In this document: positions 1 through 64,000 of the stretch, piece after piece
Position numbering within the stretch: the stretch's first letter is position 1
How the letters are laid out: every line of letters starts with the position of its first letter
NCBI GenBank assembly: GCA_964460615.1
Contig: CAYWPX010000004.1
Coordinates: 19,116-83,115 of the forward strand
DNA: 64,000 nt
Source: an uncultured Planctomycetia bacterium
GTDB lineage: Bacteria; Omnitrophota; Gorgyraeia; CAYWPX01
Reading direction: 5' to 3'
The notes under the pieces: generated by a model
Seen by the model: only the letters and a program-made list of their open reading frames with translations
The model's database searches: none
What the model was told of the DNA's origin: nothing
Program-made: the position numbers and the translations under genes

Positions 1-622
1 ACCCTTTCCCGCCATGACCCGGTGCATTGCGCGCATAGCACGACTCCAGCATAACCTTGCTATGCGAAGATGTAATCGTACTTAGAGGTCGGGGAGAAAT
101 AACACCTAAGGACGGAGGCATGTATCTGCTGATAATGTCGCTGAATCGATATGAAATTCCGTAATAATCAAATGACGTCATACCGCCTGTGGAAGGATTT
201 ATATCATCAGGGCAAAAAACAATTCCTTCTCCTTTAGTTGCAACATCGAGATACCTGTTAAGAGGCCTCATCTCGGGAGTATAGTTACTATAAAATAACC
301 CCTTGCCGGTTTTACCTCCAAAAGAAAAGTAGTAGCACTGTGTATCATTTGGAGGTACGCTATCAAGAACAAATTTTGGAAATCTCATATCATGTTCATC
401 CAGATACAAATGCCATGCTATTCCGTGTTGGCGAAGATTGTTGATACAGGTAATTCTTCTAGCTTGTTCTCTTATGTTTCCCATAGCAGGCAAAAGAAAT
501 CCTGCCAAAACCCCGACAATAGCAACAACAACCAGAAGTTCAATGAGAGTAAATGCATATTTTTTTCTTTTGGGCAGGTCATTTTCATCAAAAAATCGTC
601 TTAATGACGGTATGATTTCCAT
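1..622 (-). CDS. Prepilin-type N-terminal cleavage/methylation domain protein (H-X9-DG / DUF1559-like pseudopilin family); 3' end cut by window edge
   Basis: The reverse-strand translation from the ATG at 620-622 reads [77 protein letters not shown]... This is a class III signal peptide plus a hydrophobic pilin helix. It is a clear paralog of 9531..10247. It is absent from the ORF track because it is open at the window edge. Confidence 0.6.
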   Translation of the reverse strand, partial: MEIIPSLRRFFDENDLPKRKKYAFTLIELLVVVAIVGVLAGFLLPAMGNIREQARRITCINNLRQHGIAWHLYLDEHDMRFPKFVLDSVPPNDTQCYYFSFGGKTGKGLFYSNYTPEMRPLNRYLDVATKGEGIVFCPDDINPSTGGMTSFDYYGISYRFSDIISRYMPPSLGVISPRPLSTITSSHSKVMLESCYARNAPGHGGKG

Positions 623-742
623 GAATAATATTATACCACTTTTAATAATCAGAGGGCAAACTTCATTTGCCAAGGCATATACCTTTATAAAACAAAAAGG
701 AGCCTAAAAATAGGCTCCTTTTATCAGACATAAACAAATCTA

Positions 743-907
743 TTATCGACCGCTATCCTTACGTTTTGAATAACAGTCCTTGCAATAAACCGGACGATCA
801 CCGCTCGGCTTAAAAGGAACCTGACATTCTTTTTTGCAGTCTTCGCAAGTCGCTTTGTGCATTTCTCTTGGACGCCCCCCAAACCCACCGCCGCCTTGAA
901 ACCCCAT
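743..907 (-). CDS. Small zinc-ribbon protein with a CxxC-x17-CxxC motif and a Gly-rich N-terminus (54 aa)
   Basis: The reverse-strand ORF reads MGFQGGGGFGGRPREMHKATCEDCKKECQVPFKPSGDRPVYCKDCYSKRKDSGR. An AAGGAGG-like RBS (aaaggaggaagt) sits 5 nt upstream of the ATG. It is under the 60-aa cutoff of the ORF track. The spacing CEDC-17 aa-CKDC matches the CxxC-x17-CxxC domain family. Confidence 0.5.
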   Translation of the reverse strand: MGFQGGGGFGGRPREMHKATCEDCKKECQVPFKPSGDRPVYCKDCYSKRKDSGR

Positions 908-1095
908 ACTTCCTCCTTTGTTGTTGCATTTACCTGCCTATTAATAGGGACAGGCGCCCACCATCTTTAATAGTATTATATCCTTTTAATCCCTAAGGTC
1001 AATAAAAAGAATAATTAAAGTTGATAGAGTTGAACCTCTCAATCCGCCTTAAGGTAAGCATGCTGATCTTTGCGCTGGAAAAGAAAGGTAAACTA

Positions 1096-1836
1096 TTATT
1101 TTCTTTCGAATTTAATTTCACTGATCACCGCTTCAATCTTTCCTGACCATCCGGGCGGGGCATCACCCTCGATAAGATATCCGAAATCTTTTGTATAGTT
1201 AGGCTCGAGAGGTGCTGATCTATTAAGCATACTGCTTGCTTCAATGAGCCTATAACTTTTTTCTCCCAACCGTCTTCCCCTCGGATCCAGAAAATAAATA
1301 GTTATCTCCAGGAAACCTATACTTTTATCACCGATATTCTTTACGCTGCCCGTAACTCCCTTTTTCGGAGATTGTTTCCCAATAACGTCAATTTGCCCAT
1401 ATTCAGAGTCAACCTTTATATCCTGAAGCATCAGATATTTTTTTATATAATCTCTTTGGTCATCCCGTGCAGGCATATTAGATAGAGATTTAGCTTCCAT
1501 ATTAGCTTTTTTTGCATCCTGGCCTGCTTTATAGATACGGACGGCCAGCGTCCCAAAATACCCGCATAACATAATGGTTACTATTGATAAAAAAATAGTC
1601 TTAATAAATCTATTGTTGTTAGTAATTTCGGCTAAGATTACGCAGATCGGGAACAGCACACCCGCAATCCACGTAAATAGCATCAGCCCTACAAAGAAAA
1701 AAGCAAGGCTTGAGCTTACTTCTGGGTTATTAACGCTATATGCATTCCCTACTACGATAATATAATACTGAATAGCTTCGACAACCAATACAACCAAAGA
1801 AATTAAAAAGACTGCTATGCTTTGAGCTATACTCAT
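1096..1836 (-). CDS. Hypothetical membrane protein (N-terminal multi-TM region plus a C-terminal soluble domain)
   Basis: 246-aa ORF with 4 predicted hydrophobic helices in the first 110 aa. I recognise no known motif. Confidence 0.45.
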   Translation of the reverse strand: MSIAQSIAVFLISLVVLVVEAIQYYIIVVGNAYSVNNPEVSSSLAFFFVGLMLFTWIAGVLFPICVILAEITNNNRFIKTIFLSIVTIMLCGYFGTLAVRIYKAGQDAKKANMEAKSLSNMPARDDQRDYIKKYLMLQDIKVDSEYGQIDVIGKQSPKKGVTGSVKNIGDKSIGFLEITIYFLDPRGRRLGEKSYRLIEASSMLNRSAPLEPNYTKDFGYLIEGDAPPGWSGKIEAVISEIKFERK

Positions 1837-2011
1837 AACACCTTCAGTTTTTTTCTATGAACGTGTGATTTTTCTTTATCTTTCACCTAATCACTAATTA
1901 TTTTTCCTATTTTTCTGTCAACTGTCTACTGTCATCTGTCAACTTTTAAGTATTAATTATAAGCTATCAGCTATGAGCCATGAGCCCTGCCTGCCGGCAG
2001 GCAGGTATGAA

Positions 2012-3250
2012 TTACTTCACCGCGCAGGTCCCGCCGCCCAATTTTGTTTTGTAGAGTTTTTTATTATAAGGAAGCTTCATTAATAGCATACCCATCAGGC
2101 AGGAATCCGTTATCCCTGAAAAAATCAACCCTGAGCTCACAAATACCGAAATAAATATAAATGCCCAATGCACAAGTACTGCCATAATTATCCCGAATAG
2201 CACTATGGAACCCGCTATCAGCCTGACCTGGCGCTCCAGAGACACTCCGCCTTCTCCTTTTATTACAGAAAGGTTTTCCTTTTGCCAGCGGGTGATCCCC
2301 CCGCTCATGACCTTTACGCCGGAAATCCCTGCCGATAGGAGCATATCAGCTGCCATAGGGGACCTGTTCCCGGTCCGGCAATAGACTATATATTTTTGTT
2401 TAGACTCACTCAGATCATTTATCTTAGAAAGGAGCGTGTCTATGGGTATATTTATAGAGTTATTGATGTGAGCTTCGCTAAACTCCAAATTAGACCTGAC
2501 ATCCAGAAATTTGAAATAAGGGTCTTTTTCTATAATAGTGAGAGCGTCTTTAGGCATGATCATTTCTAAGCCTGCCGCCTCGCCTTTCTGGTTAACGCGG
2601 ATTATATTATCTATATTGAACGGCTTTGGCATAACTTTTGAACGCATATTTTTGACGAAAGTTTCTTTATCCACTTCTACAAAATACGGATTAGCGTTTT
2701 TCTCTTTTTTGATCGTTGAAGAGAATTTTTCATTATAATCATGTCCCGGGAATAATATCGTATCATCCGGAAGAGATTTTAATCTTTGTAGCGTATCAAA
2801 CATCGATTCAGGAGATCCGTTTTGAAAATCCGTCCTTCCCACACTTCCTATTAAAAGCACATCCCCTGTAAATAACCTTCCTTCTCCGTATAAGCTTATA
2901 GCGTCATCTGTATGCCCGGGCGTATATATCACTTTAAAAGCGCTTTCACCTATTTTAATCTCATCGCCTTCTTTGACCCGGTTTGAGGCAACGCTTGATA
3001 TCGCTTTTTCGTGCATTATCACCTCTGCTTTAAAATTCTTCTTCAATATCGCCGCCAGAGAAAAATGATCCGCGTGCGTATGGGTATCAATAACGAGTTT
3101 TAGAACAAGTTTATTCTTATTCAAATAACCGCTATACTCTTCCAATAAACTTATATGCCCGTCAATAACCACAGCATCGCCGCTTGAACTTAGGATATAC
3201 GAATAACAGCTCCCCGCCACAAACTGCTTCATCATAAAGTTTTTATTCAT
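2012..3250 (-). CDS. MBL-fold persulfide dioxygenase (ETHE1/CstB-like) fused to a rhodanese domain, with a C-terminal membrane anchor (YgaP/DUF2892-like)
   Basis: HxHxDH metal motif DTHTHADH near the N-terminus. Rhodanese active-site loop CRTGNRS. C-terminal hydrophobic helices and a Cys-containing tail. Confidence 0.65.
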   Translation of the reverse strand: MNKNFMMKQFVAGSCYSYILSSSGDAVVIDGHISLLEEYSGYLNKNKLVLKLVIDTHTHADHFSLAAILKKNFKAEVIMHEKAISSVASNRVKEGDEIKIGESAFKVIYTPGHTDDAISLYGEGRLFTGDVLLIGSVGRTDFQNGSPESMFDTLQRLKSLPDDTILFPGHDYNEKFSSTIKKEKNANPYFVEVDKETFVKNMRSKVMPKPFNIDNIIRVNQKGEAAGLEMIMPKDALTIIEKDPYFKFLDVRSNLEFSEAHINNSINIPIDTLLSKINDLSESKQKYIVYCRTGNRSPMAADMLLSAGISGVKVMSGGITRWQKENLSVIKGEGGVSLERQVRLIAGSIVLFGIIMAVLVHWAFIFISVFVSSGLIFSGITDSCLMGMLLMKLPYNKKLYKTKLGGGTCAVK

Positions 3251-3669
3251 TTTTCACCCCATCTTCTATTTTAAGTATAAACCAGGATTGCTTTTTTTGC
3301 TATTTGTTTTTACGGCGCTTTAGATGTGTGCTTATATTAACTTTGGACCGGTCGGGCCCGAAACGTAGGTGAGAGAAAATCTGTTATTCTTTGAGGAAAA
3401 ATATAATTTTTTAGATTTACCGGTTTCCCGGGCAGTAACTTCTATCTTATAAAAAAATATTTTTGAATATTCTGTCCGGCTGCCGATACATGAATATTGA
3501 CTGAATAAATTACCATAACCATGTAAATATTTAAAAAAACAACTGAAAAAATTATTATTTGTCAGCAGTCTTTTTCTATAAAAGTAATTTTCCGAAATCT
3601 CCTAATTTACCTAAACTGCCAGTACTGTCAAAATACAGTCAGCTTTTTGCATACGCTCAGTTTCCCTGA

Positions 3670-4017
3670 TTATTTGCCAAATTCAGAAAGTTTCTTCTTT
3701 AAGTCCTCGGTGGCTTTTTGTGACTTGGCAATAAGCTCCTTCTTTGCGTCTTCAATAACCTTTTTTGCTTCCTGAGAATCACTGTTGAGTTTTCTGATGA
3801 CATTCTGGGCAATATTCATGGCGCCATCATAATCTTTGGCGTTATAGAAAGCCTTGGCCTGCCCCACAAGATACTTTTCTTTCGCCTGAACAGAATTCAT
3901 TGTCTCAGAATGACGTATGGCATCATTGACAGATGAGGCTTTCTTGGGACCGCACCCGACAACTACCGAACTTAAGATCACGAGAAACGACAATATAAAA
4001 AAGTAATATTTCTTCAT
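3670..4017 (-). CDS. Small lipoprotein with a TPR-like helical domain
   Basis: Signal peptide ending in the lipobox-like VVGC. 115 aa, Lys/Ala-rich helical region. Confidence 0.45.
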   Translation of the reverse strand: MKKYYFFILSFLVILSSVVVGCGPKKASSVNDAIRHSETMNSVQAKEKYLVGQAKAFYNAKDYDGAMNIAQNVIRKLNSDSQEAKKVIEDAKKELIAKSQKATEDLKKKLSEFGK

Positions 4018-4070
4018 CTTCTTGATCCTCCCTATCTATTTTTAAGTGGCATCCTATGTGACGCCCCTTT

Positions 4071-5873
4071 TTATTGGCCTATGACTGACTTTAAACCTTC
4101 CATAATATCGCTTACCCCGGTGGACGACTTGTCAGGAGTTACGGGCATGGCTTCTGGCTGAGAAGGGGCATTGGTGCCTATCGCTTTATTTAATAGATCA
4201 CCGACCATTTCTTCGCCTTTTTTTGCCGCAACTTTTGTGCCTATATACTTGAGATCAGGCATAACTGAAATACCTTTACCGGAAGACTTGAACGTAACCG
4301 GGAATTCTATCAGGTTATCTCGGCCGGAGAGATAACGCATCTCTGGAACTCCCTTGATTATGGCATCCGAAAGTAACGGCGCAAAACTGATTGTACCGTT
4401 TCCGGTCAGCGTCCCCCCAAGGGTAAGTTGGGCCGCACCCTTCACATCCGCAAAATCTGTTTCAAATTTCAGATCAGGAAGGTCAATAAGCCCGTCCTTT
4501 ACCGTTATCGACTGATGTATCGGTTTGAGTAACGTATATTGCCTATTTAGGGCTTCTTTGGCTGCCGCCGGTAAGAACATACTTATGGCATCCAGAAGGC
4601 CCGGAATAATAGCAATGCCTCCCAGACTTTGCCTTATAAGATTGGTATCTAAAAGAACTCCGTTATCCAGCGTAAATACTCCATTACCTGAGAGCGACTT
4701 GGAGATCTCCTCCTCGCTAAGTCCTGTCATTGTACCGTCAAATGAAAGCCCGATTTTACCGTCAAGATATTGCGTACCTCCTACAACTGACTGAAGATAC
4801 TGTTTTACTCCTGGGATCTGGGCTTTCACATTCATAGATGTCTCGGGTATGGTATAGATGCTACTAACGTCGGCCGAACCGCCGACCGTGGCATTGGCTA
4901 ACTGCGCAGAAAAAGACCTGAGCGAAAGCCTGTCATCTTGGGCAATAGCTGAAAAATTGACGCGCTCTATCGGGATCTTAAATTGCGTAACTGAAAATTT
5001 ACCGTCACTTAGCATAAGCTCCGCTTCCAGCTTTGATATCTTGTTATCAACAAGTGTGATCTGGGGGACCTTTGCCTTGAGTATGCCTTTTATCTCCTCG
5101 CCTATTCCCATCTTCCCTGCAAGAGGAAGCGCCTGTATGAGTTTTGCATGATTTATCGTCCCCAGATCAACATCAAGATTGAGATCTTTAACATACATAG
5201 GCCCCGTCACAAACCCTCCCGTAGTACCCGAAATATTGACATTCTGCGTAAGAGACAAGAACGCCATTTTAATAATAAAATCTATCGGGGTATTAAGAGA
5301 CACGTTCTTAATATCCGCATCGATAGTATCAATAGAAATATCGGCAGGCGGTTCTCCTGAAAAGTCCTGAAAATGCAAAGTTCCGTTCCTGATAACAATA
5401 GAGCGAATATTAAAGTCAATCGCTATAGGCATAGCAGCAGCTTTTCCCGCTTTAGCAGCCGCCGGACGCGGGGCAGGAGCATTTTTTGGAGTATACCCAA
5501 ACACTTTTATGGTCCCATCCTTTAGTTTTGCTAAATGTATCGATGGACGCATGATCGTTATCGACGATACCTTGATCTGCTTTTTTAAGAGCGGCCAAAA
5601 CTCAAGCGCCATATCGCCACGGGCAAACGACAGCTCTGTAGCCATCTGACCGTCTTTTTCTGTAAAGACCTGAAATTTCTCAATTCCCAGAAGAATTCCC
5701 CCCTTCCATCCAAGCATAAGGCGTTCGATCTTGACAGGGTTCCCGACAATGGCTTCAATCTGGGAAGTGATCGATTTGTTATATTGGTTAATATCAAATG
5801 TTGCAATAAAAATAGCTGCTCCGGCAATTAAAATAATGATGGTTATTAAAATAAGTATGATGATTTTTTTCAT
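4071..5873 (-). CDS. AsmA-family protein (outer-membrane biogenesis / lipid transport family)
   Basis: The N-terminal TM anchor followed by FDINQYNKSITSQIEAIVGNPVKIERL is typical of AsmA N-termini. The 600-aa beta-rich body and the C-terminal region are consistent with AsmA_2. Confidence 0.6.
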   Translation of the reverse strand: MKKIIILILITIIILIAGAAIFIATFDINQYNKSITSQIEAIVGNPVKIERLMLGWKGGILLGIEKFQVFTEKDGQMATELSFARGDMALEFWPLLKKQIKVSSITIMRPSIHLAKLKDGTIKVFGYTPKNAPAPRPAAAKAGKAAAMPIAIDFNIRSIVIRNGTLHFQDFSGEPPADISIDTIDADIKNVSLNTPIDFIIKMAFLSLTQNVNISGTTGGFVTGPMYVKDLNLDVDLGTINHAKLIQALPLAGKMGIGEEIKGILKAKVPQITLVDNKISKLEAELMLSDGKFSVTQFKIPIERVNFSAIAQDDRLSLRSFSAQLANATVGGSADVSSIYTIPETSMNVKAQIPGVKQYLQSVVGGTQYLDGKIGLSFDGTMTGLSEEEISKSLSGNGVFTLDNGVLLDTNLIRQSLGGIAIIPGLLDAISMFLPAAAKEALNRQYTLLKPIHQSITVKDGLIDLPDLKFETDFADVKGAAQLTLGGTLTGNGTISFAPLLSDAIIKGVPEMRYLSGRDNLIEFPVTFKSSGKGISVMPDLKYIGTKVAAKKGEEMVGDLLNKAIGTNAPSQPEAMPVTPDKSSTGVSDIMEGLKSVIGQ

Positions 5874-5894
5874 ATTTTACCCTGTTCCCTGGCT

Positions 5895-6404
5895 TCAAGA
5901 ATGCTGATGAATAACAATTTTATCAGAAGTGATTTTAGAATTCGGAATTATGATTTTTTTATTATCAGACGAGGTTAAGATAGTATTAAATATCTGGATC
6001 TCGTTGACCGTCCCGACTGCGCCGCCGGCTTCAATTATATCTCCTGCTTTAAATGACCTAAAAAATATCAGCATGACCCCGGCGGCAAAATTTGCAAGGG
6101 ACCCCTGGAGCGCCAAACCTATTGCCAGGCCCGCGGCGCCGATAACCGCCACAAATGATGTAGTCTGTACACCCAACTTACCGACAGCGGCAATAATGAC
6201 AAAAATAAGGATTATAAAATAAATGATATTTTTGGCAAATAACGATAGCGTCCTATCTACTTTTGAATTTATCATTAACTTTTCGCATAATTGCGAAACC
6301 AGGCGCGCTAACCATTTGCCGATAACAAAAATCAATACAGCAGCAATAACACTGACCCCATACTGGGCAACATAACCGTAAATTTTATCTATGTATTCCT
6401 GCAT
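5895..6404 (-). CDS. mscS: Small-conductance mechanosensitive channel, MscS family (short form, 169 aa)
   Basis: The core motif VIGAAGLAIGLALQGSLANFAAGVMLIFFRSFKAGDIIEAGGAVGTVNEIQIFNTIL is near-identical to the TM3/beta-domain of E. coli MscS. It lacks the long C-terminal vestibule extension. Confidence 0.8.
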   Translation of the reverse strand: MQEYIDKIYGYVAQYGVSVIAAVLIFVIGKWLARLVSQLCEKLMINSKVDRTLSLFAKNIIYFIILIFVIIAAVGKLGVQTTSFVAVIGAAGLAIGLALQGSLANFAAGVMLIFFRSFKAGDIIEAGGAVGTVNEIQIFNTILTSSDNKKIIIPNSKITSDKIVIHQHS

Positions 6405-6485
6405 ATTTTACCTCATTTTTTGGCACGAATAAAGGGGCTTTCAATTCTGAAAGCCCCTTTATTATCACTCAGGAACTTTTCATAT

Positions 6486-8960
6486 TTACTTAATCTTTAT
6501 AACCGGCACAGGCTGTTCATTTACTCTTGCCGTAAACGAACTCGAAGAACTGTTGCAATGAGTCCCGGAATTATCCTCTACCCTTAGAACAACGCGGTAG
6601 TTTCCGCCTTTTTTATAAACGTGTTTAACCTTAACGCCTTCTGCCGTATCGCCGTCACCAAAGTCCCACATATATTTCAGGGTATCTCCGTCAGCGTCAC
6701 TTGAGGCTGATCCATCAAAGTCTGATTCTTCATCAGCGCAACATACCAAATTAGGGCCGGCATTAGCAACCGGGGGAGTATTCACATAAACTTTAGTAGT
6801 AGCCGAGTCGATAGAGCATGGCGTTTGGCGCTTATCATCAACCGTAACCCTTACTGAATAGGTCCCGCCTTTTTGATATGTATGGCTTGCTTTTGAACCG
6901 CCTTCAGAAGTTACGCCATCTCCGAAATCCCAGCTATATCTCAAGCCATCATTATCCGGATCGGATGAATTTGACGCATCAAAATCCATTCTTGAACCTA
7001 CGCATGCAGCTTCGGCTTTTGCGAGCGATGCGGTTGGCCCGGAATTTACGAAAACGCTCAGGCTGTCAGTTGCAACTGAACATTTTGTCCCCTGCCCGTC
7101 GTCAACTTCAAGAACCGGCCTATAGCTGCCGCTTTTTGCATAAGAATGTTTAACTTTTGCTCCTTCAGCACTCATTCCGTCTCCGAAGCTCCATTTGTAA
7201 CTCAAAGCGTCTCCATCCGGATCTTTTGAAGCGGAACCATCGAGAGCGATTTCAGTCCCAACGCAAACAGTAATGTTCTCTCCCGCTACTGCGATCGGCT
7301 GTTTGTTCAATTTCACCTTTATAACATCCGAAGCCGAAGAACACGGAGATTCAGAGCCGTCATTAACTGAAAGCACTACGGTATAGCTCCCGCCCTTCTT
7401 ATATACATGAGTAACCTTTTCGGCGTTACCCATTACTCCGTCTCCGAAATCCCAGTTGTACTCCAATTTATCGCCATCCGGGTCTTTTGACCTGGAACCG
7501 TCAAATGTGATCTTGTATTCTTGACCAGCCGGCAAACAGAGATCCATGTCTTCACCGGCATCGGCTATGGGGCTCGAGTTTATGGAAATCATTTTTTGAA
7601 TAGTTTCTATACTACAGGCTGTACCCGCGTTATCATTAACGGTTAACCTAACTTTGTAGGTTCCGCCCTTTTCAAATATTTTATTTACTCTTTTACCTTC
7701 GCCTGAAGTGCCATCGCCGAAATCCCATGCATAGGAAAGATTACCCGGCGAATCATCTTTTGTCGCGCTTGCATCAAAGGTAATCTCGTCTCCAACGCAT
7801 GAACTTTCAGGAGCCGAAAATGCCGGTTCAGGAGGTGTATTCACTTTCACTAATTGCGTTGTCGTTGACGTATCGCATGTTAAACCCGATGAATCCTGAA
7901 CCGTAAGAGTAACGTTATACTGTCCCCCCTTTTCATATATATGGGTAACAACCGGCTCGGTACTTGTTGTCCCATCTCCGAAATCCCATAAGAAAGAAAG
8001 TTTTTCATTGTTGGGGTCATAAGAACTTGTAGCGTCAAAAGTGAACTTGTTGCATTTAAGGTCAGGAGCCTTTACCATAGGCATAGGCTTCTCCGGGGCT
8101 ACAGGCTTCCCCGCTCTATAATATATAGGAAGGATATTACCTTTATCATCTTTAACTCTAATAGCTGCGTTGGCATATCGCTGAGTCTTTTTCGTTATCA
8201 CATATTCTAATCTGTGCGGTTGTTTGGATGTATTAAGGTCCAGAGCGGTTTCCGTCCATTCGGCGCTTGCAGAATCGTTAATTCTGAATCTTCCGCCCAG
8301 ATCAGGATCGCGGGCTTCTCCGGATGCACCATCCGGGTCAATATCATAATTCTGTATAACTACCTTTGCTGTATCGGCAGGTATCTCAGGATAAAAATAC
8401 ATCTTGTCGCCTTTATTGGGTAATAACCTGAGGGAGATTTTTGGGCTCCAGGATTCGGCGCTATCAGGAGAGATCCTCACATTGAATAAATTCTGGTCTT
8501 CTCCTTCTAAGGCATTGGCAACAAGTTTGAATCTGTAGGCATTGCCCACTTTTTCGCCTTTTTCTTTTGCGAACGGGCCGAATGTGTAGACGGCTTTATC
8601 ATACTCTTTGGATTCGCCGAATTTCTCTTTCGCTAATACGGTATTCCCGCTTCCATATACGGCAAACTCTATTACGGTATCCCATCCGCTTTCAACATCC
8701 GGTTTCTGATCTAAAAAACCCCCTGTATCAGGGTCATATACTCCGATAGTCACATCACCTGTTGCATCTGCAGGAACGTCAATATACACCTCTTGATTAT
8801 GATCTACGTCATCTGCGCCATAATAAGGGTTGCCTTCCGGCCCAAATACATACAGGTACTTTGCCATTGAATAATCCTCAGGAACCGTATAGGCACTTGC
8901 CATTCCGGCTAAACTTATTAAAATTGCCGGGATCATTAATATAAATGATATTTTCTTCAT
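6486..8960 (-). CDS. Secreted protein with an N-terminal beta-sandwich region and 7 tandem PKD domains
   Basis: Signal peptide MKKISFILMIPAILISLAGMASA. Seven repeats carry the PKD signature WDFGDG(T/V), spaced about 85 aa apart. Confidence 0.85.
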   Translation of the reverse strand: MKKISFILMIPAILISLAGMASAYTVPEDYSMAKYLYVFGPEGNPYYGADDVDHNQEVYIDVPADATGDVTIGVYDPDTGGFLDQKPDVESGWDTVIEFAVYGSGNTVLAKEKFGESKEYDKAVYTFGPFAKEKGEKVGNAYRFKLVANALEGEDQNLFNVRISPDSAESWSPKISLRLLPNKGDKMYFYPEIPADTAKVVIQNYDIDPDGASGEARDPDLGGRFRINDSASAEWTETALDLNTSKQPHRLEYVITKKTQRYANAAIRVKDDKGNILPIYYRAGKPVAPEKPMPMVKAPDLKCNKFTFDATSSYDPNNEKLSFLWDFGDGTTSTEPVVTHIYEKGGQYNVTLTVQDSSGLTCDTSTTTQLVKVNTPPEPAFSAPESSCVGDEITFDASATKDDSPGNLSYAWDFGDGTSGEGKRVNKIFEKGGTYKVRLTVNDNAGTACSIETIQKMISINSSPIADAGEDMDLCLPAGQEYKITFDGSRSKDPDGDKLEYNWDFGDGVMGNAEKVTHVYKKGGSYTVVLSVNDGSESPCSSASDVIKVKLNKQPIAVAGENITVCVGTEIALDGSASKDPDGDALSYKWSFGDGMSAEGAKVKHSYAKSGSYRPVLEVDDGQGTKCSVATDSLSVFVNSGPTASLAKAEAACVGSRMDFDASNSSDPDNDGLRYSWDFGDGVTSEGGSKASHTYQKGGTYSVRVTVDDKRQTPCSIDSATTKVYVNTPPVANAGPNLVCCADEESDFDGSASSDADGDTLKYMWDFGDGDTAEGVKVKHVYKKGGNYRVVLRVEDNSGTHCNSSSSSFTARVNEQPVPVIKIK

Positions 8961-9002
8961 AATGCTCCTTTCATTGTTTAATTTTTGATATGTTTATAAA
9001 TC

Positions 9003-9170
9003 TTATCTTTTCTTTCCGATAACAAAATAAAAGATCATACCTATGATCGGCAGCACCAGGATCAATGCTACCCATAATAGTTTTTTTTCTTTATCCATGG
9101 AGCTTTTAATAACATCGAGAATAGCGATTATATCCAACACCAGCGTAACCAGCCCGATCAACAGTCCCAT
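9003..9170 (-). CDS. PLD-nuclease N-terminal domain (PLDc_N) small membrane protein, 55 aa
   Basis: The reverse-strand ORF reads MGLLIGLVTLVLDIIAILDVIKSSMDKEKKLLWVALILVLPIIGMIFYFVIGKKR. Two TM helices with the conserved LW...P.IG..FY..G pattern of the PLDc_N family. It is under the ORF-track size cutoff. Confidence 0.5.
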   Translation of the reverse strand: MGLLIGLVTLVLDIIAILDVIKSSMDKEKKLLWVALILVLPIIGMIFYFVIGKKR

Positions 9171-9369
9171 TATCTGCCCCCTTTTTTTTAATTTTTAGGC
9201 GCTGATTTACTGATTCTAGTCATGATTTTTATTAAAAACATAAAGACGCCTAAAATAATCAATTTTCATTATAACTAATAGCAAAGTAATGTCATTGGTT
9301 TGATTATACTTTTTATTGACTTTCTGCCACTATTGGCATTTGGCTCTTAATCCCATTATAAACAAAAAT

Positions 9370-9400
9370 AGCAGTTCCATTTAACTTTCGGAACTGCAAT
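9370..9400 (-). terminator. Candidate intrinsic terminator downstream of 9531..10247
   Basis: The gcagttcc / ggaactgc 8-bp stem is followed on the minus strand by a T-rich run. Confidence 0.35.
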
Positions 9401-9530
9401 TTTAATTGGGGACAGCTACTAATTAATTTGTTTTCATTACTCTTATCTAATAAAATGAGAGCCAAGTCGGCTATTTATTCTCTCTTCCTATATATAATAA
9501 GTACTACTCTTTATATCTAAATGTTTTTAG

Positions 9531-10247
9531 CTAATTATGGTAATCAGGAGGCCCATTGGGATCGCTCAAAATCTTTTTGGTATCATCTATTTCATAGGGG
9601 TCCTCAAAATCCACCCACAAAAACGGGCCTGCTACATGCCCATCAACAAAGAGCGCCATAACGGATATTTTTGAGTAATCAGCCTCACTGTTTCCACAAT
9701 GGCCTGGCATATTAAAAGGATAACACGACTCAAGCCAGACCCTGCTGGTTGGCCTTGTAATAGAAGAATAAGGTCTTGGTAGATTATTCGGTAGCGACGG
9801 TCCATAAAAGAGGATGTTCCAGTTTGCATAATAAGAATTCCCCAATTCCCTGAAACTGATAAACCCGTTTGACTGTTCTTTTGTATCGTCAGGACATTGA
9901 AATATTTTAAGGCCTGGGCTATTATCACTTGTAATATCAAGATATTTATTAAGGACTCTGTCTTTCGTCAGCAAATACCCAAGCCTGCCCTTACCGCCGA
10001 ATTCAAACTGGCTTGTGGTTCCTGGGATATTATCCCCAGGGGATGCAAAAAGAGGAAAAGAGCTATTATGCTCTTCCAGATACATTTGCCACGCTATTCC
10101 ATGCTGACGGAGGTTATTCAGGCATTGTATCCTTCTTCCCTGTTCTCTAACACTTGCCATCGTCGGCAAAAGAAGCCCAGCCAAAATTGCCACGATCACA
10201 ATAACCACCAAAAGCTCTATTAACGTAAACCCGTGGATTCTTTTCAT
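9531..10247 (-). CDS. Prepilin-type N-terminal cleavage/methylation domain protein (H-X9-DG / DUF1559-like pseudopilin family)
   Basis: MKRIHG|[22 protein letters not shown] is a class III signal peptide plus pilin helix. It shares the [27 protein letters not shown] block with the 1..622 gene. Confidence 0.75.
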
Positions 10248-10938
10248 ATTTATATTATATCATTTTTTAAAAAGGAATAGTCTAATTTATCATTTGCTCA
10301 AATAAAAAAAGAGTTCAATTTTGAGCTCTTTTGTTTCATACTATTAATTAGGGAACGGCTATTATTTTTTTAATTACCTTGTTTAAAACCTGTACAACAG
10401 CAACCATTTATTTAAGATTTAATAGAAAGGCCCTTTTTTACTACCCCGCGTCCTTGCCATAACTAAAGTTTACATCTATCAGCTTATATTTCTCTTCTAG
10501 AGATTTCAATTCTTTTATCATCTGCCGCCTAACATGATAGGGGACGGTTCTCTCTAAAATTTCCCGACGAGAGTTTTTGTAGAGAACCGTCCCCTTTACA
10601 CTTATCTAAAAATTTGGGCAACAGCAACCATTTATTTGAGTTTAATAGAAGCTTCGCCTTTTTCTTTATAAGTTCCCCCTGTTGGACGCGTTTAGAGCCA
10701 TGGTATGTAAAAAGATAGCGGAAGAATTAAAACAATACACCTTTATATAAAAACTGAACATTGCTCAGGATTTTATCTCTCGAGCCTTTTTCTTAGTTCA
10801 TCTTGTTCTATGGTGCCAGGCACCACGTTATAAATATTTGATTTAAAATTAGTTATATCTAAAATTTAAAAAAATTGAACAGCGCCCTTTTATTTCCACT
10901 CTGTTCTAGTGATTGGTATTATATCTACGTAATATAAG

Positions 10939-11376
10939 TCATTTATTAGAATAAGTGTATATGACTATTTTGTGGGCCATTTTGGCATTATTACTCACAT
11001 TGACCACTATCTTGCCATCAACCGGGCCGAATATCGTTCCTCCCCCGAAAGTCCCGCTAAATGATGCGACGGTATCCTCAGGTCTGGCTTTAACAATATT
11101 TTGCTGTTCGATTTTTATCGGATAATTTGGCATAGTTTTAAAGTCTTTGGATTTATATTCTTGGCCCTCTTCAAAAGTCATGTCTGACTTAAAGCCGATC
11201 CCTATCTCATTATCTGAATTAATTGTAATGGACTTAGACCCTCCGGCATCAAGAGTAAAATCAGTTACATATTCCTTTCCATCGGGGAGTTTAAACCATT
11301 TCTCCTGTCCATAGCCAAGGTTGCACATAAATATTACCGCTACTAAACAAACCAAATATAACACAATGCGTTTCAT
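10939..11376 (-). CDS. Hypothetical secreted protein (145 aa)
   Basis: Signal peptide MKRIVLYLVCLVAVIFMCNLGYG. No recognisable domain. Confidence 0.45.
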   Translation of the reverse strand: MKRIVLYLVCLVAVIFMCNLGYGQEKWFKLPDGKEYVTDFTLDAGGSKSITINSDNEIGIGFKSDMTFEEGQEYKSKDFKTMPNYPIKIEQQNIVKARPEDTVASFSGTFGGGTIFGPVDGKIVVNVSNNAKMAHKIVIYTYSNK

Positions 11377-11527
11377 GATCTCTCCTTTAATTAAATCTAT
11401 AGTGCCGGATAAAAGGGGTCAGAGTGATTTGTTTTTTCTTCCCCTATAAAATACATTGTCCGAATCTAAACCGTCGGCTTGATTTCTTCGAAATCATTCT
11501 CGCCAAGATTCGGCCTGGCCTCAAGGC

Positions 11528-11556
11528 CAAAAAAAATCCCAAACCGTTTGGTTTGG
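11528..11556 (-). terminator. Rho-independent terminator after the tRNA-Val/tRNA-Asp unit
   Basis: A perfect 8-bp stem cccaaacc/ggtttggg with loop gttt. On the minus strand it is followed by T8 (plus-strand A8 at 11528-11535). Confidence 0.6.
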
Positions 11557-11781
11557 GATAAGGCATTCCTATATATTTTCCGTACTCATAAAGACCTTTG
11601 GTAAAAATTACAGTGCTACAATATTCAGCATATTACATTTTTGAAAACCGAGAATCGGGATTTAGGTCTTTCAACTGCTCCTATTTGTCGCAGTTTCAAG
11701 ATCAAATCTCGTTTTGCGTTAAGGTCCTTCGAACGCGCCTTCTCGTTGCGTTCTCAGGATCAAATCTCGCTTCGCGAGATT

Positions 11782-11859
11782 TGGCGGGGACGATGGGATT
11801 CGAACCCACGATCACGTGATCGACAGTCACGGGTCTTAGGCCATCTAGACGACGTCCCC
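11782..11859 (-). tRNA. tRNA-Asp (anticodon GTC)
   Basis: The reverse complement folds into a canonical cloverleaf: acceptor GGGGACG/CGTCCCC, D-stem GTCT/AGAC, anticodon stem CGTGA/TCACG with loop CTGTCGA, T-arm GTGGG-TTCGAAT-CCCAT. CCA is encoded. Confidence 0.85.
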
Positions 11860-12170
11860 GAATTTGCTACGCAAATTCGATTCTTTAGTAACATTAACAA
11901 TGCGACCGAAGGGAGCATTATACCCACTAAAGAATCAAAGCAATAGAAAAATCAGTCTTTTTGTAACCCTAGTAATGTTCCAAAGGAACATTATTCGCAC
12001 AAAAAGACCAAAAACTTATTATTTATATCAAAAAGAACTTGGACTTTGCATCAAATCTTGCCACCATCGAATCTAAACCGTCGGCCTAATCTCAAAAAAT
12101 TAGCACAATTTTTTGACATTATGCTCGACAAGATTCGATGCGCACAAAAATTTATTAGATTTTTGTGCAG

Positions 12171-12247
12171 TGGTGGGCAAGACAGGACTCGAACCTGTAA
12201 CCCCTCGGATGTAAACCGAGTGCGCCAACCGATTGCGCCACTTGCCC
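12171..12247 (-). tRNA. tRNA-Val (anticodon TAC)
   Basis: The reverse complement is GGGCAAGTGGCGCAATCGGTTGGCGCACTCGGTTTACATCCGAGGGGTTACAGGTTCGAGTCCTGTCTTGCCCACCA. It forms a canonical cloverleaf with anticodon loop TTTACAT and T-loop TTCGAGT. CCA is encoded. Confidence 0.85.
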
Positions 12248-12555
12248 TGGCCTTGCCTTACTTTAGTCCCGTTTCAAAAACGGAGTTAAATCTTATCACA
12301 AAGAGCCCCGGGTGTCAATGGAATAATTCCTTAGCTATCAGCCCTCAGCTTGCAGCCTTCAGCTATTTTTTCTCTCGTCTCTCGTCCGTCGTCCTTCGTC
12401 TATCGGTTTTACTATCAGCTATGAGCTATATTGTCCCCGCTTCGTAGAATTCATCAAAAATCTTCTCCGGGAATCCTCTGGATTTCCAGGTAGTAATATT
12501 TTTGATGAACTCCGCGGGATAGTTGATAACCGTGTAAAACCGTAGGTTTCACACA

Positions 12556-13155
12556 TCAACTAATCTTCCTCGACCCCGGCTTCACTATCTCAATCCCCTC
12601 TTCACATAAAGGGCAATGGTCTGGTTGAAAGGTCTCAATATCTACCTTAATAAGGCTAACGTACTTGGTGCCAAAGTCTACTTTTTCGTTGCTTCTATCT
12701 ATTATTACAGCTACGCCGGCAAGTTTTGCACCGGAGTTACGCACTAGCTTTACTACCTCTTTAATTGACCCGCCTGTTGTCATGACATCTTCTACCACAA
12801 GCACCTTATCCTCAGGGCCTATATGGAAACCTCTTCTAAAAGTCATTTCGCCGTTTTCTCTTTCGGCAAAGATAGACCTGACTTTGAGCGCGCGTCCGGC
12901 TTCGTAAGAGACAATCACTCCGCCTAATGCCGGGCCTGCTACTACTGTAATGCCGGATTTTTTGAAGGGCACAACAAGCTCCTTGCATAAAACTTCTGCA
13001 TACTTCGGATACTGCAACACTTTGGCGCACTGAAGATAGTGGCCGCTATGTAACCCGCTAGTTAAACGAAAATGTCCCCTCAAAAGCGCTCCAGTGGTCC
13101 TAAATATTTCTAAAAACTTATCTTTTTTTGTTGGTTTTGATTTTTTATTTGCCAT
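12556..13155 (-). CDS. pyrE: Orotate phosphoribosyltransferase
   Basis: PRPP-binding motif VLVVEDVMTTGGSIKEVV, 199 aa. It is the last gene of the pyr operon. Confidence 0.85.
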   Translation of the reverse strand: MANKKSKPTKKDKFLEIFRTTGALLRGHFRLTSGLHSGHYLQCAKVLQYPKYAEVLCKELVVPFKKSGITVVAGPALGGVIVSYEAGRALKVRSIFAERENGEMTFRRGFHIGPEDKVLVVEDVMTTGGSIKEVVKLVRNSGAKLAGVAVIIDRSNEKVDFGTKYVSLIKVDIETFQPDHCPLCEEGIEIVKPGSRKIS

Positions 13156-13296
13156 TTAAGTCCTCTTTTTGAATGACTCCGATTTGCCCTTTAAGGGCAA
13201 CATCGGAGGAATCAGTCCCGTAACTTACGTAAAAAATTTATTGCCGATGAACCTACGGTAAGAAATTTTTAGTGCCTAAGTTAGGGACTACCTTAA

Positions 13297-14016
13297 TTAT
13301 TGCGCTTCTTTGATCTCCTTTAATATCATAAGCGCTGCTTTTTTGGGGTCATCTGCCATAGTTATGGGCCTTCCCACAACTATAAAATCAGCGCCGTTTT
13401 TTATAGCATCTTTTGGCGTAGCGATCCTCTTCTGGTCGCCCTTACTAGCCCATAGAGGCCTCACTCCTGGTGTAACAATAATGAAATTTTTACCGAATTT
13501 TTTCCTGAGCATAGTAACTTCTTTCGGCGAAGCCACTACTCCGTCAAGGCCTGAACTTTTGGCCATACCGGAAAGTTTTAGTATATTAGCCCCTACGGCA
13601 CCTTTGAGGCCGATACTCTTAAGTTCTTTATCGTCGATACTTGTAAGTATCGTCACTCCTATTAAAATCGGCTTTTGAACTTTAAGCGCCTTTGCCTGAA
13701 GCTTCACGGACTTTGCGGTCTCTTTCATCATGCTTGGCCCACCGAGCGTATGGACATTGAACATAAAAACTTTTTTACTGACGGCTATTTTAGCGGCACT
13801 CGAAACGGTATTCGGTATATCATGGAACTTCAGATCCAAAAATACTTTACATCCTAAGCTATGGACCATCTTTATCGCTTCCGGCCCGCAATTTGTAAAT
13901 AGTTCACTGCCTATCTTAAATATCTTTACATAAGGCTGCAATTTCATTACAAGCCGCTCTGCCTTATACAAATTATCTACATCCAAAGCTACAATTAACT
14001 TATCACTAGCATTCAT
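13297..14016 (-). CDS. pyrF: Orotidine 5'-phosphate decarboxylase
   Basis: Motifs LIVALDV, FKIGSELF and FLDLKFHDIPNTV. The likely start is the ATG at 14014-14016 (MNASDKL). The ORF-track start at 14037 is a GTG-initiated N-terminal extension. Confidence 0.85.
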   Translation of the reverse strand: MNASDKLIVALDVDNLYKAERLVMKLQPYVKIFKIGSELFTNCGPEAIKMVHSLGCKVFLDLKFHDIPNTVSSAAKIAVSKKVFMFNVHTLGGPSMMKETAKSVKLQAKALKVQKPILIGVTILTSIDDKELKSIGLKGAVGANILKLSGMAKSSGLDGVVASPKEVTMLRKKFGKNFIIVTPGVRPLWASKGDQKRIATPKDAIKNGADFIVVGRPITMADDPKKAALMILKEIKEAQ

Positions 14017-14185
14017 ATTTTGCTCCACGAGGAGCACTCCGCCGCCTACCTATTGCGGCGGGAGCTTCTCTCTCATTTTAGGTAATTAGGTAAAATCTGA
14101 GCACTTAATTGCTATTTATTTTTTGCTTTTGCTATCAGCTATGAGCAATGAGCTACGAGCTTTTTCTTTATGCTTCGCCTAATCG

Positions 14186-15118
14186 CTATTCCTTTAAGCT
14201 TCCCACGAGTTTCTTAAAATCTGATATATTATTATTGATCAAATATTCCTTTATTCCTTCAAGAATATCAATCGATACTCTGGGATCAATAAAATTGGCA
14301 GTTCCCACTGATACAGCACTTGCCCCGGCAATGATAAATTGCAGAGCGTCATCAGCTGTCATTATCCCGCCCATTCCAATCACCGGTATCTCTACGGCCT
14401 TATAAACTTCTCTAACCATATAACAGGCGATCGGCCTTATACACGGGCCGCTAAGGCCTCCTGTAATATTCGCCAGATGTGAAGCCCTCGATTTAGTATC
14501 AATACTTAAACCAATAAAAGTATTCACAAGCGCAATCGCATCCGCCCCGCCTTTTTTGGCGGCTCTTGCTATCGGCTTAATATCGGTAACGTTGGGAGAC
14601 AACTTTGCAATCAACGGAAGTTTCGTAGCTTTTCTACAGCTTGAGACAATTTTTTCTACCAGCAATTCATCCTGCGAAAATAAGTGACACTTTCCATGGG
14701 CTCCATGTTCAATATTCGGGCAGGAGACATTTATCTCAATAGCTGCTACGCCCTTCACCTTATCAAGCTTTGAAGCCATTACCTTAAATTCTTCGATCTT
14801 GCCGCCCCCGATACTCACTATAGTAGTAATGCCTTTTTTTCTAAGGGCAGGGATCTTATTTTCTATAAGCTCATCTATACCTTCATTCTGGAGTCCTATC
14901 GCATTGAGCATCCCCGAAGGGGTCTCAATGATCCTTGGGGGTTTATTGCCTAAGCGGGGTTCCAATGTAACGGTTTTTGTCGTGATGGCGCCTATTTTTT
15001 TTATGTCAAAAAACTTTTCAAATTCCTTACCGTAGCCAAAGGTACCCGAAGCTACGATTACAGGATTTTTGAGTTTAAGCTTTCCTATATTTATCTCTAG
15101 TTTTGGTTTCATTGCCAT
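14186..15118 (-). CDS. pyrD: Dihydroorotate dehydrogenase catalytic subunit (class 1B)
   Basis: NPVIVASGTFGYG, the LGNKPPRI..TPSGMLNAIGLQN..G motif, and the FMN-binding C-terminus IGMGGIMTADDALQFIIAGASAVSVGTA. Confidence 0.9.
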   Translation of the reverse strand: MAMKPKLEINIGKLKLKNPVIVASGTFGYGKEFEKFFDIKKIGAITTKTVTLEPRLGNKPPRIIETPSGMLNAIGLQNEGIDELIENKIPALRKKGITTIVSIGGGKIEEFKVMASKLDKVKGVAAIEINVSCPNIEHGAHGKCHLFSQDELLVEKIVSSCRKATKLPLIAKLSPNVTDIKPIARAAKKGGADAIALVNTFIGLSIDTKSRASHLANITGGLSGPCIRPIACYMVREVYKAVEIPVIGMGGIMTADDALQFIIAGASAVSVGTANFIDPRVSIDILEGIKEYLINNNISDFKKLVGSLKE

Positions 15119-15882
15119 TTAATCTCTTTTGCATCAAATACCGGCCCGTCGCTGCAGACATTCTTATACCCGGAACGCGTCAATACCGAACAGCCCATGC
15201 ACGCTCCTATTCCACATGCCATTCTCTCTTCAAGCGATACTTCGCATTGGACCCCATAGCTTTTCGCAAGCCTAGCCACCTCTTCCATCATGATATGCGG
15301 GCCGCAGGTAAATATCTTGGAATTTACTTTGAGTTTTGGCAGATGCCTTTTAAGTTCATCAGTTACAAAACCTTTCCTGCCTTCACTTCCGTCGTCAGTA
15401 GATATACGGACATCCACGCCAAGTCTTTTTAGTTCGCTCTCGCATATGATAAACTTTCTGGATTTTGCACCGAGAAAAATAATGGTCTTTCTTTTCAGCC
15501 TTACAAGTTCCAGGGCTAAAGCATGTAATGGAGCTATGCCCATACCGCCTGCCACAAGAACATTAACTGTTTCTTTATCTTTCGGGATATTAAAGGTATT
15601 CCCTAAAGGAGCAATAACATCGATCACATCGCCGGGGATTTTCCCGGAAAGAAGTTCCGTACCTCTTCCGATAACCCTATAGAGCACTTCAATCCTGTCT
15701 TTATCAATATTGAATATACTGAACGGCCTTCTTAGCAATGGATCCGTCGAACCACTCAGTTTTATATGAATAAATTGTCCGGGGAGAATTTTTCCGGAAA
15801 GGGCTTTGTCCTCGAAAACAAGCTTATAGTGTTCAGGAACGATCCTTGTGTTCGATAATATCTTTACAATTTTATTTTCCAT
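15109..15882 (-). CDS. pyrK: Dihydroorotate dehydrogenase electron-transfer subunit (FAD/NAD-binding, 2Fe-2S)
   Basis: A ferredoxin-reductase-type fold with the C-terminal cluster motif CGIGACMGCSV. It overlaps pyrD by 10 nt. Confidence 0.85.
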   Translation of the reverse strand: MENKIVKILSNTRIVPEHYKLVFEDKALSGKILPGQFIHIKLSGSTDPLLRRPFSIFNIDKDRIEVLYRVIGRGTELLSGKIPGDVIDVIAPLGNTFNIPKDKETVNVLVAGGMGIAPLHALALELVRLKRKTIIFLGAKSRKFIICESELKRLGVDVRISTDDGSEGRKGFVTDELKRHLPKLKVNSKIFTCGPHIMMEEVARLAKSYGVQCEVSLEERMACGIGACMGCSVLTRSGYKNVCSDGPVFDAKEIKWQ

Positions 15883-15884
15883 AT

Positions 15885-17462
15885 CTATTTTTTTAATCCG
15901 GCCTGGTATTCCTGTATGGTCTTCACGCTTAAAGGCTTCTTCCTCAGGCTCTCCATGCCTGTTATAGACGCCTGCGCTCCTGAAATAGTCGTTATGCAGG
16001 GTATATCAAATTGCACCGCAACTGCCCTGATCTTACCTTCGTCCTCTTTAGGCCCTTTTCCGGTCGGTGTATTTATGATCAAAGATATCTTCCCGTCCCT
16101 TATTAGGTCCAGAAGGTTAGGCCTTCCTTCATGAAGTTTAGGAACCAGCTCTACAGGAATGCCGCTATTTAAGAGCGCTTTTCCTGTGCCTTCGGTAGCA
16201 TACAATTTAAAACCCATATCTGTCAGTTTCTTTGCAATAAATATGATCGAGCGTTTGTCTTTATGAGTAACGCTTATAAAAATATTCCCAGAAGTCGGGA
16301 GGTTCTGTCCGGCGGCTATCTGGCTTTTAATAAATGCAGCCCCAAAATCCTTGTCCAAGCCCATAACTTCGCCCGTGGATTTCATCTCCGGGCCTAAAAC
16401 TATATCTACTCCAGGGAAACGATTAAAAGGAAATACCGATTCCTTGACGGCAAAATAATTTATCTTAACTTCTTTAGTAAAACCTATCTCTTCAAGGGTC
16501 TTCCCTACCATTATCATGGTGGCGTATTTTACGAGGGGGATCCCGGTGGCTTTGCTTATAAAAGGAACTGTCCTTGACGCCCTGGGATTTACCTCAAGTA
16601 CGAATAATTCGTCATTTTTTACTGCGAACTGAATATTCATGAGGCCTTTTACATTGAGCTCTTTCGCCAGTTTGTGAGTAGCGTTCCTTACCCTATTCAT
16701 CAGATCCTCACTTAGCGTATAAGGAGGGAGCACCATAGCGCTATCCCCCGAATGTATACCAGCCTCTTCTATATGCTCCATAATGCCGCCTATTACAGAG
16801 ATCTTACCGTCTGAAATAGCATCCACATCGATCTCCATGGCGTCTTCAAGGAATTTATCTATCAATATAGGATGTTCCGGGGAAGCTTTTACCGCTTCAT
16901 GCATATATCTATCCAAGCCAACCTCATCATAAACTATCTCCATTGCCCTTCCGCCCAACACATAGCTTGGCCTTACTACTACAGGATAACCGATCGAAGC
17001 CGCAAGCTTTTTGGCCTCCGGGACTGATGTTGAGGTACCATTCTCCGGCTGTTTAAGATTGAGTTTTTTTAAAAGCACCTGGAATCTTTTTCTATCTTCC
17101 GCCTTATCTATGGAGTCTGATGAGGTCCCGAGTATCTTTACACCCGCCTTTTGTAAAGGGACCGCGAGATTTAAAGGTGTCTGGCCGCCGAATTGGACTA
17201 TTACTCCTATCGGCTTTTCCTCTTCTATAATATTTAATACATCTTCTTTTGTAAGAGGCTCAAAATATAGCTTATCAGATGTATCATAATCCGTAGAGAC
17301 GGTTTCCGGATTGGAATTTACCATTATTGACGTATAACCGATATCTCTGAGGGCGTATGCCGCGTGTACACAGCAATAGTCAAACTCTATGCCCTGACCG
17401 ATCCTGTTTGGGCCTCCTCCGAGAATAACGACTTTTTTGCTATTAGATTTTACTTTTACCAT
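15885..17462 (-). CDS. carB: Carbamoyl-phosphate synthase large subunit, C-terminal half only (second ATP-grasp/carbamate-phosphorylating domain plus MGS-like domain)
   Basis: Colinear with E. coli CarB residues ~553-1073. Matching blocks include [74 protein letters not shown] and [26 protein letters not shown]. The N-terminal half and carA are absent from the operon and the window. Confidence 0.8.
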   Translation of the reverse strand: [525 protein letters not shown]

Positions 17463-17545
17463 TATATTATCCTTTAATTTCCAGACTTATAAAGCTCATG
17501 GTTCATAGCTCATGGCTCATAGTTTCATGAATCTAAACAAAACTA

Positions 17546-18784
17546 CTAAAAGAACTCCATCTGTTTACTACTTGGCAAATTTTTACCGCCATCAAGAACC
17601 TTTATCTTGCCGAATACCCCGTCATATCCTGGTATCTTTTTTATGCTGTTATTGCGTAAATTAATTATACCCTGGGCAATCCTGGGATTCATATTACGAA
17701 CTAGATCATTCTCTGGGATATCAATTAGTATATCAAATTCGCTCCCAAATTGCCCTATCAATTTTAAATATTCCTTCTCGGCCGCGCGGGATTCCTTGCC
17801 GACCAGAAGCGCTTCACTAATTATCTCGATAAGCGGCACTAAACTCTTAAAGGCCGGCGGGTCCTTAGGAATATAATCAACTTTTCTATCCGAAAGAGCA
17901 CCGCACCTCGATAGAACGCCGACTGTCAATGGTTTGGTGCATTTCGGGCATCTTTGGAAAACATTTTTTGATTCCAAAGGTGACAGGCTGATTTCGCATG
18001 GCCTATGGCCGTCCCAGTAGTATTTCCCCTCTTCCGGGAAAAACTCAATAGTATAAAGAAACCTGCTTCTATCTTTAGTCTTAAGTATCTCTATAAGTTC
18101 CCTGTAGGTGAATTTCTTATTAAAAACATTGGCTTCCCTGCCAAGCTTTGTAAATGAATGCGCATCCGAATTTGAGATAAGGCTGAATCTATCTAAACAT
18201 GAGGCCCTCTCTGACATGGACGGATCACTCGACAAGCCTGTCTCCAGAGCAAAGATCTTGTCGGATTCACCCTCAAAACATTCTTCAAACTTATCAAACC
18301 CGGAATTAGAACCAAATACCGAAAAATGTGGCGTCCATATATGCGCCGGAACAATGAATGCTTCAGGGGATATATTTGATACCTTCTTGACAAGCCTGTC
18401 ACATTCCAATTTCAGTATCGGCCGGCCATCGCTTGAGAGGTTTCCGTATTCCGAGAGGGATTTATTTATTTCACGGGCGATTTTAAAACTCGGGGCAAAG
18501 ATCATATTATGGACTTTGCGAACCTTCCCGGCTTTAAAATAGATATTGGATACTTCCGCAGTAAGAATAAAATATATATTATTAAACCTGTACATTCCAT
18601 ATTCATCGCCGGATAGTTCTTTTTCGAGAATATCGATCCATTCCGGATGGGTAAAATCTCCTGTTCCAAGGCAAGATATCCCTTTATACCCGGCCCACTT
18701 GCTCAAATTGGGAAGATCTATATCAGGGCTCGTGGCGAGAGAATATCTTGAATGGATATGCAGATCCGCAATAAATTTATCCAT
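17546..18784 (-). CDS. PHP-domain protein with a C-terminal Cys cluster; endonuclease Q-like (TIGR00375-like)
   Basis: The N-terminus FIADLHIHSRYSLATSP is a PHP-type metal-binding signature (DLHxHS). 412 aa with conserved His/Asp residues and a CPKC...C cysteine-rich region near the C-terminus. It is inserted between pyrC and carB. Confidence 0.45.
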   Translation of the reverse strand: MDKFIADLHIHSRYSLATSPDIDLPNLSKWAGYKGISCLGTGDFTHPEWIDILEKELSGDEYGMYRFNNIYFILTAEVSNIYFKAGKVRKVHNMIFAPSFKIAREINKSLSEYGNLSSDGRPILKLECDRLVKKVSNISPEAFIVPAHIWTPHFSVFGSNSGFDKFEECFEGESDKIFALETGLSSDPSMSERASCLDRFSLISNSDAHSFTKLGREANVFNKKFTYRELIEILKTKDRSRFLYTIEFFPEEGKYYWDGHRPCEISLSPLESKNVFQRCPKCTKPLTVGVLSRCGALSDRKVDYIPKDPPAFKSLVPLIEIISEALLVGKESRAAEKEYLKLIGQFGSEFDILIDIPENDLVRNMNPRIAQGIINLRNNSIKKIPGYDGVFGKIKVLDGGKNLPSSKQMEFF

Positions 18785-19019
18785 TTTCTAGAAGCTCCGT
18801 ACTTTTCCTTAAGAATTCTACGATCTTAAACGAATGCGACCCCTGCCAGTAGATCCGGCAACATTCCGGACATTTATAATAATCACTATGAGTGCTGTAG
18901 ATATATTGGGGTACCTGATCTTTGATAGAACCCTTATCGATCTTTACGAGCTTTTTGTTACAAAGAACACATAAGCTTAAAAACTTGTAGTTCGTCGTTC
19001 GTACTTCGTATATCGTTAA
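18777..19019 (-). pseudogene. Fragment homologous to the C-terminal zinc-ribbon half of a Mut7-C (PIN-like RNase, DUF82) protein; no start codon or N-terminal domain
   Basis: An open frame with no ATG/GTG/TTG encodes ...LCVLCNKKLVKIDKGSIKDQVPQYIYSTHSDYYKCPECCRIYWQGSHSFKIVEFLRKSTELLENG. The CxxCN...CPxC..YWxGSH pattern is the Mut7-C signature. Its 5' part is occupied by the GTAC-rich palindromic element. It overlaps the start of the PHP gene out of frame. Confidence 0.35.
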
Positions 19020-19057
19020 TTATTCTCGATGTACTATGTACGATATACGATGTACTG

Positions 19058-20347
19058 CTATTCTATAAACTTTCCATCATCAAACACCAGCTTCCCCCCT
19101 ACAAAAGTCTGGAGGATTTTAGCTTTCAACTCTTTTCCCATAAACGGAGTATTCTTGCTTTTTGAAATAATAGTGTCGTTTGTCACGGTCCATTTGGCAT
19201 TAAGGTCTGCTATAACAATATCGGCTATATTGCCTTCTTTTATATAACCAGGATCGAGTTTTAATATCTTAGCCGGATTAATAGCCAATAACCGGACCAG
19301 TTCCGATAAACTTAGCACTTTTTTCTCGACCAGCTCCATATAAGAAACGCTAAAAGCTGTCTCAAGGCCGATTATCCCGAAAGGCGCAAAATCAAATTCA
19401 ACATATTTTTCAGAGTCTGTATGGGGCGCGTGGTCAGTGGCTATCACATCTATAGTGCCGTCTTGAAGCCCAAGCCTGACCGCCTCTAAGTCGGATTTGG
19501 ACCTTAACGGAGGATTCATTTTGGTATTACTATCATAGCCAAGGCAGCTCTCATCGGTAAGTGTAAAATAATGCGGCGCTGTTTCGGCAGTAACCTTAAT
19601 ACCGGAAATTTTGGCTTTCCTTATAATATCTACCGACTCTTTTGTACTTACATGCGCTATATGTATAGGACTTGAAGCCTCTTTAGCAAGATTTATGTCC
19701 CTGTCTACTATTTCATATTCTGCCTTATTAGGTATGCCTCGAAGCCCTGTTATAGTTGAGATATAACCATGATTTACAACTCCTCTGCCGCTGAGTGATT
19801 TATTCTCAGAATGGCTGATCAGAAGTAATCCGTTTTCCCTCGATCCCTTAAGAGCCAGAAGCATCAGCTTTGCATCGTCAACCGAAGATCCGTCATCTGA
19901 AAGCGCTATAATACCCTCTTTTTTCATAGCACCAAAATCGGTCAGCTTCGCTCCAATGCGCCCTTCAGTTATTGCGCCCGAAATATACACTCTGCAAGGC
20001 GCATCAGTTCTAATTATATCCTGAACAAGCTTAACTACCTCGGGCCTATCTATGGCCGGCTCAGTATTCGGCATGCACAATATGGAAGTAAACCCGCCTT
20101 TTATAGCAGCGCGGCTGCCGGTATACACAGTCTCCTTATCTTCACGGCCGGGCTCCCTCAGATGCACATGCATATCGATAAAACCGGGAAAAACATATTT
20201 ATCCCTAGCGTCAATGATATGGTCGGCTTTTAGGTCAAGACCCCTTCCGAGCTTATCGATCTTGCCATCCGCCACAAATATATCCATCACTTCATCGATC
20301 TTATTAAGAGGATCTACGATATGTCCGTTTTTTATTAAATATTTCAT
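19058..20347 (-). CDS. pyrC: Dihydroorotase
   Basis: Motifs FPGFIDMHVHLREPG and DHAPH, 429 aa. It overlaps pyrB by 4 nt. Confidence 0.9.
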   Translation of the reverse strand: MKYLIKNGHIVDPLNKIDEVMDIFVADGKIDKLGRGLDLKADHIIDARDKYVFPGFIDMHVHLREPGREDKETVYTGSRAAIKGGFTSILCMPNTEPAIDRPEVVKLVQDIIRTDAPCRVYISGAITEGRIGAKLTDFGAMKKEGIIALSDDGSSVDDAKLMLLALKGSRENGLLLISHSENKSLSGRGVVNHGYISTITGLRGIPNKAEYEIVDRDINLAKEASSPIHIAHVSTKESVDIIRKAKISGIKVTAETAPHYFTLTDESCLGYDSNTKMNPPLRSKSDLEAVRLGLQDGTIDVIATDHAPHTDSEKYVEFDFAPFGIIGLETAFSVSYMELVEKKVLSLSELVRLLAINPAKILKLDPGYIKEGNIADIVIADLNAKWTVTNDTIISKSKNTPFMGKELKAKILQTFVGGKLVFDDGKFIE

Positions 20348-21315
20348 TCTTTATTTGACTCTCCTGCCCCGCGCTTAGCGAGGCTTACTAAATACAATAC
20401 TGCCATTCTTATCGCAATACCGTTGGTCACCTGATCGAGTATGACCGAATTTGGCCCGTCGGCAACTTCACTCGACATCTCGATGCCTCGATTGATAGGC
20501 CCCGGATGCATGACTACGATATCTTTTTTGCAATTCTTAAGGCGTTCTGTAGTGATCCCGTATTTCTTGAAATACTCTATCTTGGAAGGGAACACGACCG
20601 CCGAATCTCTCTCAAACTGCATCCTTAGAACATTAATGGCATCCGCCCCCAGAAGAGCTTCCTCAATAGAGCTCGTTACTTTTACTCCCATCTTCTCTAT
20701 ACCCTCCGGTATCAATAAAGGCGGAGCGCAAACAGTGACCTTTGCTCCCAGCTTGGTAAGGCCCCATATATTGGACCTGGCGACACGTGAATGCGCTATG
20801 TCCCCGATTATGCTCACATTGAGCCCCTCAATCCTTCCGAGTTTTGATTTCAGGGTGAACATATCGAGTAGCGCCTGCGTGGGGTGTTCGTGCCAACCAT
20901 CGCCGGCGTTAACTACGCTGACATTAACCGTCCTAGCAAGAATATTAGGAGCGCCGGAACAGTTATGCCTTACTACAATGAGGTCTATTTTAAGCGCTTC
21001 TATATTGCGCCCGGTGTCTATTAGAGTTTCGCCTTTTGTCACACTTGAGGATTCTGTCGCAATATTAATTACATCCGCCGAAAGCCTTTTTGCGGCAAGT
21101 TCGAACGAAGTTCTTGTCCTCGTGGATGGCTCATAAAATAAATTCACTACGGTTTTTCCGCGGAGCGCAGGAACTTTTTTGATTTGCCTTGTTGTGACTT
21201 CCTTAAAACCCTCTGCAGTATATAAAATCAGCTCGATCTCTTCGGGCGTCAGATATTCCAAACCCAAGAGATCCTTTTTTGTCCAAAGAATTTTATTTTT
21301 AATGCCGTTTTTCAT
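20344..21315 (-). CDS. pyrB: Aspartate carbamoyltransferase catalytic subunit
   Basis: Motifs STRTR, HPTQ and HPGP, 323 aa. It overlaps pyrR by 4 nt. Confidence 0.9.
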
Positions 21316-21863
21316 TTATCTACGACCTTTTCGCAAATGACGACTTCGTCCTTGCCGTCAAGCTCTGTCAACCTCACCTCAATAATTTCGTCAAGCGATG
21401 TCGGGACATTTTTGCCGACATAGTCCGCTTTTATAGGAAGCTCTCTATGTCCTCTATCGATAAGGACCGCGAGCTGTATCTCTTTCGGCCTGCCGAAATC
21501 CACCAGCTCGCTAAGTGCGCATCTGATGGTCCGGCCCGTAAAAAGGACATCGTCAACAAGTACGATCTTTTTGTCAGTGATGTCAAAATCAAGTTTAGAC
21601 TCTTCTACGACCGGCTGGGTTGACAGCTCCGTCAGATCATCTCTGTATAATGTTATATCAAGGCTTCCGCAGCGGATCTTCTTGTTTTCTAATGAACTTA
21701 TTATTTTAAAAAGCCTGTCAGCGAGGTAAACCCCTCTTCTTTTAATGCCGACTAACGCCAGATCGGTAATGTCCTTATTGCGCTCTATTATCTCATGCGC
21801 AATTCTGACAAGAGCCTTTTCTATGGCTATTGAATCCATCAGTTTTGATTTTTCTCTGATCAT
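21312..21863 (-). CDS. pyrR: Bifunctional pyrimidine operon regulator / uracil phosphoribosyltransferase PyrR
   Basis: PRTase motif [18 protein letters not shown], 183 aa. It is the first gene of the pyr operon. Confidence 0.9.
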
Positions 21864-22083
21864 TATTTTCTCACATCTTTCAGCGATTATGCTATTGGCC
21901 TATTATGCGATTAGGTAAACCCGATCGCCTAATTGCTTAATCACTGCTTTTGTCTTTCACCTAATTACATAATCGCTTAGTCGCCCAATCACTTTCTTAT
22001 CTTTCACCCAATTGCCAAATCGCCTGATTGCCTAATCGCTATTTTTTTGACATTCCCGATCCTCAATCAAAAGAGCGGGACAT

Positions 22084-22110
22084 AAAAAAAACCGCTTAGC
22101 GCTTAACGCA
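22084..22110 (-). terminator. Candidate attenuator terminator downstream of the PyrR box
   Basis: On the minus strand a GC-rich segment GCGUUAAGCGCUAAGCGG is followed by U8 (plus-strand A8 at 22084-22091). I could not draw a clean long stem by eye. Confidence 0.35.
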
Positions 22111-22160
22111 CCAAGTGGTTTATCAGACCCCAAATCAATTTCTTATTCATTTACTTTTTT

Positions 22161-22195
22161 CCCTTGCCGGTCTCTCGGACTGGCTTAAAAGGTAC
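22161..22195 (-). promoter_or_regulatory. PyrR-binding RNA motif (anti-antiterminator loop) in the pyr operon leader
   Basis: The minus-strand RNA reads UUUUAAGCCAGUCCGAGAGACCGGCAAGGGAA. It matches the conserved PyrR box (UUUAA..UCC.GAGAGGCU.GCAAGG) and lies about 300 nt upstream of pyrR. Confidence 0.55.
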
Positions 22196-22330
22196 TAATA
22201 TTTTATTTTGCATCAGTATACGCTAAATATGAGTTATTGTCAAGATAAAAATCAAAAAAGAAAAAGGGGACAGGCTACTTTTTTTATTTTAGTTATCTCA
22301 AAAAGTAGAAAAGTAGCCTGTCCCCTTTTT

Positions 22331-22720
22331 TTACTCCTTAAGAAGTTCCTTGATTTTGAACATAAGTGTTTGCGGCTCATAAGGTTTGGTAATATAATCG
22401 TCTGCTCCTACCTCTTTAGCAAGGATTTTATCAGATTCATTGGTCCTGGCAGAAAAAATCAGTATTGGTATATTAAAATATTTTTCATCAAATTTAATCA
22501 TCCTGCAAACGCTATAACCATCTATCTTAGGAAGCATAAGATCCAGTATTATCAGATCAGGCGATTGTTTTTTTGCCATTTCAAGGCCCTCATGGCCGTC
22601 ATGAGCGACAATAACTTCATATCCGGCCGTCCTTAACCTGACCTTAAGGACCTCCACCAGGTCTTTTTCATCGTCTACAATAAGGATTTTTTTTACCATA
22701 GCTCTTTCTCCGCTCTTCAA
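22331..22720 (-). CDS. Single-domain CheY-like response regulator (receiver only)
   Basis: ILIVDDEKDLVEVLKVRLRTAGYEVIVAHDGHEGLEMAKKQSPDLIILDLMLPKIDGY with phospho-acceptor Asp, then the conserved T and K. It is a paralog of 32840..33226. Confidence 0.85.
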   Translation of the reverse strand: MKSGERAMVKKILIVDDEKDLVEVLKVRLRTAGYEVIVAHDGHEGLEMAKKQSPDLIILDLMLPKIDGYSVCRMIKFDEKYFNIPILIFSARTNESDKILAKEVGADDYITKPYEPQTLMFKIKELLKE

Positions 22721-22723
22721 ACC

Positions 22724-23971
22724 TTAGGGTTTTACAAAAAGCGCCGCGCCGTCAATCCCATCCATTTCAACTACACGAAGCTCAACCTTTCCTTCCAGGT
22801 CCACAATATTTCTTTTATTCTCATCATAATCATAATCAAAACGCTCGTCATTGCCAAGGCTCATAAAATTTATCCCGAGCTCGGTGTCCCTATTGATGTT
22901 TTCTGAAAGCACAACACTACCCGGAGGATATTCGATCTTGAAACTGGTGAACTTATCCTGCCCTGATTTATCTTTTGCCAAGCTGATCGTCGCTTCATAT
23001 ATATTCCCTGATTCGGGCTTAAACTCCAGAACAATTGTACCTCTATCCTTAAGGCCCATTACATTATAAAGGGTAAGGGCTTTAACTTTCCTTGAGTTTG
23101 GCACAAAAAAATGAGTTTCGGGCCTAAGTATTATGCCTGTTCCTATATTTGAAGAATTTCTTATGCTGCAGTAATTGAGCAGGTCTTTTTTTAAAACCTC
23201 TTTTTTGTCTTTAGCATATATCATCCCGGATATATCCACCATAATCGCAGTCACCATGGGTAAAAGTTCCGGGGCTATCTGGCCGTTTTCATTAAAATTT
23301 ATCTTCGTATTGGTATTATCATAATATTCGAAGTTGCATTTAGTCAACTCAAAATTATCAGATACTCTTTCGGGGATATCATCTATTCTTTCTTTATAAT
23401 TCTTAATAAGCTTCTTAGAGTCCGGATCAAATTTGAAGGTCATAACAGCTTTTTCGAAGGTTGATTCGGGCTGATAAATGATTTTTATATTGCTCCCAAC
23501 CGGGAGAAAATCCTGCAATATAACCTTATCGTCGGGCTTGTACTCCGTTTTATGATCGCCATAAATAAATGTTATGGGAGTCGGCAGGTAATCCTTAGCT
23601 CCTTCTTTTTTGGCTTCGACTATAGGTATCGGAGACCCGGGTTCCAATGGAAGCTCAAGGGTATATGTCCTGTCGCTTGTTATATCATAAGGCCCTTCAA
23701 CCCATGGCGGCACAAAGGCTACCGAATGCTCCCCAGCACTCAATAATTTAAGCGAATCTTTGACGCCATAAGACTCAAATTTCCCTTCACAAAGACTTTC
23801 CATCACTTCGGACATTTTTTGCTGCAGGATCACATCATTCTGCCCAAAAAAATATGCATTCATGGTAGAATACAGCATAAAGACCGTAACACCCGCTAAG
23901 ATCGACGCTATGGCAATGGAGACCAATAGTTCGATAAGCGTCATGCCGGATTGTTTTATTTTTTTAATCAT
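22724..23971 (-). CDS. Large minor pilin / pseudopilin (prepilin N-terminal methylation domain, 415 aa)
   Basis: MIKKIKQSG|MTLIELLVSIAIASILAGVTVFML is a class III signal peptide. The remainder is a large beta-rich body. Confidence 0.7.
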   Translation of the reverse strand: MIKKIKQSGMTLIELLVSIAIASILAGVTVFMLYSTMNAYFFGQNDVILQQKMSEVMESLCEGKFESYGVKDSLKLLSAGEHSVAFVPPWVEGPYDITSDRTYTLELPLEPGSPIPIVEAKKEGAKDYLPTPITFIYGDHKTEYKPDDKVILQDFLPVGSNIKIIYQPESTFEKAVMTFKFDPDSKKLIKNYKERIDDIPERVSDNFELTKCNFEYYDNTNTKINFNENGQIAPELLPMVTAIMVDISGMIYAKDKKEVLKKDLLNYCSIRNSSNIGTGIILRPETHFFVPNSRKVKALTLYNVMGLKDRGTIVLEFKPESGNIYEATISLAKDKSGQDKFTSFKIEYPPGSVVLSENINRDTELGINFMSLGNDERFDYDYDENKRNIVDLEGKVELRVVEMDGIDGAALFVKP

Positions 23972-24057
23972 AATTAATTCTTAAATTTTTAGTACGGCGT
24001 ATAGAGTACCGCGTTTTTTAACCCTATACTCCGTACGCAGAACTCTGTACAAAAAAT

Positions 24058-24462
24058 CTACTCCGTACTCGTCCATTCCAGATCTTCAAATAGCGTCACA
24101 AATTCCAAAACCGGTTTTTTTAGCATATCTGATTTAAATACTTTTATGTGTATCTCCAAAGGATCTGTTCCCGGAATAGGCTCCCTCAGGGTCCGCCATT
24201 CCATATTATTAAGTTTAAGCGGGGGTTCCGTGAGAGGAGGGCTGTAAAGATTACCGATCTCAAGTATCTGTTCTTTCGTAAAAGTCAGATTCTTCAAAGA
24301 CTCCATATTTATGCGCCCGACCATGAGCGCTGTCATTATCTCATCTGTGGCATATACCTGTTCAATTGACGCTGTAAACATTCTCATTATAGGTATTAGG
24401 CATACTCCTATTATCGTGATTGCTATCAGTAGTTCAATATAAGAAAACCCCGTAAGAGACAT
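24058..24462 (-). CDS. Minor pilin / pseudopilin (GspI/PilV-like)
   Basis: The internal start MSLTG|FSYIELLIAITIIGVCLIP gives a canonical short prepilin leader. The ORF-track start at 24513 adds an implausible 17-aa extension. Confidence 0.65.
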   Translation of the reverse strand: MSLTGFSYIELLIAITIIGVCLIPIMRMFTASIEQVYATDEIMTALMVGRINMESLKNLTFTKEQILEIGNLYSPPLTEPPLKLNNMEWRTLREPIPGTDPLEIHIKVFKSDMLKKPVLEFVTLFEDLEWTSTE

Positions 24463-24692
24463 AAAAACGCCTCTTCTTCTTAACTCTATTATTGAGCTTT
24501 GTTTAGTATGCATAATTTTTTGCTTATTCCTTACAATAATCTCTTACGCGGAAAATGCTTTTCTATTTTTCATAAATTTTAACATTTAGATGCCAGATGA
24601 CAGAAATCAGAAAACAGAAATTAGATTTTTTTCTTTTCTGTCTTCTATTCTCTGTTTTCTGTCTTCTGTTTTCTATTCTCTGTCTTCTTATT

Positions 24693-25043
24693 TTACAACG
24701 TACTATAACTAATTTGCACAGTTCTAACCGCCCTATTTACCTCGCCAAAAGCCGTGATAGTAGAGGTTTTATAATCATGTATCGCCCAGTATTCGCCGGC
24801 ATTAAGTTTTTTCTTCGAAACATTTCCTATACCATCACCGTCGGGATCAAGGCCTGTCCTTATCTCATAAAGAGATTTAGCCAATCCCCCCTCTGCCAGA
24901 TACAAGGCCTCCTGCCTATCCACTTCGCTTTGTACTAATGTAATCCTAGAAAAAAGCAGGGCTATCAAAGATAGCCCTACAAGCGTAAAAAACGAAAGCA
25001 TTATTATGGTTATTATAAGTATGTAACCTTTTTTGTTATTCAT
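24693..25043 (-). CDS. PilX_N-like minor pilin
   Basis: MNNKKGYILIITIIMLSFFTLVGLSLIALLFSRITLVQSEVDRQEALYLAEGGL resembles PilX N-terminal domains. The ORF-track N-terminal extension (MAHEK...) is encoded by the heptamer repeats and is rejected. Confidence 0.55.
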   Translation of the reverse strand: MNNKKGYILIITIIMLSFFTLVGLSLIALLFSRITLVQSEVDRQEALYLAEGGLAKSLYEIRTGLDPDGDGIGNVSKKKLNAGEYWAIHDYKTSTITAFGEVNRAVRTVQISYSTL

Positions 25044-25130
25044 GAAATTTATTGCTCCCGGCTCCAGGCTACAAGCTCCAAGCTCAATAAGTTTTTCATG
25101 AGCCAAGAGCCATGAGCCAAGAGCTAGTGT

Positions 25131-25592
25131 TTACCATTCCCTCGGAACCTGGCCGGAATAATCCCCCCATTTTGAATCCAGAGGATTCTTTATGTTAATA
25201 TAAACTTCCGCTGTGTCCGGGTGATACAGCCATCCCCCTTCGCTATATGCCGGTTCTTCGTTTGATACCGAATCAATATAAGTATTATTACCGGATTTTG
25301 AGCTTACAAGCTCAGGAGGCATTTTGGATAAATACGGCTTTTTCACTCCCAGATCAAGATACTGAGTTGTCAGTAGATCACCCAGGGTGGCAGGATATCT
25401 ACCTTCTTTGGCCCTAAAAAGAGTTATGCGATTCCTCAGAGAATCAAGATTTGTTTTTGAAGATGTTATTCGCGCCTCGACGTCAAACCCGATAAAATTC
25501 GGAATAAGCGTCGCAGCTAAAATTCCGAGTATAGCTATGACTATGAGTAGCTCTATGAGGGTGAATGCTAATTTGTAAGAATTGTTGTGCAT
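25131..25592 (-). CDS. Major pilin / GspG-PulG-like pseudopilin
   Basis: MHNNSYKLA|FTLIELLIVIAILGILAATLIPNF followed by a GspG-like body (..TNLDSLRNRITLFRAKEGRYPATLGDL..), 153 aa. Confidence 0.7.
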   Translation of the reverse strand: MHNNSYKLAFTLIELLIVIAILGILAATLIPNFIGFDVEARITSSKTNLDSLRNRITLFRAKEGRYPATLGDLLTTQYLDLGVKKPYLSKMPPELVSSKSGNNTYIDSVSNEEPAYSEGGWLYHPDTAEVYINIKNPLDSKWGDYSGQVPREW

Positions 25593-25708
25593 GTTAAACT
25601 CTCCTATTTTCGTCGTTCGACTTTCGTACTTCGTACATCGTTTTTAAAGTTACTTTTATTATTTTATCTTTGTCGATGTACTATGTACGAAGTACGATGT
25701 ACTGCTTT

Positions 25709-26926
25709 TTAATGTCTAAAAACTTTTATCAAATTAAAGATCGGCATAAGTACCGATAGCGCGATGAAACCTACCATCAGCCCCATGGATAAAAGAAGCG
25801 CCGGTTCCATAATCGTAACCATATTCTTAATGGAGCTCTCTACTTCTCTATCATAAAAAGAAGCTATCTCAAAAAACATCTGGTCGAGCTTTCCGCTCTT
25901 TTCTCCTACGTTTATCATCTGGACGACCATTGCCGGGAAGAGCCCGCTTGCCTTAAATGCCTCAGTCAGGCTTCCGCCTTCGGAGATAAAAACCCTAATG
26001 TCCTGTATTATCCTGCGCATAAACGTATTTGTTATCGTCTTTTCAAGTACCAAGAGCGATTCCAGCATTGGAACACCGGATTTTGTCATGGACCCAAGCG
26101 TCCTTACAAATCCCGCTATGAGTGTTTTGAGATAAAGATCGCCAAAAACCGGTATTCTAAAAAGTTTTTTATCGAGATTAAATCTTCCTTTAGGGCTCGC
26201 CTTATATGCTTTAAACCAAATATAAAGCCCAAAAATCATCGCTGCAAACACATACCAGAAGTTCCTTATCAAAAAACTCATTTTTAGAAGCACTAAAGTT
26301 GGTATCGGAAGCTTGGCTCCGGCAGTTTCAAATAGAGACGCAAATTTAGGAAGAACCACCGCTACCATGAAAGTTATAACGCTTAAACCGACTACCACGA
26401 GAATCAATGGATATATGGCGGCTGATTTTATCTTCCCTTTTGTTTCAAGTTCATGAAGGCCGGTAGTCGCAAGCCTATCCAATACCTCGTCAAGGTTACC
26501 GGCCGTCTCAGCCACTTTGACCATCGAAGCGTAGGTTTCGGGGAAAACCTTTGGATAGAGCCTAAGAGTTTCGGAAAAACTTTTACCTTTTTCAATATCT
26601 TCTAAAATTGCCTTAATGATAACTTTAAAATTTTTATCTTTAGCCTGGTCGAGAAGACCTTCAAGAGCAGTTGTGATGGCAACACCCGAATGAAGCATGG
26701 TGGATAACTGTTTAATAAAAAGTATTACTTCCTGCTCCGAGATCTTTTTTGGTTTAAAACCAAATTTTTCAAATGCTTTCTTTATCTCGGTCTTTTCTTT
26801 GACATATACTACCGTATAACCGAGCTGCTTAAGGCCCTTGGCGACCGTAAACTCATCTTTACCGTCGATAGACCCATCCAGTAAATTCCCCTGACGGTCA
26901 CGCGCTTTATATGTGTATTGTGTCAT
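25709..26926 (-). CDS. pilC: Type IV pilus / T2SS platform protein PilC/GspF
   Basis: 405 aa with two GspF-type cytoplasmic domains and three TM segments. It ends in the typical MPIFNLIKVF. Confidence 0.85.
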   Translation of the reverse strand: MTQYTYKARDRQGNLLDGSIDGKDEFTVAKGLKQLGYTVVYVKEKTEIKKAFEKFGFKPKKISEQEVILFIKQLSTMLHSGVAITTALEGLLDQAKDKNFKVIIKAILEDIEKGKSFSETLRLYPKVFPETYASMVKVAETAGNLDEVLDRLATTGLHELETKGKIKSAAIYPLILVVVGLSVITFMVAVVLPKFASLFETAGAKLPIPTLVLLKMSFLIRNFWYVFAAMIFGLYIWFKAYKASPKGRFNLDKKLFRIPVFGDLYLKTLIAGFVRTLGSMTKSGVPMLESLLVLEKTITNTFMRRIIQDIRVFISEGGSLTEAFKASGLFPAMVVQMINVGEKSGKLDQMFFEIASFYDREVESSIKNMVTIMEPALLLSMGLMVGFIALSVLMPIFNLIKVFRH

Positions 26927-26932
26927 ATAGGT

Positions 26933-28918
26933 TTAATTTAATTTTTTATTAATTTTCTTATCAATTCTTTTAAGCATTTTTTTTGCGCTCGAGGCAAATT
27001 TAGATTTGGGATAATCTGCCAATAATTTTTCAAATATTTGTTTTGAATTTTGATAATCCTTAAAATTTTTGTAAGTAATTTCTCCTGCCCTATATAACGA
27101 CTCATCCGCTTTAGGGCTATCTGGGAACTGGGTGGCAACCAAAATATAAGTATCAACCGCATCCATCAATCTTGTCCTGTCATCCTTGTATTGGCTTTCA
27201 GCCCCCCTATTAAAGCGCAGGTCCTCTGCTCTCTCAAAATAGATCATTGCGGTATTTCTCTTGCCGGTAGGAACTATATCCACTACGACCTCAGGAGGTT
27301 GCTTTGTATCCGGTGATTTTATCGCATCCTGAGATTTTATTATATGAGGAGTAATAAAGACCGCTAACTCCTGCTGGGAGTCTTTTGTAGACCTGTCAGA
27401 AAATAAATAACCGACAACAGGTATATACCCAAGTACCGGTATCCTGTTTACAGTCTTATTATCTTCACTCTTAATAAGCCCGCCTATTACTATTGTCTCT
27501 CCGTCTACTACTCTTACGGTTACATCGGCTTCACGGGTATTTACTGTCGGGCCTGTTGTAGCATCATTGCTTACTAAACTCGATACCTCGGGATGTATAT
27601 TCATTGTAACAAACCCATCCGAACTAATCCTTGGTAATACCTTAAGCGTCGTACCAACGTCAATAAATTTTGTATTCTCTACCGTACCTGTTGTAGTTGT
27701 GGTCTTCTCCTTATAAGGTACCCTCTGGCCTATTACAATTCTTGCTTCTTTGCCATTCAAAGTTGTTATGGAAGGAGAGGCCAATAAATGCGCTTTCCCG
27801 TCCCGTATAAGCGCGTCGACAGTGGCACTAGCCGTAAAATTTTTGAGAGTAAATGTTGTCAGCTTAAACTGCCCGCCTGTAAGATCGCTGGAAGGCCCTG
27901 CCAATGTAGTAGTACCTGCTACTGTTTCAGGAAACCGCGTAGCTCTGTCAAATAAACCGCGGCCGGGGCTATAATTTGCGCTATAGGTAACGCCGATATT
28001 TGAAAAAGCATCTGCCTGAAGATCCACTATCTTTGCCTCTATTACAACCTGCATAGGAGGGACATCTATCTCCTTTAAGAGCATATTTATTCTTTCGAAT
28101 GTCGCCGGATAATCCGTAACAATAAGGCTGGAGTTTGCTTCATTGGTGCTCATGGAGCCTTTATCGCTCAGTATTTTTGAAAGAAGCTTATAAGCATCGT
28201 CTACCGGAACGAATTTTATACCGATAGATTTAGTTATCATACCCTGCGATTCGGCGCTTGGGCCGGGTGAGATATAAATAATGCTTCCTTTGCGTGTATA
28301 GGCATAACCATTTGTAGATAATATAGCTTCCAAAGCCTCGTCTACAGTAACATCTCTCAAAGAGATGGTGACCTTTCCTTTAATATCTTTTAAGGCGACA
28401 AGATTAAGGCTGTAGGAATATGAGAGCGCCCTAAGAACACTTGAAAGATCGGCATCTTTATAATCAAGGGATATCTTATCATTAGGTCCCAATTTTCCTT
28501 CAATAGGCTTTTCTCCGGAAGCGTCCTCTAACCCGGACAGATCAATAATTGAGCTGGTTTTATCTGAAAAAGTTTTCCCCTCCGAAGGAGTCTCTTTGGC
28601 GCTCTCGCTCGTCGCGGGCACTTCATGGACAGATTCTGTAGGGCTCTCTTCAGTAATAAGAGGCGCGACATCAGCTTCGCCGGATATTTGTTCCGGGGCC
28701 TCCTCAATAGGCTCTGAAACCTTTTTTTCCTCAATGGGTTTTTTCTCCAGATATAAAACCGGTTTAGTATTGTTGACATCCTGGCACAACCCTGTTGCAA
28801 TAAAAATAGACCCCAGAAAAAATATCGACAGAGCCGACCGCAGAAAATACTTGCTCAATAAGATTTTATTCATATTCACCTCGTAAATTAATAAGCTAGT
28901 TAAATGGAACTTCCCCAT
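26933..28918 (-). CDS. pilQ: Secretin PilQ/GspD family with a C-terminal TPR-like extension
   Basis: The secretin C-domain contains GGLIKSEDNKTVNRIPVLGYIPVVGYLFSDRSTKDSQQELAVFITPHIIK, preceded by N0/N1-like domains. It has a signal peptide and is 661 aa. Confidence 0.85.
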   Translation of the reverse strand: MGKFHLTSLLIYEVNMNKILLSKYFLRSALSIFFLGSIFIATGLCQDVNNTKPVLYLEKKPIEEKKVSEPIEEAPEQISGEADVAPLITEESPTESVHEVPATSESAKETPSEGKTFSDKTSSIIDLSGLEDASGEKPIEGKLGPNDKISLDYKDADLSSVLRALSYSYSLNLVALKDIKGKVTISLRDVTVDEALEAILSTNGYAYTRKGSIIYISPGPSAESQGMITKSIGIKFVPVDDAYKLLSKILSDKGSMSTNEANSSLIVTDYPATFERINMLLKEIDVPPMQVVIEAKIVDLQADAFSNIGVTYSANYSPGRGLFDRATRFPETVAGTTTLAGPSSDLTGGQFKLTTFTLKNFTASATVDALIRDGKAHLLASPSITTLNGKEARIVIGQRVPYKEKTTTTTGTVENTKFIDVGTTLKVLPRISSDGFVTMNIHPEVSSLVSNDATTGPTVNTREADVTVRVVDGETIVIGGLIKSEDNKTVNRIPVLGYIPVVGYLFSDRSTKDSQQELAVFITPHIIKSQDAIKSPDTKQPPEVVVDIVPTGKRNTAMIYFERAEDLRFNRGAESQYKDDRTRLMDAVDTYILVATQFPDSPKADESLYRAGEITYKNFKDYQNSKQIFEKLLADYPKSKFASSAKKMLKRIDKKINKKLN

Positions 28919-28981
28919 GTTTAAGCCCGGAATCTCTTCTATTAATAAAATCTCAGAGATGTTAAAATTTCTGAGATTTGA

Positions 28982-29872
28982 TTAATCCTGTTCAATGCTT
29001 ATTACTATCTCTTCTCCTGTTTTATCCTTAAGGATAACGCTTACTTTAGAAATATCCTTAATATACATTTCATCTATTTTGTCGCCTATCTTGTAAACTT
29101 CTCCGTTTATTATAGCGGTCCTTATCCCTCCAAACCAATTTACACCCTGAAGCTTGTATTTTTTCCCGACACTTTCCGAAACCATCTTTTTTTCGGGTTC
29201 CATTTTTGATTTAAAAGGACTTTTTGAAATACTCAAACGCTCCAGGTATGGCACCTTTATCTCCTCGACGAGCTCTGCCGGGCGCTCACTAAGAAAAGTC
29301 CCCAGTATGACCCTGCATTTAATGGCCCCCTGCATCCCGGTCTTTGGAGCCTCGAGCTCCAAAGAAGAGGGTTTAAGGAATTTTGAGATGTTTTCAAGGC
29401 GGTAAAGATAATTTACAAAATTTTCATACGAAGCATTCATTTTCATCTCTATCTCAAGCTTTGAATAAGTGGTCTTATTTTTTGTTGCGGTCGGCCGTAT
29501 GGATACAAAATCAACATTATAAGCATTTCCCTGCTTGATAAGTTCATTCAAAATAGTGGGGATCCTTTCGCGGTTAGTCAATTTATCTTCAACGTCATAC
29601 AACCGCTTCCTGGTCTTATCGTAACTTATCTTAAGCTCGTTTAATTCTATTTTCTCTTTTTCCAGCTGAGGGGCCTCGGATTTAACGCTTGAGAGTTTTG
29701 TTTCGATGGACTTGATTTCGATTTTAAGCTTTTTAAGCTTGATATTCATCGGTTTATAAATAGCATTAAAATAAAAACTGAAAATAAATGCGAATACAAG
29801 CCCCAGGACAAGATACTGCTCCCGCTTTTTAAGCGCATTGAATTTATCTAATAGTTGGCGGTAATTTATCAT
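28982..29872 (-). CDS. PilO-like protein with a C-terminal PilP-like beta-domain (apparent PilO-PilP fusion)
   Basis: The N-terminal TM plus coiled-coil is PilO-like. The C-terminal ~70 aa, KLQGVNWFGGIRTAIINGEVYKIGDKIDEMYIKDISKVSVILKDKTGEEIVISI, matches the PilP/GspC homology-region pattern. Confidence 0.55.
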   Translation of the reverse strand: MINYRQLLDKFNALKKREQYLVLGLVFAFIFSFYFNAIYKPMNIKLKKLKIEIKSIETKLSSVKSEAPQLEKEKIELNELKISYDKTRKRLYDVEDKLTNRERIPTILNELIKQGNAYNVDFVSIRPTATKNKTTYSKLEIEMKMNASYENFVNYLYRLENISKFLKPSSLELEAPKTGMQGAIKCRVILGTFLSERPAELVEEIKVPYLERLSISKSPFKSKMEPEKKMVSESVGKKYKLQGVNWFGGIRTAIINGEVYKIGDKIDEMYIKDISKVSVILKDKTGEEIVISIEQD

Positions 29873-29905
29873 TTCTTTTTTCTTTTTGTACTAATGTTTT
29901 TCTTT

Positions 29906-29960
29906 AGCTATGAGCTATGAGCTATGAGCTATGAGCTATGAGCTATGAGCTATGAGCTAT
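29906..29960. repeat. Microsatellite (AGCTATG)x7.8 in the pilN-pilO intergenic region, overlapping the pilN stop codon
   Basis: Seven perfect tandem copies of AGCTATG plus one partial copy. The same heptamer family occurs at 1961-1990, 12411-12433, 14131-14162, 17491-17526 (inverted) and 25050-25125. Confidence 0.9.
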
Positions 29961-30541
29961 ATTGCCGGATGCGTAATGATCTCAAACTCTATAAACTTTT
30001 CTTTCTTCTCGGATTCCGGCCGTTCCGTATAAGAAAAATTTGTATCATTAAATATCTTTGACTTATCAAGCTCTATCATAAAATTACTTATCGATTCAAA
30101 TTTAGTTGTTTCCCCCTTAATTTTCATAGTCTCAGGATTAAGTATAATATTCTTGACCCAGAGATCCTCCGGGACAAGCTTCACTATCCCTACAAGATAT
30201 TTGCTTAAGGCAAAAGACCCTTCTTCCAGATCCTTGAGGGCTTTTAGTTTATCGTCAAGCCGTGCCTTATCAGCGATCAATTTTTCTTTATCTTTTTTGA
30301 TCATTTCCAGAGTACCTTTTGAGGATTCAAAATCATTTTTAGTTTTGTTGAAATTATTTGTCACTGATACAAGTTTTTTTGAGTAGACTTTAAGCATCGA
30401 AGCCTGATAGATAGTAACAACCACTCCTATTATGATAAATAGCGATACAGCATCCAGAAAAAGCGACTTTTTAAGAAATGGGAGCTTTATATAACTGGAT
30501 GATTTTCTTTCGCTATATAGGAGATTTATTCTTTTCTTCAT
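29957..30541 (-). CDS. pilN: PilN-like pilus assembly protein
   Basis: MKKRINLLYSERK (an INLLP-like motif), a single TM, then a coiled-coil. 194 aa. Confidence 0.65.
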   Translation of the reverse strand: MKKRINLLYSERKSSSYIKLPFLKKSLFLDAVSLFIIIGVVVTIYQASMLKVYSKKLVSVTNNFNKTKNDFESSKGTLEMIKKDKEKLIADKARLDDKLKALKDLEEGSFALSKYLVGIVKLVPEDLWVKNIILNPETMKIKGETTKFESISNFMIELDKSKIFNDTNFSYTERPESEKKEKFIEFEIITHPAI

Positions 30542-30650
30542 CCCGTAAGACTCCTTATATGGTCATAATAGTAAAATAAACTTTTATTGTATTTTTTCAT
30601 ATTTTTAGGACCAGCAAACAACTGATTCATGTTAATAGTCTTACGGAATT

Positions 30651-31880
30651 TCATTCTTCCTCTTGTATCTTTCTGTACGCAAGACCTATGGAGACAGCAA
30701 AATTAGCTGCTAGCTGCTCAATATTAAATTTCTTTTGCAATTCATTATTGATATTAAGACCCTTGACCGGATTTGCCATCTCTACAGGCACGTCGAGCCT
30801 TGATTTAATATATTCGGGAAGCCCTTTAAGATGCGAAGTTCCTCCCGCAAGAATAAGCTTACTTAGATTTGTCACACGTGATTTCATAAGCTGATATGAA
30901 AAATATTTAAACGAATGTTCCACATCATTTGCCAGATTTTCCAAAAGCGGGATGATCGCATTTCTCACAGTGAGCCCTTCCGGCGAACTTCCCTCGATAC
31001 CAAAATTAATTTTAAGACTTTCGGCAGTGTTGGGGTCCACGTTACAATAGCTGGCTATGGATTTTGATATTGAATCACCTGTAACACTCAGGTTTCTGGA
31101 AAAATAAATTTTTTTGTTCAGGCTGATGCTGAAGTTAACAAGGTCAGAACCTATATCAAGAATTCCTATGGGCTCATTATCAACCTGCCCTGAAAGTATC
31201 AACGCCTCATTAAGCGCAAAGGGATCCACCTCAACAGCCAGAACGTTGAAGCCGGATTTCCTGAATACCGATATGTGGTTAGAGATCACTTTTTTGGTAG
31301 CTATCACCAGAAGCACCTCAAGCTCATCCCTATTGCTTTCATGCGCGTCGCTTAGTAACAGCGTATCCAAAGAAAATTCGTCTATCTTTTCGCCGTAAGC
31401 CTGTTTTAATTCCCACAAAACAGCGTCATTTATCTCTTTTAGCGGCATGGTAGGGAGTTTCAGGATCTTGATCTCAACCGCTCCTGCCGGAAGATTGACG
31501 TATATATCTTTTGGCTTTTTGTCCTTAAAAGCGCTTTTGAATAACTTGAGAAGGAATTCATTCCTTTCAGTCTCTGAGGTTTCACGGCTGACACTGGGGA
31601 CCTCGAACATTCCTAGATCAAAAAGCTGGATATTCCCTGATTTATCTTTTGCGAACTGCGCAAATTTAATGAAATTGGATCCTATATCAACCCCGAAAGG
31701 ATAGAATTTTGCTATGTCTTTCTCTCTTAGGCTCTTTGCATTTTCCTCGGCTTTTATGCCGGGGATAACACCCTTGTGCTTCTCAAAAAAAGATGCTATC
31801 TTATCGCGCTTCTCGGTAGTAGCGGCGACTTTTTTGAATATCGACTCTACAATATTTTCTTTAGGATTAGTTTCTGCCAT
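30651..31880 (-). CDS. pilM: PilM-like actin-fold pilus assembly ATPase
   Basis: 409 aa. The GVDIGSNFIKFAQF phosphate-1 motif and the overall sugar-kinase/actin fold pattern are typical of PilM. Confidence 0.75.
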   Translation of the reverse strand: MAETNPKENIVESIFKKVAATTEKRDKIASFFEKHKGVIPGIKAEENAKSLREKDIAKFYPFGVDIGSNFIKFAQFAKDKSGNIQLFDLGMFEVPSVSRETSETERNEFLLKLFKSAFKDKKPKDIYVNLPAGAVEIKILKLPTMPLKEINDAVLWELKQAYGEKIDEFSLDTLLLSDAHESNRDELEVLLVIATKKVISNHISVFRKSGFNVLAVEVDPFALNEALILSGQVDNEPIGILDIGSDLVNFSISLNKKIYFSRNLSVTGDSISKSIASYCNVDPNTAESLKINFGIEGSSPEGLTVRNAIIPLLENLANDVEHSFKYFSYQLMKSRVTNLSKLILAGGTSHLKGLPEYIKSRLDVPVEMANPVKGLNINNELQKKFNIEQLAANFAVSIGLAYRKIQEEE

Positions 31881-31889
31881 AAATTATAT

Positions 31890-32843
31890 TTATACTAATG
31901 CCTCTTGGTTAAGTTGCGTAGACAATTCAACCTGTTTTACTGACTGCGGCTCTAAAATACCTAAAACCTCTTCCGCTAACGCCAAATAGTCGGCCGCCCC
32001 TTTGGAGCGGGGTTCAAAAAAATTAACAGGTTTTCTATATATCGGCGACTCGCAAATTTTTGAATTAGTATGTATAACAGAATTTAACATAAGATTTTTA
32101 AAATATGCCTTCAACTGTTCTAAGATAAGTTTATTGATGCTGAGCCTCGGGTCATAGATCGTAGGAAGAATGCCGAGTATCCTTAATTCAGAATTTAGTT
32201 TTTCTTTTATTATATTTATGGTTGATAAAAATTCCTTTAGGCCTTCGAGTGAATAATAATGCGTCTGAATAGGTATAAGGATATTTCTTGAAGCCGCAAG
32301 CGCATTCACCGTCAAAAGACTGAGTGACGGGGAGCAATCAATTATTATATAATCATAAAGATTTGTTATATTGGATTCGCAAAGGGCGCGTCTGAGCATT
32401 GACTCCTTGGAATCAAACTGCGCAAGTTCCGTAAGCGCGCATGCCAACACCGGAGTAGTAGGCGCGATATTCAGCCCCGGTATCAAAGTCGGCACGATAA
32501 CATCATCAATTTTCAGACTGCTATCTGTAAGAACATTGTAGATAGATTTTGTAACGTTATTTATATCTATGCCCAATCCAAGACTGGCGTGAGCCTGAGG
32601 GTCTAGGTCAATAATTAGAACATTTTTCCCTTTTGCTACCAAAGCGCCGGCAAGATTTATGGTAGTGGTGGTCTTCCCGCAGCCGCCTTTTTGGTTTGCC
32701 ACAGCAATAATATTGCTCGTTTTGACATTTACGGGCCTGATGTATTCAACCTTTGAAAACTTTTTCTTTGGAAATATGGAGATGGGAGTATTTAAAAATT
32801 TTATTGATTCATTCGCCAATTTTACCAAGCTAAATTTTTTCAT
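31890..32843 (-). CDS. ParA/MinD-family P-loop ATPase with a ~45-aa N-terminal extension
   Basis: Deviant Walker A VANQKGGCGKTTTTINLAG, Walker A' IIDLDPQ, Walker B IIIDCSP. It overlaps the response-regulator stop by 4 nt and ends 10 nt before pilM. Confidence 0.8.
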   Translation of the reverse strand: MKKFSLVKLANESIKFLNTPISIFPKKKFSKVEYIRPVNVKTSNIIAVANQKGGCGKTTTTINLAGALVAKGKNVLIIDLDPQAHASLGLGIDINNVTKSIYNVLTDSSLKIDDVIVPTLIPGLNIAPTTPVLACALTELAQFDSKESMLRRALCESNITNLYDYIIIDCSPSLSLLTVNALAASRNILIPIQTHYYSLEGLKEFLSTINIIKEKLNSELRILGILPTIYDPRLSINKLILEQLKAYFKNLMLNSVIHTNSKICESPIYRKPVNFFEPRSKGAADYLALAEEVLGILEPQSVKQVELSTQLNQEALV

Positions 32844-33226
32844 TTTTGGCCACCTATGTATTTTGAAATTAATTCCATCAGGTCTTTTGTGTTAAACGGT
32901 TTTGTCACATATTCATTCACACGAACCTGCTCACCGATCTTTCTGTCACTTTCCTGTGTTTTTGCGGTAAGCATTATTATGGGGATCTCTTTATACTTTG
33001 TATCAAATTTCAAAAGCCTTGCTACCTCATATCCATCGATTTTAGGCAAAAGCACGTCGAGAATAATCAGGTCGGGTTTAAGCGATCTTGCCTTGTCAAG
33101 CCCTTCCTGCCCATTCGTCGCAGTCAGCACTCCATATCCCGATGCTTCAAGCCTCACCTTAAGGGCATCCAATATCGGAACTTCATCATCTACAACTAAA
33201 ATTGTTTTTTTATCGTTATCAGCCAT
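32840..33226 (-). CDS. Single-domain CheY-like response regulator
   Basis: ILVVDDEVPILDALKVRLEASGYGVLTATNGQEGLDKARSLKPDLIILDVLLPKIDGY. Its start overlaps the histidine kinase stop by 1 nt. Confidence 0.85.
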   Translation of the reverse strand: MADNDKKTILVVDDEVPILDALKVRLEASGYGVLTATNGQEGLDKARSLKPDLIILDVLLPKIDGYEVARLLKFDTKYKEIPIIMLTAKTQESDRKIGEQVRVNEYVTKPFNTKDLMELISKYIGGQK

Positions 33227-34581
33227 TATAATACCAGTCCTTTATTCAGATTATTCAATAATTCCACGGGAGTTTTTCCATCCTCCGGAAAACTTGTGAG
33301 GAAGTATTCAAATTCTATTTTTACATTTATATTGTGAGCCTTAAACTCCTCTTTATCAAGCAATTTTTTTATTTTTTGTGCCAGATGATCAGCTTCTCTT
33401 TTTGATCCGGCCATGGCTGATATTAAAATATATCTGCCTCTAAAGCAACCTGTCTTTATAGCAGATTCTCTTATATAATTTGCCGCGGCTTTAACAGCGC
33501 TTTCCATAAGATCGCAGAGCTCTTTACCGGTAAGCGACGGAAGCCTTGATAAGGAACCTTTTGTTATATCAAATACTATCAGGGAAAACGACTTATCATT
33601 TTTGATAAGATCTCTTAGATGCTCTAAAAGAATATCGTCTTCAGAAAATCTGGGGATAGTAAAAGTAAAAGTCGAGCCCTTACCTATAACAGACTCAGCG
33701 GAAATTTTCCCCCCGTGCATCTCAACTATCTCTTTTGAAATAGCCAACCCCAGCCCCATACCGCCTATTAAAGACGGTTCTTTTCTTTTTTCCAGCAGAT
33801 ACATCTTACTAAATATCTTTTCAAGATCGTCCTTGTCAATGCCTCTGCCTGTATCAGTAACGGAAATTTCTACTCTGTTATCAAAATCCCTGAGACAAAC
33901 TGTTATGTTGCTGTAAAAAGGCGTGAACTTAACGGCATTCCCGGTAAGATTGACTATAACCTCCGATATCTTATCGGGATCTATCGATATAGGCGCAACA
34001 TTATCCGGCATTTCGATGGAAAATTTTATGCCTTTTGAGGCATTATTAATTTTAATGACCTCTATCTCGTTTTCAATAAGCTTTTTTATGTCAGCCTCTT
34101 TTCTTTTTAAAGAAATTTTCCTGTTTTCAAGGATCTCGACATTAAGAAGATTGTCGACCAGGCGCGCTAACCTATCTATGGATAGCATAATAGCCTTAGT
34201 ATATCTTTTTTGATTATCCGTCAAAGGCCCCGCTATCTCATCCTGTATAATAGAGGCAAATTCCCTTATACTCACCAAAGGAGTCCTGAATTCATGGGAA
34301 ACCTTGGAAATAATATTTGATTTAAATGCATCCAAGCTTTCGAGTTCGACTTTGATCATCTCACAACTTCTATGCTCCATTATTTCCCTGTACCACAAAA
34401 AAATCACAGAAATAAAAATTGTCCCCAGTATAAATTCCGTAGAGATAAATTCTTTGTTTGGAAAAAATAAAATATTGCAGATCCTTATTAATAAAAGAAG
34501 AATTATAAGAGAAAGAACGAGGATCTTGTATTTTTTGGTTAAAAGTGTTTTGAGTATGTAGCTTCTTTCGGTTTTTATCAT
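33226..34581 (-). CDS. Membrane sensor histidine kinase with a C-terminal degenerate GGDEF-like domain
   Basis: Two N-terminal TM helices. H-box SHEFRTPLVSIREF. HATPase_c with G-boxes DTGRGI and GGMGLGLAI. The ~140-aa tail aligns with GGDEF domains, but the active site reads RGRYI instead of GGDEF. Confidence 0.7.
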   Translation of the reverse strand: MIKTERSYILKTLLTKKYKILVLSLIILLLLIRICNILFFPNKEFISTEFILGTIFISVIFLWYREIMEHRSCEMIKVELESLDAFKSNIISKVSHEFRTPLVSIREFASIIQDEIAGPLTDNQKRYTKAIMLSIDRLARLVDNLLNVEILENRKISLKRKEADIKKLIENEIEVIKINNASKGIKFSIEMPDNVAPISIDPDKISEVIVNLTGNAVKFTPFYSNITVCLRDFDNRVEISVTDTGRGIDKDDLEKIFSKMYLLEKRKEPSLIGGMGLGLAISKEIVEMHGGKISAESVIGKGSTFTFTIPRFSEDDILLEHLRDLIKNDKSFSLIVFDITKGSLSRLPSLTGKELCDLMESAVKAAANYIRESAIKTGCFRGRYILISAMAGSKREADHLAQKIKKLLDKEEFKAHNINVKIEFEYFLTSFPEDGKTPVELLNNLNKGLVL

Positions 34582-34740
34582 TTGATAAATAGGGTTATGG
34601 GTTAAGGGTCATGGGCCAAGGGCTTAACCCTTTCCCCTCACCCCAAAACAGTTTTTAGATGGCCCAGCTGCGCAATAAGTTGCAAAAATCCCTCCTTATA
34701 GATTAAAAACAATCTCTAAGTTCGATATTTTTGCAACGCT

Positions 34741-34771
34741 TGGCTGGGCATTTAATTGCATAAATAAAATT
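34741..34771. promoter_or_regulatory. Perfect 14-bp inverted repeat (ttaattgcataaat-aaa-atttatgcaattaa) immediately downstream of pilB and upstream of the HK-RR-ParA-pilMNOQ genes
   Basis: Read directly from the sequence. A second 10-bp IR, ttgcaaaaat...atttttgcaa, lies at 34680-34738, together with G-rich GGGTTA-like repeats at 34595-34640. Confidence 0.4.
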
Positions 34772-34778
34772 TATGCAA

Positions 34779-36569
34779 TTAAATAGACTCCGCAACTCGC
34801 ATTATTTCACTGATCGTCGTAATACCTTCGAGGACTTTTTCATAGCCGTCCTCTTTAAGGGTCCTCATACCGTTTTTCTTTGCAACCTCTTCTATCTGAT
34901 AAGCGGCCGCCTGTTTTAAGACAAGCTCTTTAATATCTTCATCCACGGTAAGAAGTTCATAAATACCGATCCTGCCTTTGTAGCCTTTATTCTTACACTC
35001 CGGGCAGCCGGTCTCTTTGTATAGCATGGTATTTTTGTTTAATTTTCTTCCAAGGTTTTTTTCCAGAAACTCTATTTCTTCATCCTTGGGTTTATACTCT
35101 TTTCTGCATTTAAAGCAGAGTTTCCTTATAAGCCTCTGCGCCACAACTCCTGTGAGGCTTGAAGAGATCAAAAACGGCTCTATACCCATATTCAATAATC
35201 TGGTCACAGCACTTGAAGCATTATTGGTATGAAGTGTTGAAAAAACAAGGTGCCCCGTAAGAGCGGCATGTATGGAGATCTCTGCTGTTTCTACGTCTCT
35301 TATCTCGCCTATCATTATTATGTCCGGGTCCTGCCTAAGGATACTCCTGAGTCCATTGGCAAATGTAAGCCCGGCCTTTGGATTTATCTGAGACTGCCTG
35401 ATCCTTGAAATAACATATTCAACGGGATCTTCGAGGGTAATAATATTTTTATTAACTTCATTGATATCATTTAAAACGCCGTAAAGAGTTGTTGTCTTGC
35501 CGGAGCCGGTAGGCCCAGTGACAAGCATAATCCCAAAAGGCTTCCTGATCATCTCTTTTAATTTTTTAAGGGCTGCCTGCGAAAAACCCAGATCCTCAAG
35601 CCTGTAAAACCCAGATGTTTTATCGAGGATCCTGATGGAAATATTCTCTCCATATATCGTCGGAAAACTTGATATCCTGAGGTCTATCTTTTTATCTCCG
35701 ACAACCATATTAATACGGCCGTCCTGCGGAAGGCGGCGCTCTGTTATGTCCATCTCCGCCATGATCTTAATCCTTGATATAATTGCGGCTTCAAGTTTTT
35801 TTGGGACAGGCTCAAAAACAGAATCATATAAAACTCCGTCGACTCGGTAACGAATATAAAAATTGTGCTCATCCGGCTCTAGGTGTATATCGGATGCCTT
35901 TGATTCTACGGCGTCATTTATAAGTTTGTTGACTGTATTTATGATCGAAGGTTGTATTGCTTCTTTGATCGCCTCTTCGTCTCTGGGGCTTGGTGGAGCC
36001 GCTTTTTTTCTATCGGCCTGGCCTTGAACAAAATGTTTCTCCAGAGAAACTTTTTCTTCCGGCATGGCGGCTCCGCCGCCGACACCGCGCTCAAGTCCCA
36101 TAAAATCTCTTTTTGAGTCGGTGGAAACTTTTGCTTTGTAATATTTTTCTATGGAATTTTTTATTGAAGTCGGAGTTGCAAATATCGGCCGGATAGTCAT
36201 GCCGGTTGCGCGCCTTACCTCATCTATTGCGTCAACATCCAAAGGATTGACCATGGCAACAGTAAGAGCATCGCCAATAATATAAACGGGCATAATACTA
36301 TGTTTTGAAACTAATTCAAATGGTATTTTCGATAAGCAGTCTTTATCGATCTCGTATGAGGAAAGGTCTATGTAAGGGTAACCGATCTGTTCAGAGAGGG
36401 CTATTCCGATGTCTTCCTCGCCGACAAAACCGAGTTTCATAAGTATGGAAGCGAGTTTTTTGCCGGTTCTCTTTTGCTCTTCTAAAGCAATATTGAGCTG
36501 GTCACGGCTTATTATGCCTTTTTTTACCAGTATCTCACCAATCAGTGGTCTGCCGAATTCCTGGTCCAA
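34779..36569 (-). CDS. pilB: Type IV pilus assembly / T2SS ATPase PilB/GspE
   Basis: N-terminal T2SSE_N domain. Walker A GPTGSGKTTTLY, Asp box, His box. Tetracysteine motif CFKCRKEY...CPECKNKGYKGRIGIYELL. 596 aa. Confidence 0.9.
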   Translation of the reverse strand: MDQEFGRPLIGEILVKKGIISRDQLNIALEEQKRTGKKLASILMKLGFVGEEDIGIALSEQIGYPYIDLSSYEIDKDCLSKIPFELVSKHSIMPVYIIGDALTVAMVNPLDVDAIDEVRRATGMTIRPIFATPTSIKNSIEKYYKAKVSTDSKRDFMGLERGVGGGAAMPEEKVSLEKHFVQGQADRKKAAPPSPRDEEAIKEAIQPSIINTVNKLINDAVESKASDIHLEPDEHNFYIRYRVDGVLYDSVFEPVPKKLEAAIISRIKIMAEMDITERRLPQDGRINMVVGDKKIDLRISSFPTIYGENISIRILDKTSGFYRLEDLGFSQAALKKLKEMIRKPFGIMLVTGPTGSGKTTTLYGVLNDINEVNKNIITLEDPVEYVISRIRQSQINPKAGLTFANGLRSILRQDPDIIMIGEIRDVETAEISIHAALTGHLVFSTLHTNNASSAVTRLLNMGIEPFLISSSLTGVVAQRLIRKLCFKCRKEYKPKDEEIEFLEKNLGRKLNKNTMLYKETGCPECKNKGYKGRIGIYELLTVDEDIKELVLKQAAAYQIEEVAKKNGMRTLKEDGYEKVLEGITTISEIMRVAESI

Positions 36570-36731
36570 GATATATCCTTATCTAATTGTAATTATAATA
36601 TAAATATAATTAATTAAATTATTTAATTAAGTGGATATAGTAATCCAATATAAAAAACTTTGTTTAAATTCCACTAACTATTGTTAGGATATCATAATAA
36701 ATAATTATTTTCAAGCTATTAATTCATATTT

Positions 36732-36775
36732 AAAAAAAATTGCCCTGACAATTATGGCAGGGCAATGATTTTTCA
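36732..36775 (-). terminator. Rho-independent terminator after the giant gene
   Basis: An 8-bp stem ttgccctg/cagggcaa with a 10-nt loop. On the minus strand it is followed by T8 (plus-strand A8 at 36732-36739). It lies 20-60 nt downstream of the stop at 36795. Confidence 0.7.
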
Positions 36776-36794
36776 AGCATCTTAATATTTATTA

Positions 36795-39700
36795 TTACTC
36801 TGAATCTAACTTATCTTGGCTGTTATCTTTTTGGAACATATTCTTTTCTTTATCCATGCCCTCTTTTGGTGTTGTAGCCTGAGGCGTAACCTGCTGCGGC
36901 TGAGGAGCAAGTTGCTGCGGCTGAGGCGCAATGGACTTAACTGGGCTAGTGCTTATAGAAGGTGTAACTATAGTTTTCACTTTTGGCGCTATCATTGGCC
37001 TTACTTCTCTCCACATCCTTACATTTACTCCCGCGCCTTTTACGGTTCCGAATGTCACTGTCCCTGGCACGCTTAATAATAGAGGAGTCGATGTAGGCGT
37101 AATGGTCACTACCTCGCCCTGTGTGTCCCTGACGATAAATTTGGCTACACCGTTCATAATAATCACAGGCTTCGTCACCGCTTCTGATGTTGAAGATGCA
37201 TCATCGATTGCCTCACTAAGCGAAATTGTAAACCTAGTTGAACTATCCTGGGTTATTATATTACCGCTTGAATCGACTATTTGAACATCTACCTCTTTGG
37301 CACCAACAGGAGAAGTAGTCGAAATGATCTTTATAGTTCCCTGCCTGATTGTAAAATTACCTGAGCCGGTTACAGAATTATTAATCCTATCCTGAACGGT
37401 AAATGTCTTTAATTCTTCGCTGGAACCTTTAAGGCCGACAAACTTATGCAAGCCCAGATCACTAGCGCTAAATGTATAGGACGCCGGCAAGCCAAAGCTG
37501 GTATCTGATATCCCGACAGTCCCGGAATAATTACCTATCTTGGCGCCGTTATAATCAAGTGCGACTAAATCCATATTGAACGGTTCATTTACATAGTAGA
37601 AATTCCTTGATGCTAGCGGCCTGGATAAACTGATGGCAAAATTATTCGGGTTGAAGGTTATGATTTGCGAAATACCCTTTTTCGTCGCATCGGTTCCGTC
37701 GGAAGCTACAATCCTGATTGCGCCCCATTTATTGTAGGTAACTCCTGAGAGCCTGGCTAAGCCGTTATTAAAATCTGCATCACTGAGAACGGCTTTTGAT
37801 AGTGTGCCCTGTTGGTTAGTTGACGGCGTTACATACTGAATAGCGAGGTTCGCGGGACCTGCATAATTGGGCGTTACCCCTCCGGAAGCGGATCTGGCGG
37901 CAACATCAATACTGAACGGCCTATTAACAGTCTGGCTGGTACCGGTTACGCTTGAAGAACTACCGGTTGAAGTTGCGGTCGATGAAGCATTGGAAGTAGT
38001 TGACGCGTTATACGCTGAGGTAGTAACGACAAAATCATACGGGATAAATGCGATATTACCCGATTCCCCTTCGATCGTCGGATCTGTACTTTGGGCGGCT
38101 TTGATCACAATTGTCCCGCAATCATTATATTTGGCATTAACTGTCGCCACTCCATTTGACCATGAAGAATGAGACTCAGGAGTTAAAGTCTTAGTTCCGC
38201 TATCCGGAGTAACATAAGTTGTCGCAAGATTTATCTCTTCGGAATAATTTGTTATGGTTACATTGTCAGCGCCTTTGGCTGTAATGGTAATTTCAAATTC
38301 AACGCCACTAACCTGCTGGCTCGAGGCTGAAACAATGAAACTCCCGAGCCTGAAAGTATCCGCGGCAATATTTTCGACCTGATCTATAACTGTTTCATTA
38401 TTGTCTGGGAGTTTTATATAAATACTGTAGGTACCGTCACTGCCAACTGAAATTGGATTCATAATGCTGGTTAATGTGAGCCTTTCGGTCCCGGAAGATT
38501 CCAGAGACCCACTACTTCTAACGATCCTTACTGTTGTAGTGCTTGGGTTAGAAACAACAAGATCACCGTCTATCGTTGACGAACTAACTGAGGTTGTGCC
38601 TTTTGAATTAAGGGTAAAGGAACTTGAAAACACAACATCTATTATAGCGTTTGAAGGCAGCTGCTTTGAGGTAGTAAAATCTACCATCACTTCACCCGTC
38701 GAACCGGCTACAAGGCTTGCCGGCTGGACATTGGCGGTAGAGATGGTATCGCCGGTTACGGGAACCTTATACCAATTTATGCATCCTGTAACATTTGTAG
38801 AATTTTTGACATAAACCGGTATGTTTGATATGCCGCCTGTAACAGTAAGATAATCGTAACTAAGATACTCGACTCCTGATTTTGTAAAATTAATAGACCA
38901 AGTCCCGGCACTTGAAGAGGATTGCAAAGTTATAATGCCTGTACTTGAAGAAGCTAGAGTCAGGTCGCTGGCAATAATCTGCGTTGAGCTATCGGCAAAC
39001 GATAATTTTTTCCCGCCTGTTGTACAGTTAAGATTGTAGAACGTATTATCACCCGATATTTCGGAATCCATAGTAGAATAGAAACTTACCGTTCCGGATG
39101 AATTGACAAACTGGCCCAGATCATTTGTGAAATTACCTTTTAAAGTGAATGACTTTGATGCCGCCGGAGCCACAAAGCGGCCGTTAAAATACATATTATT
39201 TTTTATATCGAGATTACTATTAGTAAACACAGCTTCTGATGCCGTCCCTATTGAGAAGCTGCCGCCTATAACCGTACTACCGGTGCCTGATATAATTTTA
39301 CCTCCGTTACGGATATTGAGATCCCCGACAACATTTACATTATGGTTTCCAAAATTAATTGTCCCCGAGTAATTATTTATTTCCATGGACACCAGGGTGA
39401 TATCTACGTCTACATTGCAATCACCAAGGCCTTCGGAACCGAAATAAACCATATCCCCCGCCTCCGGCACAGATAATCCTCCGGAACCGCTTTCATAGTC
39501 AGACCAATTGGCAGCACTGTTCCAGAAAGCTGTATTTTGGGCAACCCAATACCTTTTTACACCAAGAAAAATCCATGGAGGTACTGTATTATTGCCGCCG
39601 TTATTTGAATCACTTGCAGTAATAGTATAATTAGTCCCATCGGGTATTAATACCGCCGAATCTGAAACATTTACACCTGTTACTGAATAGGATTTATTTA

Positions 39701-42700
39701 TTCTTAAATTCCACCTGTCGGTACCGGACCCATCATATCTTGCCAGGGTTATAAGCCCGCCGCCTGTCCCCATAAGGATAAGCTCTCCACCTTCAGCAAT
39801 ACTCTGCGTAGTCCCGGCTTCGAATAAGAAAACCTTCCCAGGCTGATAACAACTAAGGCTAAAGAAATCCGTGCTCCCTCCGACTATACTGGTCCTTGAG
39901 GCATCGATAAATTCTACTGTACTTTGATTGGCAAGGAAGGTCCCGGCATTTTCCCAGTTACCGCCTAAAGTAATATTATAATTATCACTCGTTGTATCAA
40001 GTACGGCTCCGGAGCCTATAGATAACACGTTTTCAACGGTTATATCGGTTGAAAGTTCATAGGTCACATGAGGAGCAGAATCTTTTGAAAGCACAAGTGA
40101 ATAATACTCTGAATCCAATAATGTCTGGTTAATATCGCTTCTTAATTCAAGTATGCTTGAGTTTGTAGTCCAATTTACCGTAGCCGAACTAGTAGCAGGC
40201 TCTCTTGAATATAATCCATTTATAATTATCGTTCCGGACGGTGTGATAACACTATCTTCCTCTATCATCAGATTATATAAAGGAGGCGTTGAAGAAAGAT
40301 TGGCTGTTCCTGACATAAAAAGAGTAGTGGATGAATTATGAGTAAACACCCCGGAGATCGCGACATCATTAGTTGTAATGATAATATTTGTTCCTGTAGC
40401 TATATAAGAACCTGTGGATGTGAACCCAGCTGAAGTAAATCCGCCTGTTGAAGTCCTTAGTGTTCCATTATTTACGATATTTTCAGTCACAGTAAGCAAC
40501 TTATCACCGCAGGTTAAATCCCCATTTGCATTTATAGTAAGGCTCTTTACTGCCCTTCCGACATCAAGTAACGGATTTCTCGAAGCTTGAGCTATAACTA
40601 CATTATCCGTCGTATTCGGCACATAACCGCCATCCCAGTTGGCGCCTAAACCCCAGCCTGTTGAGCTAGAACCTAACCAAGTGATCGTAGATGATGGGAA
40701 AACCCAACGCGGTGATGCAAGTAAATCGTCATTTCCGCTGTCATTTGCCGAATGGTTTGCCGTTATATCAAAACTTGAAGCATTGGAGTCTTTGACTTTT
40801 ACATAGCTTACAATAGTCCCTGACGGAGCGCTTAAAGACCACTGGCTTCCTGCCAAAGTTGAATTAAGAGTTATAAGCTTATTTGCTACTCCTGTTAAAG
40901 ACAAAGAATCCGCAATTGTGTGTGTAACACCGTTTTTAAATTTAAGTACAACTCCTGATGACAGATTGGTAGTATTTACCGATAGCGTATCTGTATAAAG
41001 CGAGTCAAGGAAAGATATGCCGCTTGATGAAGCATTTGTAATACTAATGTCATTAAAACCGTTTAAAGCGCCCCCTGTCGTTATAGACTGGCCAGCTGCG
41101 CCATTAAGCGTAATAGAAGATGTGCCTTTAATAAAGGTATCATTATTTGTCCAGTTGCCACCGACCGAAATATTAGCAGATCCCGCATCAAAAATATTTT
41201 TGTTCCCTGTGTCAGAGCTATAAATCATAACATTCCCTGTTATATTTACTGTAGAATTCCTTGCAATTACTTTTCCGTATTTTAGCGCCCCGTTAGCATG
41301 GCTTAGCGTTAAGCTGCTCATATTTAAATCAAATCCGCCTGTATCAAGGGTAGAGGTCTGGCCGTTACTTTGAGGATACAAAGTAAGAACACCAAAAGTA
41401 CAGCTCCCCTGCATGGTAAGGGTATAAGAGCCCCGCGGGTATATATAGGCACTTCCATATCTGCCGGCGGGGATAATACCGTCGTCTGCAGGATTGAAAG
41501 TAACGTATAGCCCGTCTATATTATATCCGGGGTTTTGATTGTAGCTTCCGACAAAAACAATAGGATTTTCGGCATTTCTTAAATCAAGGATTTTGCCAGG
41601 GTTTAAGACCGTTACCTTATTACCTAAAAAGCTTCCGACTGTAAATGTGCCGTCTATATATGTCCTTCCGGCAATAGTAACCGTCTGGCCTGCCGTAACT
41701 GTATTAAGATTAAATACTGACTTATCATCCCCGGTATTAAAAATAGGCGCTAGGCCTACCAGATTGATCGTTGAACTTCCACAATTAAAATTGCCTGATG
41801 ATGAATTCCAGTTGCCGCCAACCGTAAAGGTCGAAGATGATGCTGAGGCATCAAGTATACCGCTTATTGAAATATTATTACATGCAATGGAGTAATCCGT
41901 AGTCGACGGTCTAACATCAAGAGTTGCTGTTGAATAAATCGAAAGGTTTCCTGTCATTATATTTACGCCTGTCAGATCCCCGCTAAGATTATAAGTCGTA
42001 GCTGAATCCGGGGCAAATGTTAAATTATTATAGCCAAGCGTCGCGACATTAGTAGTGGTACCGGAGCCGGTATAAAAAACCGTTGAACCCGTAGTAGTAA
42101 ATGTCCCGTTTACGCCTTTAGTTAGGGGTGTGCCCGTTCCTGTTACAGCAAGCGTTCCGCTTGTAATATCCATCGCGCCATCAATAACAATATTTGCGCA
42201 GGTCAAATAATCCATCGATGTAAAACTTGCCCCGCTATCGATCGTCAGGGTTCCGGTAATAGCTGTGCCATTATAAACATTTAGAATATAAGACCCGGAG
42301 ATCCTAAGATTATTTAAACTAAACCCGCCTTCATTATAATCGCCTATAAATTTTGATGTGCCGCTAAGAGTAACTGTCCCGCCTGTTGCATTTATGGACC
42401 CATAGTTATCTATACTGCCTGACATATTTAAGTTTGTTGCGCCAAGATCAAGAGTCTTCTCAAGGTCCTGTATAAGATTAAACCCTGAATCTAAGGTTAA
42501 GGTACCTCCTGAATACTGATAAGGTATATCTGTATCTCCAACCGCGTTTCTGTCTACCCTCGTCAGATCTGAAGCTGTAACGGTCTTTTCATACACGGCC
42601 CCCACCTCGCCGACAGTAACTGAATTTTGATAAATATTAAGCCATACAGGATTTGAACTAGGCGCTGATACAACGATCACGCCGCCTGTTTCAACTCCAT

Positions 42701-45700
42701 CTATATTCATAAATCCGCTCAATACATCATTAGCCGCATATGGGTTTACATAAATTGTATAATTTCCACCTGCATCAGTCTGGCCGTCAAATCTTGATAC
42801 GCTATCTGTCAAAGCATAATATACAACTAAAGAAACATTTCTTACACCTGCTAAATTTCCATAGTTTTCATCATATACCCCGCCGGATATAGCTACTACT
42901 GCACCGATACGCCAGTTTATATTATTACCAGCATCGGTGCCATTGGAAACTATAATAACTCCCGAAGTGCAATGCTGGTAGCTTACAGTAGCGTAATCTA
43001 TCGTTACATTTGTAGATGTCCAGTTGCGTTTATTGACATTATCACTTGAAGAAATAACTATATTATTCCCGGATGTACCTTTTATGCTTATCGTCCCCCC
43101 GCCGGAATTATTCATATTCCCACCAAGGTAGAAGAAATTCCCGCCCAAACTTCCCGTCGGATAATTCTGGACGAGTTTTGAACTAGCGGCAGTAAGATTT
43201 ATGTCACCGCCGGTAACAAGGTTTTTGCCGTTAAGGTCAAGTGTAGCGTTGGCATTTATAGTAAGTGAGCCTAACATCGCAGTCCCAAGCGAGAGATTAT
43301 CCGCAAGTTTATAAGTTGTGGCAGTTGCAGGTGTAAGGATAAGGTTATTATATTGAGTAGCAGTGATATTGGTCTGGGTAGTGGACCCTCTATAAATTAC
43401 TGTTGAGCCGGTAGTTGTAAGAGTGCCGCTATTTGTAAAGGGAGTTCCTGTGCCTAAAATAACAAGATTACTATTTGAAATATCGAGCGTTTTACCCGAA
43501 TTAATTGTAAGGTTGGTTACCTTCATACCGCTGCCGGTAGAATCAACGGTTAACGAACCAATTATCGTTACCAATCCCAGATCCTGGGTCGTAGCGTTGG
43601 AATCCTTAAAGGTTTTTCCGGTCCCGTTAAATGTGGTAGTTCGTCCTGCAAGATCCTGCTTTAGCCATGTGGCGCCAGATGCAATAACGACATTACCAGA
43701 AAGAGTCACATTTGGATCCTGGTTAGCCAAATCAAAAATCCCGCTTACAACGGTAAGCGTCCCGGTTACATTTGTAAGTTCTCCTACAACACCGCAACTT
43801 ATACCTGAGGCAGGCTGAATATTTATGGTTCCATAATAACCGTTAGATCCACCGGTCCTGAAATAATTATTAGCCGCGGTAGGAGATAGTGTAAGAGTAG
43901 AATTTTCTCCGTGGAATGTCCCGTAGTTTGAGAAAGTCCCTTTTACAAGCCATGTGGAAGCCCCGGCATTGACAACAACCGACGAGCTATCAATTGTAAA
44001 ATGAGCATTGCCGGAAGAGGTATTACTCCTTAATATAGCATTGTCATGCACCGTGTAAGTGGCTTGAGCCCCGGCTTTTTTATAGAAACGCACTCCTCCA
44101 TTTGCGGGAGTAATTGTAATATTACCTATCGTCCCTGTATCGCCTGAAGAATAGATATCAAGATTCGACCCCTGATCGAGAATAGTACTGGTACTATTTT
44201 GTTTGAAACTTCCCGCTCCGCTTGAATCCCAGTCAGCAACAAGCTGTATTCCGCTGGTTGTAGACGTTAAGTTGGAATTAATATTAAGGTCATTCCCTGC
44301 ATAAAGATAAATATTTGTCCTCGTAATATCCTGGTCAATAGTTAAGTTATTTCTGGTACTAGATAAAACTAAGCTACTCGTTGTCCCGCCTGATATCTTG
44401 GCTGGAGTCCCGCTATATAAATCAGACACTGCTAAACTGGATGTCTGTTTATAACTTAGAGCGCTACCGGCTGGTATTGTAACTGTTTTGCCTGAGGCTA
44501 TGGATATATCACCTGCGCCTGTGTTATTATAGTCAGCATGCAAATACACACTTCCATTAGAGCCATTTAGAGTAATATTGTCGTTTATAATTAGATCTGT
44601 ATTTGCATATAAATAAAGATAACTATAGGCTTTGGTAATAGGGCTATTTATAGTAATAGAACCTGTCATTGATTGAACGGTTAAATATGTGCAACTGGTT
44701 AACTTATCCAAGATCGCAGTATCGAATGTCCAGTTTCCACCTTTTTTCAAATAAGCCGAGGCATTAGACAGACCTCCTGAAGCGCCAAAAAGTATATCGC
44801 CTGCATTATTATTATCATAATCGCAAGTAAAAGTGGGGGCCGTGGAAATTACAGAATTTATTGTAATATTCCCGTTCGAATAAAGATAATAACTTGCCAT
44901 CATCGATAGGGTAAGTGTGCCGTTTATCGTAATATTATCAAGTTCCGTCCCGGGGTTATTATCCGAATAGATATTTGCAGCAGTCATCCACCCTGTCAGA
45001 TTGATGTTATTAATGACCGTTTCATTGCCGGAATATATATTAAGATTATTCTGCGCAACATTGCTAGTTAGCGTACCTGCTGTCTGGTTAAATCTGCCCG
45101 AGCCGTCATTATCATAATCTGCGTAGATAGTTATGCTATAAGTAAACGAATTGTTAATAGTAAGATTGGATGCGAGGTCGAAGTTGTTATTACAATAAAT
45201 ACTATAGTTAGACGTCTTTGTTAATGTCCACGAACCGGATCCGATTATCCTAAGATTATAATATATTGTGCCATCAAAAAATGGCAGGCCATTGTACGTC
45301 CCGCTTCCATCCAATTCAACAGTTCCACTATCGGTATTCATAGGGAAACCTGTTATTATAGTCTGAGCGCCTTCTGCCCTAAGTGTGCCTTGGTTAGTTA
45401 GGTAAAACGCTGCCATGCCTAAAGCATTAATGTCAAGGACTGCCCCTTCGGAAATAGTAACGCGACCGCCGGTAGCGGTATTTAACGCATTCGTAGAAAG
45501 CTGGACACCATCAGCAGTTGTGTTTGAAATAATAACGTTATAGAAAAATGATAACCCGGGTTTAAGGGTCTGTACTTCACTGCCATTAAATGTTACGGTA
45601 GAAGTTCCGTAAGTAAACGTACCGCCATTTGTCCAGTTACCTGCAACTAAAATATTACCGCCCGGATTATACGTTTTCCCGGATATGATATAAACACCTT

Positions 45701-48700
45701 TATCAAAAGTTATATCGTCTCCGTCAGCACTGAATAATATTGCAGGATCTCCTAATTCAGCGGCATTGGCTATGTCAGAATTGGTAATTTCTGTTTTATC
45801 TGCTTCATGCGTCAAGGTTACATAATCCTGAAACATATCCAAACCTGCAATATTTGCTGCGGCGCCCAAGGTAGTCACGGTTGATGCCTCAACATCATCG
45901 CCTGCTACGAAAACATTTACAATATTATTGCCTATATAACCGGATACTTCCATTGTGTAATCGCCGTTAGAAGTGGTTGTCCAGAACGTTGAGCTTGAGC
46001 CATTAATAGAAACCTCAACAACCTTGCTTTCTGTTATCTTTGATCCGCCTATGCCATCATATAAGCTTCCGCTTACTGTATTAATAGCTCCGAACATCCA
46101 GTTGGTGTTATACCCGGCGTCTAAGCCGTTATTTACTCTAATTGTGCCGGAAGTACAATTTTGATAGCTGACCGTTGCATAATCAATTGTAACATTTGTA
46201 CTTGTCCAATTTCGCTGGGTGGTATTGGTAGAGGTAATGATAATATTATTTCCGGATACACCCGATATATTTATCGTCCCGCCTCCCGAATTATTCATAT
46301 TACCGCCGAGGGCTATGGTATTACCACCAAAACTGCCACTCGGGAAATTCTGCTGTAATCTTGCAGTGTTGGCCGCAATATTGATATTCCCGCCTGTAGT
46401 AAGATTTTTGCCGTTTATATCAAACCTTGCATCGGTATTTAAAGTAAGGGTACCTGTCATGGCAGTTGCCCCGGAAAGGTTGCCCGCCAAAATATATGTA
46501 GTAAGGCCTGATGGAGTAAGTGCAAGATTATTATACTGAGTAGCAGTAATATTAGTATCTGTGGTTGTGCCTGTATAAATAACAGTGGAACCGGTTGTTG
46601 TAAATGTCCCTGAATTTGTAAATGGAGTTCCAGTACCAAGAATTGTAAGTGTGGTATTAGAAATATTCAGGGAATTAGCTGGATTAATCGTAAGCGTTGT
46701 TGTTTTCATGCCGCTACCCGTTGAATCAACTGCTACTGAACCATTAATAACGGCATTACCCATATCCAGGGTAGTCGCATTTGAATCCTTAATAATTGTC
46801 CCGGCACCGCTAAAAGTAACTGTATTTGCATTTGTCTGTTTAAGCCATGTCGTACCACTTGCAAGAGTAAAGGTATTACTTGCACCGGCTATTGTAATAT
46901 TAGGATTACCATAAGTTGCATCGACTCCGCCGCTATTTAAAGAAAAATTACCGTTAATCGTAAGCGTGCTTGCTAGTCTAACCCTATTATTTCCGGCAGA
47001 GCCGGTATTGGCTACGACAAAATTATTAAAAGTTGCTACACCTGTAATAATTTGATTGGTAGCCCCGTTAAATGTAATTGTAGAATTCTGCGGAACTATT
47101 GAAGCTCCACCGCTTGAATTTATTTGGAATAATCCTTTAATAAACCAATTGGAACTTCCCATATAGAGCGTTACGCCGTCAAAAAGAGCATTGCCTGTGC
47201 CAGTTCCAGCTGTAGTTATAGTGGCATTATCATAAACGGTATAGCTTACGCTCGAACCTGCTACTCTTCTAAAAAGATACAGATATCCGCTTGAACCGGT
47301 AAGATTTATGTTTCCAACTGTTGCGGCAGTACCTGAAGTATACAAAGACACCTGCCCAACGCTTTGAATAGTAGTTCCCTGCGCCTGCTTAAAAGCGCCT
47401 GCTCCATTACTATCATAATCAGCCTGGAAAACCGTACCACCTGAAGTGGTGCCGGTTAAATTGCTGTTAACAAAAAGATCATTACCTGCATAAACTGCAA
47501 AATATGTTCTTGATAAGACTGAATCCATAGTTATATCATTTTTGGTCGAAGTTAAGATGATATAACCTCCTGTGCCTCCAGAAATTTTTGGAGTTCCGCC
47601 GCCAAAGAGATTTGAAGTGCTTATTGACGAAGCTTGCTTTAATGTCAAGCTTTGGCTTGCGCCAAGAGTAATTTGTTTTCCCGAAGCAATAATTATATCA
47701 CCACTCCCATTGGCTTCATTATCCGCATTAAACACGATTGATCCTGTTGAAGAGCTAAAAGTCAAATTTTCGTTTATATTAATATTATTATTGGTATATA
47801 TATAAATATAAGGATAACCGGTGCTAATGGGAGTATTAATCGTGACTGACCCTGATGGCCCCCTTGTATAAAGGCTGATGCTTGTAACGCTTGATAATTT
47901 GTAGAACATATCCAGATTATCGATAGTCCAGCTTGCCTTTTCAAGAGTTACGCTTGAGCTTGTTATCTGAGAAGAACCCCCAAACATTATGTCGCCAGTA
48001 CCGGTACTATCATAATCCGCCCTGAGAACTGCCCCCATCATAGCCATTGAATTGGTTATAGTTCCATTAAGAGTAATATCTTTATTTGCATATAGGCCCG
48101 GCTCTCCTATTATTGCGCCATTTACAACTATCGAATCATCGGCGGCATTATCAGAATATACCATTAAAGAAGGCCCGGGGTAACTATTTGTCCTTGTATT
48201 ATTCCCCAAAGTCGTGTTACCTGAAGAATAAATATATACGGTTACATAAGGAATCGTTATGGTTCCTGCGGTTTGAGTAAATGTACCGGAACCATTATTG
48301 TCATAGTCAGCGTAAAAATATGCACTTCCCCACTGATACCCGCCAAAAGTGATATTCGAAGCAATATCTAGATTATTATTGGCATAAAAATAATATCCAT
48401 AAGGTATAACGCTAGGTATACTTATTGTCCAGGTACCGGAACCGGAGAATTTTAGATTATAAAAAACCGTCCCAGCCGAAAATGGGAAGGCTGTGTAACT
48501 CCCGCTTCCATCAAGCTCTACGGTCCCGGCATCCGCATTTATTGGCTGATAAGAACCTACTGTCTGGCCGCCTTCCATCCTCAATGTACCGTTATTAGTA
48601 ATATAGTAAGGATAGAAATTTACGGTATTTATATCAAGTACTGCCCCGGCAGAAATTGTAACGCGCCCATTGGATAATGTACTGAGTTGGGTTGTCGAAA

Positions 48701-51700
48701 CCTGAACTCCGTTTGCCGTTGTGTTTGATATTACAAGATTATAAAAACTTGAGTTACCGGGTTTCAGGTTCTGAGTAGTTGTACCATTAAATGTTACGGT
48801 AGATGTACCGCATGTAAAAGCCTGCCCGTTAGTCCAATCACCGGCAACATCAATATTAGCGCCAGGATTATATACTTTGCCGGTTAATATATAAACACCG
48901 TTTGAGAAAGTTGCCTTATTAGCCCCGTCAACGCTCACCAAGCAATCCGAATCATTTATATTATCTGCTATAGCCAGATCAGTATTACTAATACTGGTAA
49001 TACCGTCCTCATGGCGCAAAGTAGCAAAATTCTGGAAAATATTTACCCCCGATATATCGCCGCTGGATGAAACCTTTGTAACAGTGGATGCCTTGACGGC
49101 ATCTTCGTCAACAAAAATAGCTATAACGCTATTTTCTGAGATGGCGCTTGTACTAAACATACTAAAATCACCATTAGATGTTGATCCTGTACCAGCCAAA
49201 GCTCCATTAACTGTTAATTTTAGATTTTTACTGGAAGTTATTTTTGCCCCGCCAATAGCGTCATACAAACTTCCTGCTATTATATCGCCGAATATCCATC
49301 CGGAGTTATTCCCGGAATCCACGCATCCATTGCTCCAAGGAGCGCGTATAGTCCCTCCCGTTACCACACTATCCTTTATATCCGCGTAAGAAATGCCTGA
49401 TGTAATATTCCCCGGAATTGCGATAGTGTACCTATCATCAACGGCTCCGTCGACATCATCCTCTGTGCTTCTTAATAATACAACTCTACCGGAAGCACCG
49501 GCAATACTAAATGTATTTGTTACCGTCTGTGTTTTCCCTTTTTCAAAACTTATCTGCTTATCCAATCCTCCTAGTGTAGTTTCTAAGGTTAGCTTATAAA
49601 ATGAACTGGTTCCGTAAACCGACGCAGAAGCGCTTCCGGTCAGTTTAAATTCAGAATTTCCGCTAACAAGATTTATATCTGTAAGATCCAGATCTCCTTC
49701 AACCGACCAGACTCCGGAACCGGGATATATGCTTCCCTGCCTACTTCCGGTATGTCCTTTTACTAAGACGGTGATATCGTCAATAAGCGCTGTCGAAACA
49801 TCCTGGACGTCATTATAGCCTTCAAATTTTATGCCTGTAATAGGGCTATACGGCGTCACATCCCACGAAACCTGAGTCCAGTCGTCATAATTTTCGTCTC
49901 TAAATGAGTGCAATTCGTGATACACATCCTCCGAGTCTTTTACAAATACCTTCAGGTCATCGCAACAGCCTTCCACATACCCTTTAATATAAAGACTTAC
50001 CCTCAACGCATCCATCGGATCAAAATCGCTGGAGACAACGCTCCAGGATTCATAATCTGATGAATAAATATTCCTCTGCACATCCAAAGAATATAACCCT
50101 GAATGGGCGTCATCACTGGCTATTGAAGCCTGGGCATTGGGATTTTCATTAGCCCACCCGGTAAAATCCCCTGTCTCAAAAGTCCCGCTTTCAAACACAT
50201 TTCCAAGCGTATGCACACCGCCTAAAACGGTAAAATTGGGGCTTGACACTGACCCGTCCAAACCTATCTCATTGGTTGGGCCTCCGAATAAATAGATATT
50301 GCCATTTACAGAATAATTTCCAGCTCCCACTGTGACCGATTTATCGTTCATCTCGCCATTATTTTGGAAGATTATATTATTAAACTGCTTACCACCGGCG
50401 TTAAAAGCAATATTATTAGTAGTAGTATCAAGCGTAAGTGTAGAATTCACAGGGTTAAAAGTGCCTCCAGTGATTGAAAAATCACCGGTTGACGTAATGA
50501 TCCCGTTTTCTCCGGTCACTGTGCCGCCCGTCTGGGAATATTTGGCTATGTTAAGTGCATATGTGTCCAGGCTAAGATTGCCGTTTGAAATGCTGAACTC
50601 GTTTGATACCGTAGCATTACCCGATAAACTCCAGCTTCCCGTCCCGCTTATCGTAAGGTCATAAAAACTTCCTATGTTGTTTGAAATATATTTTACCCCC
50701 TCGGCACCGTCCAAGATAACCTCATTATTGCCTGAAATAAATGTGCCGCTACTTACCCAACTACCTGAGAGGTTGATAGTTTTGCCGTTTGCATTAAAAG
50801 ACGTGTACTGATTTATTACAAAATCACCTTTAATGCTTATGGGATTGGAACTCGAATGGATAACTACCGACTTAGAATAAATCCCGTCGCTTATTGTCAA
50901 ATTATAAAAATTAAAATCAGCTGTATCGGTTTCCGCAACAAATATAGAAGCTGTATCCCATCCTCCAAAACGGAACGTCCCACCGGTCGGGGTAAAATTG
51001 GACCCATTGGCAAAATACGCTGTACCGTATGTTGCATGCTGCCCGCCGTATACGGTTATTGTGCCTCCCGATATATCCTCTGACCAGTTAGGCCCGCAAT
51101 ACCACGGGCTATTTGTGCCGCCATTATAATTCATTCTTCCTATATTCAATGTTCCTGAAGACATTTTTAGTTTTGCCGGCTGGCTTCCGGTGCTTCCATA
51201 ATAAACTCCGGTAAAACTGGCCGTAAATCCATTTACATCAAAAGTTCCAGAATTATGCCTAAAATGCTTTCCATTAAGGTTGCTGTTTAAAGTTACTGTA
51301 TCTGTAAGATTTGTCTTATTAATATCAAAATATGTTGAAGCATTATACCCAAAATCATTATTTGTCCCCGAAACAGAGATTGCAGAATTTCCAGCACCTA
51401 ACATTTCTATTCTTCCATAGTTAAAATCAAAGGAATTATTTCCGGAAATACTTATATCTCCTCTGACCTGTATTACGGCTCCACTACCTGCCGCGCTTGT
51501 GGTATTGGTCGTCCCTCCGGTAACAGTAAAATTTCCGGTAACACTCAAAAGATCCGTAGTGGAATTTATATAAAGCGTTCCGCCGGATTTAAGAAAGTTT
51601 CCTGTCACATTTAAAGTCTTGCCGTTGGGGTTAAATGTGCCTGATTGAATGGTAAAGTCACTTCCAACGGTTGTAGTAGTAGAATATAAAGATACGGTAT

Positions 51701-54700
51701 TTGCGCTATTATTGATGGTAAGCTTATTAAAACTGCCGGCATTTATGTATATTGCCTGGGCAGTTGAACCGTTAAAAATTACAGTGGAAGTATTTGAATT
51801 AAATACACCGTATTGGTAAAAATTGCCACCGATATTTACTGTGGAGTTGCCAAGTGTAAGGGTTTTATTATTATCCTGATTGGTTGTATTATACCCGACC
51901 GCTAAATTTCCTTTAACAGTGAGGGGGAAACTATTGGTATTAAACGCATCCACTCTTGCCGCATAGCCGTCACCCACAATGGATAAATGGCCGTCAATCG
52001 TAACTTCTCCTGTCTGATTAACTGTCGATGAACTACCTGCAATATTTATGTTTCTTTTATAAGTATGAGCGGGTAAATTTTGAGGGGATGCTGAAATAAA
52101 ACTAAAACTGGTATCAACTATCGCATTACTATCCAAGGAAAGCGCGTCGCCCGATTTATACAAATAAATAGTATTACTACCGGTCATAGTGAGAGTGCCG
52201 GCGCCTATAGTTAAAACGCCGTCTACCCCAAAGGTAAGATTAAGAGTAGTAACCTGGCCGGAGGCACCGCAGGTAAGATTATAAAATTTCGCCGTCCATG
52301 CTGTAACAGTACTGGGATTTATCGCTCCTGTCCCTGTAAGATTGACAGTTGATTTACCATATGTAAATGTCCCGGATGTGCTGGTCCAGTTACCAGAAAC
52401 TGTGATGGTAGATGTACCTGTAGAGTTATTGGTCCCGGCAAAAAGTGTACCTCCTGAATTAATAAGCATATTTACACAAGATAGGTTATAAGAGCTGGTG
52501 CCGGTATATATATTAAGGAAGGAACCGTTATTTATCGCCACATCACCGCTTGATACAACATTCCCGGTAGGCGTGTAGGTTTTACCGTCCAATACATTTA
52601 TTCCTTTGGTAAATGTAGCATTACCGGATGATACGCTGAATAATTTATCTGTATCGGAAAGATTATTCATATTCGCCAGATCAGAATTAGTCAGGCTCGT
52701 TATGCTCCCTTCATGCCTTATAGTTGTATAATCCTGTACTATATTTATACCCGTCAGATCCCCTGTAGCAGAGACCTTGGTAACTGTGGAAGCCTTTAAT
52801 GTATCACCGCTCAGATATACAGTGATAATATCATTGGCAACAAGCGTATCACTTGTAGTAAGACTAAAATCACCATTTGAACTGGTTGCCTGCGTGGGAG
52901 TAGAGCCGTTGATAGACACCTTTATTGTCTTTGCATCGGTAATTTTGGATCCGCCGATGGCGTTATATAAACTGCCTGCTATTGTATTACTCGCCCCTTC
53001 TCCGAAGACCCAGTTGGTATTATTGCCGGAATTTGTACTACTGCCGGGAGCTATGGAAGCCGGTGTTCCTCCGATACATGACTGGTCTTTTACATTCACA
53101 TCGAGTAAAGTAAAAACTCCCGCTCCCTGCCAGTTTCTTTGAGTTCCAGTTACACTTGAAGTAATGGATATGGGATCTCCTGCTGAAGGATTACCCTCAA
53201 AATCAATTATCCCGTCATTTGATACGCTTCCCCCCAATACCACATCTCCTGTCGAAAAGTTCTCCCATAACCCCGGAGCTTCCACAATTACTGAACCGGC
53301 AGTGACATTATTGGTTGTCTGCGTAAGCGTCCCAACTATATCAAGCGTCCCTGTCACATTGAGATTATCCGCTATAGTCACCAAATTCCCCGGGTAAATA
53401 GCCAGATTGTTAAACTGCTGATTGTTACTCGTAATACTGCCTGAGTTATTAATAATAATGGTTGATAAACCTTTCGTAAAAGCGCCATTACTAAATGAAA
53501 GATTGCCATTAACCATCAACGTCCCTTCTGATCCATCAAGCGTACCTCCGGACATCCCAAAACTCCCGACCTCATAAGTGCTATTTAATAAAACAGTACC
53601 TGATTCAATAAGCGCCCGCCCTTCAGTCGCAGGCAACTGCCCGGCAGCCCAATTTGAACTACTAGACCATTCTCCTTCGCCATTCCAGCCGTTTTTATAA
53701 TGGTTTGCTATATCAGTAGGTGCCAACGCATAGTCATATACTCTTACCTCGTCGATTGAACCTTTAAAAAATTCTGAATGTCCTATACCAGCATTACCTA
53801 TTACCAACTCATGATTTGAATCAGACAAAAGAGGCAAGCTGTGTTGTGCAAAATTTTCCGCTTGCGCTTCTACACCATTTACATAAATCTTATAACCTGT
53901 TGTTGTCACAGTATAAGCTATATGATACCAAGTATTTAGGCTATAGGCATAACTAGCGTCTGCGTATGTAGTCACCCATTCGTCCCCATCGCCTATATCG
54001 CCGTGGATAGTTGTACCTCCTTCAAATTTAAAATCAAAACTGCTATCCCATGGCGATCTCGAGCCAAATATTGCTATTTCAGTTCCGTTGCCGGTTAACT
54101 TGGCCCATGCCTCAACTGTATAAGAACCTACTATCTCAGGACTATTAGGTATTGAAATATAGGAAGTCAGCCCGTCAAATGAAGCTGAAGCCGTACCCGG
54201 ATTTCTTCCATATTCAACCATAACTCCAGACCCATAAGTAATTCCTGTTTCTGTGCCATCATAACCGTTGCCTGAATAATCGAGAGCATCTCCATCCAGT
54301 TTCCACCATCCCATAAGCCGGCCAAATGACCATGCCCTGTTATTCCCGGAATCTACACAACCCTCCCCGGCGCTAATAAGCGTAGAATCTGAAACACAGT
54401 CCTTTACATCTACATAAGTAGCAGAAAAATCTTCATATAATCTTAGCGTGTACCTTGTATCATCAACCGTACTTCTTAAAGTAAGCTTATGGCTTTCATC
54501 AGATCCTGAAAGCCAAATAATACCTTGGATTATCTGAAGGGATCCGGCTTCAAATTTAATTGTTTTTCCTGATTCAGTAGATAAATCAAGGTTATAAAAC
54601 ATATTATTCCCTGATATAATAGATGTACCGGAACCTGTAAATTTTATTACTCCATATTCGGTAGAACTAAACCCTCCGGAGGTATTATTTGTCCAGTTGC

Positions 54701-57700
54701 CGCCAACTTCAATACCGCCATCGTCAATAATTGCAATATTGGCATTACCATTTATTGTTACGGATCCCGCAACCGGTAAATAATATCCCTGTTGAATTGC
54801 AACAAGCGCATCTCCATTTAAAACTAATGACCCATTCACCGTTAACCCAAACGGATCAAGGCCAGGCCCAGTGCTCGAACCATTAATAGTTAAATCACCA
54901 TTAATTGTTGCTTCACCGCTTGGGCTACTCACACCCGTATCTCTGGTATCTTCAATAATTAAATTATTAAATGTCCCTATTAATTGAAAATCAAGAGCAT
55001 TGATATCAAAAGTTGAAGTATTAGTCATCCAGTCAGCATTTTCCGCTGCGGCGCAATTAAAACTCCCGGCATCACTCATATTTACAGTATTCGAGGCAAC
55101 AAATGTCCCGCTTCTTATATCAAGATGCCCAGCGCCAGCGCCTCCTATAGTCATATTGCCCGAGCCGCCTCTTAATATACCTGTCTCCCCGCTATTGCCA
55201 CCAACTATAACATAATTATTAGCTGTGAGATTAAATGTACTCATATCAAAAGTCCCTCTAATAACTTCGAGGGAATTTGAAACTGTTAAATTGTGGTTTA
55301 CTAATGTCCAATAACCTCCCTGGCCGTTTACTTTAAGAATATAAAGAGCCGCTGTACCCGGATCAAAAGTCTTGCCGGAAGCCGTGCCATTTAAATTAAT
55401 TGTGCTCGTTCCGTAATTAAAAGAACCTGTGCCTGACCAGCTACCAGCGCAGTTAATAGTAGCATTCCCACCGGTTAAAGTGCCGCTATTTGTAAAATCT
55501 CCTCCTATCGTCATGCTTGGGGCAGCATAACTTGTGCCATCGCCAAAAACAATTGCGCTTACGTTAGCGCTCGTATTAGGCCTGATATTTACATATCCTG
55601 TAACTGATATTGTAGAATTATTTGCCAAAAGCTGTGAACTGTGCGATGAGTCCCAGGTAGCCCCTATATTCATATCTCCTGTGACCGTAATGGAATAATT
55701 ATTGGGACTATCAGTATCTATCACCCCGACATCGTTTGTCTGCCAGGTTGCTATCATAAAATTTGAACAGTAAATATTCCCGCCAAGTTTTCCATAGGAC
55801 GAAGCATCGCCAACTCCGCCTCTGATATTCAAATGCGGATATGGGTTCTGGCTGGTTACACCAGGCAAAATATTCGGAGATGCCGGATTTGTGGAATTTA
55901 TGAGGAGATCAACTGTAGGTTTTTGCGCTCCATAAATAATCCCGTTATTTTCAAAGCTATTAGCGCTTGCATATACATACATATCATATGCGCCGTTTAA
56001 AGTACCGCTTTGGAGTTTTAATTTTCCGCCGTTGGCTAAACAAATGCCGGTATTTAAGGTAATGGTCCCGCTTGTATTGATTGTAAAATTATAAAATCTT
56101 TTTGGAACCTGAGCAAAAACCCCGCAACTAATTGACCCCGTGCCATTCATCACCACTGTGGAGCTACCATATATAAATGTCCCGTTAGTATTATCCCAGT
56201 TACTTCCGCAATAGATTGTCCCTGTAGTAGCGCTAAGTGTCCCGCCGCTCGCTATTTGTAAAAGGCCGACACTGGTGAGAATGCTTGCGCCTACGGCTAA
56301 TGTTCCTCCATTATTTATAAATACCGTTTGAACCGTCATGCCGTTACCTGTAGCGTCAATACTGAGGCTTCCGTTTATATTCACAGTCCCTATATTTTGA
56401 GTAGTTACATTGGAATCTTTAAAAATCTTCCCAGCCCCCGTAAACATCACACTTCTTTCAGCCGTAACCTGTTTCGTCCAGGTTGCGCCATTTGCTATTG
56501 TTACATTTCCACCAATAGTAACATTGGGACTACTGGTTCCAAGATTAAGCACTCCGGCAGTAATAGTAATGTCGCCATTTACTGTAAGCGTTGCATTGGG
56601 GGTGATTCTATTATTAGGGGATACGCCTGTATTATTTATAACTATATTATTATAAGTGTTGGTTGCGCCGTTTGAAAAACTCTGGTTACCAGTCCCATTA
56701 AAAGTAAGCGTCGATGTCCCGCCATTAAAGGTCCCGACGGCGGAAAAAGTGTATTTACAAGACCAATTCGAATTCTGCGCATTTATGGTTACGCCTGATT
56801 GTATAGATATCGCGTAATTAGAATTGATATTTACCCCATCATAAGCATTATATACGGCATTGCTCGCCCCTGCTCTTTTGTAAAAAACAGGTGTAGCTGT
56901 ACTACCTGTTGTAACTATATTACCAATTGAACCGGCGTTTCCGGATGAATATGAAGAATAAATAAGAAGATTATAGGAAGATGTAATGGTAGAACTTTGC
57001 GCCTGTTTAAATAACCCCACTCCGCTACTATCATAATCCGCATAAAAAGAATTTGATGTTGAGGAGGTAGTAACGATATTACTATTTATATTAAGATCAT
57101 TGGCGGCATAAAAAAGACAATAAGTCCTCGTTAAATCAGAATTTATCGTGATATCATTTTTGGTTGAATATAAAGTAATAGAACTGCCCCCTCCCCCCGT
57201 AATTCTCGGGGTCTCTCCCGTAAAAAGATCCGCCGAAACAATGTTTGAGTTTTGCTTAAAATAAAAGGTTGTGTTTGCCCCCAGGCTCACAGTTTTTCCG
57301 GCAAGTATCGAGACATCCCCGGTGCCGTTACCGTCGTTATCCGCCTTCATCGACACACTAGTTGCGGCTGTGGCGGTGATATTATCATTTACAGCAATAT
57401 TGTTATTAGCGTTGAAAGTTACTGATCCTGCGATGGCAAGCGGGCTATTTATAGTTAGATCGGTCTCGGCCTGTAATGTCAAAGTGGCGATTGAACTTGA
57501 AAGGCCCGTATTTAAAGTAAATGCCCCGGTATTGGACTTAATAGTCGCCATGCTAGCGCTTATCTTCGAAAGGAAATCGCCTGATGAAGCAGTCCAACTT
57601 CCGCCCTTTGTTACGTTGACACTATTACTATACCCCACAACATTACCGTTCGGGCCTATGCTGAAGCTTTCCGATCCTGCGGCGTCGGTATTATCATAAT

Positions 57701-60700
57701 CAAAGTTAAAATCCATGGAACTCATAACACCAAGCGGCAGGCTTATAGCACCATTTATGGCTATATTTGTATTTGAAAAGAAGCCTATGTAAGCCGACCA
57801 AGACATCTCTGAACATGAAATAGTAGCACCTTCATTCAAAGTTATCGAATCCGTAGACGAAGCTCCTGATATATTGTCAGAATAGACATACAAATAGCCA
57901 GACGAACCCATAAAATCAGAACCAACAACTATATTGTTTAAATAAGTAGCCCCTGTCGAATAAATATGCAGATAGGTTGATAACGAACCTGAGCTTACTG
58001 TAACAGTCCCGGAAGTATGGTTAAAACTTCCTACTCCGTTCCCATCATAGTCAGTATTAATAAAAACATCGTAACCATTTATATATAAATCGCCGCTCAA
58101 GTCCAAATTATTCGCTACATAAATATAAACTTCTCCGGAATCACTGAATACAAGAAAATAATCTGAGATCTTTAAATTGTTATAAGTACTGCCTAAAGGC
58201 AGTGAATCCCCGTACCAATAACTATTCCCATAATACCAGATCGTCCCTGAGTCTAAATCATTGTTAATTATTGGGTAACTCCCGCCCCCTATTTTAAATG
58301 TTCCGTTATTATCAAACTGCGCCTCGCTGGCTGAAAACATGGCATTGCCTATGTCATAAAGAGCATCTTCGGATATGGTAAGGTGCGATGAGATATAAAT
58401 TTCCTGATAACCATAGGCGCTGACGCCTGAGGTATTTGAAATGGTAAGGCTATTAAAGAGCAATTCCATACTGCCATTCATGGTCTGGGCTGAAGATCCA
58501 TTAAACGTAACGTCATATTGACCGGGGGTAAAACTACCTCTTATATCCCAGTTTCCCTGGATACTTATATTCCCTCCCGGGACATAAATTTTATTTCTCG
58601 GAACATAAAGGCCTTGTGTAAATATGGCATTATTGCCGGACATATCATAAAGAATATCTGTATCACTTATCTTTGCCGATATGAGATCCGCATTTGTAAG
58701 CTGGGTTATACCAGCTTCATGCCTGAGTGTAACAAAGCCTGCATAAAATTCCAGCCCTGAAAGTGTTCCACCGGTTGAAACTTTTGTCACTAAAGATCCT
58801 TTGACAGCCGAACCGCTTATATAAATAATCATTTTATCATTTGCCACGAGAGACACATCATTAAATACAAAATCGCCGTTTGATGTTGTGGTAGTATTAT
58901 AGGTAGTAGTACCGTTTATTACGGCTTTTACACTAAGCCCTCCTTCGACTTTTGACACCAAGTCGCTCGTATAGATACTTCCGCATACTGTATTTGCCCC
59001 TACAAAAATCCATCCGACGTTATTAAGCGAGTCCGTCCCTGAAACTACCGCAATCGCTGTACCTGTTCTTGTCTGGTCTTTTACATTGACATCTATCATT
59101 GTAAATGTCCCTGTCCCGGACCAGGCTCTCTGGGTATTATCTACTGTACTTCTAATAAGTATATCATCATTATCCCCGCCGGCTGCTGTGCCGCCATTTC
59201 CGTTAAAAGTAATTGTCCCGCTATTTGCTACACCACCACCTAATGTGACATCACCAGTTCCGTTATTCTGCCAGGTTCCGCCTCCGTTTACCGAAACGTT
59301 TCCCACTACCCTTAAATCATACGACCCCTGGTCAAATATTCCGCTCGCAACGCTAAATATTCCGCCTATTTCAATATTGCTAAGAGGCTGCAAAGTAGAC
59401 CCGCTGGATTTAGATAGATTGTTGAATGATTGGCCATTCCCAAGTTTTACAGTTTTTATCCCGCTAGTACCGCTAAAATAAACTGCGGAAGTTCCTTTAT
59501 TGAATACACCGTTTGAACTGTCCCAGTTGCCAGGGCAGTAAATATTGGATGAATTTGCGTTTAAAGTACCGGTAATTGTAATATTACCGCTTCCTGATAG
59601 TTGGAGAGTTCTATTTGTAGTGCCATCGTTTGTATCAAGCGTTCCTGAAATAATGTCCAAATTACCATAAACAGTAGTCGTTGAAGCAGTTGAAAGTCTG
59701 AATGTAGCTCCACCGTCGATCTTTAAATTATAATAACCGATATTTTTGATTGATTTAGTCCCGGAACTTGCATTATATTCGAAAAGTCCGGAGTTTGTAT
59801 CTCCAGTTAATGTTACGGTTGTTTCATCGCCGTTAAGCTTAACTGTTCCATCGTTACTAAATGTCCCGGAAACTACTAAATTTTTCCCGTTTAAACTTAA
59901 AGTTCTATTTGCTCCGATTGTTAAATTCCCGCCGCATGTCAGATCCGCGCCCAATGTTAAATCAGTCCCCATAAGATTCATAATAATCGAAGCTGTTATT
60001 GTATTGGCACCTTGGGTAATTGTACCGCTATAACCAGCCTGGAAATCCAAAGTCCCGACACTGATGTTTGTATCAATGACCAGATTCCCGTTTTTACCAT
60101 TAGCTCCGTCAAAAATCGCTGTATCGCCTGTCACCGGGGCCCCCGCACCTCCATCACCGCCGGAACTTGATGACCAATTATTAGGATCACTCCAGTTACC
60201 GCTCCCTGAAGCTACCCAGTAACGCGTAAGAGGAGGCGTCCCGTCAAAAAACATCAAACGGTTATTACCTGTATCTGTGGCGATAATAATTTTATTGGTA
60301 CTGTCATAGGTTACGCCTCTAGGATATGATAATTTATTTTGTGTAAGGCCGTAAGAACTTGTCGTAAAATTAGGCTGGCCTAAAACATAAAGGGCAGTTT
60401 CTCCGTTTGTGATCTCATTTACATCAAAAACCATTATTCTGCTATTTCCATAATCTGCTACAAAAAGTCTTTTATCTATACTGTCGTAAGCGGCTCCTTC
60501 AGGATTAACAAGTTTACTCTGCGAACATGTTCCCCAAGTAGTGCTAAAATCAGGCTGGCCAAGAACATTGATTGCATCTTCACCATTAGTAATGCTTGTA
60601 ACATCAAAGACCATCACTCTCTGATTTGAACTGTCAACCACAAAAAGCCTTTTAACGGTTGTGCCATCATCATAGGCAACGCCCTTCGGAGCAAAGAACC

Positions 60701-62576
60701 TGTTTTGCGTTCCACTTGTAGAACCTGAACTGGTAAAATTCGACTGTCCGATAACATAACTGGCGTTCATTCCGTTTGATATACTTGTAACATCATAAAC
60801 TGTGACACGGTTATTCCCGTATCCAACAACAAATAGTCTTCTATTGGTACTGTCATAAGCTAACCCTCTCGGGGTATAAAGCCCGCTTTGGGTTGTTGTC
60901 CCGGAGGAGCCGCTAAAGGTAGTCTGGCCTATTACATAACTGGCGTTCATACCATTTGTTATCCCGGAGCTCAGGTCAAAAACAAGAACCCTGTGGTTTG
61001 TGCCGTCAGAAACAAATAAATAATTTCTCGCACTGTCATATATTACATCTGTAGGCTGGTTCATAGTAGATTGCGTAGCAGAAGAACTATATGAAGTAAA
61101 ATCCGTCTGGCCTAAAACATAATCTGCCGCATAATCTACAAGGTGATCGGTTGAATCAAGATTAAAAACTAAAACTCTGTTATTATTCGTATCAGCAACA
61201 AATAACCTGTGATTTACAGAATCGATCGCAGGGGATCCAAAAGGCTGGCTAAACCCTCTATTATTTGGCCCGCCATTAATAGCCCCTGTTGTATAAACAG
61301 GATTACCCGATCCATCCAACTGACCCAGCAAATTGGATGCATTCATACCGTTTGATATAGAAGCAGTATTAAACACCATTATTCTGTTGTTAGAATAATC
61401 ACCGACATATAAATTTTGGGTTGTCCCGTCAAAAGATACGCCATATGGCGAATATAACCTGTTTTGCGAAGTTGTATAACTACTCCCTGACCATGTTGTC
61501 TGCCCAAGAACGTAACTCGCATTCATGCCATTTGACATAGTAGTAACATTAAACACCATTATCCTGTGGTTATTCCTGTCCGTAACAAAGAGCAGTTTAT
61601 TTGTACTGTCATAACCAAGGCCGCATACACCACTTAGTGTAGATTGGCTTGCCGAACCTGAAGTTCCTGTCCAGGTGGTCTGCCCTAAGACATACGAAGC
61701 ATTCATTCCATTACTGATACCCGAATTAAAATTAAAAACCAATACTCTGTTACAGCTTAGATCGCTTACGAATAAATTCTTTGTTGTTGAATCATAGGCA
61801 AGCCCTATCGGCCAGGTCATCGTATTCTGCGATGCTCCGCCAGAGTAAGTAGTAAAATCCGGCTCCCCAAGAACATAAGTAGCATTCATGCCATTAGTAA
61901 TGCCACCGGCCAAGCTAAATACTAATACCCTTCTACGATTTCCATCAGCCACAAATAGATAATCGTTCGAATTGTCATAAAGCATTTGTGCGGGATAATA
62001 AAATCCGTTCTGGCCTCCTCCTGTTGCGGTATTAGTAAAATTTGACTGGCCAATTACGTAGCTGGCATTCATACCATTTGTAATGCCACTGGATAGATCA
62101 AAAACCAAAACCCTATTGGCATTCTCTTCGGAAACAAACAATCGTTTGTTTGCGCTATCATACGCCAAATATTTAGGGCCCACCATATTATTCTGGGAAG
62201 CCGAGCTGACATTTGTTGAAAAATTAGGTTGTCCTAAAACATAATCTGCAGATCTATCCACAAGATTATTACTGCTATCAAGATTAAAAACCAAAACCCT
62301 GCGGTTAGTGACATCGGCAACGAATAACCTATGGTCAACAGTATCTACTTCAACGCCCATAGGTTGGTAAAGAGATCTATTACTAGGGGTGTCATTAGGC
62401 CCATTTTTTGTATAAATAGGTGAACCGGCATCGAGTTCGCCGGCAAGATTTATAGCATTTGCGCCATTTGTTATTGAAGCGGCAAAAGAAAAAATAGCAC
62501 TTCCACTTAAAATTAAAACGAAAGTGCTAATAATAACCAATATTCTGATATTTTTTATTTTCTTTTTAGTTTTCAT
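36795..62576 (-). CDS. Giant secreted or surface protein of about 8590 aa with these segments: Sec signal peptide; NHL-repeat beta-propellers; G/S/T/N-rich beta-helix-like repeat modules; LamG (concanavalin A-like) domain; CBM4_9-like carbohydrate-binding domain; C-terminal Ig-like domains; Pro/Gln-rich tail
   Basis: An uninterrupted 25.8-kb ORF. The likely start is the ATG at 62574-62576 (MKTKKKIKNIRILVIISTFVLILSGSAIFSFAAS), with an AAGGTG RBS 6 nt upstream. The track start at 62621 is TTG. About 14 NHL repeats of the type NNRVLVFDL/NNRIMVF span aa 60-795. The LamG signature spans aa ~2770-2975 (WYHIAYTV..YKIYVNGVE..GSIDEVRVYDYAL). The CBM-like domain spans aa ~4140-4290 (FESGTFETGDFTGWANE). 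There are large internal repeats. Codon usage and composition match the neighbouring genes. Confidence 0.8.
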   Translation of the reverse strand: MKTKKKIKNIRILVIISTFVLILSGSAIFSFAASITNGANAINLAGELDAGSPIYTKNGPNDTPSNRSLYQPMGVEVDTVDHRLFVADVTNRRVLVFNLDSSNNLVDRSADYVLGQPNFSTNVSSASQNNMVGPKYLAYDSANKRLFVSEENANRVLVFDLSSGITNGMNASYVIGQSNFTNTATGGGQNGFYYPAQMLYDNSNDYLFVADGNRRRVLVFSLAGGITNGMNATYVLGEPDFTTYSGGASQNTMTWPIGLAYDSTTKNLFVSDLSCNRVLVFNFNSGISNGMNASYVLGQTTWTGTSGSASQSTLSGVCGLGYDSTNKLLFVTDRNNHRIMVFNVTTMSNGMNASYVLGQTTWSGSSYTTSQNRLYSPYGVSFDGTTQNLYVGDYSNNRIMVFNTASISNGMNASNLLGQLDGSGNPVYTTGAINGGPNNRGFSQPFGSPAIDSVNHRLFVADTNNNRVLVFNLDSTDHLVDYAADYVLGQTDFTSYSSSATQSTMNQPTDVIYDSARNYLFVSDGTNHRVLVFDLSSGITNGMNASYVIGQTTFSGSSGTTTQSGLYTPRGLAYDSTNRRLFVVGYGNNRVTVYDVTSISNGMNASYVIGQSNFTSSGSTSGTQNRFFAPKGVAYDDGTTVKRLFVVDSSNQRVMVFDVTSITNGEDAINVLGQPDFSTTWGTCSQSKLVNPEGAAYDSIDKRLFVADYGNSRIMVFDVNEITNGETALYVLGQPNFTTSSYGLTQNKLSYPRGVTYDSTNKIIIATDTGNNRLMFFDGTPPLTRYWVASGSGNWSDPNNWSSSSGGDGGAGAPVTGDTAIFDGANGKNGNLVIDTNISVGTLDFQAGYSGTITQGANTITASIIMNLMGTDLTLGADLTCGGNLTIGANRTLSLNGKNLVVSGTFSNDGTVKLNGDETTVTLTGDTNSGLFEYNASSGTKSIKNIGYYNLKIDGGATFRLSTASTTTVYGNLDIISGTLDTNDGTTNRTLQLSGSGNITITGTLNANSSNIYCPGNWDSSNGVFNKGTSAVYFSGTSGIKTVKLGNGQSFNNLSKSSGSTLQPLSNIEIGGIFSVASGIFDQGSYDLRVVGNVSVNGGGTWQNNGTGDVTLGGGVANSGTITFNGNGGTAAGGDNDDILIRSTVDNTQRAWSGTGTFTMIDVNVKDQTRTGTAIAVVSGTDSLNNVGWIFVGANTVCGSIYTSDLVSKVEGGLSVKAVINGTTTYNTTTTSNGDFVFNDVSLVANDKMIIYISGSAVKGSLVTKVSTGGTLSGLEFYAGFVTLRHEAGITQLTNADLISAKISDTDILYDMSGNNAIFTQGLYVPRNKIYVPGGNISIQGNWDIRGSFTPGQYDVTFNGSSAQTMNGSMELLFNSLTISNTSGVSAYGYQEIYISSHLTISEDALYDIGNAMFSASEAQFDNNGTFKIGGGSYPIINNDLDSGTIWYYGNSYWYGDSLPLGSTYNNLKISDYFLVFSDSGEVYIYVANNLDLSGDLYINGYDVFINTDYDGNGVGSFNHTSGTVTVSSGSLSTYLHIYSTGATYLNNIVVGSDFMGSSGYLYVYSDNISGASSTDSITLNEGATISCSEMSWSAYIGFFSNTNIAINGAISLPLGVMSSMDFNFDYDNTDAAGSESFSIGPNGNVVGYSNSVNVTKGGSWTASSGDFLSKISASMATIKSNTGAFTLNTGLSSSIATLTLQAETDLTINSPLAIAGSVTFNANNNIAVNDNITATAATSVSMKADNDGNGTGDVSILAGKTVSLGANTTFYFKQNSNIVSADLFTGETPRITGGGGSSITLYSTKNDITINSDLTRTYCLFYAANDLNINSNIVTTSSTSNSFYADYDSSGVGLFKQAQSSTITSSYNLLIYSSYSSGNAGSIGNIVTTGSTATPVFYKRAGASNAVYNAYDGVNINSNYAISIQSGVTINAQNSNWSCKYTFSAVGTFNGGTSTLTFNGTGNQSFSNGATNTYNNIVINNTGVSPNNRITPNATLTVNGDITITAGVLNLGTSSPNVTIGGNVTIANGATWTKQVTAERSVMFTGAGKIFKDSNVTTQNIGTVNINGSLSIDATGNGMTVQTVFINNGGTLAVGASILTSVGLLQIASGGTLSATTGTIYCGSNWDNTNGTFIYGSSTVVMNGTGSISCGVFAQVPKRFYNFTINTSGTITLNTGICLANGGKLKLQSGTLNGAYDMYVYASANSFENNGIIYGAQKPTVDLLINSTNPASPNILPGVTSQNPYPHLNIRGGVGDASSYGKLGGNIYCSNFMIATWQTNDVGVIDTDSPNNYSITVTGDMNIGATWDSSHSSQLLANNSTISVTGYVNIRPNTSANVSAIVFGDGTSYAAPSMTIGGDFTNSGTLTGGNATINCAGSWSGTGSFNYGTSTINLNGTASGKTFDPGTAALYILKVNGQGGYWTLVNHNLTVSNSLEVIRGTFDMSTFNLTANNYVIVGGNSGETGILRGGSGNMTIGGAGAGHLDIRSGTFVASNTVNMSDAGSFNCAAAENADWMTNTSTFDINALDFQLIGTFNNLIIEDTRDTGVSSPSGEATINGDLTINGSSTGPGLDPFGLTVNGSLVLNGDALVAIQQGYYLPVAGSVTINGNANIAIIDDGGIEVGGNWTNNTSGGFSSTEYGVIKFTGSGTSIISGNNMFYNLDLSTESGKTIKFEAGSLQIIQGIIWLSGSDESHKLTLRSTVDDTRYTLRLYEDFSATYVDVKDCVSDSTLISAGEGCVDSGNNRAWSFGRLMGWWKLDGDALDYSGNGYDGTETGITYGSGVMVEYGRNPGTASASFDGLTSYISIPNSPEIVGSYTVEAWAKLTGNGTEIAIFGSRSPWDSSFDFKFEGGTTIHGDIGDGDEWVTTYADASYAYSLNTWYHIAYTVTTTGYKIYVNGVEAQAENFAQHSLPLLSDSNHELVIGNAGIGHSEFFKGSIDEVRVYDYALAPTDIANHYKNGWNGEGEWSSSSNWAAGQLPATEGRALIESGTVLLNSTYEVGSFGMSGGTLDGSEGTLMVNGNLSFSNGAFTKGLSTIIINNSGSITSNNQQFNNLAIYPGNLVTIADNLNVTGTLDIVGTLTQTTNNVTAGSVIVEAPGLWENFSTGDVVLGGSVSNDGIIDFEGNPSAGDPISITSSVTGTQRNWQGAGVFTLLDVNVKDQSCIGGTPASIAPGSSTNSGNNTNWVFGEGASNTIAGSLYNAIGGSKITDAKTIKVSINGSTPTQATSSNGDFSLTTSDTLVANDIITVYLSGDTLKASTVTKVSATGDLTGINIVQDYTTIRHEGSITSLTNSDLANMNNLSDTDKLFSVSSGNATFTKGINVLDGKTYTPTGNVVSSGDVAINNGSFLNIYTGTSSYNLSCVNMLINSGGTLFAGTNNSTGTSTITVSGNWTSTSGTFTYGKSTVNLTGTGAINPSTVTAWTAKFYNLTCGASGQVTTLNLTFGVDGVLTIGAGTLTMTGSNTIYLYKSGDALSLDSNAIVDTSFSFISASPQNLPAHTYKRNINIAGSSSTVNQTGEVTIDGHLSIVGDGYAARVDAFNTNSFPLTVKGNLAVGYNTTNQDNNKTLTLGNSTVNIGGNFYQYGVFNSNTSTVIFNGSTAQAIYINAGSFNKLTINNSANTVSLYSTTTTVGSDFTIQSGTFNPNGKTLNVTGNFLKSGGTLYINSTTDLLSVTGNFTVTGGTTNTTSAAGSGAVIQVRGDISISGNNSFDFNYGRIEMLGAGNSAISVSGTNNDFGYNASTYFDINKTNLTDTVTLNSNLNGKHFRHNSGTFDVNGFTASFTGVYYGSTGSQPAKLKMSSGTLNIGRMNYNGGTNSPWYCGPNWSEDISGGTITVYGGQHATYGTAYFANGSNFTPTGGTFRFGGWDTASIFVAETDTADFNFYNLTISDGIYSKSVVIHSSSNPISIKGDFVINQYTSFNANGKTINLSGSWVSSGTFISGNNEVILDGAEGVKYISNNIGSFYDLTISGTGSWSLSGNATVSNEFSISNGNLSLDTYALNIAKYSQTGGTVTGENGIITSTGDFSITGGTFNPVNSTLTLDTTTNNIAFNAGGKQFNNIIFQNNGEMNDKSVTVGAGNYSVNGNIYLFGGPTNEIGLDGSVSSPNFTVLGGVHTLGNVFESGTFETGDFTGWANENPNAQASIASDDAHSGLYSLDVQRNIYSSDYESWSVVSSDFDPMDALRVSLYIKGYVEGCCDDLKVFVKDSEDVYHELHSFRDENYDDWTQVSWDVTPYSPITGIKFEGYNDVQDVSTALIDDITVLVKGHTGSRQGSIYPGSGVWSVEGDLDLTDINLVSGNSEFKLTGSASASVYGTSSFYKLTLETTLGGLDKQISFEKGKTQTVTNTFSIAGASGRVVLLRSTEDDVDGAVDDRYTIAIPGNITSGISYADIKDSVVTGGTIRAPWSNGCVDSGNNSGWIFGDIIAGSLYDAIGGAKITSSKNLKLTVNGALAGTGSTSNGDFSMFSTSAISENSVIAIFVDEDAVKASTVTKVSSSGDISGVNIFQNFATLRHEDGITSISNTDLAIADNINDSDCLVSVDGANKATFSNGVYILTGKVYNPGANIDVAGDWTNGQAFTCGTSTVTFNGTTTQNLKPGNSSFYNLVISNTTANGVQVSTTQLSTLSNGRVTISAGAVLDINTVNFYPYYITNNGTLRMEGGQTVGSYQPINADAGTVELDGSGSYTAFPFSAGTVFYNLKFSGSGTWTISIPSVIPYGYYFYANNNLDIASNITFGGYQWGSAYFYADYDNNGSGTFTQTAGTITIPYVTVYIYSSGNTTLGNNTRTNSYPGPSLMVYSDNAADDSIVVNGAIIGEPGLYANKDITLNGTITNSMAMMGAVLRADYDSTGTGDIMFGGSSQITSSSVTLEKASWTIDNLDMFYKLSSVTSISLYTRGPSGSVTINTPISTGYPYIYIYTNNNININENLTFSSSTGSIVFNADNEANGSGDIIIASGKQITLGASQSLTLKQASSISTSNLFGGGTPKISGGTGGYIILTSTKNDITMDSVLSRTYFAVYAGNDLFVNSNLTGTTSGGTVFQADYDSNGAGAFKQAQGTTIQSVGQVSLYTSGTAATVGNINLTGSSGYLYLFRRVAGSSVSYTVYDNATITTAGTGTGNALFDGVTLYMGSSNWFIKGLFQINSSGGASIVPQNSTITFNGATNQIITGVATFNNFVVANTGSAGNNRVRLASTLTINGNFSLNSGGVDATYGNPNITIAGASNTFTLASGTTWLKQTNANTVTFSGAGTIIKDSNATTLDMGNAVINGSVAVDSTGSGMKTTTLTINPANSLNISNTTLTILGTGTPFTNSGTFTTTGSTVIYTGTTTDTNITATQYNNLALTPSGLTTYILAGNLSGATAMTGTLTLNTDARFDINGKNLTTGGNINIAANTARLQQNFPSGSFGGNTIALGGNMNNSGGGTINISGVSGNNIIITSTNTTQRNWTSTNVTIDYATVSYQNCTSGTIRVNNGLDAGYNTNWMFGAINTVSGSLYDGIGGSKITESKVVEVSINGSSSTFWTTTSNGDYTMEVSGYIGNNIVNVFVAGDDVEASTVTTLGAAANIAGLDMFQDYVTLTHEADKTEITNSDIANAAELGDPAILFSADGDDITFDKGVYIISGKTYNPGGNILVAGNWTNGGTFTYGTSTVTFNGSEVQTLKPGLSFFYNVIISNTTADGVQLSTNALNTATGGRVTISEGAVLDINALGMAAFYLTNQGTLRAEGAQTIITGFPMNTDSGTVELDGSGTYNGLPFFDGTIYYNLRIIGSGSWTLTKTSNYSIYCNNNFDLASNLTINNSFTYSITIYADYDNDGSGRFNQTAGTLTSNVAQNNLNIYSGNETVINNINLTGWMTAANIYSDNNPGTELDNITINGTLTLSMMASYYLYSNGNITINSVISTAPTFTCDYDNNNAGDILFGASGGLSNASAYLKKGGNWTFDTAILDKLTSCTYLTVQSMTGSITINSPITKAYSYLYLYANTDLIINDNITLNGSNGSVYLHADYNNTGAGDISIASGKTVTIPAGSALSYKQTSSLAVSDLYSGTPAKISGGTTSSLVLSSTRNNLTIDQDITRTNIYLYAGNDLNINSNLTSTTSGIQLVADWDSSGAGSFKQNSTSTILDQGSNLDIYSSGDTGTIGNITITPANGGVRFYKKAGAQATYTVHDNAILRSNTSSGNAHFTIDSSSVVVNAGASTWLVKGTFSNYGTFHGENSTLTLSPTAANNYFRTGGSNGYYGTINIQPASGISCGVVGELTNVTGTLTVVSGIFDLANQDPNVTLSGNVVIASGATWLKQDLAGRTTTFNGTGKTFKDSNATTQDLGLVTIIGSLTVDSTGSGMKVTNLTINSGKTLDISNSNLVILGTGTPFTNSGTLTTTGSTVIYRGSTTQTNITATQYNNLILTPATATTYKLADNLSLGTAMLGSLTINANATLDLNGKNLVTGGDINLTAASSKLVQNYPTGSLGGNFFYLGGNMNNSGGGTISIKGTSGNNIVISSSDNVNKRNWTSTNVTIDYATVSYQHCTSGVIIVSNGTDAGNNINWRIGAVVAISGGVYDENYGNLAGVRNVSLVVYYALTDSVSRFDGQTDAGGNYTIYVNPYAANDVLSGFMNIDGVETGGVIVVSAPSSNPVWLNIYQNSVTVGEVGAVYEKTVTASDLTRVDRNAVGDTDIPYQYSGGTLTLDSGFNLIQDLEKTLDLGATNLNMSGSIDNYGSINATGGTVTLSGTSKFIGDYNEGGFSLNNLRISGSYILNVYNGTAITGTLTIDSGASFTSMDYLTCANIVIDGAMDITSGTLAVTGTGTPLTKGVNGTFTTTGSTVFYTGSGTTTNVATLGYNNLTFAPDSATTYNLSGDLTGVNIMTGNLSIYSTATLDVRPSTTDYSIACNNISISGILDASASSSTFTVGGNWNSSSGNFNCGSSTINLVGLAPIFNTGDDKSVFNLNTVTAGQTVTIAGRTYIDGTFTVGSFLGNKVTVLNPGKILDLRNAENPIVFVGSYNQNPGYNIDGLYVTFNPADDGIIPAGRYGSAYIYPRGSYTLTMQGSCTFGVLTLYPQSNGQTSTLDTGGFDLNMSSLTLSHANGALKYGKVIARNSTVNITGNVMIYSSDTGNKNIFDAGSANISVGGNWTNNDTFIKGTSSITLNGAAGQSITTGGALNGFNDISITNASSSGISFLDSLYTDTLSVNTTNLSSGVVLKFKNGVTHTIADSLSLTGVANKLITLNSTLAGSQWSLSAPSGTIVSYVKVKDSNASSFDITANHSANDSGNDDLLASPRWVFPSSTITWLGSSSTGWGLGANWDGGYVPNTTDNVVIAQASRNPLLDVGRAVKSLTINANGDLTCGDKLLTVTENIVNNGTLRTSTGGFTSAGFTSTGSYIATGTNIIITTNDVAISGVFTHNSSTTLFMSGTANLSSTPPLYNLMIEEDSVITPSGTIIINGLYSREPATSSATVNWTTNSSILELRSDINQTLLDSEYYSLVLSKDSAPHVTYELSTDITVENVLSIGSGAVLDTTSDNYNITLGGNWENAGTFLANQSTVEFIDASRTSIVGGSTDFFSLSCYQPGKVFLFEAGTTQSIAEGGELILMGTGGGLITLARYDGSGTDRWNLRINKSYSVTGVNVSDSAVLIPDGTNYTITASDSNNGGNNTVPPWIFLGVKRYWVAQNTAFWNSAANWSDYESGSGGLSVPEAGDMVYFGSEGLGDCNVDVDITLVSMEINNYSGTINFGNHNVNVVGDLNIRNGGKIISGTGSTVIGGSFSIGTASEAVFTNSNLDIKNNMYFNGRFVAPAASKSFTLKGNFTNDLGQFVNSSGTVSFYSTMDSEISGDNTFYNLNCTTGGKKLSFADSSTQIIASDLTLASSSTGIITLQSSSSAGTWSINFTKSGVEYLSYDYLTVTGGISNIPVYVKNSTNVTGCINWYKVPVTGDTISTANVQPASLVAGSTGEVMVDFTTSKQLPSNAIIDVVFSSSFTLNSKGTTSVSSSTIDGDLVVSNPSTTTVRIVRSSGSLESSGTERLTLTSIMNPISVGSDGTYSIYIKLPDNNETVIDQVENIAADTFRLGSFIVSASSQQVSGVEFEITITAKGADNVTITNYSEEINLATTYVTPDSGTKTLTPESHSSWSNGVATVNAKYNDCGTIVIKAAQSTDPTIEGESGNIAFIPYDFVVTTSAYNASTTSNASSTATSTGSSSSVTGTSQTVNRPFSIDVAARSASGGVTPNYAGPANLAIQYVTPSTNQQGTLSKAVLSDADFNNGLARLSGVTYNKWGAIRIVASDGTDATKKGISQIITFNPNNFAISLSRPLASRNFYYVNEPFNMDLVALDYNGAKIGNYSGTVGISDTSFGLPASYTFSASDLGLHKFVGLKGSSEELKTFTVQDRINNSVTGSGNFTIRQGTIKIISTTSPVGAKEVDVQIVDSSGNIITQDSSTRFTISLSEAIDDASSTSEAVTKPVIIMNGVAKFIVRDTQGEVVTITPTSTPLLLSVPGTVTFGTVKGAGVNVRMWREVRPMIAPKVKTIVTPSISTSPVKSIAPQPQQLAPQPQQVTPQATTPKEGMDKEKNMFQKDNSQDKLDSE

Positions 62577-62610
62577 TTTACACCTTTTTGGGCTTATGCA
62601 TAATAATAAC

Positions 62611-62640
62611 AAAAAACCCAAGCTCCAATTTCCGCTTGGG
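62611..62640 (-). terminator. Hairpin plus U6 intrinsic terminator/attenuator about 35 nt upstream of the giant gene start codon
   Basis: The minus-strand RNA reads cccaagc-ggaaauugga-gcuuggg followed by UUUUUU. It is located between the structured leader (62641..62870) and the RBS of the giant gene. Confidence 0.5.
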
Positions 62641-62679
62641 TTAATAAGAAAATTTAAAGTTAATTTTTCTTAATTTCGG

Positions 62680-62870
62680 CAGCCCTGCTATCCCGAAACT
62701 TCGGGACCAGAAGCTTTGCTCCGACGCCTTATATTTCAGCTGTCGGAGTTCCGACTTCCAATAACTAATTACTGGAACATCGGAACGTCCCCGGATTACT
62801 CCGGGTTTGCCTCCCGACGTTTGCAGTCGGGACCCGCACCAAGCGGATTTTCGCTTATATTCTAATATAA
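62680..62870 (-). promoter_or_regulatory. Highly structured region of five consecutive near-perfect GC-rich hairpins; candidate 5' leader, riboswitch-like element or small ncRNA. Strand uncertain
   Basis: Hairpins, each in an AT-rich context: cccgaa-ac-ttcggg; ctccgac-N16-gtcggag; ttccga..ccagtaattagttattgg..tcggaa; ccgga-ttac-tccgg; cccgac-gtttgca-gtcggg. The ORF-track 85-aa ORF 62641..62898 overlaps these hairpins and is probably not coding. Confidence 0.35.
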
Positions 62871-63175
62871 GTATATCATAAGAATGGTTATTTATCAATA
62901 GGTCCCCATTTTTAATGTTTTTTTAATATTTTTCTAACATTTCTTAACAAATTTAACTTTTTCTACAACTTTTCAAAAGTTATTTTATATCTTTACTATA
63001 ATTATAGCTCTTTTTATCATTCCTGAATTCCCCCCGACTACTACATTCGAGGGCAGGTTTTGTCAGGAATCTATCATTTTGTCATACCTGCCTACCGGTT
63101 TACCTGCCGTAGGCATGGCAGGCAGGCCCGAGATCTTTAGTCGGGTATCCAGTTCTTATTTATAGATTCCCGCCT

Positions 63176-63222
63176 GCGGCGGACAGGCCCGCCTGCGCGG
63201 GAATGACAGATTATTAAGTTTA
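63176..63222. repeat. Left copy of a 41-bp perfect direct repeat (ggacaggcccgcctgcgcgggaatgacagattattaagttt) flanking the GIY-YIG gene
   Basis: The identical 41-mer recurs at 63769..63809. It contains the hairpin cccgc-ctgc-gcggg. Confidence 0.85.
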
Positions 63223-63264
63223 AGCTCTTTTGTCATACCCGCATTGTTCTTGGCGGGTATCCAG

Positions 63265-63555
63265 TTATTTTATCAATTCAGGATATAAGTCATCCCAATT
63301 TGGATTATCTTTTTCAATAAGCCTGATTTTCCATTCTCTTTTCCACTTTTTCATCTGTTTTTCTTTTAATATGGCAGATTCAACATCAGAAACTTCATCA
63401 AAAAATACCAATTTGCTAACATCATATTTCTTTGTAAATCCATCCACCAAGCGATTCTTGTGTTCAAATACTCTTTTAATAATATTATTTGTTACTCCAA
63501 TATACAGCGTTCCATTCTTTTTACTTGCAAGGATATAGACATAATATTGGCTCAT
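63265..63555 (-). CDS. Small GIY-YIG nuclease-family protein (96 aa)
   Basis: MSQYYVYILASKKNGTLYIGVTNNIIKRVFEHKN contains the GIY...YIG motifs with conserved R and E. It is a stand-alone catalytic domain. Confidence 0.8.
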   Translation of the reverse strand: MSQYYVYILASKKNGTLYIGVTNNIIKRVFEHKNRLVDGFTKKYDVSKLVFFDEVSDVESAILKEKQMKKWKREWKIRLIEKDNPNWDDLYPELIK

Positions 63556-63761
63556 ACTTCTTTAATTAAATTTCCTTTGATTAACTAAACCCTGGATTCC
63601 CTTAGGAATTTTAAATCATAAAATTCCAAGGACTTAGTCTCCCCCGAAATTGCAAAGCAATTTCTGGGGATAAAATCCTGGAAATTGAATCACAATTTCT
63701 CAGGACCGGAAATGCTACGCATTTCTCGGGCCCGCCTGCCGGCCCTCGGCTTCGCCGCGAG

Positions 63762-63812
63762 GCGAGCGGACAGGCCCGCCTGCGCGGGAATGACAGATTA
63801 TTAAGTTTTAAT
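63762..63812. repeat. Right copy of the 41-bp direct repeat
   Basis: Matches 63181..63221 exactly over 41 nt. Confidence 0.85.
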
Positions 63813-64000
63813 ACCGTGGTGCCTGGCACCTAGGTTGAAGATGACGATGAATTCGCCTTTAGGATTATTTTTAGAAAAGTGCGCGATTGACTCGCTTACC
63901 TTTTCGCGCCTTACCTCTTCGAATTTTTTTGTAAGCTCTCTTGAAACTACAATTTTAATATCGCCAAAAATTTCTAGTATATCTTCCAAAAGCCCCAAAA
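63801..64000 (-). CDS. rsmI: 3' end of a 16S rRNA 2'-O-methyltransferase RsmI-like gene (tetrapyrrole-methylase family); partial, continues beyond the window
   Basis: The C-terminal peptide ...VVSRELTKKFEEVRREKVSESIAHFSKNNPKGEFIVIFNLG resembles the RsmI C-terminus (ELTKLHEE..RGT..E....KGE.V.VI.G). Confidence 0.45.
   Translation of the reverse strand, partial: LGLLEDILEIFGDIKIVVSRELTKKFEEVRREKVSESIAHFSKNNPKGEFIVIFNLGARHHGIKT

Follow-up and report, generated by a model that had tools for sequence, protein, structure and literature searches.

What is a perfect tandem repeat of seven nucleotides doing at the junction between two genes of a pilus operon? The pile-up of 7-nt repeats in the gene spacers of bacteria has been a minor open puzzle since 2007. 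Heptanucleotide repeats are the most abundant class of long repeats in many bacteria; they are found between genes and differ among close relatives. The occurrence of such repeats in inverted pairs has been noted before, and polymerase slippage has been proposed as the origin of the repeats (PMC4679880, PMC4692102). The heptamer cases that have been studied (STRR, TAACTGA and GGGAATC) have no proven function. We have analyzed a stretch of 64 kb (the window) from a poorly known lineage, probably Omnitrophota, that is a very dense example of these repeats. It combines many unrelated units sharing one period, a size preference for about four units in the absence of G-quadruplex potential, and arrays frequently paired into long hairpins directly past stop codons. 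All coordinates are those of the window, and the features given lie on the minus strand.

The tract in question runs from 29906 to 29960. Tandem Repeats Finder described it as an AGCTATG array of period 7, with 7.9 copies and 100% matches, that is, seven full units followed by six of the seven bases of an eighth. AGCTATG is the plus-strand reading; in the sense of the operon mRNA the array is (CAUAGCU)n. It is a solo arm without an inverted partner. The gene pilN (29957-30541, minus strand, Pfam PilN) ends inside it, the TAG stop codon at 29957-29959 being supplied by the first array unit, and an A-rich leader of 33 nt (29873-29905) separates the array from the ATG of pilO (28982-29872, Pfam PilO). 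The leader has no GGAG-type ribosome-binding site in the spacer listing, and the promoter scan found no promoter-like site in the pilN-pilO spacer. A previous sequence-only reading had described the perfect tandem and its overlap with the pilN stop, which we confirm, and had suggested that slipped-strand changes in copy number could make pilus stoichiometry phase variable. The array follows the pilN stop and ends 33 nt short of pilO, with no promoter-like site in the spacer, so that gain or loss of units cannot shift a reading frame or the spacing of a promoter, and the pilN product is identical at any copy number. On/off phase variation by this array is excluded by its geometry, and the idea of a phase-variable pilus should not be carried forward on the present evidence. 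By analogy, a graded, structure-dependent effect on pilO is conceivable, the precedent being the transcribed heptamer repeat of the Haemophilus gene hmw1A (PMC12721329).

For the (ATCTTTC)n repeat in the 5'-UTR of hmw1A in Haemophilus influenzae, variation of copy number, cleavage by RNase III and an inverse relation to expression have been demonstrated (PMC12721329). There, as presumably here, a transcribed heptamer lies by a surface-structure gene, and the hmw1A repeat contributes one of the two arms of a long hairpin in the RNA. Following this model, copy number at the pilN-pilO junction would be set by slippage and would tune the translation of pilO or the processing of its mRNA in a graded way, the outcome being heritable, reversible variation in pilus assembly. 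We regard this as quite unlikely. The main array does sit in a pilus/secretion operon, several other arrays precede pilin genes, and 7.9 perfect copies are at the long end of what is seen elsewhere (12 of the 128 arrays of other genomes, among the matches listed, reach this length), a perfection that suggests recent expansion. However, a partner arm is missing, and the array is located between two cistrons, not between a promoter and a gene as in hmw1A. Its RNA folds into a ladder-like series of AGCU:AGCU helices of 4 bp each (-16.5 kcal/mol, z -1.45), the unit being palindromic only at its AGCT core, and this weak fold is no better than that of shuffled sequences. The repeats are not confined to surface or virulence genes either, as arrays of the same family as the main tract adjoin pyrD, pyrF, pyrE, carB and tRNA genes. 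In studies of other heptamer families, the same reasons were brought forward against phase variation. The paired arrays that precede pilin genes in the window, such as the one at 24588-24688 described below, do form an arm of a stable hairpin, and these might work in a manner analogous to hmw1A.

The comparison with other assemblies bears on the same point. An independent ENA contig spans the main array with the same copy number and only 2 SNPs, so that the equal counts are those of two assemblies of essentially the same strain. Besides, two Logan unitigs reach into the array from both sides and break inside it. The contig and the unitigs together indicate that the array is not an assembly artefact. 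As far as a single strain can tell, the equal count speaks against a tunable repeat. So does an AGCTATG array pair that is orthologous between two Bacteroidales species and has kept its number of units at 94% identity, i.e., across 6% divergence. A search with PilN recovered only two relatives, L004 and L005, 63-65% identical, and scanning metagenomes with a PilM alignment added none. In L004, which is syntenic, the pilN-pilO spacer measures 40 nt, compared with 84 nt here, and retains only two decayed units (ATAGCGA ATGGCTG); in L005 the same junction carries AATGACC units instead. The pilin spacers of L004 contain other, AT-rich heptamer arrays. Both the unit and the length have been turned over at this junction between relatives.

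We have searched the complete window for tandem arrays of any short period. The period scan found 10 arrays of period 7 against 0.0 in shuffled sequences, and the other periods from 4 to 15 gave zero or one each, with the exception of period 14, twice 7, which gave 5. None of the 10 falls within a gene supported by domains (such genes span about 86% of the window), and the array at 25054-25085 falls within an ORF (24693-25106) that has no such support. Arrays of period 7 occupy about 12 of the 22 spacers (about 12 spacers in 35 kb), adjoining pyrimidine-biosynthesis genes, tRNA genes, regulators and pilus genes. The spacers of pyrC, pyrD, pyrE, pyrF and carB are included, and hence there is no restriction to surface genes. 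At least seven unrelated heptamer units coexist in 35 kb. Array length clusters at about 28-30 nt, i.e., four units. The noncoding location is partly forced in the case of AGCTATG, since this unit has a stop codon in all three frames of both strands and closes all six reading frames.

The main tract is the longest and purest member in the window of a family that in mRNA sense is of AGCTCAT type and that recurs at six sites within 30 kb. This family is one of several 7-nt-periodic families that together fill about half of the gene spacers of the segment. The sequence-only reading had listed related arrays in five other ranges, and all were present as described. Those at 1961-1990, 12411-12433 and 14131-14162 run the same way as the main array and consist of 3-4 imperfect AGCTATS/AGCCATG units, and that at 17491-17526 runs the opposite way. 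The range 25050-25125 does contain a related array, but it actually holds two inverted arrays (25054-25085 and 25097-25125) within one hairpin. As had been claimed, the flanking genes are co-directional in every case, but this carries no information, since the window has genes on its minus strand only. As delimited here, the first array extends over 1958-1985 (mRNA GCTCATG GCTCATA GCTGATA GCTTATA) and is adjoined at 1915-1943 by one with a different unit (mRNA GTTGACA/GATGACA; Tandem Repeats Finder and period scan). Between pyrE and tRNA-Val there are three successive arrays (12329-12431), with units ATAGCTC/ATAGCTG at 12412-12431, ACGAAGG/ACGAGAG at 12371-12399 and AGCTGAA/GGCTGCA at 12329-12364. 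The pyrD/pyrF spacer has its copy at 14131-14160, and the one in opposite orientation (17493-17521, mRNA UAUGAGC CAUGAGC) is found about 30 nt upstream of a carB-like gene. The arrays at 1958-1985 and 14131-14160 both end in GCTCATAGCTGATAG, a 15-mer common to three arrays of the family. The idea of a genome-wide intergenic element, which had been put forward as the alternative to the phase switch, fits these data: the arrays stand beside pyrimidine, tRNA, regulator and pilus genes, and similar arrays are found in relatives and in many phyla. Thus the earlier interpretation as a whole is partly supported.

Several of the other arrays come in inverted pairs, and these fold far more strongly than shuffled sequences (z from -2.9 to -7.2 for five elements), while solo arrays of the AGCTCAT type do not (z from -1.45 to +0.8). 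At 18987-19055, beginning 2 nt past the pyrC stop, two inverted heptamer arrays (GTACATC... / ...GATATAC) form a hairpin of -18.5 kcal/mol (z -3.40). A second copy of this GTACATC/GATGTAC hairpin, 6 nt past the pilC stop, extends over 25609-25702 (-24 kcal/mol, z -3.89); the two are 6.6 kb apart and homologous in both arms (families D4 and D6). The hairpin at 23992-24050 has heptamer-periodic arms (GTACAGA/GTACGGA ... GCGGTAC/GCCGTAC; -22 kcal/mol, z -2.93) and separates two pilin-like genes. A long one, at 24588-24688, consists of (AGAAGAC/AGAGAAT/AGAAAAC)x8 and (ATTTCTG/TTTTCTG)x5 (-35.7 kcal/mol, z -7.16; periods 7, 14 and 21 in Tandem Repeats Finder) and is located upstream of a minor-pilin-like gene (24058-24513). 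The inverted arrays at 25054-25125 have a unit with an AGCT/GGCT core (GCTCTTG GCTCATG ... TTGGAGC; -37.1 kcal/mol, z -4.57) and begin 6 nt past a pilin stop. Finally, (GGGnnnn)x3 followed by (CCCnnnn)x4 is found at 34592-34644 (-28.9 kcal/mol, z -1.35), ending 10 nt ahead of the start codon of a histidine kinase. Altogether, five hairpins or arrays begin 0-8 nt past a stop codon.

Elements of this kind bring to mind the REP, BIME and REPIN sequences, which are likewise extragenic, often placed just 3' of a cistron in operons, able to form stem-loops and found as multi-copy mosaics. REP-type palindromes protect the mRNA segments upstream of them. The hairpins could be small mobile or recombining palindromes similar to these or to MITEs, spread by a transposase encoded elsewhere, and the pure array at pilN-pilO would then be a secondary expansion of one arm. 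The two homologous hairpins, the shared 15-mer, the position directly past stop codons and the breaking of the Logan unitigs exactly at arrays, as multi-copy sequence would cause, all speak for this. In addition, short modules of the form GATTAGGYGAA...AAAGAAAAA (families D8 and D14) recur beside arrays in a BIME-like mosaic. Nevertheless, no conserved flanks or target-site duplications were found around the six AGCTCAT arrays, and neither a transposase such as a RAYT nor a conserved REP sequence turned up in the window. A 412-aa ORF, the single large unannotated one flanked by arrays, was considered as a mobile-element ORF and rejected; it codes for a TIGR00375 PHP-type protein and not for a transposase. 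REP elements are not known to have arms built of tandem 7-nt units. The main array does not fold as a stem-loop, as five other elements do, and in other genomes the inverted pairs have loops and spacers that bear no relation to each other. In the 64 kb, 2-3 copies per repeat family are visible. Mobility of this kind is in our view very unlikely.

On balance, we consider it rather probable that the tract is a heptanucleotide simple-sequence repeat belonging to the known class of over-represented intergenic repeats of bacteria. Strand slippage would lengthen and shorten the arrays, as the different units at the same junction in relatives suggest, and short versions may have spread between spacers as small dispersed modules, to judge from the 15-mer that three arrays have in common. 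Going by the stop codons in the unit, such arrays could persist only in noncoding DNA. They are presumably transcribed within the operon mRNAs, given the co-directional flanking genes and the lack of promoter or terminator signals. According to the computed folds, inverted arrays would give long stem-loops that start at most a few bases past the preceding stop codon, probably acting as intercistronic hairpins of the REP or RNase III type that set the relative stability or processing of operon segments. This hairpin mechanism is not directly applicable to the main array, as it folds no better than shuffles. What the solo arm at pilN-pilO appears to provide is the stop codon of pilN, a doubled spacer (with respect to the 40 nt of L004) and a stretch without any AUG before pilO, since in its CAUAGCU orientation the array carries none. 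Any effect on pilO would be quantitative, its spacing or weak structure uncoupling the translation of pilO from that of pilN, and would not amount to a switch. This explanation is built on 64 kb of genome, from which we infer the transcription, the processing and the effect on pilO. If hairpins do shape the stability or processing of operon mRNAs, they would set subunit ratios in the pilus and secretion machinery and in pyrimidine synthesis. For annotation, these tracts account for contig breaks and may supply stop codons.

The heptamer units of the cyanobacterial STRR are CCCCART, TTGGTCA and CAACAGT. None of these has an exact match among the units of the window, the closest being CTGTCAA at 1915-1943, identical to CAACAGT in six of seven positions after rotation. 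The class to which we assign the tract corresponds to the heptanucleotide class of the long simple sequence repeats (LSSR), which have units of 5-11 nt (Mrazek, Guo and Shah 2007, as presented in PMC4679880 and PMC4692102). As far as those two accounts describe it, the likeness includes tandem intergenic 7-nt units at many loci per genome, a preference for period 7, presence in environmental non-pathogens, length and sequence that differ between relatives, and the lack of an established function. In our case we have found head-to-tail units of 7 nt, period 7 above chance, a noncoding location and turnover between relatives; recurrence of the same unit at many loci is represented by the six AGCTCAT-type loci within the 64-kb window only. 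The differences are that neither the AGCTATG/CATAGCT unit nor the present lineage is among the cases described in those accounts, and that the density is high here, with several unrelated units together. In the literature we found nothing bacterial on the AGCTATG repeat sequence itself.

Two of the described families come close. The TAACTGA repeats of marine Beggiatoaceae, cyanobacteria and Bacteroidetes (MacGregor 2015, PMC4679880) are also direct heptamers in spacers, including those of essential genes, with stop codons in the unit, a patchy distribution across phyla and a proposed post-transcriptional role. However, in the Beggiatoaceae genome a single unit dominates and is mostly located just upstream of starts (PMC4679880), whereas the units of the window are diverse and mostly begin directly past stop codons; TAACTGA itself has no match in the window at up to one mismatch. 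The GGGAATC/GGGGAYT repeats of Xanthomonas and Nostoc (Rehm et al. 2015, PMC4692102) are likewise intergenic and prefer about four units, and some of them form inverted pairs with the potential for stem-loops. They seldom lie between divergent genes, accompany genes of every class and differ between close relatives. They differ in being G-rich and forming G-quadruplexes, which AGCTATG and most units of the window cannot do.

Alternatively, a nucleic-acid-binding protein whose footprint is about 7 nt could bind at the arrays, for example an RNA binder with cold-shock or S1-like domains or a DNA-structuring protein. Several copies of it would load on the tandem units and open up structure, block ribosomes or organise the DNA. 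A period of 7 is strictly kept by units of any sequence, the arrays cluster at about four units as reported for the Xanthomonas repeat but without G-quadruplex potential, one unit is present at six sites, and the polarity of inverted pairs in other genomes (see below) would suit a directional reader. Cold-shock proteins, S1 and CsrA have been proposed to bind the TAACTGA repeats (PMC4679880). Still, the coexistence of at least seven unrelated units in 35 kb is hard to reconcile with a sequence-specific binder, and between relatives the turnover of units is complete. Solo arrays in other genomes obey no orientation rule with respect to transcription (35 vs 25 among the loci listed), and we have identified no candidate protein. 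This protein-binding role is to us an improbable one.

We have looked for the same repeats in other genomes. More than 119 stretches had (AGCTATG)n with at least three units; they belong to at least 12 phyla, and four of them are Omnitrophota contigs, from three assemblies. The probable assignment of the present lineage to Omnitrophota is based on such contigs with the same repeat and on the giant ORF beside the secretion or pilus-like locus of the window. Among the loci listed, 843 kb of other genomes contained 319 arrays of period 7, compared with 3-27 for the other periods, and in every other sequence set examined period 7 was about 3-13 times more common than any of periods 5, 6, 8 and 9. 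Only period 7 had a heavy tail of length. An inverted partner within 150 nt was present for 37% of the period-7 arrays in the listed loci with (AGCTATG)n of at least three units, and arrays and pairs often spanned the entire spacer, from gene end to gene end. The polarity of the pairs in other phyla was almost always 5'-(AGCTATG)n...(CATAGCT)n-3' (35:0, 18:1 and 11:1 among the loci listed), and only 2 of the 28 listed pairs lay between divergent genes. Within 25 nt upstream of a start, CAUAGCU arrays were more frequent than AGCUAUG ones (18 vs 7 among the loci listed), an orientation that fits the absence of AUG ahead of the next gene. Genes in these foreign loci were called by a crude longest-ORF rule, on which the counts of orientation and spacers rest. 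We have not counted the intergenic location in other genomes as evidence, because the stops in all frames force it.

The preference for one polarity led to another reading, namely that AGCTATG-type arrays are solo arms of an undescribed structured intergenic element found across phyla, with inverted pairs of heptamer arrays in fixed polarity. We hold this to be possible but on the whole unlikely. Its layout may be 5'-(AGCTATG)n - variable spacer - (CATAGCT)n-3'. As both arrangements would give the same duplex, the near-absence of the opposite one implies that some machine or process works with a direction. Every unit of the inbound arm has an overlapping stop/start motif AUGA, and the outbound arm has no start codon. 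One possibility is a translation-coupled hairpin opened by incoming ribosomes; a polar protein binder or outward-directed synthesis of the repeats are others.

At the other extreme, arrays and hairpins alike could be a pure by-product of mutation with no cellular role, slippage, favoured at 7 nt, and palindrome-perfecting template switching filling any unconstrained spacer. The arrays and pairs that take up a whole spacer, the rapid turnover between relatives and the polymerase-slippage origin proposed in the literature are all in line with it. In viral contigs, arbitrary heptamers form arrays far above chance: composition-matched control heptamers gave 1, 4 and 17 matches versus 4 for AGCTATG, and AGCTNNNx5 and AGTCNNNx5 gave at least 120 matches each. 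Accordingly, there is no evidence in these contigs that the AGCTATG unit itself is special. On the contrary side, the fixed polarity of pairs, their rarity between divergent genes, the bias of orientation relative to start codons and a mode of about four units in array length all point to selection or to a process with a direction, and we give this reading hardly any credence. For the preferred explanation, too, slippage alone explains neither the recurrence of the unit at six sites, nor the shared 15-mer, nor the fixed pair polarity elsewhere.

The arrays and hairpins were also considered as intrinsic terminators, a role that was rejected, as none of them was among the terminator-like sites between 17000 and 36900. 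A search of the window with Rfam gave nothing on the arrays; its matches were confined to two tRNAs, a PyrR site below threshold and a plastid family matched by chance. Canonical terminators with a GC stem and a U tract are found elsewhere, one by the scan at 24980-24956 and another, seen by eye in the spacer listing, past a giant ORF. This giant ORF adjoins a locus resembling type II secretion or type IV pilus systems in the window.

The tract at the pilN-pilO junction (29906-29960) is a perfect tandem array, as the sequence-only reading had described, with 7.9 copies of AGCTATG and 100% matches in Tandem Repeats Finder. All the sizeable ORFs with domain support in the window lie on the minus strand, so what matters biologically is the reverse complement of the array, (CATAGCT)n. 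Here pilN (29957-30541, minus strand, Pfam PilN) ends in ...CCG GCA ATA TAG, its stop being the first TAG of the array; the overlap claimed earlier was thus borne out, and the array supplies the pilN stop codon. pilO (28982-29872, minus strand, Pfam PilO) is preceded by an A-rich leader lacking the GGAG-type ribosome-binding site that many neighbouring genes possess. An assembly artefact is ruled out by L002, an independent ENA contig of essentially the same strain that crosses the array with an identical number of units, and by two Logan unitigs that match the window at 100% identity and run into the array from either side. The unit closes the three frames on each strand (TAG on one, TGA on the other) and therefore arrays persist only in spacers.

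A simple period scan found 10 period-7 arrays in the window versus none in shuffled sequence, while the other periods from 4 to 15 gave 0-1 arrays each, except period 14 (twice 7) with five. The observation is genuine and has solid statistical support. The domain-supported genes, about 86% of the window, contain none of these arrays. All five other ranges named in the sequence-only reading held imperfect arrays of the main array's family, 25050-25125 being in fact two arrays in inverted orientation. Between 1 and 36.8 kb there are 22 spacers of more than 20 nt; read in gene orientation, about 12 of them carry arrays with a short period, mostly 7 nt. These arrays have units with no relation to each other: GCTCATA (six sites, the main array included), GTACATC (two sites), AGAAGAC, TTGACAG, ACGAGAG, GGGTTAA/CCCTTAA and GCGATTA-like. 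The neighbours are pilus and secretion genes and also pyrC, the carB-like gene, pyrD, pyrF, pyrE and one tRNA gene. Arrays begin at stop codons or just beyond, most commonly with a length of 28-30 nt, about four units (1915-1943, 1958-1985, 12371-12399, 14131-14160, 17493-17521, 19027-19055, 24022-24050, 25097-25125 and 25674-25702). The 15-mer GCTCATAGCTGATAG is the common end of three solo arrays (those without an inverted partner) and other short modules recur alongside, which looks like dispersal of short elements beyond local growth alone. A module GATTAGGYGAA...ATAAAGAAAAA (gene orientation) adjoins heptamer arrays at 1869-1903, 14161-14195 and 22030-22057, so that the spacers are mosaic and BIME-like in make-up.

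In several cases a second array, of the complementary unit, comes after the first; both arms are 7-nt periodic, and the transcript is therefore predicted to form a long hairpin. Such hairpins were found at 24588-24688 (z -7.16), 25054-25125 (z -4.57), 25609-25702 (z -3.89), 18987-19055 (z -3.40) and 23992-24050 (z -2.93). They start 2-8 nt past the upstream gene's stop codon and lack the GC-stem and U-tract of the window's canonical terminators. Two of them, at 18987-19055 and 25609-25702, are homologous to each other, copies of a single element with GTACATC/GATGTAC arms, one just past the pyrC stop and the other just past that of pilC; their arm differences preserve pairing (GTACTTC/GAAGTAC versus GTATATC/GATATAC) and their loop lengths are unequal. 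The main array folds only into a ladder of 4-bp AGCU:AGCU helices split by 3x3 loops (-16.5 kcal/mol, z -1.45), and the other solo arrays of its family (AGCTCAT-type in mRNA sense) gave z values from -0.9 to +0.8. Stable folding is thus a property of the paired arrays and not of the solo ones. A 137-aa ORF without family match (24693-25106, minus strand, TTG start) may not be a real gene, since an array hairpin occupies its 5' end and a strong terminator-like site lies within it at 24980-24956.

The sequence-only reading had proposed, as one possibility, that variation in copy number makes the pilus phase-variable, an idea that our data do not support. An on/off switch is ruled out by geometry, since pilN ends in the first unit at any copy number, the pilO start lies 33 nt past the last unit and the spacer has no promoter-like site. 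Evidence on variability of unit number is thin and negative. The number is equal in two assemblies 2 SNPs apart, and also in an orthologous AGCTATG/CATAGCT pair of two Bacteroidales genomes 94% identical over 2.6 kb (L033, 7230-7500; L097, 4205-4475), where substitutions have accumulated in the 5' arm and the 3' arm is nearly unchanged. For a graded effect there is a genuine precedent, the (ATCTTTC)n tract of Haemophilus hmw1A: it is transcribed, makes up one arm of a long hairpin that RNase III cleaves, and determines the adhesin level (PMC12721329). This model fits the paired arrays before the pilin genes better than the partnerless pilN-pilO array. We suggest that arrays grow by slippage, spread as short modules and are transcribed inside operons; paired arrays would act as intercistronic hairpins affecting segment stability or processing, like REP elements or the hmw hairpin, and the pilN-pilO array would be a start-codon-free spacer uncoupling pilO from pilN. 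This composite mechanism we consider moderately probable.

The only relatives found by the PilN search have PilN proteins 63-65% identical to that of the window. In a syntenic contig of 17.8 kb (L004) the pilN-pilO spacer has 40 nt with two decayed units (ATAGCGA ATGGCTG), and the pilin spacers contain three other AT-rich heptamer arrays; PilM-PilN and PilN-PilO are separated by -4 and 40 nt, versus 109 and 84 nt in the window. Another relative (L005) has AATGACC units past pilN. Across relatives, heptamer arrays therefore persist at the locus, but the shared spacers differ, with turnover of both unit and copy number. A scan for (AGCTATG)x3, with each bacterial and archaeal species represented by one genome, gave more than 119 stretches versus about 0.3 expected by chance (our own calculation). 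The matches listed include Gemmatimonadales, Saprospiraceae and other Bacteroidota, Deinococcales, Chloroflexia, Acidobacteriota, Planctomycetota, candidate-phyla-radiation lineages, gammaproteobacteria and four Omnitrophota contigs from three assemblies. Over the 843 kb of matches listed there were 319 period-7 arrays versus 3-27 for periods 5, 6, 8 and 9. In viral contigs AGCTATG gave 4 matches and composition-matched controls 1, 4 and 17, with at least 120 matches each for degenerate AGCT-core and AGTC-core patterns; the AGCTATG unit as such is not demonstrably special. An Omnitrophota contig (L031, 4667-4817) has a 151-nt CTATGAG/CTATAAG array of about 21 units directly upstream of a carB-like gene, a position where the window also has an AGCTCAT-family array.

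At the foreign loci listed, an inverted partner lies no more than 150 nt away from 37% of the period-7 arrays, versus a chance expectation below 1% by our calculation. Pairs of the AGCTATG family are nearly always arranged as 5'-(AGCTATG)n, an unrelated spacer and (CATAGCT)n-3', with counts of 35:0 under loose and 18:1 under strict matching (L006-L124, matches listed) and of 11:1 in an independent viral set (L258-L376). Since both arrangements give one and the same duplex, a directional process is required. Pairs often fill the whole spacer; 15 of them are flanked by co-directional genes, 11 by convergent and only 2 by divergent ones. Among the foreign matches listed, arrays abutting an incoming stop read AGCUAUG in 27 cases and CAUAGCU in 15, and those just upstream of a start CAUAGCU in 18 and AGCUAUG in 7. 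These counts are consistent with avoidance of upstream AUG and with an inbound arm that carries overlapping AUGA stop/start motifs, but this leaves the bias at convergent genes unaccounted for. The AGCT/GGCT-core pair of the window, with a variant unit, has the opposite arrangement to the foreign one.

Among long simple repeats, the heptanucleotide class is the commonest in many bacterial genomes; it is phylogenetically scattered, with polymerase slippage at a 7-nt contact as proposed origin (Mrazek et al., 2007, as summarised in PMC4679880). Intergenic heptamers of Xanthomonas and Nostoc prefer four units, occur also as inverted pairs, are under-represented between divergent genes, are associated with all functional classes and vary among close relatives, with no demonstrable regulatory role, for which reasons their authors argued against phase variation (PMC4692102). 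The arrays of the window share the preference for about four units with those of Xanthomonas, although the latter form G-quadruplexes and the units of the 28-30-nt arrays listed above cannot. The TAACTGA repeats of Beggiatoaceae are another case (PMC4679880); the window has none, and (TAACTGA)x3 occurs in 107 IMG/VR viral contigs (L151-L257), versus 1-17 matches for composition-matched arbitrary heptamers. The tract has all the defining features of intergenic heptanucleotide repeats that we tested and is therefore filed in this class, an assignment that, taken alone, we make with high confidence. It is an ordinary member, the unit and the lineage (probably Omnitrophota, judging from the giant ORF and its neighbouring locus described below) being what is new. 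The finding is of modest interest, to which the dense and diverse arrays, their hairpins and the puzzling polarity add a little.

Some other features of the window deserve mention. Within the pyrimidine operon, a 412-aa TIGR00375-family (PHP-type) gene (17546-18784, minus strand) lies between pyrC and a half-size carB-like ORF (525 aa), and the 273-nt spacer before it (18785-19057) contains a Cys-rich ORF remnant (CxxC...CPECC..YWQGSH). The region 21870-22250 (minus strand) has a promoter-like site (22243-22215), a sub-threshold Rfam match to a PyrR-binding site at 22084-22196 (48.2 bits versus a gathering score of 54) with its terminator, and then, ahead of the pyrR start codon, GCGATTA/GGCAATC arrays of 7/8-nt period that extend over about 200 nt. 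A 58-nt tandem duplication is found just downstream of tRNA-Asp (11661-11776), and a 26-nt repeat (CGAATCTAAACCGTCGGC...) downstream of each of the two tRNA genes (11461-11486 and 12068-12093). Finally, a single ORF of 8608 aa (36795-62621, minus strand) immediately precedes the genes for an MshE-like ATPase, a histidine kinase, a response regulator and a ParA-like ATPase, as well as pilM/N/O, secretin, pilC and pilin genes, a type II secretion/type IV pilus-like locus; a giant gene beside such a locus has been reported for Omnitrophota (2023 preprint).

Follow-up and report, generated by a model that had tools for sequence, protein, structure and literature searches.

The locus studied here raises the question of why a gene cluster for a type IV pilus should contain a ParA-like ATPase, and what this ATPase might act upon. 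In a Candidatus Omnitrophota genome, a histidine kinase (HK), a stand-alone receiver (RR) and a ParA-like ATPase are encoded by consecutive minus-strand ORFs within a cluster of the order pilB…pilMNOQC-pilin. The whole stretch of DNA that was analyzed, 64,000 nucleotides in length, is referred to as the window. All three ORFs were recovered exactly where an earlier note on this DNA had placed them (Table 1), and reading of the DNA confirmed the overlaps of one and four nucleotides that it had reported. Stop and start codons of the HK and receiver genes have one base in common (TAATG), the receiver and ATPase genes overlap by ATGA. The position between pilB and pilM was also borne out, by an MshEN-T2SSE PilB upstream and a PilM_2 protein downstream. 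The ATPase gene indeed ends close to pilM, but the reported 10 nt was a coordinate difference; the true spacer between its stop codon and the pilM ATG comprises 9 nt.

Table 1. Features of the pilus cluster and its surroundings (positions in the window)
Feature	Position	Strand	Basis or remark
Giant adhesin-like ORF, 8,608 aa, heads the same-strand gene array	36795..62621	-	NHL repeats, Laminin_G_3, Arylesterase-like region
PilB-type assembly ATPase with N-terminal MshEN (c-di-GMP-binding type)	34779..36569	-	T2SSE 466 bits, MshEN 75 bits
pilB-HK spacer, 197 nt, three strong hairpins	34582..34778	-	Folding energy compared to shuffles
Histidine kinase, 451 aa	33226..34581	-	HisKA 53 bits, HATPase_c 97 bits
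Degenerate GGDEF-like domain, HK C-terminus, ~aa 315-451	33229..33639	-	Via homologous HKs
Stand-alone receiver, CheY-like response regulator, 128 aa	32840..33226	-	Response_reg 94 bits; translational coupling on either side
Soj-type ParA-like ATPase, 317 aa, 'KGGC' subfamily	31890..32843	-	AAA_31 184.5 bits, CbiA 86 bits (Pfam)
ATPase N-terminal extension, aa 1-43 (short conserved helix, then variable linker)	32715..32843	-	Family alignment, AF2
PilM, 409 aa, actin-like cytoplasmic platform protein	30651..31880	-	PilM_2 127.8 bits
PilM N-terminal extension, aa 1-62, bears the peptide pair	31695..31880	-	PilM_2 match begins at aa 63
PilM peptide motif 1, NIVESIFKK, aa 9-17	31830..31856	-	F15 invariant in alignment
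PilM peptide motif 2, KRDKIASFFEK, aa 24-34	31779..31811	-	Basic residues, then aliphatic-x-x-aromatic/aliphatic-F
PilN, N-terminus MKKRINLLY, canonical PilM-binding	29957..30541	-	PilN 44.5 bits; one TM helix, aa 23-52
PilO with C-terminal CdsD_C/T2SSB-like (PilP/GspB-like) domain	28982..29872	-	PilO 45.5, CdsD_C 24.9, T2SSB 16.6 bits
Secretin (PilQ/GspD-like) with C-terminal TPR	26933..28918	-	Secretin 174.6 bits; STN, Secretin_N, TPR_6
PilC/GspF platform protein	25709..26926	-	T2SSF 206 bits, two stretches
Major pilin-like protein	25131..25592	-	N_methyl 30 bits
Further pilin-like ORFs downstream of the major pilin	24693-25106, 24058-24513, 22724-23971	-	N_methyl also in 22724-23971

PilM, PilN, PilO, a secretin, an assembly ATPase, a platform protein and N_methyl prepilins were all detected above the Pfam cut-offs in the window, and profile searches of the 64 kb revealed neither pilT nor a separate pilP. 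Against NCBIfam, PilB scored just below the equivalog cut-offs of both type_IV_pilB (621 bits, cut-off 675) and GspE (605 bits, cut-off 630), which leaves the choice between T4aP and T2SS unsettled; its c-di-GMP motif domain reached 64 bits. The pilB-HK spacer is predicted to fold much more stably than shuffled sequences (MFE -81.4 kcal/mol, shuffle mean -47.5, z = -7.4). It matched no Rfam family, the element is not repeated elsewhere in the window, and no consensus promoter or terminator was called within it. The giant adhesin-like ORF possesses one N-terminal TM segment or signal anchor (aa 22-48). Omnitrophota T4aP/'T2SS-like' loci of the same type, in which gspD/E/F-like and pilin genes lie next to a giant adhesin-like ORF, have been described (Seymour 2023; West-Roberts 2023), and word searches of both papers gave no mention of a ParA-like ATPase, a PilM extension or a two-component insert.

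By sequence and predicted fold, the ATPase of the pilus cluster is of the Soj/ParA type. A phmmer search against solved structures yielded 8ray_B (2e-61) and HpSoj (3e-50), with 6iub and 1wcv (Soj/ParA) also among the best matches and MinD at 1e-14. The AF2 model (pLDDT 84) gave Foldseek TM-scores of 0.90-0.96 to Soj/ParA chains at 38-44% identity; McdA and MinD ranked lower, and FleN, FlhG and MinD stood far under Soj. An FlhG/MinD-like role, which had been thought possible, thus finds no support, since neither sequence nor predicted fold resembles MinD, FlhG or TadZ. MinD itself was rejected by its NCBIfam model (TIGR01968 minD_bact, 37.5 bits, cut-off 212.9), and the C-terminus (LEPQSVKQVELSTQLNQEALV) has a polar and acidic character, unlike the basic-hydrophobic, amphipathic helix by which MinD/FlhG target the membrane. 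TadZ/CpaE was rejected because the ATPase lacks a fused REC domain and, instead of tad genes (TadA/CpaF, RcpA, Flp pilin), is surrounded by those for PilM/N/O, a secretin, PilB (MshEN), PilC and N_methyl pilins. The deviant Walker A motif reads NQKGGCGKTT (aa 50-59, 32667..32696, minus strand). No member of the family departs from K52, K57, D81 or D169, which comprise the signature Lys, the Walker A Lys and the Asp residues of Walker A' and B, in accordance with an assignment to the ParA/MinD superfamily. C55 was kept in 25 of 25 homologues, a set gathered by homology alone, and is replaced by Val in the Bs, Hp, 8ray and MinD references. An NJ tree of the ATPases, which carries no bootstrap support, gave a shallow split from canonical Soj. 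For BsSoj, a non-specific DNA-binding patch consisting of R189/K201/R215/R218 has been reported (PMC6393308). The equivalent residues of the window ATPase are R, K, T and K; due to the non-basic equivalent of R215, seen in 13 of 13 Omnitrophota copies, nucleoid binding is uncertain, the remaining patch positions being mostly K or R.

Given this relationship, the ATPase might be a housekeeping or dual-use partition protein (Soj) that merely precedes pilM, with ParB encoded elsewhere and the PilM peptide described below irrelevant or a competitor of ParB. Omnitrophota genomes are small, three of the four patch residues are kept, and the nearest solved structures and sequences are those of chromosomal Soj/ParA, to which the identity (40-44%) is almost as high as between members of the ATPase family. 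However, a canonical chromosomal parA normally adjoins parB, and searches for ParB-like ORFs came up empty both in the window (E≤1) and in all of ~110 related loci (E≤10). For parS, one consensus match at three mismatches occurred in the window, compared to 1.19 expected by chance. A ParABS partition system was therefore rejected, as neither an adjacent ParB (CTPase/HTH) gene nor parS is present in the window and no ParB in the fetched loci. Soj-like clustering in conjunction with a parB/parS neighbour had been named as the finding that would speak against a dedicated pilus ATPase; since neither lies nearby, the dedicated reading is not refuted. Furthermore, ParA directly precedes pilM, in many cases with an overlap, in 34 independent loci (26 clusters at 90% and 19 at 70% identity), a recurrence that is not due to chance, and a second order, pilM-N-O-ParA-X-pilQ, exists in ~20 Planctomycetota-type loci. 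The linkage to pilus genes has thus been kept in two gene orders and two phyla, which speaks against a housekeeping ParA. The same applies to tandem ParA duplicates with duplicated partners (L015, L016, L020 and L032, the latter in the order ParA-X-ParA-X, ATPase and peptide protein having been duplicated together) and to the MAG CAYFUB01, which has two KGGC ParAs (L044 and L076). Two loci (L028, L058) encode a fusion of ParA to a cadherin adhesin with a TM anchor, and some related ATPases are fused to CBM48; together with the invariant Walker A Cys, these fusions point to a distinct cargo-type clade. We consider a housekeeping ParA improbable, although the ATPase could be the only ParA of the cell. 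The conservation of ParA next to pilM across deep divergence supports the proposal of the earlier note, an ATPase dedicated to the pilus cluster, over a stray chromosomal parA.

As a possible site of partner interaction, the N-terminal extension of the ATPase had been suggested. This extension exists: ~43 residues precede the Walker A strand, and the family alignment revealed similar extensions in most Omnitrophota homologues, which begin with the pattern M[LF]x[DE][LI]Kxx[IF] and continue as a variable linker. In the AF2 model, residues 4-17 form a low-confidence helix, and the linker is disordered. A role as partner interface found no support, since the pilus-linked ATPase copies of Planctomycetota lack the extension and the amphipathicity of the helix is not significant (µH 0.61 versus 0.50±0.13 in shuffles). 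Judged by the sequences, the N-terminal extension of PilM is the better candidate.

In both phyla, the ORF directly after the ATPase begins with a conserved short peptide. This ORF is pilM in Omnitrophota, in Planctomycetota it encodes a bitopic, PilP/GspB-like protein (protein X) in which the peptide lies at the cytoplasmic N-terminus and a single TM helix leads to a periplasmic domain. The peptide of protein X, GL[HQ]K.[IV]SSIF, has the same register as the N-termini of ParB proteins (GLGRGLEALL). PilM of the window contains two motifs. Motif 1 ([DN][IL][VI]xx[IV]F) is present in all Omnitrophota-type loci, motif 2 has the consensus [KR][KR][IV]S[ST][IL]F in relatives and aligns in register with the Planctomycetota peptide GL[HQ]Kx[IV]SSIF and with ParB GLG[RK]G[LI]xAL[LF]. 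PilM of the window shows the basic residues together with I-x-S-[IF]-F. Gly-Leu, however, is missing from the Omnitrophota PilM peptides, which are further derived than that of Planctomycetota, and for the window itself the analogy to ParB is consequently weaker. The Omnitrophota PilM peptides look like a derived, duplicated form of the ParB-N-terminus-like peptide, with putative binding to ParA. One locus (L014), in which a Planctomycetota-type peptide is fused to PilM, forms a bridge between the two arrangements. The N-terminus of ParB is the element that binds and activates ParA; it contains a conserved Leu and Arg, and the R9A substitution abolishes binding (PMC11229316). ParA/MinD proteins generally bind to the N-terminal region of their partners (PMC11407121). 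A strict regular expression for the peptide matched 32 of 3,618 ORFs, ~27 of them directly following ParA, and the ParB-matching pattern GL.[KR].[ILV]..[IL][LF], which fits Tt SGLGRGLEALL and Bs KGLGKGINALF as well as the X proteins of Planctomycetota, matched 25 of 4,044 ORFs with 21-22 directly following ParA, figures that are partly circular because the motifs were set after inspection of the sequences. The N-terminal extension is conserved among PilMs linked to ParA, and all PilM proteins of metagenome loci with ParA upstream contained the motif (23/23). The negative class comprises only two PilMs without an upstream ParA, neither of which has a clear motif, the extension being missing in L108 and ambiguous in L103.

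It might be objected that the peptide is no ligand of ParA, but binds PilB, PilC or, like PilN, the groove of PilM, or acts as a targeting signal, the presence of the ATPase having another explanation. The N-termini of PilN proteins are known PilM ligands, and the membrane topology of protein X is that of PilN. On the other hand, in Omnitrophota as in Planctomycetota, PilN or a PilN-like protein has kept an I[ND]LL motif of its own (INLL in the window), so that the PilM groove is already served. Moreover, the peptide is always found on the gene directly after ParA, with which it was duplicated in L032, and it also follows the ParA-adhesin fusions, where no pilM is nearby. Together with the register shared with ParB and the two PilMs that lack both an adjacent ParA and a clear motif, this makes a ligand other than ParA very improbable.

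The detection of a HisKA/HATPase_c kinase and a Response_reg receiver is in agreement with the two-component system that had been proposed. Both kinase domains exceeded the cut-offs, the H-box SHEFRTPL is visible as in orthodox systems, and two N-terminal TM-like segments (aa 13-43 and 44-63) are separated by almost no loop. According to translation and Pfam, the receiver possesses the full phospho-acceptor set (DD13-14, D57, T87, K109) and no output domain. The C-terminal domain of HK was recognized as GGDEF in homologous kinases (45 bits in L099, 30.8 bits in L002), the window copy being undetected by Pfam. Its signature position reads FRGRY, KKRHV or KRRKA; the domain is presumably non-catalytic, and a diguanylate cyclase was rejected because the GG[DE]EF signature is missing. 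The conservation of an HK-RR-ParA-pilM linkage in relatives, which the earlier note had recommended to check, was confirmed for ParA and pilM, but the HK-RR-ParA triple is lineage-specific. The nearest homologues of the receiver adjoin pilB as often as ParA.

In most Omnitrophota, the slot of the HK-RR pair is occupied by a mini-MerR HTH gene: all ten small ORFs tested directly upstream of ParA were of this kind, and L003 has one as well. It is conceivable that the ATPase is a regulator of assembly or number, similar to FleN/FlhG, which would control a transcription factor or the number of machines in an ATP-dependent way, or a static hub, similar to TadZ/CpaE, and that it acts through mini-MerR or the phosphorylated receiver. 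TadZ/CpaE proteins consist of a REC-like domain fused to the ATPase, an architecture that is mimicked by a receiver gene followed by an ATPase gene. TadZ is thought to connect the apparatus to landmarks at the pole (PMC11407121). However, the Soj-like sequence and fold do not fit FleN, FlhG or TadZ, the conserved peptide is found on structural platform proteins and not on the HTH protein, and no mini-MerR was seen in Planctomycetota clusters with ATPase and peptide. A regulator or hub is for these reasons rather unlikely; it would be compatible with the pilus as cargo, the two explanations not being exclusive.

We lean towards the explanation that an orphan Soj-type ParA has been recruited to a type IVa-like pilus machine, whose platform would be bound as cargo via ParB-like peptides. 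Gene order, domain identities, the kept linkage and the peptide that accompanies ParA were observed directly, as was the lack of parB/parS; the contact of ParA and peptide, the matrix, the outcome for positioning and the target of the receiver are what we infer. As the signature Lys and the Walker residues are invariant, the ATPase probably forms ATP-dependent sandwich dimers. These dimers would reside on a matrix, most likely the nucleoid, by means of the partly conserved basic patch, and would bind ParB-N-terminus-like peptides that the pilus alignment complex exposes on its cytoplasmic side. The window genome would offer two such peptides, both in the 62-aa extension of PilM, and Planctomycetota a single one at the N-terminus of the bitopic PilP/GspB-like protein. 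By analogy with ParB, a basic residue of the peptide might stimulate ATP hydrolysis. The ATPase may thereby place or space PilMNOQ platforms or license their assembly, in the manner of other ParA/MinD ATPases and their cargos, a role in keeping with the spatial positioning of the pilus machine suggested earlier. In this lineage, a kinase (TM-HisKA-HATPase-degenerate GGDEF) and a receiver appear to have been inserted ahead of the ATPase in translational coupling, and may have added control by a phospho-signal through contact with ParA, PilB or PilM. More tentatively, a ParABS-style Brownian ratchet may be envisaged with the envelope-spanning pilus machine as cargo. ParB-mimicking peptides on PilM or the PilP/GspB-like protein would bind and fire the Soj-type ParA, platforms and, in related loci, ParA-fused membrane adhesins would be distributed or sited relative to the nucleoid, and HK and the receiver-only regulator would gate the process in this lineage.

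Among known systems, ParABS (B. subtilis Soj-Spo0J, H. pylori HpSoj-HpSpo0J, T. thermophilus Soj) shares with the pilus cluster the ATPase subfamily, the deviant Walker A motif, the signature Lys and a putative partner gene directly downstream, whose short basic/hydrophobic N-terminal peptide resembles the GLG[RK]G[LI]xAL[LF] register. What separates the pilus ATPase from ParABS is the lack of a ParB CTPase/HTH protein and of parS at the locus, the pilus platform protein as putative partner and the Walker A Cys in place of Val; in addition, the Omnitrophota copies have lost one position of the DNA-binding patch and carry an additional helix with linker at the N-terminus. In Tad (type IVc) pili, too, the gene cluster of a type IV filament includes an ATPase of the ParA/MinD superfamily, TadZ/CpaE, which is needed to place or assemble the machine (PMC11407121), and the receiver gene of the window, which precedes and is translationally coupled to the ATPase gene, echoes its fused receiver-like domain. 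By contrast, TadZ has been described as MinD-like with a receiver-like domain that is non-phosphorylatable, and it belongs to tad loci (TadA/CpaF, RcpA), whereas the window ATPase is Soj-type without a fused receiver, lies in a pilMNOQ/pilB/pilC (T4a/T2SS-like) cluster and is accompanied by a separate receiver that is phospho-competent by its residues. FlhG/FleN of flagella and MinD4 of Haloferax, which acts on the archaellum and chemosensory arrays, are also ParA/MinD ATPases controlling the number or position of machines, the archaellum itself being a type IV filament machine (PMC11407121); unlike the window ATPase, they are MinD-like with membrane-targeting helices. McdA-McdB of carboxysomes, PomZ-PomX, ParC-ParP and PpfA resemble the proposed pilus system in that an orphan ParA is engaged by the N-terminal activating peptide of an adjacent adaptor and the cargo is a protein machine, not DNA. 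Here, however, the cargo would be an envelope-spanning pilus platform with the peptide fused to a core subunit, and by Foldseek the ATPase is nearer to chromosomal Soj than McdA is.

The siting of T4aP machines is known in few model species, in which it relies on FimV, PocAB, MglA/SofG or secretin AMIN domains. To our knowledge, none of these routes uses a ParA. A family review of 2024 lists the MinD-like TadZ/CpaE of Tad pili as the only pilus-linked member of the ParA/MinD family (PMC11407121), and no prior description of a pilus-platform ParA with a ParB-like peptide was found in the literature. If true, a Soj-type ParA tied to PilM by a ParB-like peptide would represent a new cargo class for the ParA/MinD family, in which an interface of DNA segregation has been copied onto a protein machine. 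In Omnitrophota, attachment to prey or hosts has been ascribed to these pili and the giant adhesins next to them (Seymour 2023; West-Roberts 2023). Should the same ParA also serve a chromosomal ParB, such ultra-small predatory or epibiotic cells would link the placement of pilus machines to the segregation of their chromosome. The peptide signature may be used to annotate clusters and to find further ParA cargos, such as the adhesin and CBM48 fusions. A peptide of ~30 residues and a single ATPase would provide a testable handle on how the cells of two little-known PVC phyla are organised.

The pilus region is encoded entirely on the minus strand, as revealed by ORF calls and domain searches in the window (see table). 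From the names of the organisms that carry homologues, the window belongs to Candidatus Omnitrophota. Between pilB and pilM, the earlier note had described a histidine kinase, a receiver and a ParA-like ATPase that are translationally coupled. This observation was confirmed as a whole: the kinase and receiver genes overlap by 1 nt (TAATG), the receiver and ATPase genes by 4 nt (ATGA), and a 9-nt spacer precedes pilM. The C-terminal domain of PilO (28982-29872) may stand in for a separate PilP, and the secretin carries a TPR/YfiO-like region at its C-terminus. A pilT gene was not found across the whole 64-kb window. The giant ORF stands at the head of the same-strand array in which the pilus genes lie, a position already reported for giant genes of Omnitrophota. 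At its N-terminus it has a single TM helix or signal anchor. Pfam recognised NHL repeats, a Laminin_G_3 domain and an Arylesterase-like region in it, and nothing in its C-terminal 4,304 aa. Downstream of the pyrimidine operon lie genes for an 824-aa protein with six PKD domains (6486-8960) and for a pilin-like protein with an N_methyl and a DUF1559 (SBP_bac_10) domain (9531-10247).

Gene order of the pilus region and its flanks in the window
Feature	Coordinates	Strand	Remarks
Giant ORF	62621-36795	-	8,608 aa
PilB	36569-34779	-	MshEN + T2SSE
pilB-HK spacer	34778-34582	-	197 nt
Histidine kinase (HK)	34581-33226	-	
Receiver (RR)	33226-32840	-	receiver domain only
ParA-like ATPase	32843-31890	-	
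PilM	31880-30651	-	
PilN, PilO	30541-28982	-	CdsD_C/T2SSB-like C-terminus on PilO
Secretin	28918-26933	-	
PilC	26926-25709	-	
Pilin-like genes	25592-22724	-	several ORFs
Pyrimidine-biosynthesis operon	21863-12556	-	

The window ATPase is of the Soj type and not of the MinD, FlhG or TadZ type. It scored 184.5 bits with the Pfam model AAA_31 and far lower with MinD, BcsQ and MipZ-type models. In a search of solved structures, its best sequence matches were chromosomal Soj/ParA proteins (8ray_B, 2e-61; HpSoj, 3e-50; TtSoj, 3e-49), compared to about 1e-14 for MinD. An AlphaFold2 model obtained with 25 homologues as input (pLDDT 84, core above 90) aligned with Soj/ParA chains at TM scores of 0.90-0.96 and 38-44% identity, followed at a distance by McdA, plasmid δ, archaeal MinD, BcsQ, ParA2, FleN, FlhG and MinD. 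The placement of the ATPase in a rough NJ tree without support values agrees with the Soj/ParA type. Since the signature Lys, the Walker A Lys and the Walker A'/B Asp are invariant in the family, an ATP-dependent dimerising ATPase is expected. Sequence matches, fold and tree thus lead to a Soj-type protein, and the MinD/FlhG-like (or TadZ) enzyme considered beforehand was not borne out, neither by sequence nor by predicted fold. The Walker A motif NQKGGCGKTT has a family-specific Cys in place of Val; all 25 homologues that were gathered purely by homology share this Cys. The nsDNA patch of BsSoj and HpSoj has been defined by four positions (PMC6393308), at which the window ATPase possesses R, K, T and K. 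BsSoj, EcMinD and BsSpo0J served as reference sequences; residues 21-185 of BsSpo0J were identical to 6sdk. Two further features were discarded. The N-terminal helix of the ATPase was considered as a membrane-targeting sequence; its hydrophobic moment (0.61) did not differ significantly from that of shuffles (0.50±0.13), acidic residues are present and the Planctomycetota copies are devoid of the helix. The equivalent of HpSoj F52, the cation-π partner of ParB R9, is Ile in B. subtilis and Leu in the window according to the alignment; as this residue varies even among canonical Soj proteins, it is uninformative on membership.

The most serious rival explanation is that the protein also, or only, serves as the housekeeping ParA. 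Its closest solved relatives are chromosomal proteins. The patterns of the genome scan pick KGGC-type ParAs only, and a literature search for parB of Omnitrophota yielded nothing. A nearby parB/parS partner, which the earlier note had named as a refuting sign, was not found. The window harbors neither a ParB-like ORF nor a second ParA, and parS did not occur above chance; in 87 fetched loci no ParB-like ORF was detected even at E≤10, nor did the metagenome loci obtained later show a ParB when their neighbours were typed. At the scale of the window and the fetched loci, the ATPase locus is therefore not a chromosomal partition locus.

What the ATPase is linked to is the pilus cluster. The contexts of homologues with 46-78% identity all showed the order ParA→PilM→PilN→PilO→secretin→PilC→pilin. 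A scan with the family alignment yielded 80 loci from species-representative genomes, which fell into three groups when their neighbours were typed by phmmer with the window proteins as queries. In Omnitrophota-type loci, ParA is located immediately 5' of pilM. About 20 Planctomycetota-type loci (labels Pirellulales, Sedimentisphaerales and Phycisphaerae) have the order pilB-pilC-pilin…pilM-pilN-pilO-ParA-X-pilQ, X being the protein encoded right after ParA. The third group comprises KGGC-type ParAs without neighbouring pilus genes, including fusions to CBM48 and cadherin-adhesin domains. A metagenome scan begun from PilM, with Omnitrophota PilMs only as query, gave 32 further loci, and every one containing upstream sequence and a ParA gene revealed the same adjacency. 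Altogether, ParA→pilM adjacency was found in 34 loci, corresponding to 26 clusters at 90% and 19 at 70% ParA identity. Of the HK-RR-ParA-pilM linkage, whose conservation the earlier note had put up for checking, the ParA-pilM part holds in relatives and the HK-RR-ParA part does not; most Omnitrophota loci have a small MerR protein there. Because the longest ORFs were called in the fetched loci, starts and overlaps are nominal; MAG taxon labels were kept as deposited.

Several loci deviate in detail. Tandem duplicates of pilus-linked ParAs were observed in L015:9091-10831, L016:1458-3258, L020:9097-10807 and L032:5-3711; in the last of these (label Candidatus Aegiribacteria), the duplication includes both ParA and the partner that bears the peptide, resulting in ParA-X-ParA-X ahead of pilQ. 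In L008:10936-12750, L010:5591-7414, L012:5350-7170, L106, L112, L113 and L116, the PilM ORF is about 600-650 aa long and a separate PilN was not detected; these are apparently PilM-PilN fusions that retain the N-terminal peptide. NQKGGC ParAs also exist in MAGs of archaeal methanogens (Methanobrevibacter/Methanobacteriaceae: L053, L056, L059, L061, L065, L066, L071, L072, L075, L078 and L087) and in L062, labelled Bacilli. In the unsupported NJ tree, canonical Soj is nearer to them than the pilus-linked clade is, and neither pilus nor ParB genes were detected close by.

The gene following ParA encodes a conserved peptide in both pilus-linked groups. Planctomycetota X, at the expected pilP position, is a bitopic protein of about 250 aa in which a Pro-rich linker joins the peptide to a single TM helix; a small periplasmic domain of the T2SSB/CdsD_C-like kind follows. 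Its N-terminal peptide is conserved as K-x-G-L-[HQ]-K-x-[IV]-S-S-I-F-x-G. In Omnitrophota, the protein concerned is PilM, in which about 60 extra residues precede the PilM_2 domain. This N-terminal extension contains two related motifs, [DN]-[IL]-[VI]-x-x-[IV]-F (F15 invariant; NIVESIFKK, aa 9-17, in the window) and [KR]-[KR]-[IV]-S-x-[IL]-F (KRDKIASFFEK, aa 24-34). A bridging form was found in L014, where a Planctomycetota-type peptide (KKKSGLQKDISSIFAGL) is fused to PilM. A strict motif regex, defined post hoc after inspection of the sequences as were all peptide motifs, matched 32 of 3,618 ORFs, about 27 of which are the ORF directly 3' of ParA. The PilM motif was present in all 23 metagenome loci having ParA upstream. 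In the two loci with upstream sequence and no ParA, L103 and L108, it was not clear: the extension is wholly absent from PilM of L108, and PilM of L103, whose start is uncertain, shows VNQIF only.

In its register, the Planctomycetota peptide matches the N-terminus of chromosomal ParB, the part that activates ParA (SGLGRGLEALL in T. thermophilus Spo0J, KGLGKGINALF in B. subtilis). In HpParB (1-MAKNKVLGRG-10), Leu7 and Arg9 are conserved and the R9A exchange abolishes ParA binding (PMC11229316). The pattern GL.[KR].[ILV]..[IL][LF] matched real ParB N-termini and 25 of 4,044 locus ORFs, 21-22 of these 25 sitting directly behind a KGGC ParA. The Omnitrophota PilM version of the peptide is missing the Gly-Leu. 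PilN retains its own PilM-binding INLL motif (MKKRINLLY), which speaks against the extra peptide being just another ligand of the PilM groove.

Fusions were encountered among the KGGC ParAs. In two Planctomycetota MAGs (L028:3530-7075 and L058:1162-8907), the ParA domain stands at the N-terminus of proteins that are 1,181 and 2,581 aa long; behind it come a linker, a single TM helix and repeats of the cadherin/Big_9/He_PIG types, which points to a cytoplasmic ParA fused to a membrane-anchored surface adhesin. After each fusion there is a conserved 97-aa ORF starting with a ParB-like peptide (TGLHKDVSVIFNGVW or AGLHKDVASIFQGIW). In L041:9995-11101 (Omnitrophota) and L081:10004-11158 (Myxococcota), Pfam assigned a C-terminal AMPK1_CBM/CBM48 glycogen-binding domain, suggesting a ParA that might directly bind glycogen granules. 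ORFs of similar length occur in L043, L054, L067, L069, L073, L079 and L082-L085, Pfam having been run on L041 and L081 only.

HK-RR-ParA is not a conserved triple. The order was found in L002, a close relative of the window; L005 and L102 have a PAS-HK with receivers on either side, L011 and L104 a receiver only, and L099 an HK-RR pair plus a mini-MerR. In most Omnitrophota loci, a 73-92-aa protein consisting of a MerR_1 HTH only is encoded directly 5' of ParA (10 of 10 tested, plus L003). Such mini-MerRs, none of which occurs in the window, were noted in L003, L008, L010, L012, L013, L092, L099, L100, L106, L112 and L113 and could be operon regulators or DNA anchors for ParA. The window kinase possesses two TM helices that are separated by hardly any external loop, and its H-box is intact. 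Its C-terminus alone had no Pfam match, that of homologous kinases scored as GGDEF (45 and 30.8 bits), and as the GG[DE]EF signature is lost in all three kinases, the domain is degenerate. The receiver lacks an output domain, and its phospho-acceptor residues are all present. Its nearest homologues (about 60% identity) are abundant in Omnitrophota, and in three of four sampled contexts they belong to arrays made up of HisKA-HATPase-GGDEF kinases and several receiver-only proteins, situated directly 5' of an MshEN-PilB/PilC/pilin cluster, indicating that phospho-relay modules are recurrently pilus-linked in this phylum. Candidate targets of the relay would be PilB, ParA or PilM, among which the gene context does not discriminate. 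HK-RR-ParA resembles a split TadZ by analogy only; receiver homologues adjoin pilB at least as often as ParA. A dense signalling array directly 5' of an MshEN-PilB gene in L121:1-12372 (Omnitrophota GCA_043813305.1), comprising a CheA-like hybrid kinase, CheB, at least 10 receiver-only proteins and two HisKA-HATPase-GGDEF kinases, is reminiscent of a Chp-like pilus control system.

The pilB-HK spacer has an MFE of -81.4 kcal/mol (z = -7.4 against shuffles). Its predicted fold comprises three strong hairpins, and a perfect 16-bp AT-rich stem in the first of them overlaps the pilB stop codon. A riboswitch or other known RNA was set aside as no Rfam match came near threshold. Neither a consensus promoter nor a terminator was called inside the spacer, and the element has no second copy elsewhere in the window.

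We propose that the ATPase, an orphan ParA of the Soj type, forms dimers with ATP on a matrix, most likely the nucleoid because most of the basic patch is kept. There it would capture, and be fired by, the ParB-like peptides that the pilus alignment complex displays on its cytoplasmic side, by which PilMNOQ platforms may be sited, spaced or licensed, and HK-RR would supply a lineage-specific signal input. The interpretation of the earlier note is supported in part: spatial positioning of the pilus machine is retained as a proposed outcome, a FlhG/MinD-like identity of the ATPase is not.

Omnitrophota T4aP/'T2SS-like' loci next to giant genes have been described (PMC10066038; 10.1101/2023.11.21.568195; 10.64898/2026.06.07.730766), and a word search of these three papers gave no mention of ParA in the loci. 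A link between ParA and pilM or T4aP was not reported in any of the open-access papers covered by targeted literature searches. The sole pilus-associated member listed in a review of the ParA/MinD family is the MinD-like TadZ/CpaE (PMC11407121). The pilus-linked ParA is a real, conserved feature that falls outside the ParA/MinD cargos described so far. The main weight of the finding is carried by the ParB-like peptide on PilM and on the PilP-like protein, through which the hypothesis can be tested directly.

Follow-up and report, generated by a model that had tools for sequence, protein, structure and literature searches.

What controls the transcription of a gene that runs to 26 kb? The window analysed here, a stretch of 64,000 nucleotides, carries on its minus strand a giant open reading frame of 8,593 codons (36795-62576), whose ATG (62576-62574) is preceded by the Shine-Dalgarno sequence AAGGUG (62586-62581). 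The encoded protein of 8,593 residues has an N-terminal signal peptide followed by NHL repeats, and contains a Laminin_G_3 (ConA-like lectin) domain. The next gene downstream on the same strand encodes a T2SSE ATPase with an MshEN domain and belongs to a secretion/pilus cluster that also encodes a histidine kinase, a response regulator, a ParA-like ATPase, PilM, PilN, PilO, a secretin, T2SSF and pseudopilins. Giant genes of Omnitrophota are an active topic and are consistently flanked by T2SS or T4P genes. The original prediction, made by eye, had placed five GC-rich stem-loops at 62680-62870, in front of the giant gene, and had offered two readings for them: a riboswitch or attenuator that governs an expensive transcript, or a small non-coding RNA with a gene of its own. 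We conclude, with a probability of about 80%, that the giant gene has this hairpin cluster as its 5′ leader, which consists of a c-di-GMP-I (GEMM-I) riboswitch with four extra hairpins and an intrinsic terminator as its expression platform. The riboswitch class is a known one; its structurally expanded form is apparently undescribed and is poorly detected by current models.

The leader folds far better than shuffled sequence on either strand (z = -7.9 for the minus strand, -8.6 for the plus strand). Because the hairpins fold on both, folding alone does not give the strand, and the minus strand was assigned from the Rfam match described below, the direction of the U tract and the orientation of the gene. 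All features are given on that strand. A promoter-like site spans 62870-62898, with TTGATA at 62898-62893, a 17-nt spacer that includes a TGn motif, and TATACT at 62875-62870; it agrees with the consensus at 10 of 12 positions, a consensus match to which the TG ahead of the -10 hexamer can be added. Judged from this site, transcription would start near A62863. The hairpins, which are GC-rich whereas the DNA around them is AT-rich, lie where the original prediction had placed them, but there are six rather than five, together with a further hairpin composed of A and U only. The predicted minus-strand hairpin-U6 terminator about 35 nt before the giant ATG is present as described (62611-62642, AACCCAAGC-GGAAAUUGGA-GCUUGGGUU, then U6). 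Its 9-bp stem pairs 62642-62634 with 62623-62615 around a 10-nt loop (-13.6 kcal/mol), and its U tract (62616-62611) ends 34 nt ahead of the ATG. It is thus a GC-rich hairpin directly before a U tract on the transcribed strand, as expected of an intrinsic terminator. A consensus terminator scan with a loop limit of 8 nt did not list it, because its 10-nt loop exceeds that limit. The consensus promoter scan found no promoter-like site in the 34 nt between terminator and ATG, and every transcript of the giant gene must therefore read through the terminator.

In the order of transcription, the first element of the aptamer is a conserved GAAAA linker (62849-62853), which corresponds to the 'gaaAAa' of the Rfam consensus and canonically abuts GGC. 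It is followed by two hairpins that form a 5′ double-hairpin insertion: P-1 (62833-62848), in the register AUCCGC-UUGGU-GCGGGU, and P0 (62812-62832; UCCCGAC-UGCAAAC-GUCGGGA), which is flush with the GGC. The equivalent of the ligand-contacting G20 (62811) and the first aptamer hairpin, P1a (62810-62786), make up the segment 62786-62811 (GGCAAACCCGGAGUAAUCCGGGGACG). In P1a, a 6-bp stem with a GUAA tetraloop is combined with 3-nt internal loops (AAA and GAC). Two more inserted hairpins come next: Ha (62749-62785) begins directly after G45 (62786), and Hb (62719-62748) is flush with Ha, its last nucleotide standing just before C46 (62718). The segment 62678-62718 then holds the C46-AAA junction with A47 at 62717, the second aptamer hairpin P1b (62715-62681) with an AG bulge at 62689-62688, and the closing G-C92-C (62680-62678). 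Between aptamer and terminator, which are about 35 nt apart, lie a GAAAU spacer and the AU-only hairpin (62645-62677; hairpin at 62672-62645), recognised as an inverted repeat and by folding, which may serve as a spacer giving time for ligand binding.

The class of the element is named by Rfam. A scan of that database, which the original prediction had put forward as a check, finds RF01051 (c-di-GMP-I) at 62675-62738 of the minus strand. The match scores 38.4 bits, where the gathering score is 35, and has an E-value of 5.8e-4 in a search of the whole window; apart from tRNAs, nothing else in the 64 kb matches Rfam at gathering score. The riboswitch or attenuator reading of the original prediction is borne out, as this aptamer and the terminator lie between the only promoter-like site at the leader (62898-62870) and the start codon of the giant gene. 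That the element could not be matched by eye to tmRNA, RNase P, SRP RNA or 6S RNA agrees with the searches: none was matched at gathering score in the window or at E ≤10 in 62000-64000, and ARAGORN found no tmRNA. The RF01051 alignment is partial, only 3.4 bits over threshold. It spans the junction, P1b and the 3′ GCC, collapses the first hairpin to 6 nt, skips the true P1a and takes the Hb loop as a pseudo-linker. The true P1a lies 66 nt upstream of the RF01051 piece. It scores 21 bits against positions 12-35 of RF03167, a perfect consensus match, and reads GC/AAA/CCCGGA-GUAA-UCCGGG/GAC/G, which is the first hairpin of RF01051. The same P1a sequence occurs in two other Omnitrophota loci (L030 and L035) and in an unassigned metagenome contig (L040). 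When Ha and Hb were deleted in silico, the remaining sequence aligned end to end with five canonical aptamers from other loci, with 40 invariant columns.

The ligand-binding core is intact. In the V. cholerae Vc2 aptamer, the ligand is contacted by G20, A47 and C92, and an interhelical C-G pair is formed (PMC4744006). By alignment, the contact nucleotides correspond to G62811, A62717 and C62679, as present in the sequence, and both nucleotides of the interhelical pair are found, C62787 within GAC and G62688 within the AG bulge. The AAA linker between the two hairpins is preserved as C-AAA-GC at 62718-62713. Binding of c-di-GMP by the leader is probable. P1b and the 3′ GCC (62715-62678) align to positions 40-87 of RF01051, with the CUAA and UAU receptor columns deleted. 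Such an absence of the 11-nt tetraloop receptor is described for GEMM members with a GYRA tetraloop (Weinberg et al. 2007, PMC1950547), and the window agrees with that type in its GUAA loop on P1a and its receptor-free P1b. The type is described there as two adjacent hairpins joined by AAA, with no mention of insertions in the basal stem or the 5′ linker. No P1 helix of more than 1-3 bp could be formed near the pocket from the flanks (sequence 5′ of the linker or of the GGC against sequence 3′ of the GCC), and RNAduplex on long flanks returned end-to-end duplexes. P1 is not part of the Rfam model, and the four other relatives that carry a P0-type insertion likewise have none.

The window thus shares with RF01051 as represented by Vc2 the succession GGC-AAACC-stem-GNRA-stem-GGGAC-G, the C-AAA-GC junction, an AG-bulged P1b, the 3′ GCC, the three contacts, the position in a 5′ UTR, a terminator platform and the association with pili, secretion and surface-protein genes. 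It differs from Vc2 in the absence of a detectable P1 derived from the flanks and in having P-1/P0 inserted ahead of G20 and Ha/Hb inserted from G45 to C46, insertions that approximately double the size of the aptamer. It differs further in that the terminator lies clear of P1b and competes with the inserted P-1 about 200 nt upstream. The families c-di-GMP-I-GGC and c-di-GMP-I-UAU (RF03167 and its sibling) are defined by changed pocket nucleotides. They have the same scaffold as the window, but the three contact nucleotides of the window are canonical and the change is an architectural one.

The insertion of Ha and Hb recurs across phyla. We searched one genome per GTDB species with the pattern GGCAAACC-N12-GGGACG-N{40,70}-GCAAAGC-N{24,50}-GNTNCC and obtained 38 genome loci, against about one expected by chance on our own estimate. 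Six of these, from Acetothermia/Bipolaricaulota, are nested or tandem canonical aptamers. Another six comprise five canonical aptamers with a chance GCAAAGC downstream, in relatives of Steroidobacteraceae/Lysobacterales, and an apparent chance match without a GNRA loop in Solirubrum (L013). The other 26 loci hold 27 instances with the window's architecture, and they come from Omnitrophota, Planctomycetia, Elusimicrobiota, Auribacterota and one unclassified MAG. A metagenome scan with a gap of 30-60 nt, narrower than the window's 67, returned only L040, the 28th instance. In all 28 instances (27 loci), the stretch after GGGACG is composed of exactly two hairpins, the first beginning directly after that motif and the second flush with the first and ending on the nucleotide that precedes CAAAGC; the stems vary widely in sequence and length (Ha 12-42 nt, Hb 19-47 nt), and L030, with an Ha of 22 nt and an Hb of 19 nt, is one of the short members. 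Tandem arrangements occur among these loci, as variant plus variant in L030, canonical plus variant in L035 and variant plus canonical in L012. The window, unlike these tandem or nested elements, has one aptamer only: the extra hairpins do not make up a second, and the loop of Hb resembles the 5′ linker by chance.

The inserted stems covary. Because MAFFT could not align the variable hairpins, base pairs were counted in a gapless trimmed alignment of the outer 5 bp of each hairpin in 29 sequences including the window, with the boundary between Ha and Hb set for each sequence by RNAfold and the G before CAAAGC imposed by the search pattern. Standard pairs occupy 96.9% of the cells (65% in shuffled columns), changes on both sides are seen in 161 cells (48 in shuffled columns), and the covariation score is 0.82, against 0.20 in shuffled columns and at most 0.19 in slid controls. 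Covariation was found for nine of the ten insertion pairs, five of five in Ha and four of five in Hb. The insertion point lies between the pairs C22-G45 and G21-C46, within the basal 2-bp stem of P1a. The base of P1a thereby becomes a perfect four-way junction with zero unpaired nucleotides, in which the G21-C46 pair would bridge the insertion. The Rfam gathering score is reached by 13 of the 29 instances, several of them through partial alignments, and the insertions explain this under-detection by RF01051 in the PVC group and related phyla. A literature search that was thin on subscription journals found no published description of the insertion variant.

Conservation and covariation of the hairpins in related loci had been named by the original prediction as a test, and the result is divided: the insertions recur and Ha/Hb covary, whereas this exact leader was found only in an identical copy. 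That copy is on an independent metagenome contig (L001; ENA ERZ4216102), which differs from the window by four single bases in 877 aligned, all outside the leader. Exact-protein look-ups returned only this contig and one short Logan contig, neither of which adds variation, and a look-up by cluster returned no names. Since the sole close relative is identical, this particular leader, its antiterminator and its terminator are without covariation support.

The second insertion, P-1/P0, is found in five sequences. In most members of the variant group, a GAWAAR linker stands directly before the GGC, and upstream of this linker lies a short strand with complementarity to what follows the GCC. In the five P0-type members, which are the window and L011 from Omnitrophota and L004, L026 and L031 from Elusimicrobiota, a hairpin is instead flush with the GGC. 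All five keep the conserved linker further upstream, as GAAAA in the two Omnitrophota and as GACAA in the three Elusimicrobiota. Each of them has, from linker to GGC, a stretch made up of exactly two flush hairpins with unrelated stem sequences, a recurrence that rests on these five sequences and carries no formal statistic. In the window, the linker is displaced by about 37 nt, and deletion of P-1 and P0 restores the canonical GAAAA-GGC. From the upstream position of the linker and the effect of this deletion it follows that the window's aptamer is a canonical core with two double-hairpin insertions. A permuted arrangement in which P0 would replace P1, combined with an ON switch, was considered and dropped, because P-1/P0 is an insertion behind the conserved linker in five of five members.

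How would such an aptamer act on the terminator? Positions 62639-62631 (CCAAGCGGA), which cover part of the terminator's 5′ arm and the beginning of its loop, can form nine perfect base pairs with 62847-62839 (UCCGCUUGG), the 5′ arm and loop of P-1. The resulting antiterminator duplex has an energy of -17.1 kcal/mol, against -11.9 +/- 1.9 kcal/mol in dinucleotide-shuffled leaders, and 24 of 2000 shuffles were as good, a modest excess (p ~0.01). P-1 and the antiterminator are mutually exclusive, as are the antiterminator and the terminator, and this links the three structures. When the terminated and antiterminated folds were forced, they lay 4-5 kcal/mol apart, the terminated one being the more stable. 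In nearest-neighbour energies this gap is equal with and without the aptamer constraint, and thermodynamics therefore shows no coupling. The ligand-bound fold probably needs P-1. Because the antiterminator consumes P-1, a hairpin that is conserved in the subtype and brings the linker back beside G20, we favour an OFF switch, in which c-di-GMP would promote termination. Of all parts of the model, this direction of switching calls for the most caution: in a rough division, the OFF switch has slightly better than even odds, an ON switch is a tentative second, and a leader that does not respond to the ligand is unlikely.

Such an OFF switch would work as follows. When c-di-GMP is low, the newly transcribed terminator arm would nucleate on the open loop of P-1, with UUGG as a toehold, and invade the hairpin. 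With P-1 invaded, the terminator could not form, and transcription would proceed through the 26-kb giant gene. Bound c-di-GMP would lock the aptamer fold, P-1 included; the terminator would then form and transcription would stop after about 250 nt. P-1 would thus be the hairpin that holds the conserved linker beside the pocket, the antiterminator would destroy it, and OFF switching would be kinetic. In Cd1, the classical OFF switch upstream of flgB in C. difficile, the antiterminator consumes an aptamer helix. The window resembles Cd1-type switches in that aptamer and antiterminator, and antiterminator and terminator, are mutually exclusive. It differs from them in the location of the shared strand, which is not the 3′ strand of P1 but part of a peripheral inserted hairpin at the very 5′ end; the antiterminator helix is therefore long-range and reaches across about 200 nt. 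In L011, the nearest analogue with a terminator, P-1 shows no comparable pairing with the terminator, and when the loci were searched automatically for a shared terminator/antiterminator logic, neither a uniform ON design nor a uniform OFF design emerged. Across the loci, the terminator arms found best partners that mostly had energies of -9 to -15 kcal/mol, reaching -18 kcal/mol in two loci; these scores fall largely inside the shuffled range of one control, the window's own leader, and the partners lie at inconsistent positions of the aptamer.

The same pairing could be read in the opposite sense. The helix between 62847-62839 and 62639-62631 would then be a P1-like outer closing helix around the whole aptamer that is stabilised by the ligand: c-di-GMP would compact the aptamer and draw its two ends together, and the stabilised helix would sequester the 5′ arm of the terminator, leading to read-through as in pbuE-type switches, and P-1 would be a holding hairpin of the ligand-free state. 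This helix does close the aptamer in the minimum free energy fold of the full leader. Nearest-neighbour modelling favours the terminated state by about 5 kcal/mol, and termination would therefore be the default from which the ligand must rescue read-through. Adhesin-like surface proteins are usually induced at high c-di-GMP, a prior that points to an ON switch, and a giant secreted NHL/lectin protein next to an MshEN ATPase suggests induction of this kind. The original description of GEMM, too, proposed ligand-induced expression for members that bear a terminator (PMC1950547). Against this, the long-range helix uses up the 5′ arm of P-1, which is present in five of five P0-type members and sets GAAAA beside G20, and should therefore be incompatible with a binding-competent fold. 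The helix is also not adjacent to the pocket, being separated from it by P0, the 6-nt linker, GAAAU and the AU hairpin. We accordingly regard an ON switch as possible, although clearly less probable than the OFF switch.

A more sceptical reading takes the aptamer as a degenerate relic that does not bind c-di-GMP, with a terminator that is either constitutive or an attenuator modulated by a protein or by Rho. The Rfam score close to threshold, the absence of a P1 helix and the displacement of the canonical A-rich linker by about 37 nt all agree with decay, and retained contact residues are compatible with it: Vc1 and some other c-di-GMP-I representatives bind weakly despite conserving them (PMC4744006). 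However, every conserved core nucleotide is intact, and both insertions are recurrent and covarying and are placed flush, in such a way that the core is restored. This is the signature of selection for the fold and not of decay, and we consider a relic improbable.

The original prediction's second reading, an independent small RNA, would make the element a trans-acting sRNA gene with its own promoter, body and terminator, and transcription of the giant gene would be separate from it. A structured RNA of about 250 nt does lie between a promoter-like site and a strong terminator. The giant gene, however, has no promoter-like site of its own in the 34 nt that follow the terminator, and the body of the element is a recognised cis-regulatory aptamer. 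Moreover, an open reading frame of at least 60 codons begins on the same strand within 400 nt downstream in 22 of the 28 related instances; the other six have no such frame (L012), stop at the end of the locus (L003, L004 and L025) or have one that begins about 390 nt away (L010 and L023). A separate sRNA gene is thus very improbable and the reading is not needed, but one part of it stands, since a terminated leader would itself be a discrete RNA of about 250 nt. The notion that the hairpins are extragenic palindromes or MITE-like GC-rich elements devoid of RNA function, like those near the upstream GIY-YIG gene, draws on GC-rich palindromic units at 63020-63260 and 63600-63810, one of them 74% identical to P0, and can practically be dismissed, given that the leader hairpins are copies neither of one another nor of the upstream repeats, that they match a curated RNA family, and that their architecture rather than their sequence is common to loci in four phyla.

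Downstream of the other variant aptamers lie genes for type IV pilin-like and secreted proteins, for RlpA-like DPBB proteins, for transglutaminase-like (BTLCP) proteases and for a response regulator. Genes of these kinds are the usual GEMM regulon. Together with the MshEN-containing T2SSE neighbour of the giant gene, this context fits control by c-di-GMP. We see an even chance for the wider proposal that the window exemplifies an unrecognised structural subclass of c-di-GMP-I riboswitches and that c-di-GMP gates an Omnitrophota giant gene while the same signal acts via the adjoining MshEN ATPase. If this is correct, the aptamer of the subclass would consist of seven helices, with a perfect four-way junction inside P1a; the subclass would be widespread in Omnitrophota, Planctomycetia, Elusimicrobiota and Auribacterota, and more than half of its instances are missed by current models. 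Gating by c-di-GMP would then be the first regulatory handle on when the ultra-small, host-associated Omnitrophota deploy their giant proteins. For such a gene, a riboswitch that responds to a second messenger and decides, some 250 nt after the start, whether a 26-kb transcript is aborted or continued is a concrete and testable regulatory mechanism. The expanded aptamer also shows that the c-di-GMP-I core tolerates modular double-hairpin insertions at two defined points, and as a natural five- to seven-way junction it lends itself to structural study.

The MshEN domain of the adjoining ATPase is one of two widespread c-di-GMP receptor domains (PMC12448109). No genes with GGDEF or EAL domains were found among the 30 other open reading frames of the window that were scanned. 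T2SS/T4P flanks of the same kind have been reported for Omnitrophota giant genes, and NHL and ConA-like lectin repeats are among the repeat classes of these genes (10.1101/2023.11.21.568195; 10.64898/2026.06.07.730766); neither of the two papers mentions c-di-GMP or riboswitches. A search with the N-terminus of the giant protein returned only NHL-repeat look-alikes at 35-50% identity, some of them CPR-like, and no syntenic leaders. Despite these hits, the window does not derive from a CPR organism: it contains a pyr operon, and the best named matches of its carB are from Omnitrophota, at 69-73% identity.

Among the loci recovered by the genome pattern scan, the two Auribacterota loci L021 and L036 carry local hairpins (GUGGAGCGAUCCAC and GUGGAACAUGCCAC, respectively) that lie flush with the GCC at the aptamer 3′ end, at the site taken in other members by the 3′ strand of P1, the flank-derived helix next to the binding pocket. 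Such a hairpin may represent a third mode of P1 replacement. The three Elusimicrobiota loci of the P0 type (L004, L026 and L031) share the motif GUCCGACAAA...UUGCYGAUGGUCU, located about 60–85 nt upstream of GGC. This motif covers the linker together with the 5′ arm of a long P-1 hairpin. The gene following the aptamer in these three loci encodes homologous outer-membrane/TPR proteins of about 600 aa.

A conserved nested layout is found in six Acetothermia/Bipolaricaulota loci (L002, L005, L028, L029, L033 and L038), where P1a and the CAAAGC junction of a first aptamer are followed by a short hairpin and then by an entire second aptamer. The sequence G(U/C)AGCUUUGCA, present 3′ of the second aptamer, is complementary to the GCAAAGCU junction of the first, and may act as an anti-aptamer element. 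In three further loci riboswitches are stacked, and their c-di-GMP-I aptamers either have the Ha/Hb insertion (variant) or lack it (canonical): L030 (2719–2984) holds a tandem pair of variants, in L012 (5306–5807) the variant comes first and a canonical aptamer second, and at L035 (2521–3116) a canonical c-di-GMP-I aptamer, with a variant directly after it, is preceded by an FMN riboswitch that lies on the other strand.

In the leader of the giant gene, the loop of Hb (62741–62726, minus strand; AGCUGAAAUAUAAGGC) resembles the canonical 5′ linker plus GGC, which reads CUGAAAAAGGC in L030 and L035. Because of this mimicry, the Rfam alignment was anchored on the Hb loop rather than on the true P1a. 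The likeness could be due to chance, or the loop could be a relic of an earlier tandem aptamer. Between the terminator and the giant-gene ATG lies a mini-ORF of seven codons (62601–62578, minus strand; AUG CAU AAG CCC AAA AAG GUG UAA), the stop of which is 1 nt ahead of that ATG. It overlaps the Shine-Dalgarno sequence of the giant gene, has none of its own, and probably arose by chance.

Upstream of the leader, a gene for a 96-aa GIY-YIG nuclease (63265–63555, minus strand) is flanked on either side by clusters of GC-rich palindromic units (63020–63260 and 63600–63810). The units are laid out as GTCATNCC-stem-loop-stem-GGNATCCAG, and the clusters contain an exact direct repeat of 43 nt (63179–63221 and 63766–63808). 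They look like MITE/REP-like elements linked to the nuclease gene. P0 is 74% identical to the unit at 63127–63145.

The first gene past the giant gene (34779–36569, minus strand) encodes a T2SS/T4P ATPase that begins with an MshEN domain. The N terminus of this ATPase (LIGEILVKKGIISRDQLNIALEEQ, then KLASILMKLGFVGEEDIGIALSEQ) is similar to the tandem 24-residue c-di-GMP-binding motif, except that the first motif has its leading arginine shifted by two residues. Four further surface or pilus genes, at 6486–8960 (−) and at 9531–10247, 22724–23971 and 25131–25592 (−), form a large surface-apparatus region together with the secretion cluster; one encodes an 824-aa protein with PKD/LapB-repeat-like matches, and the products of the other three bear prepilin-type N-terminal methylation motifs.
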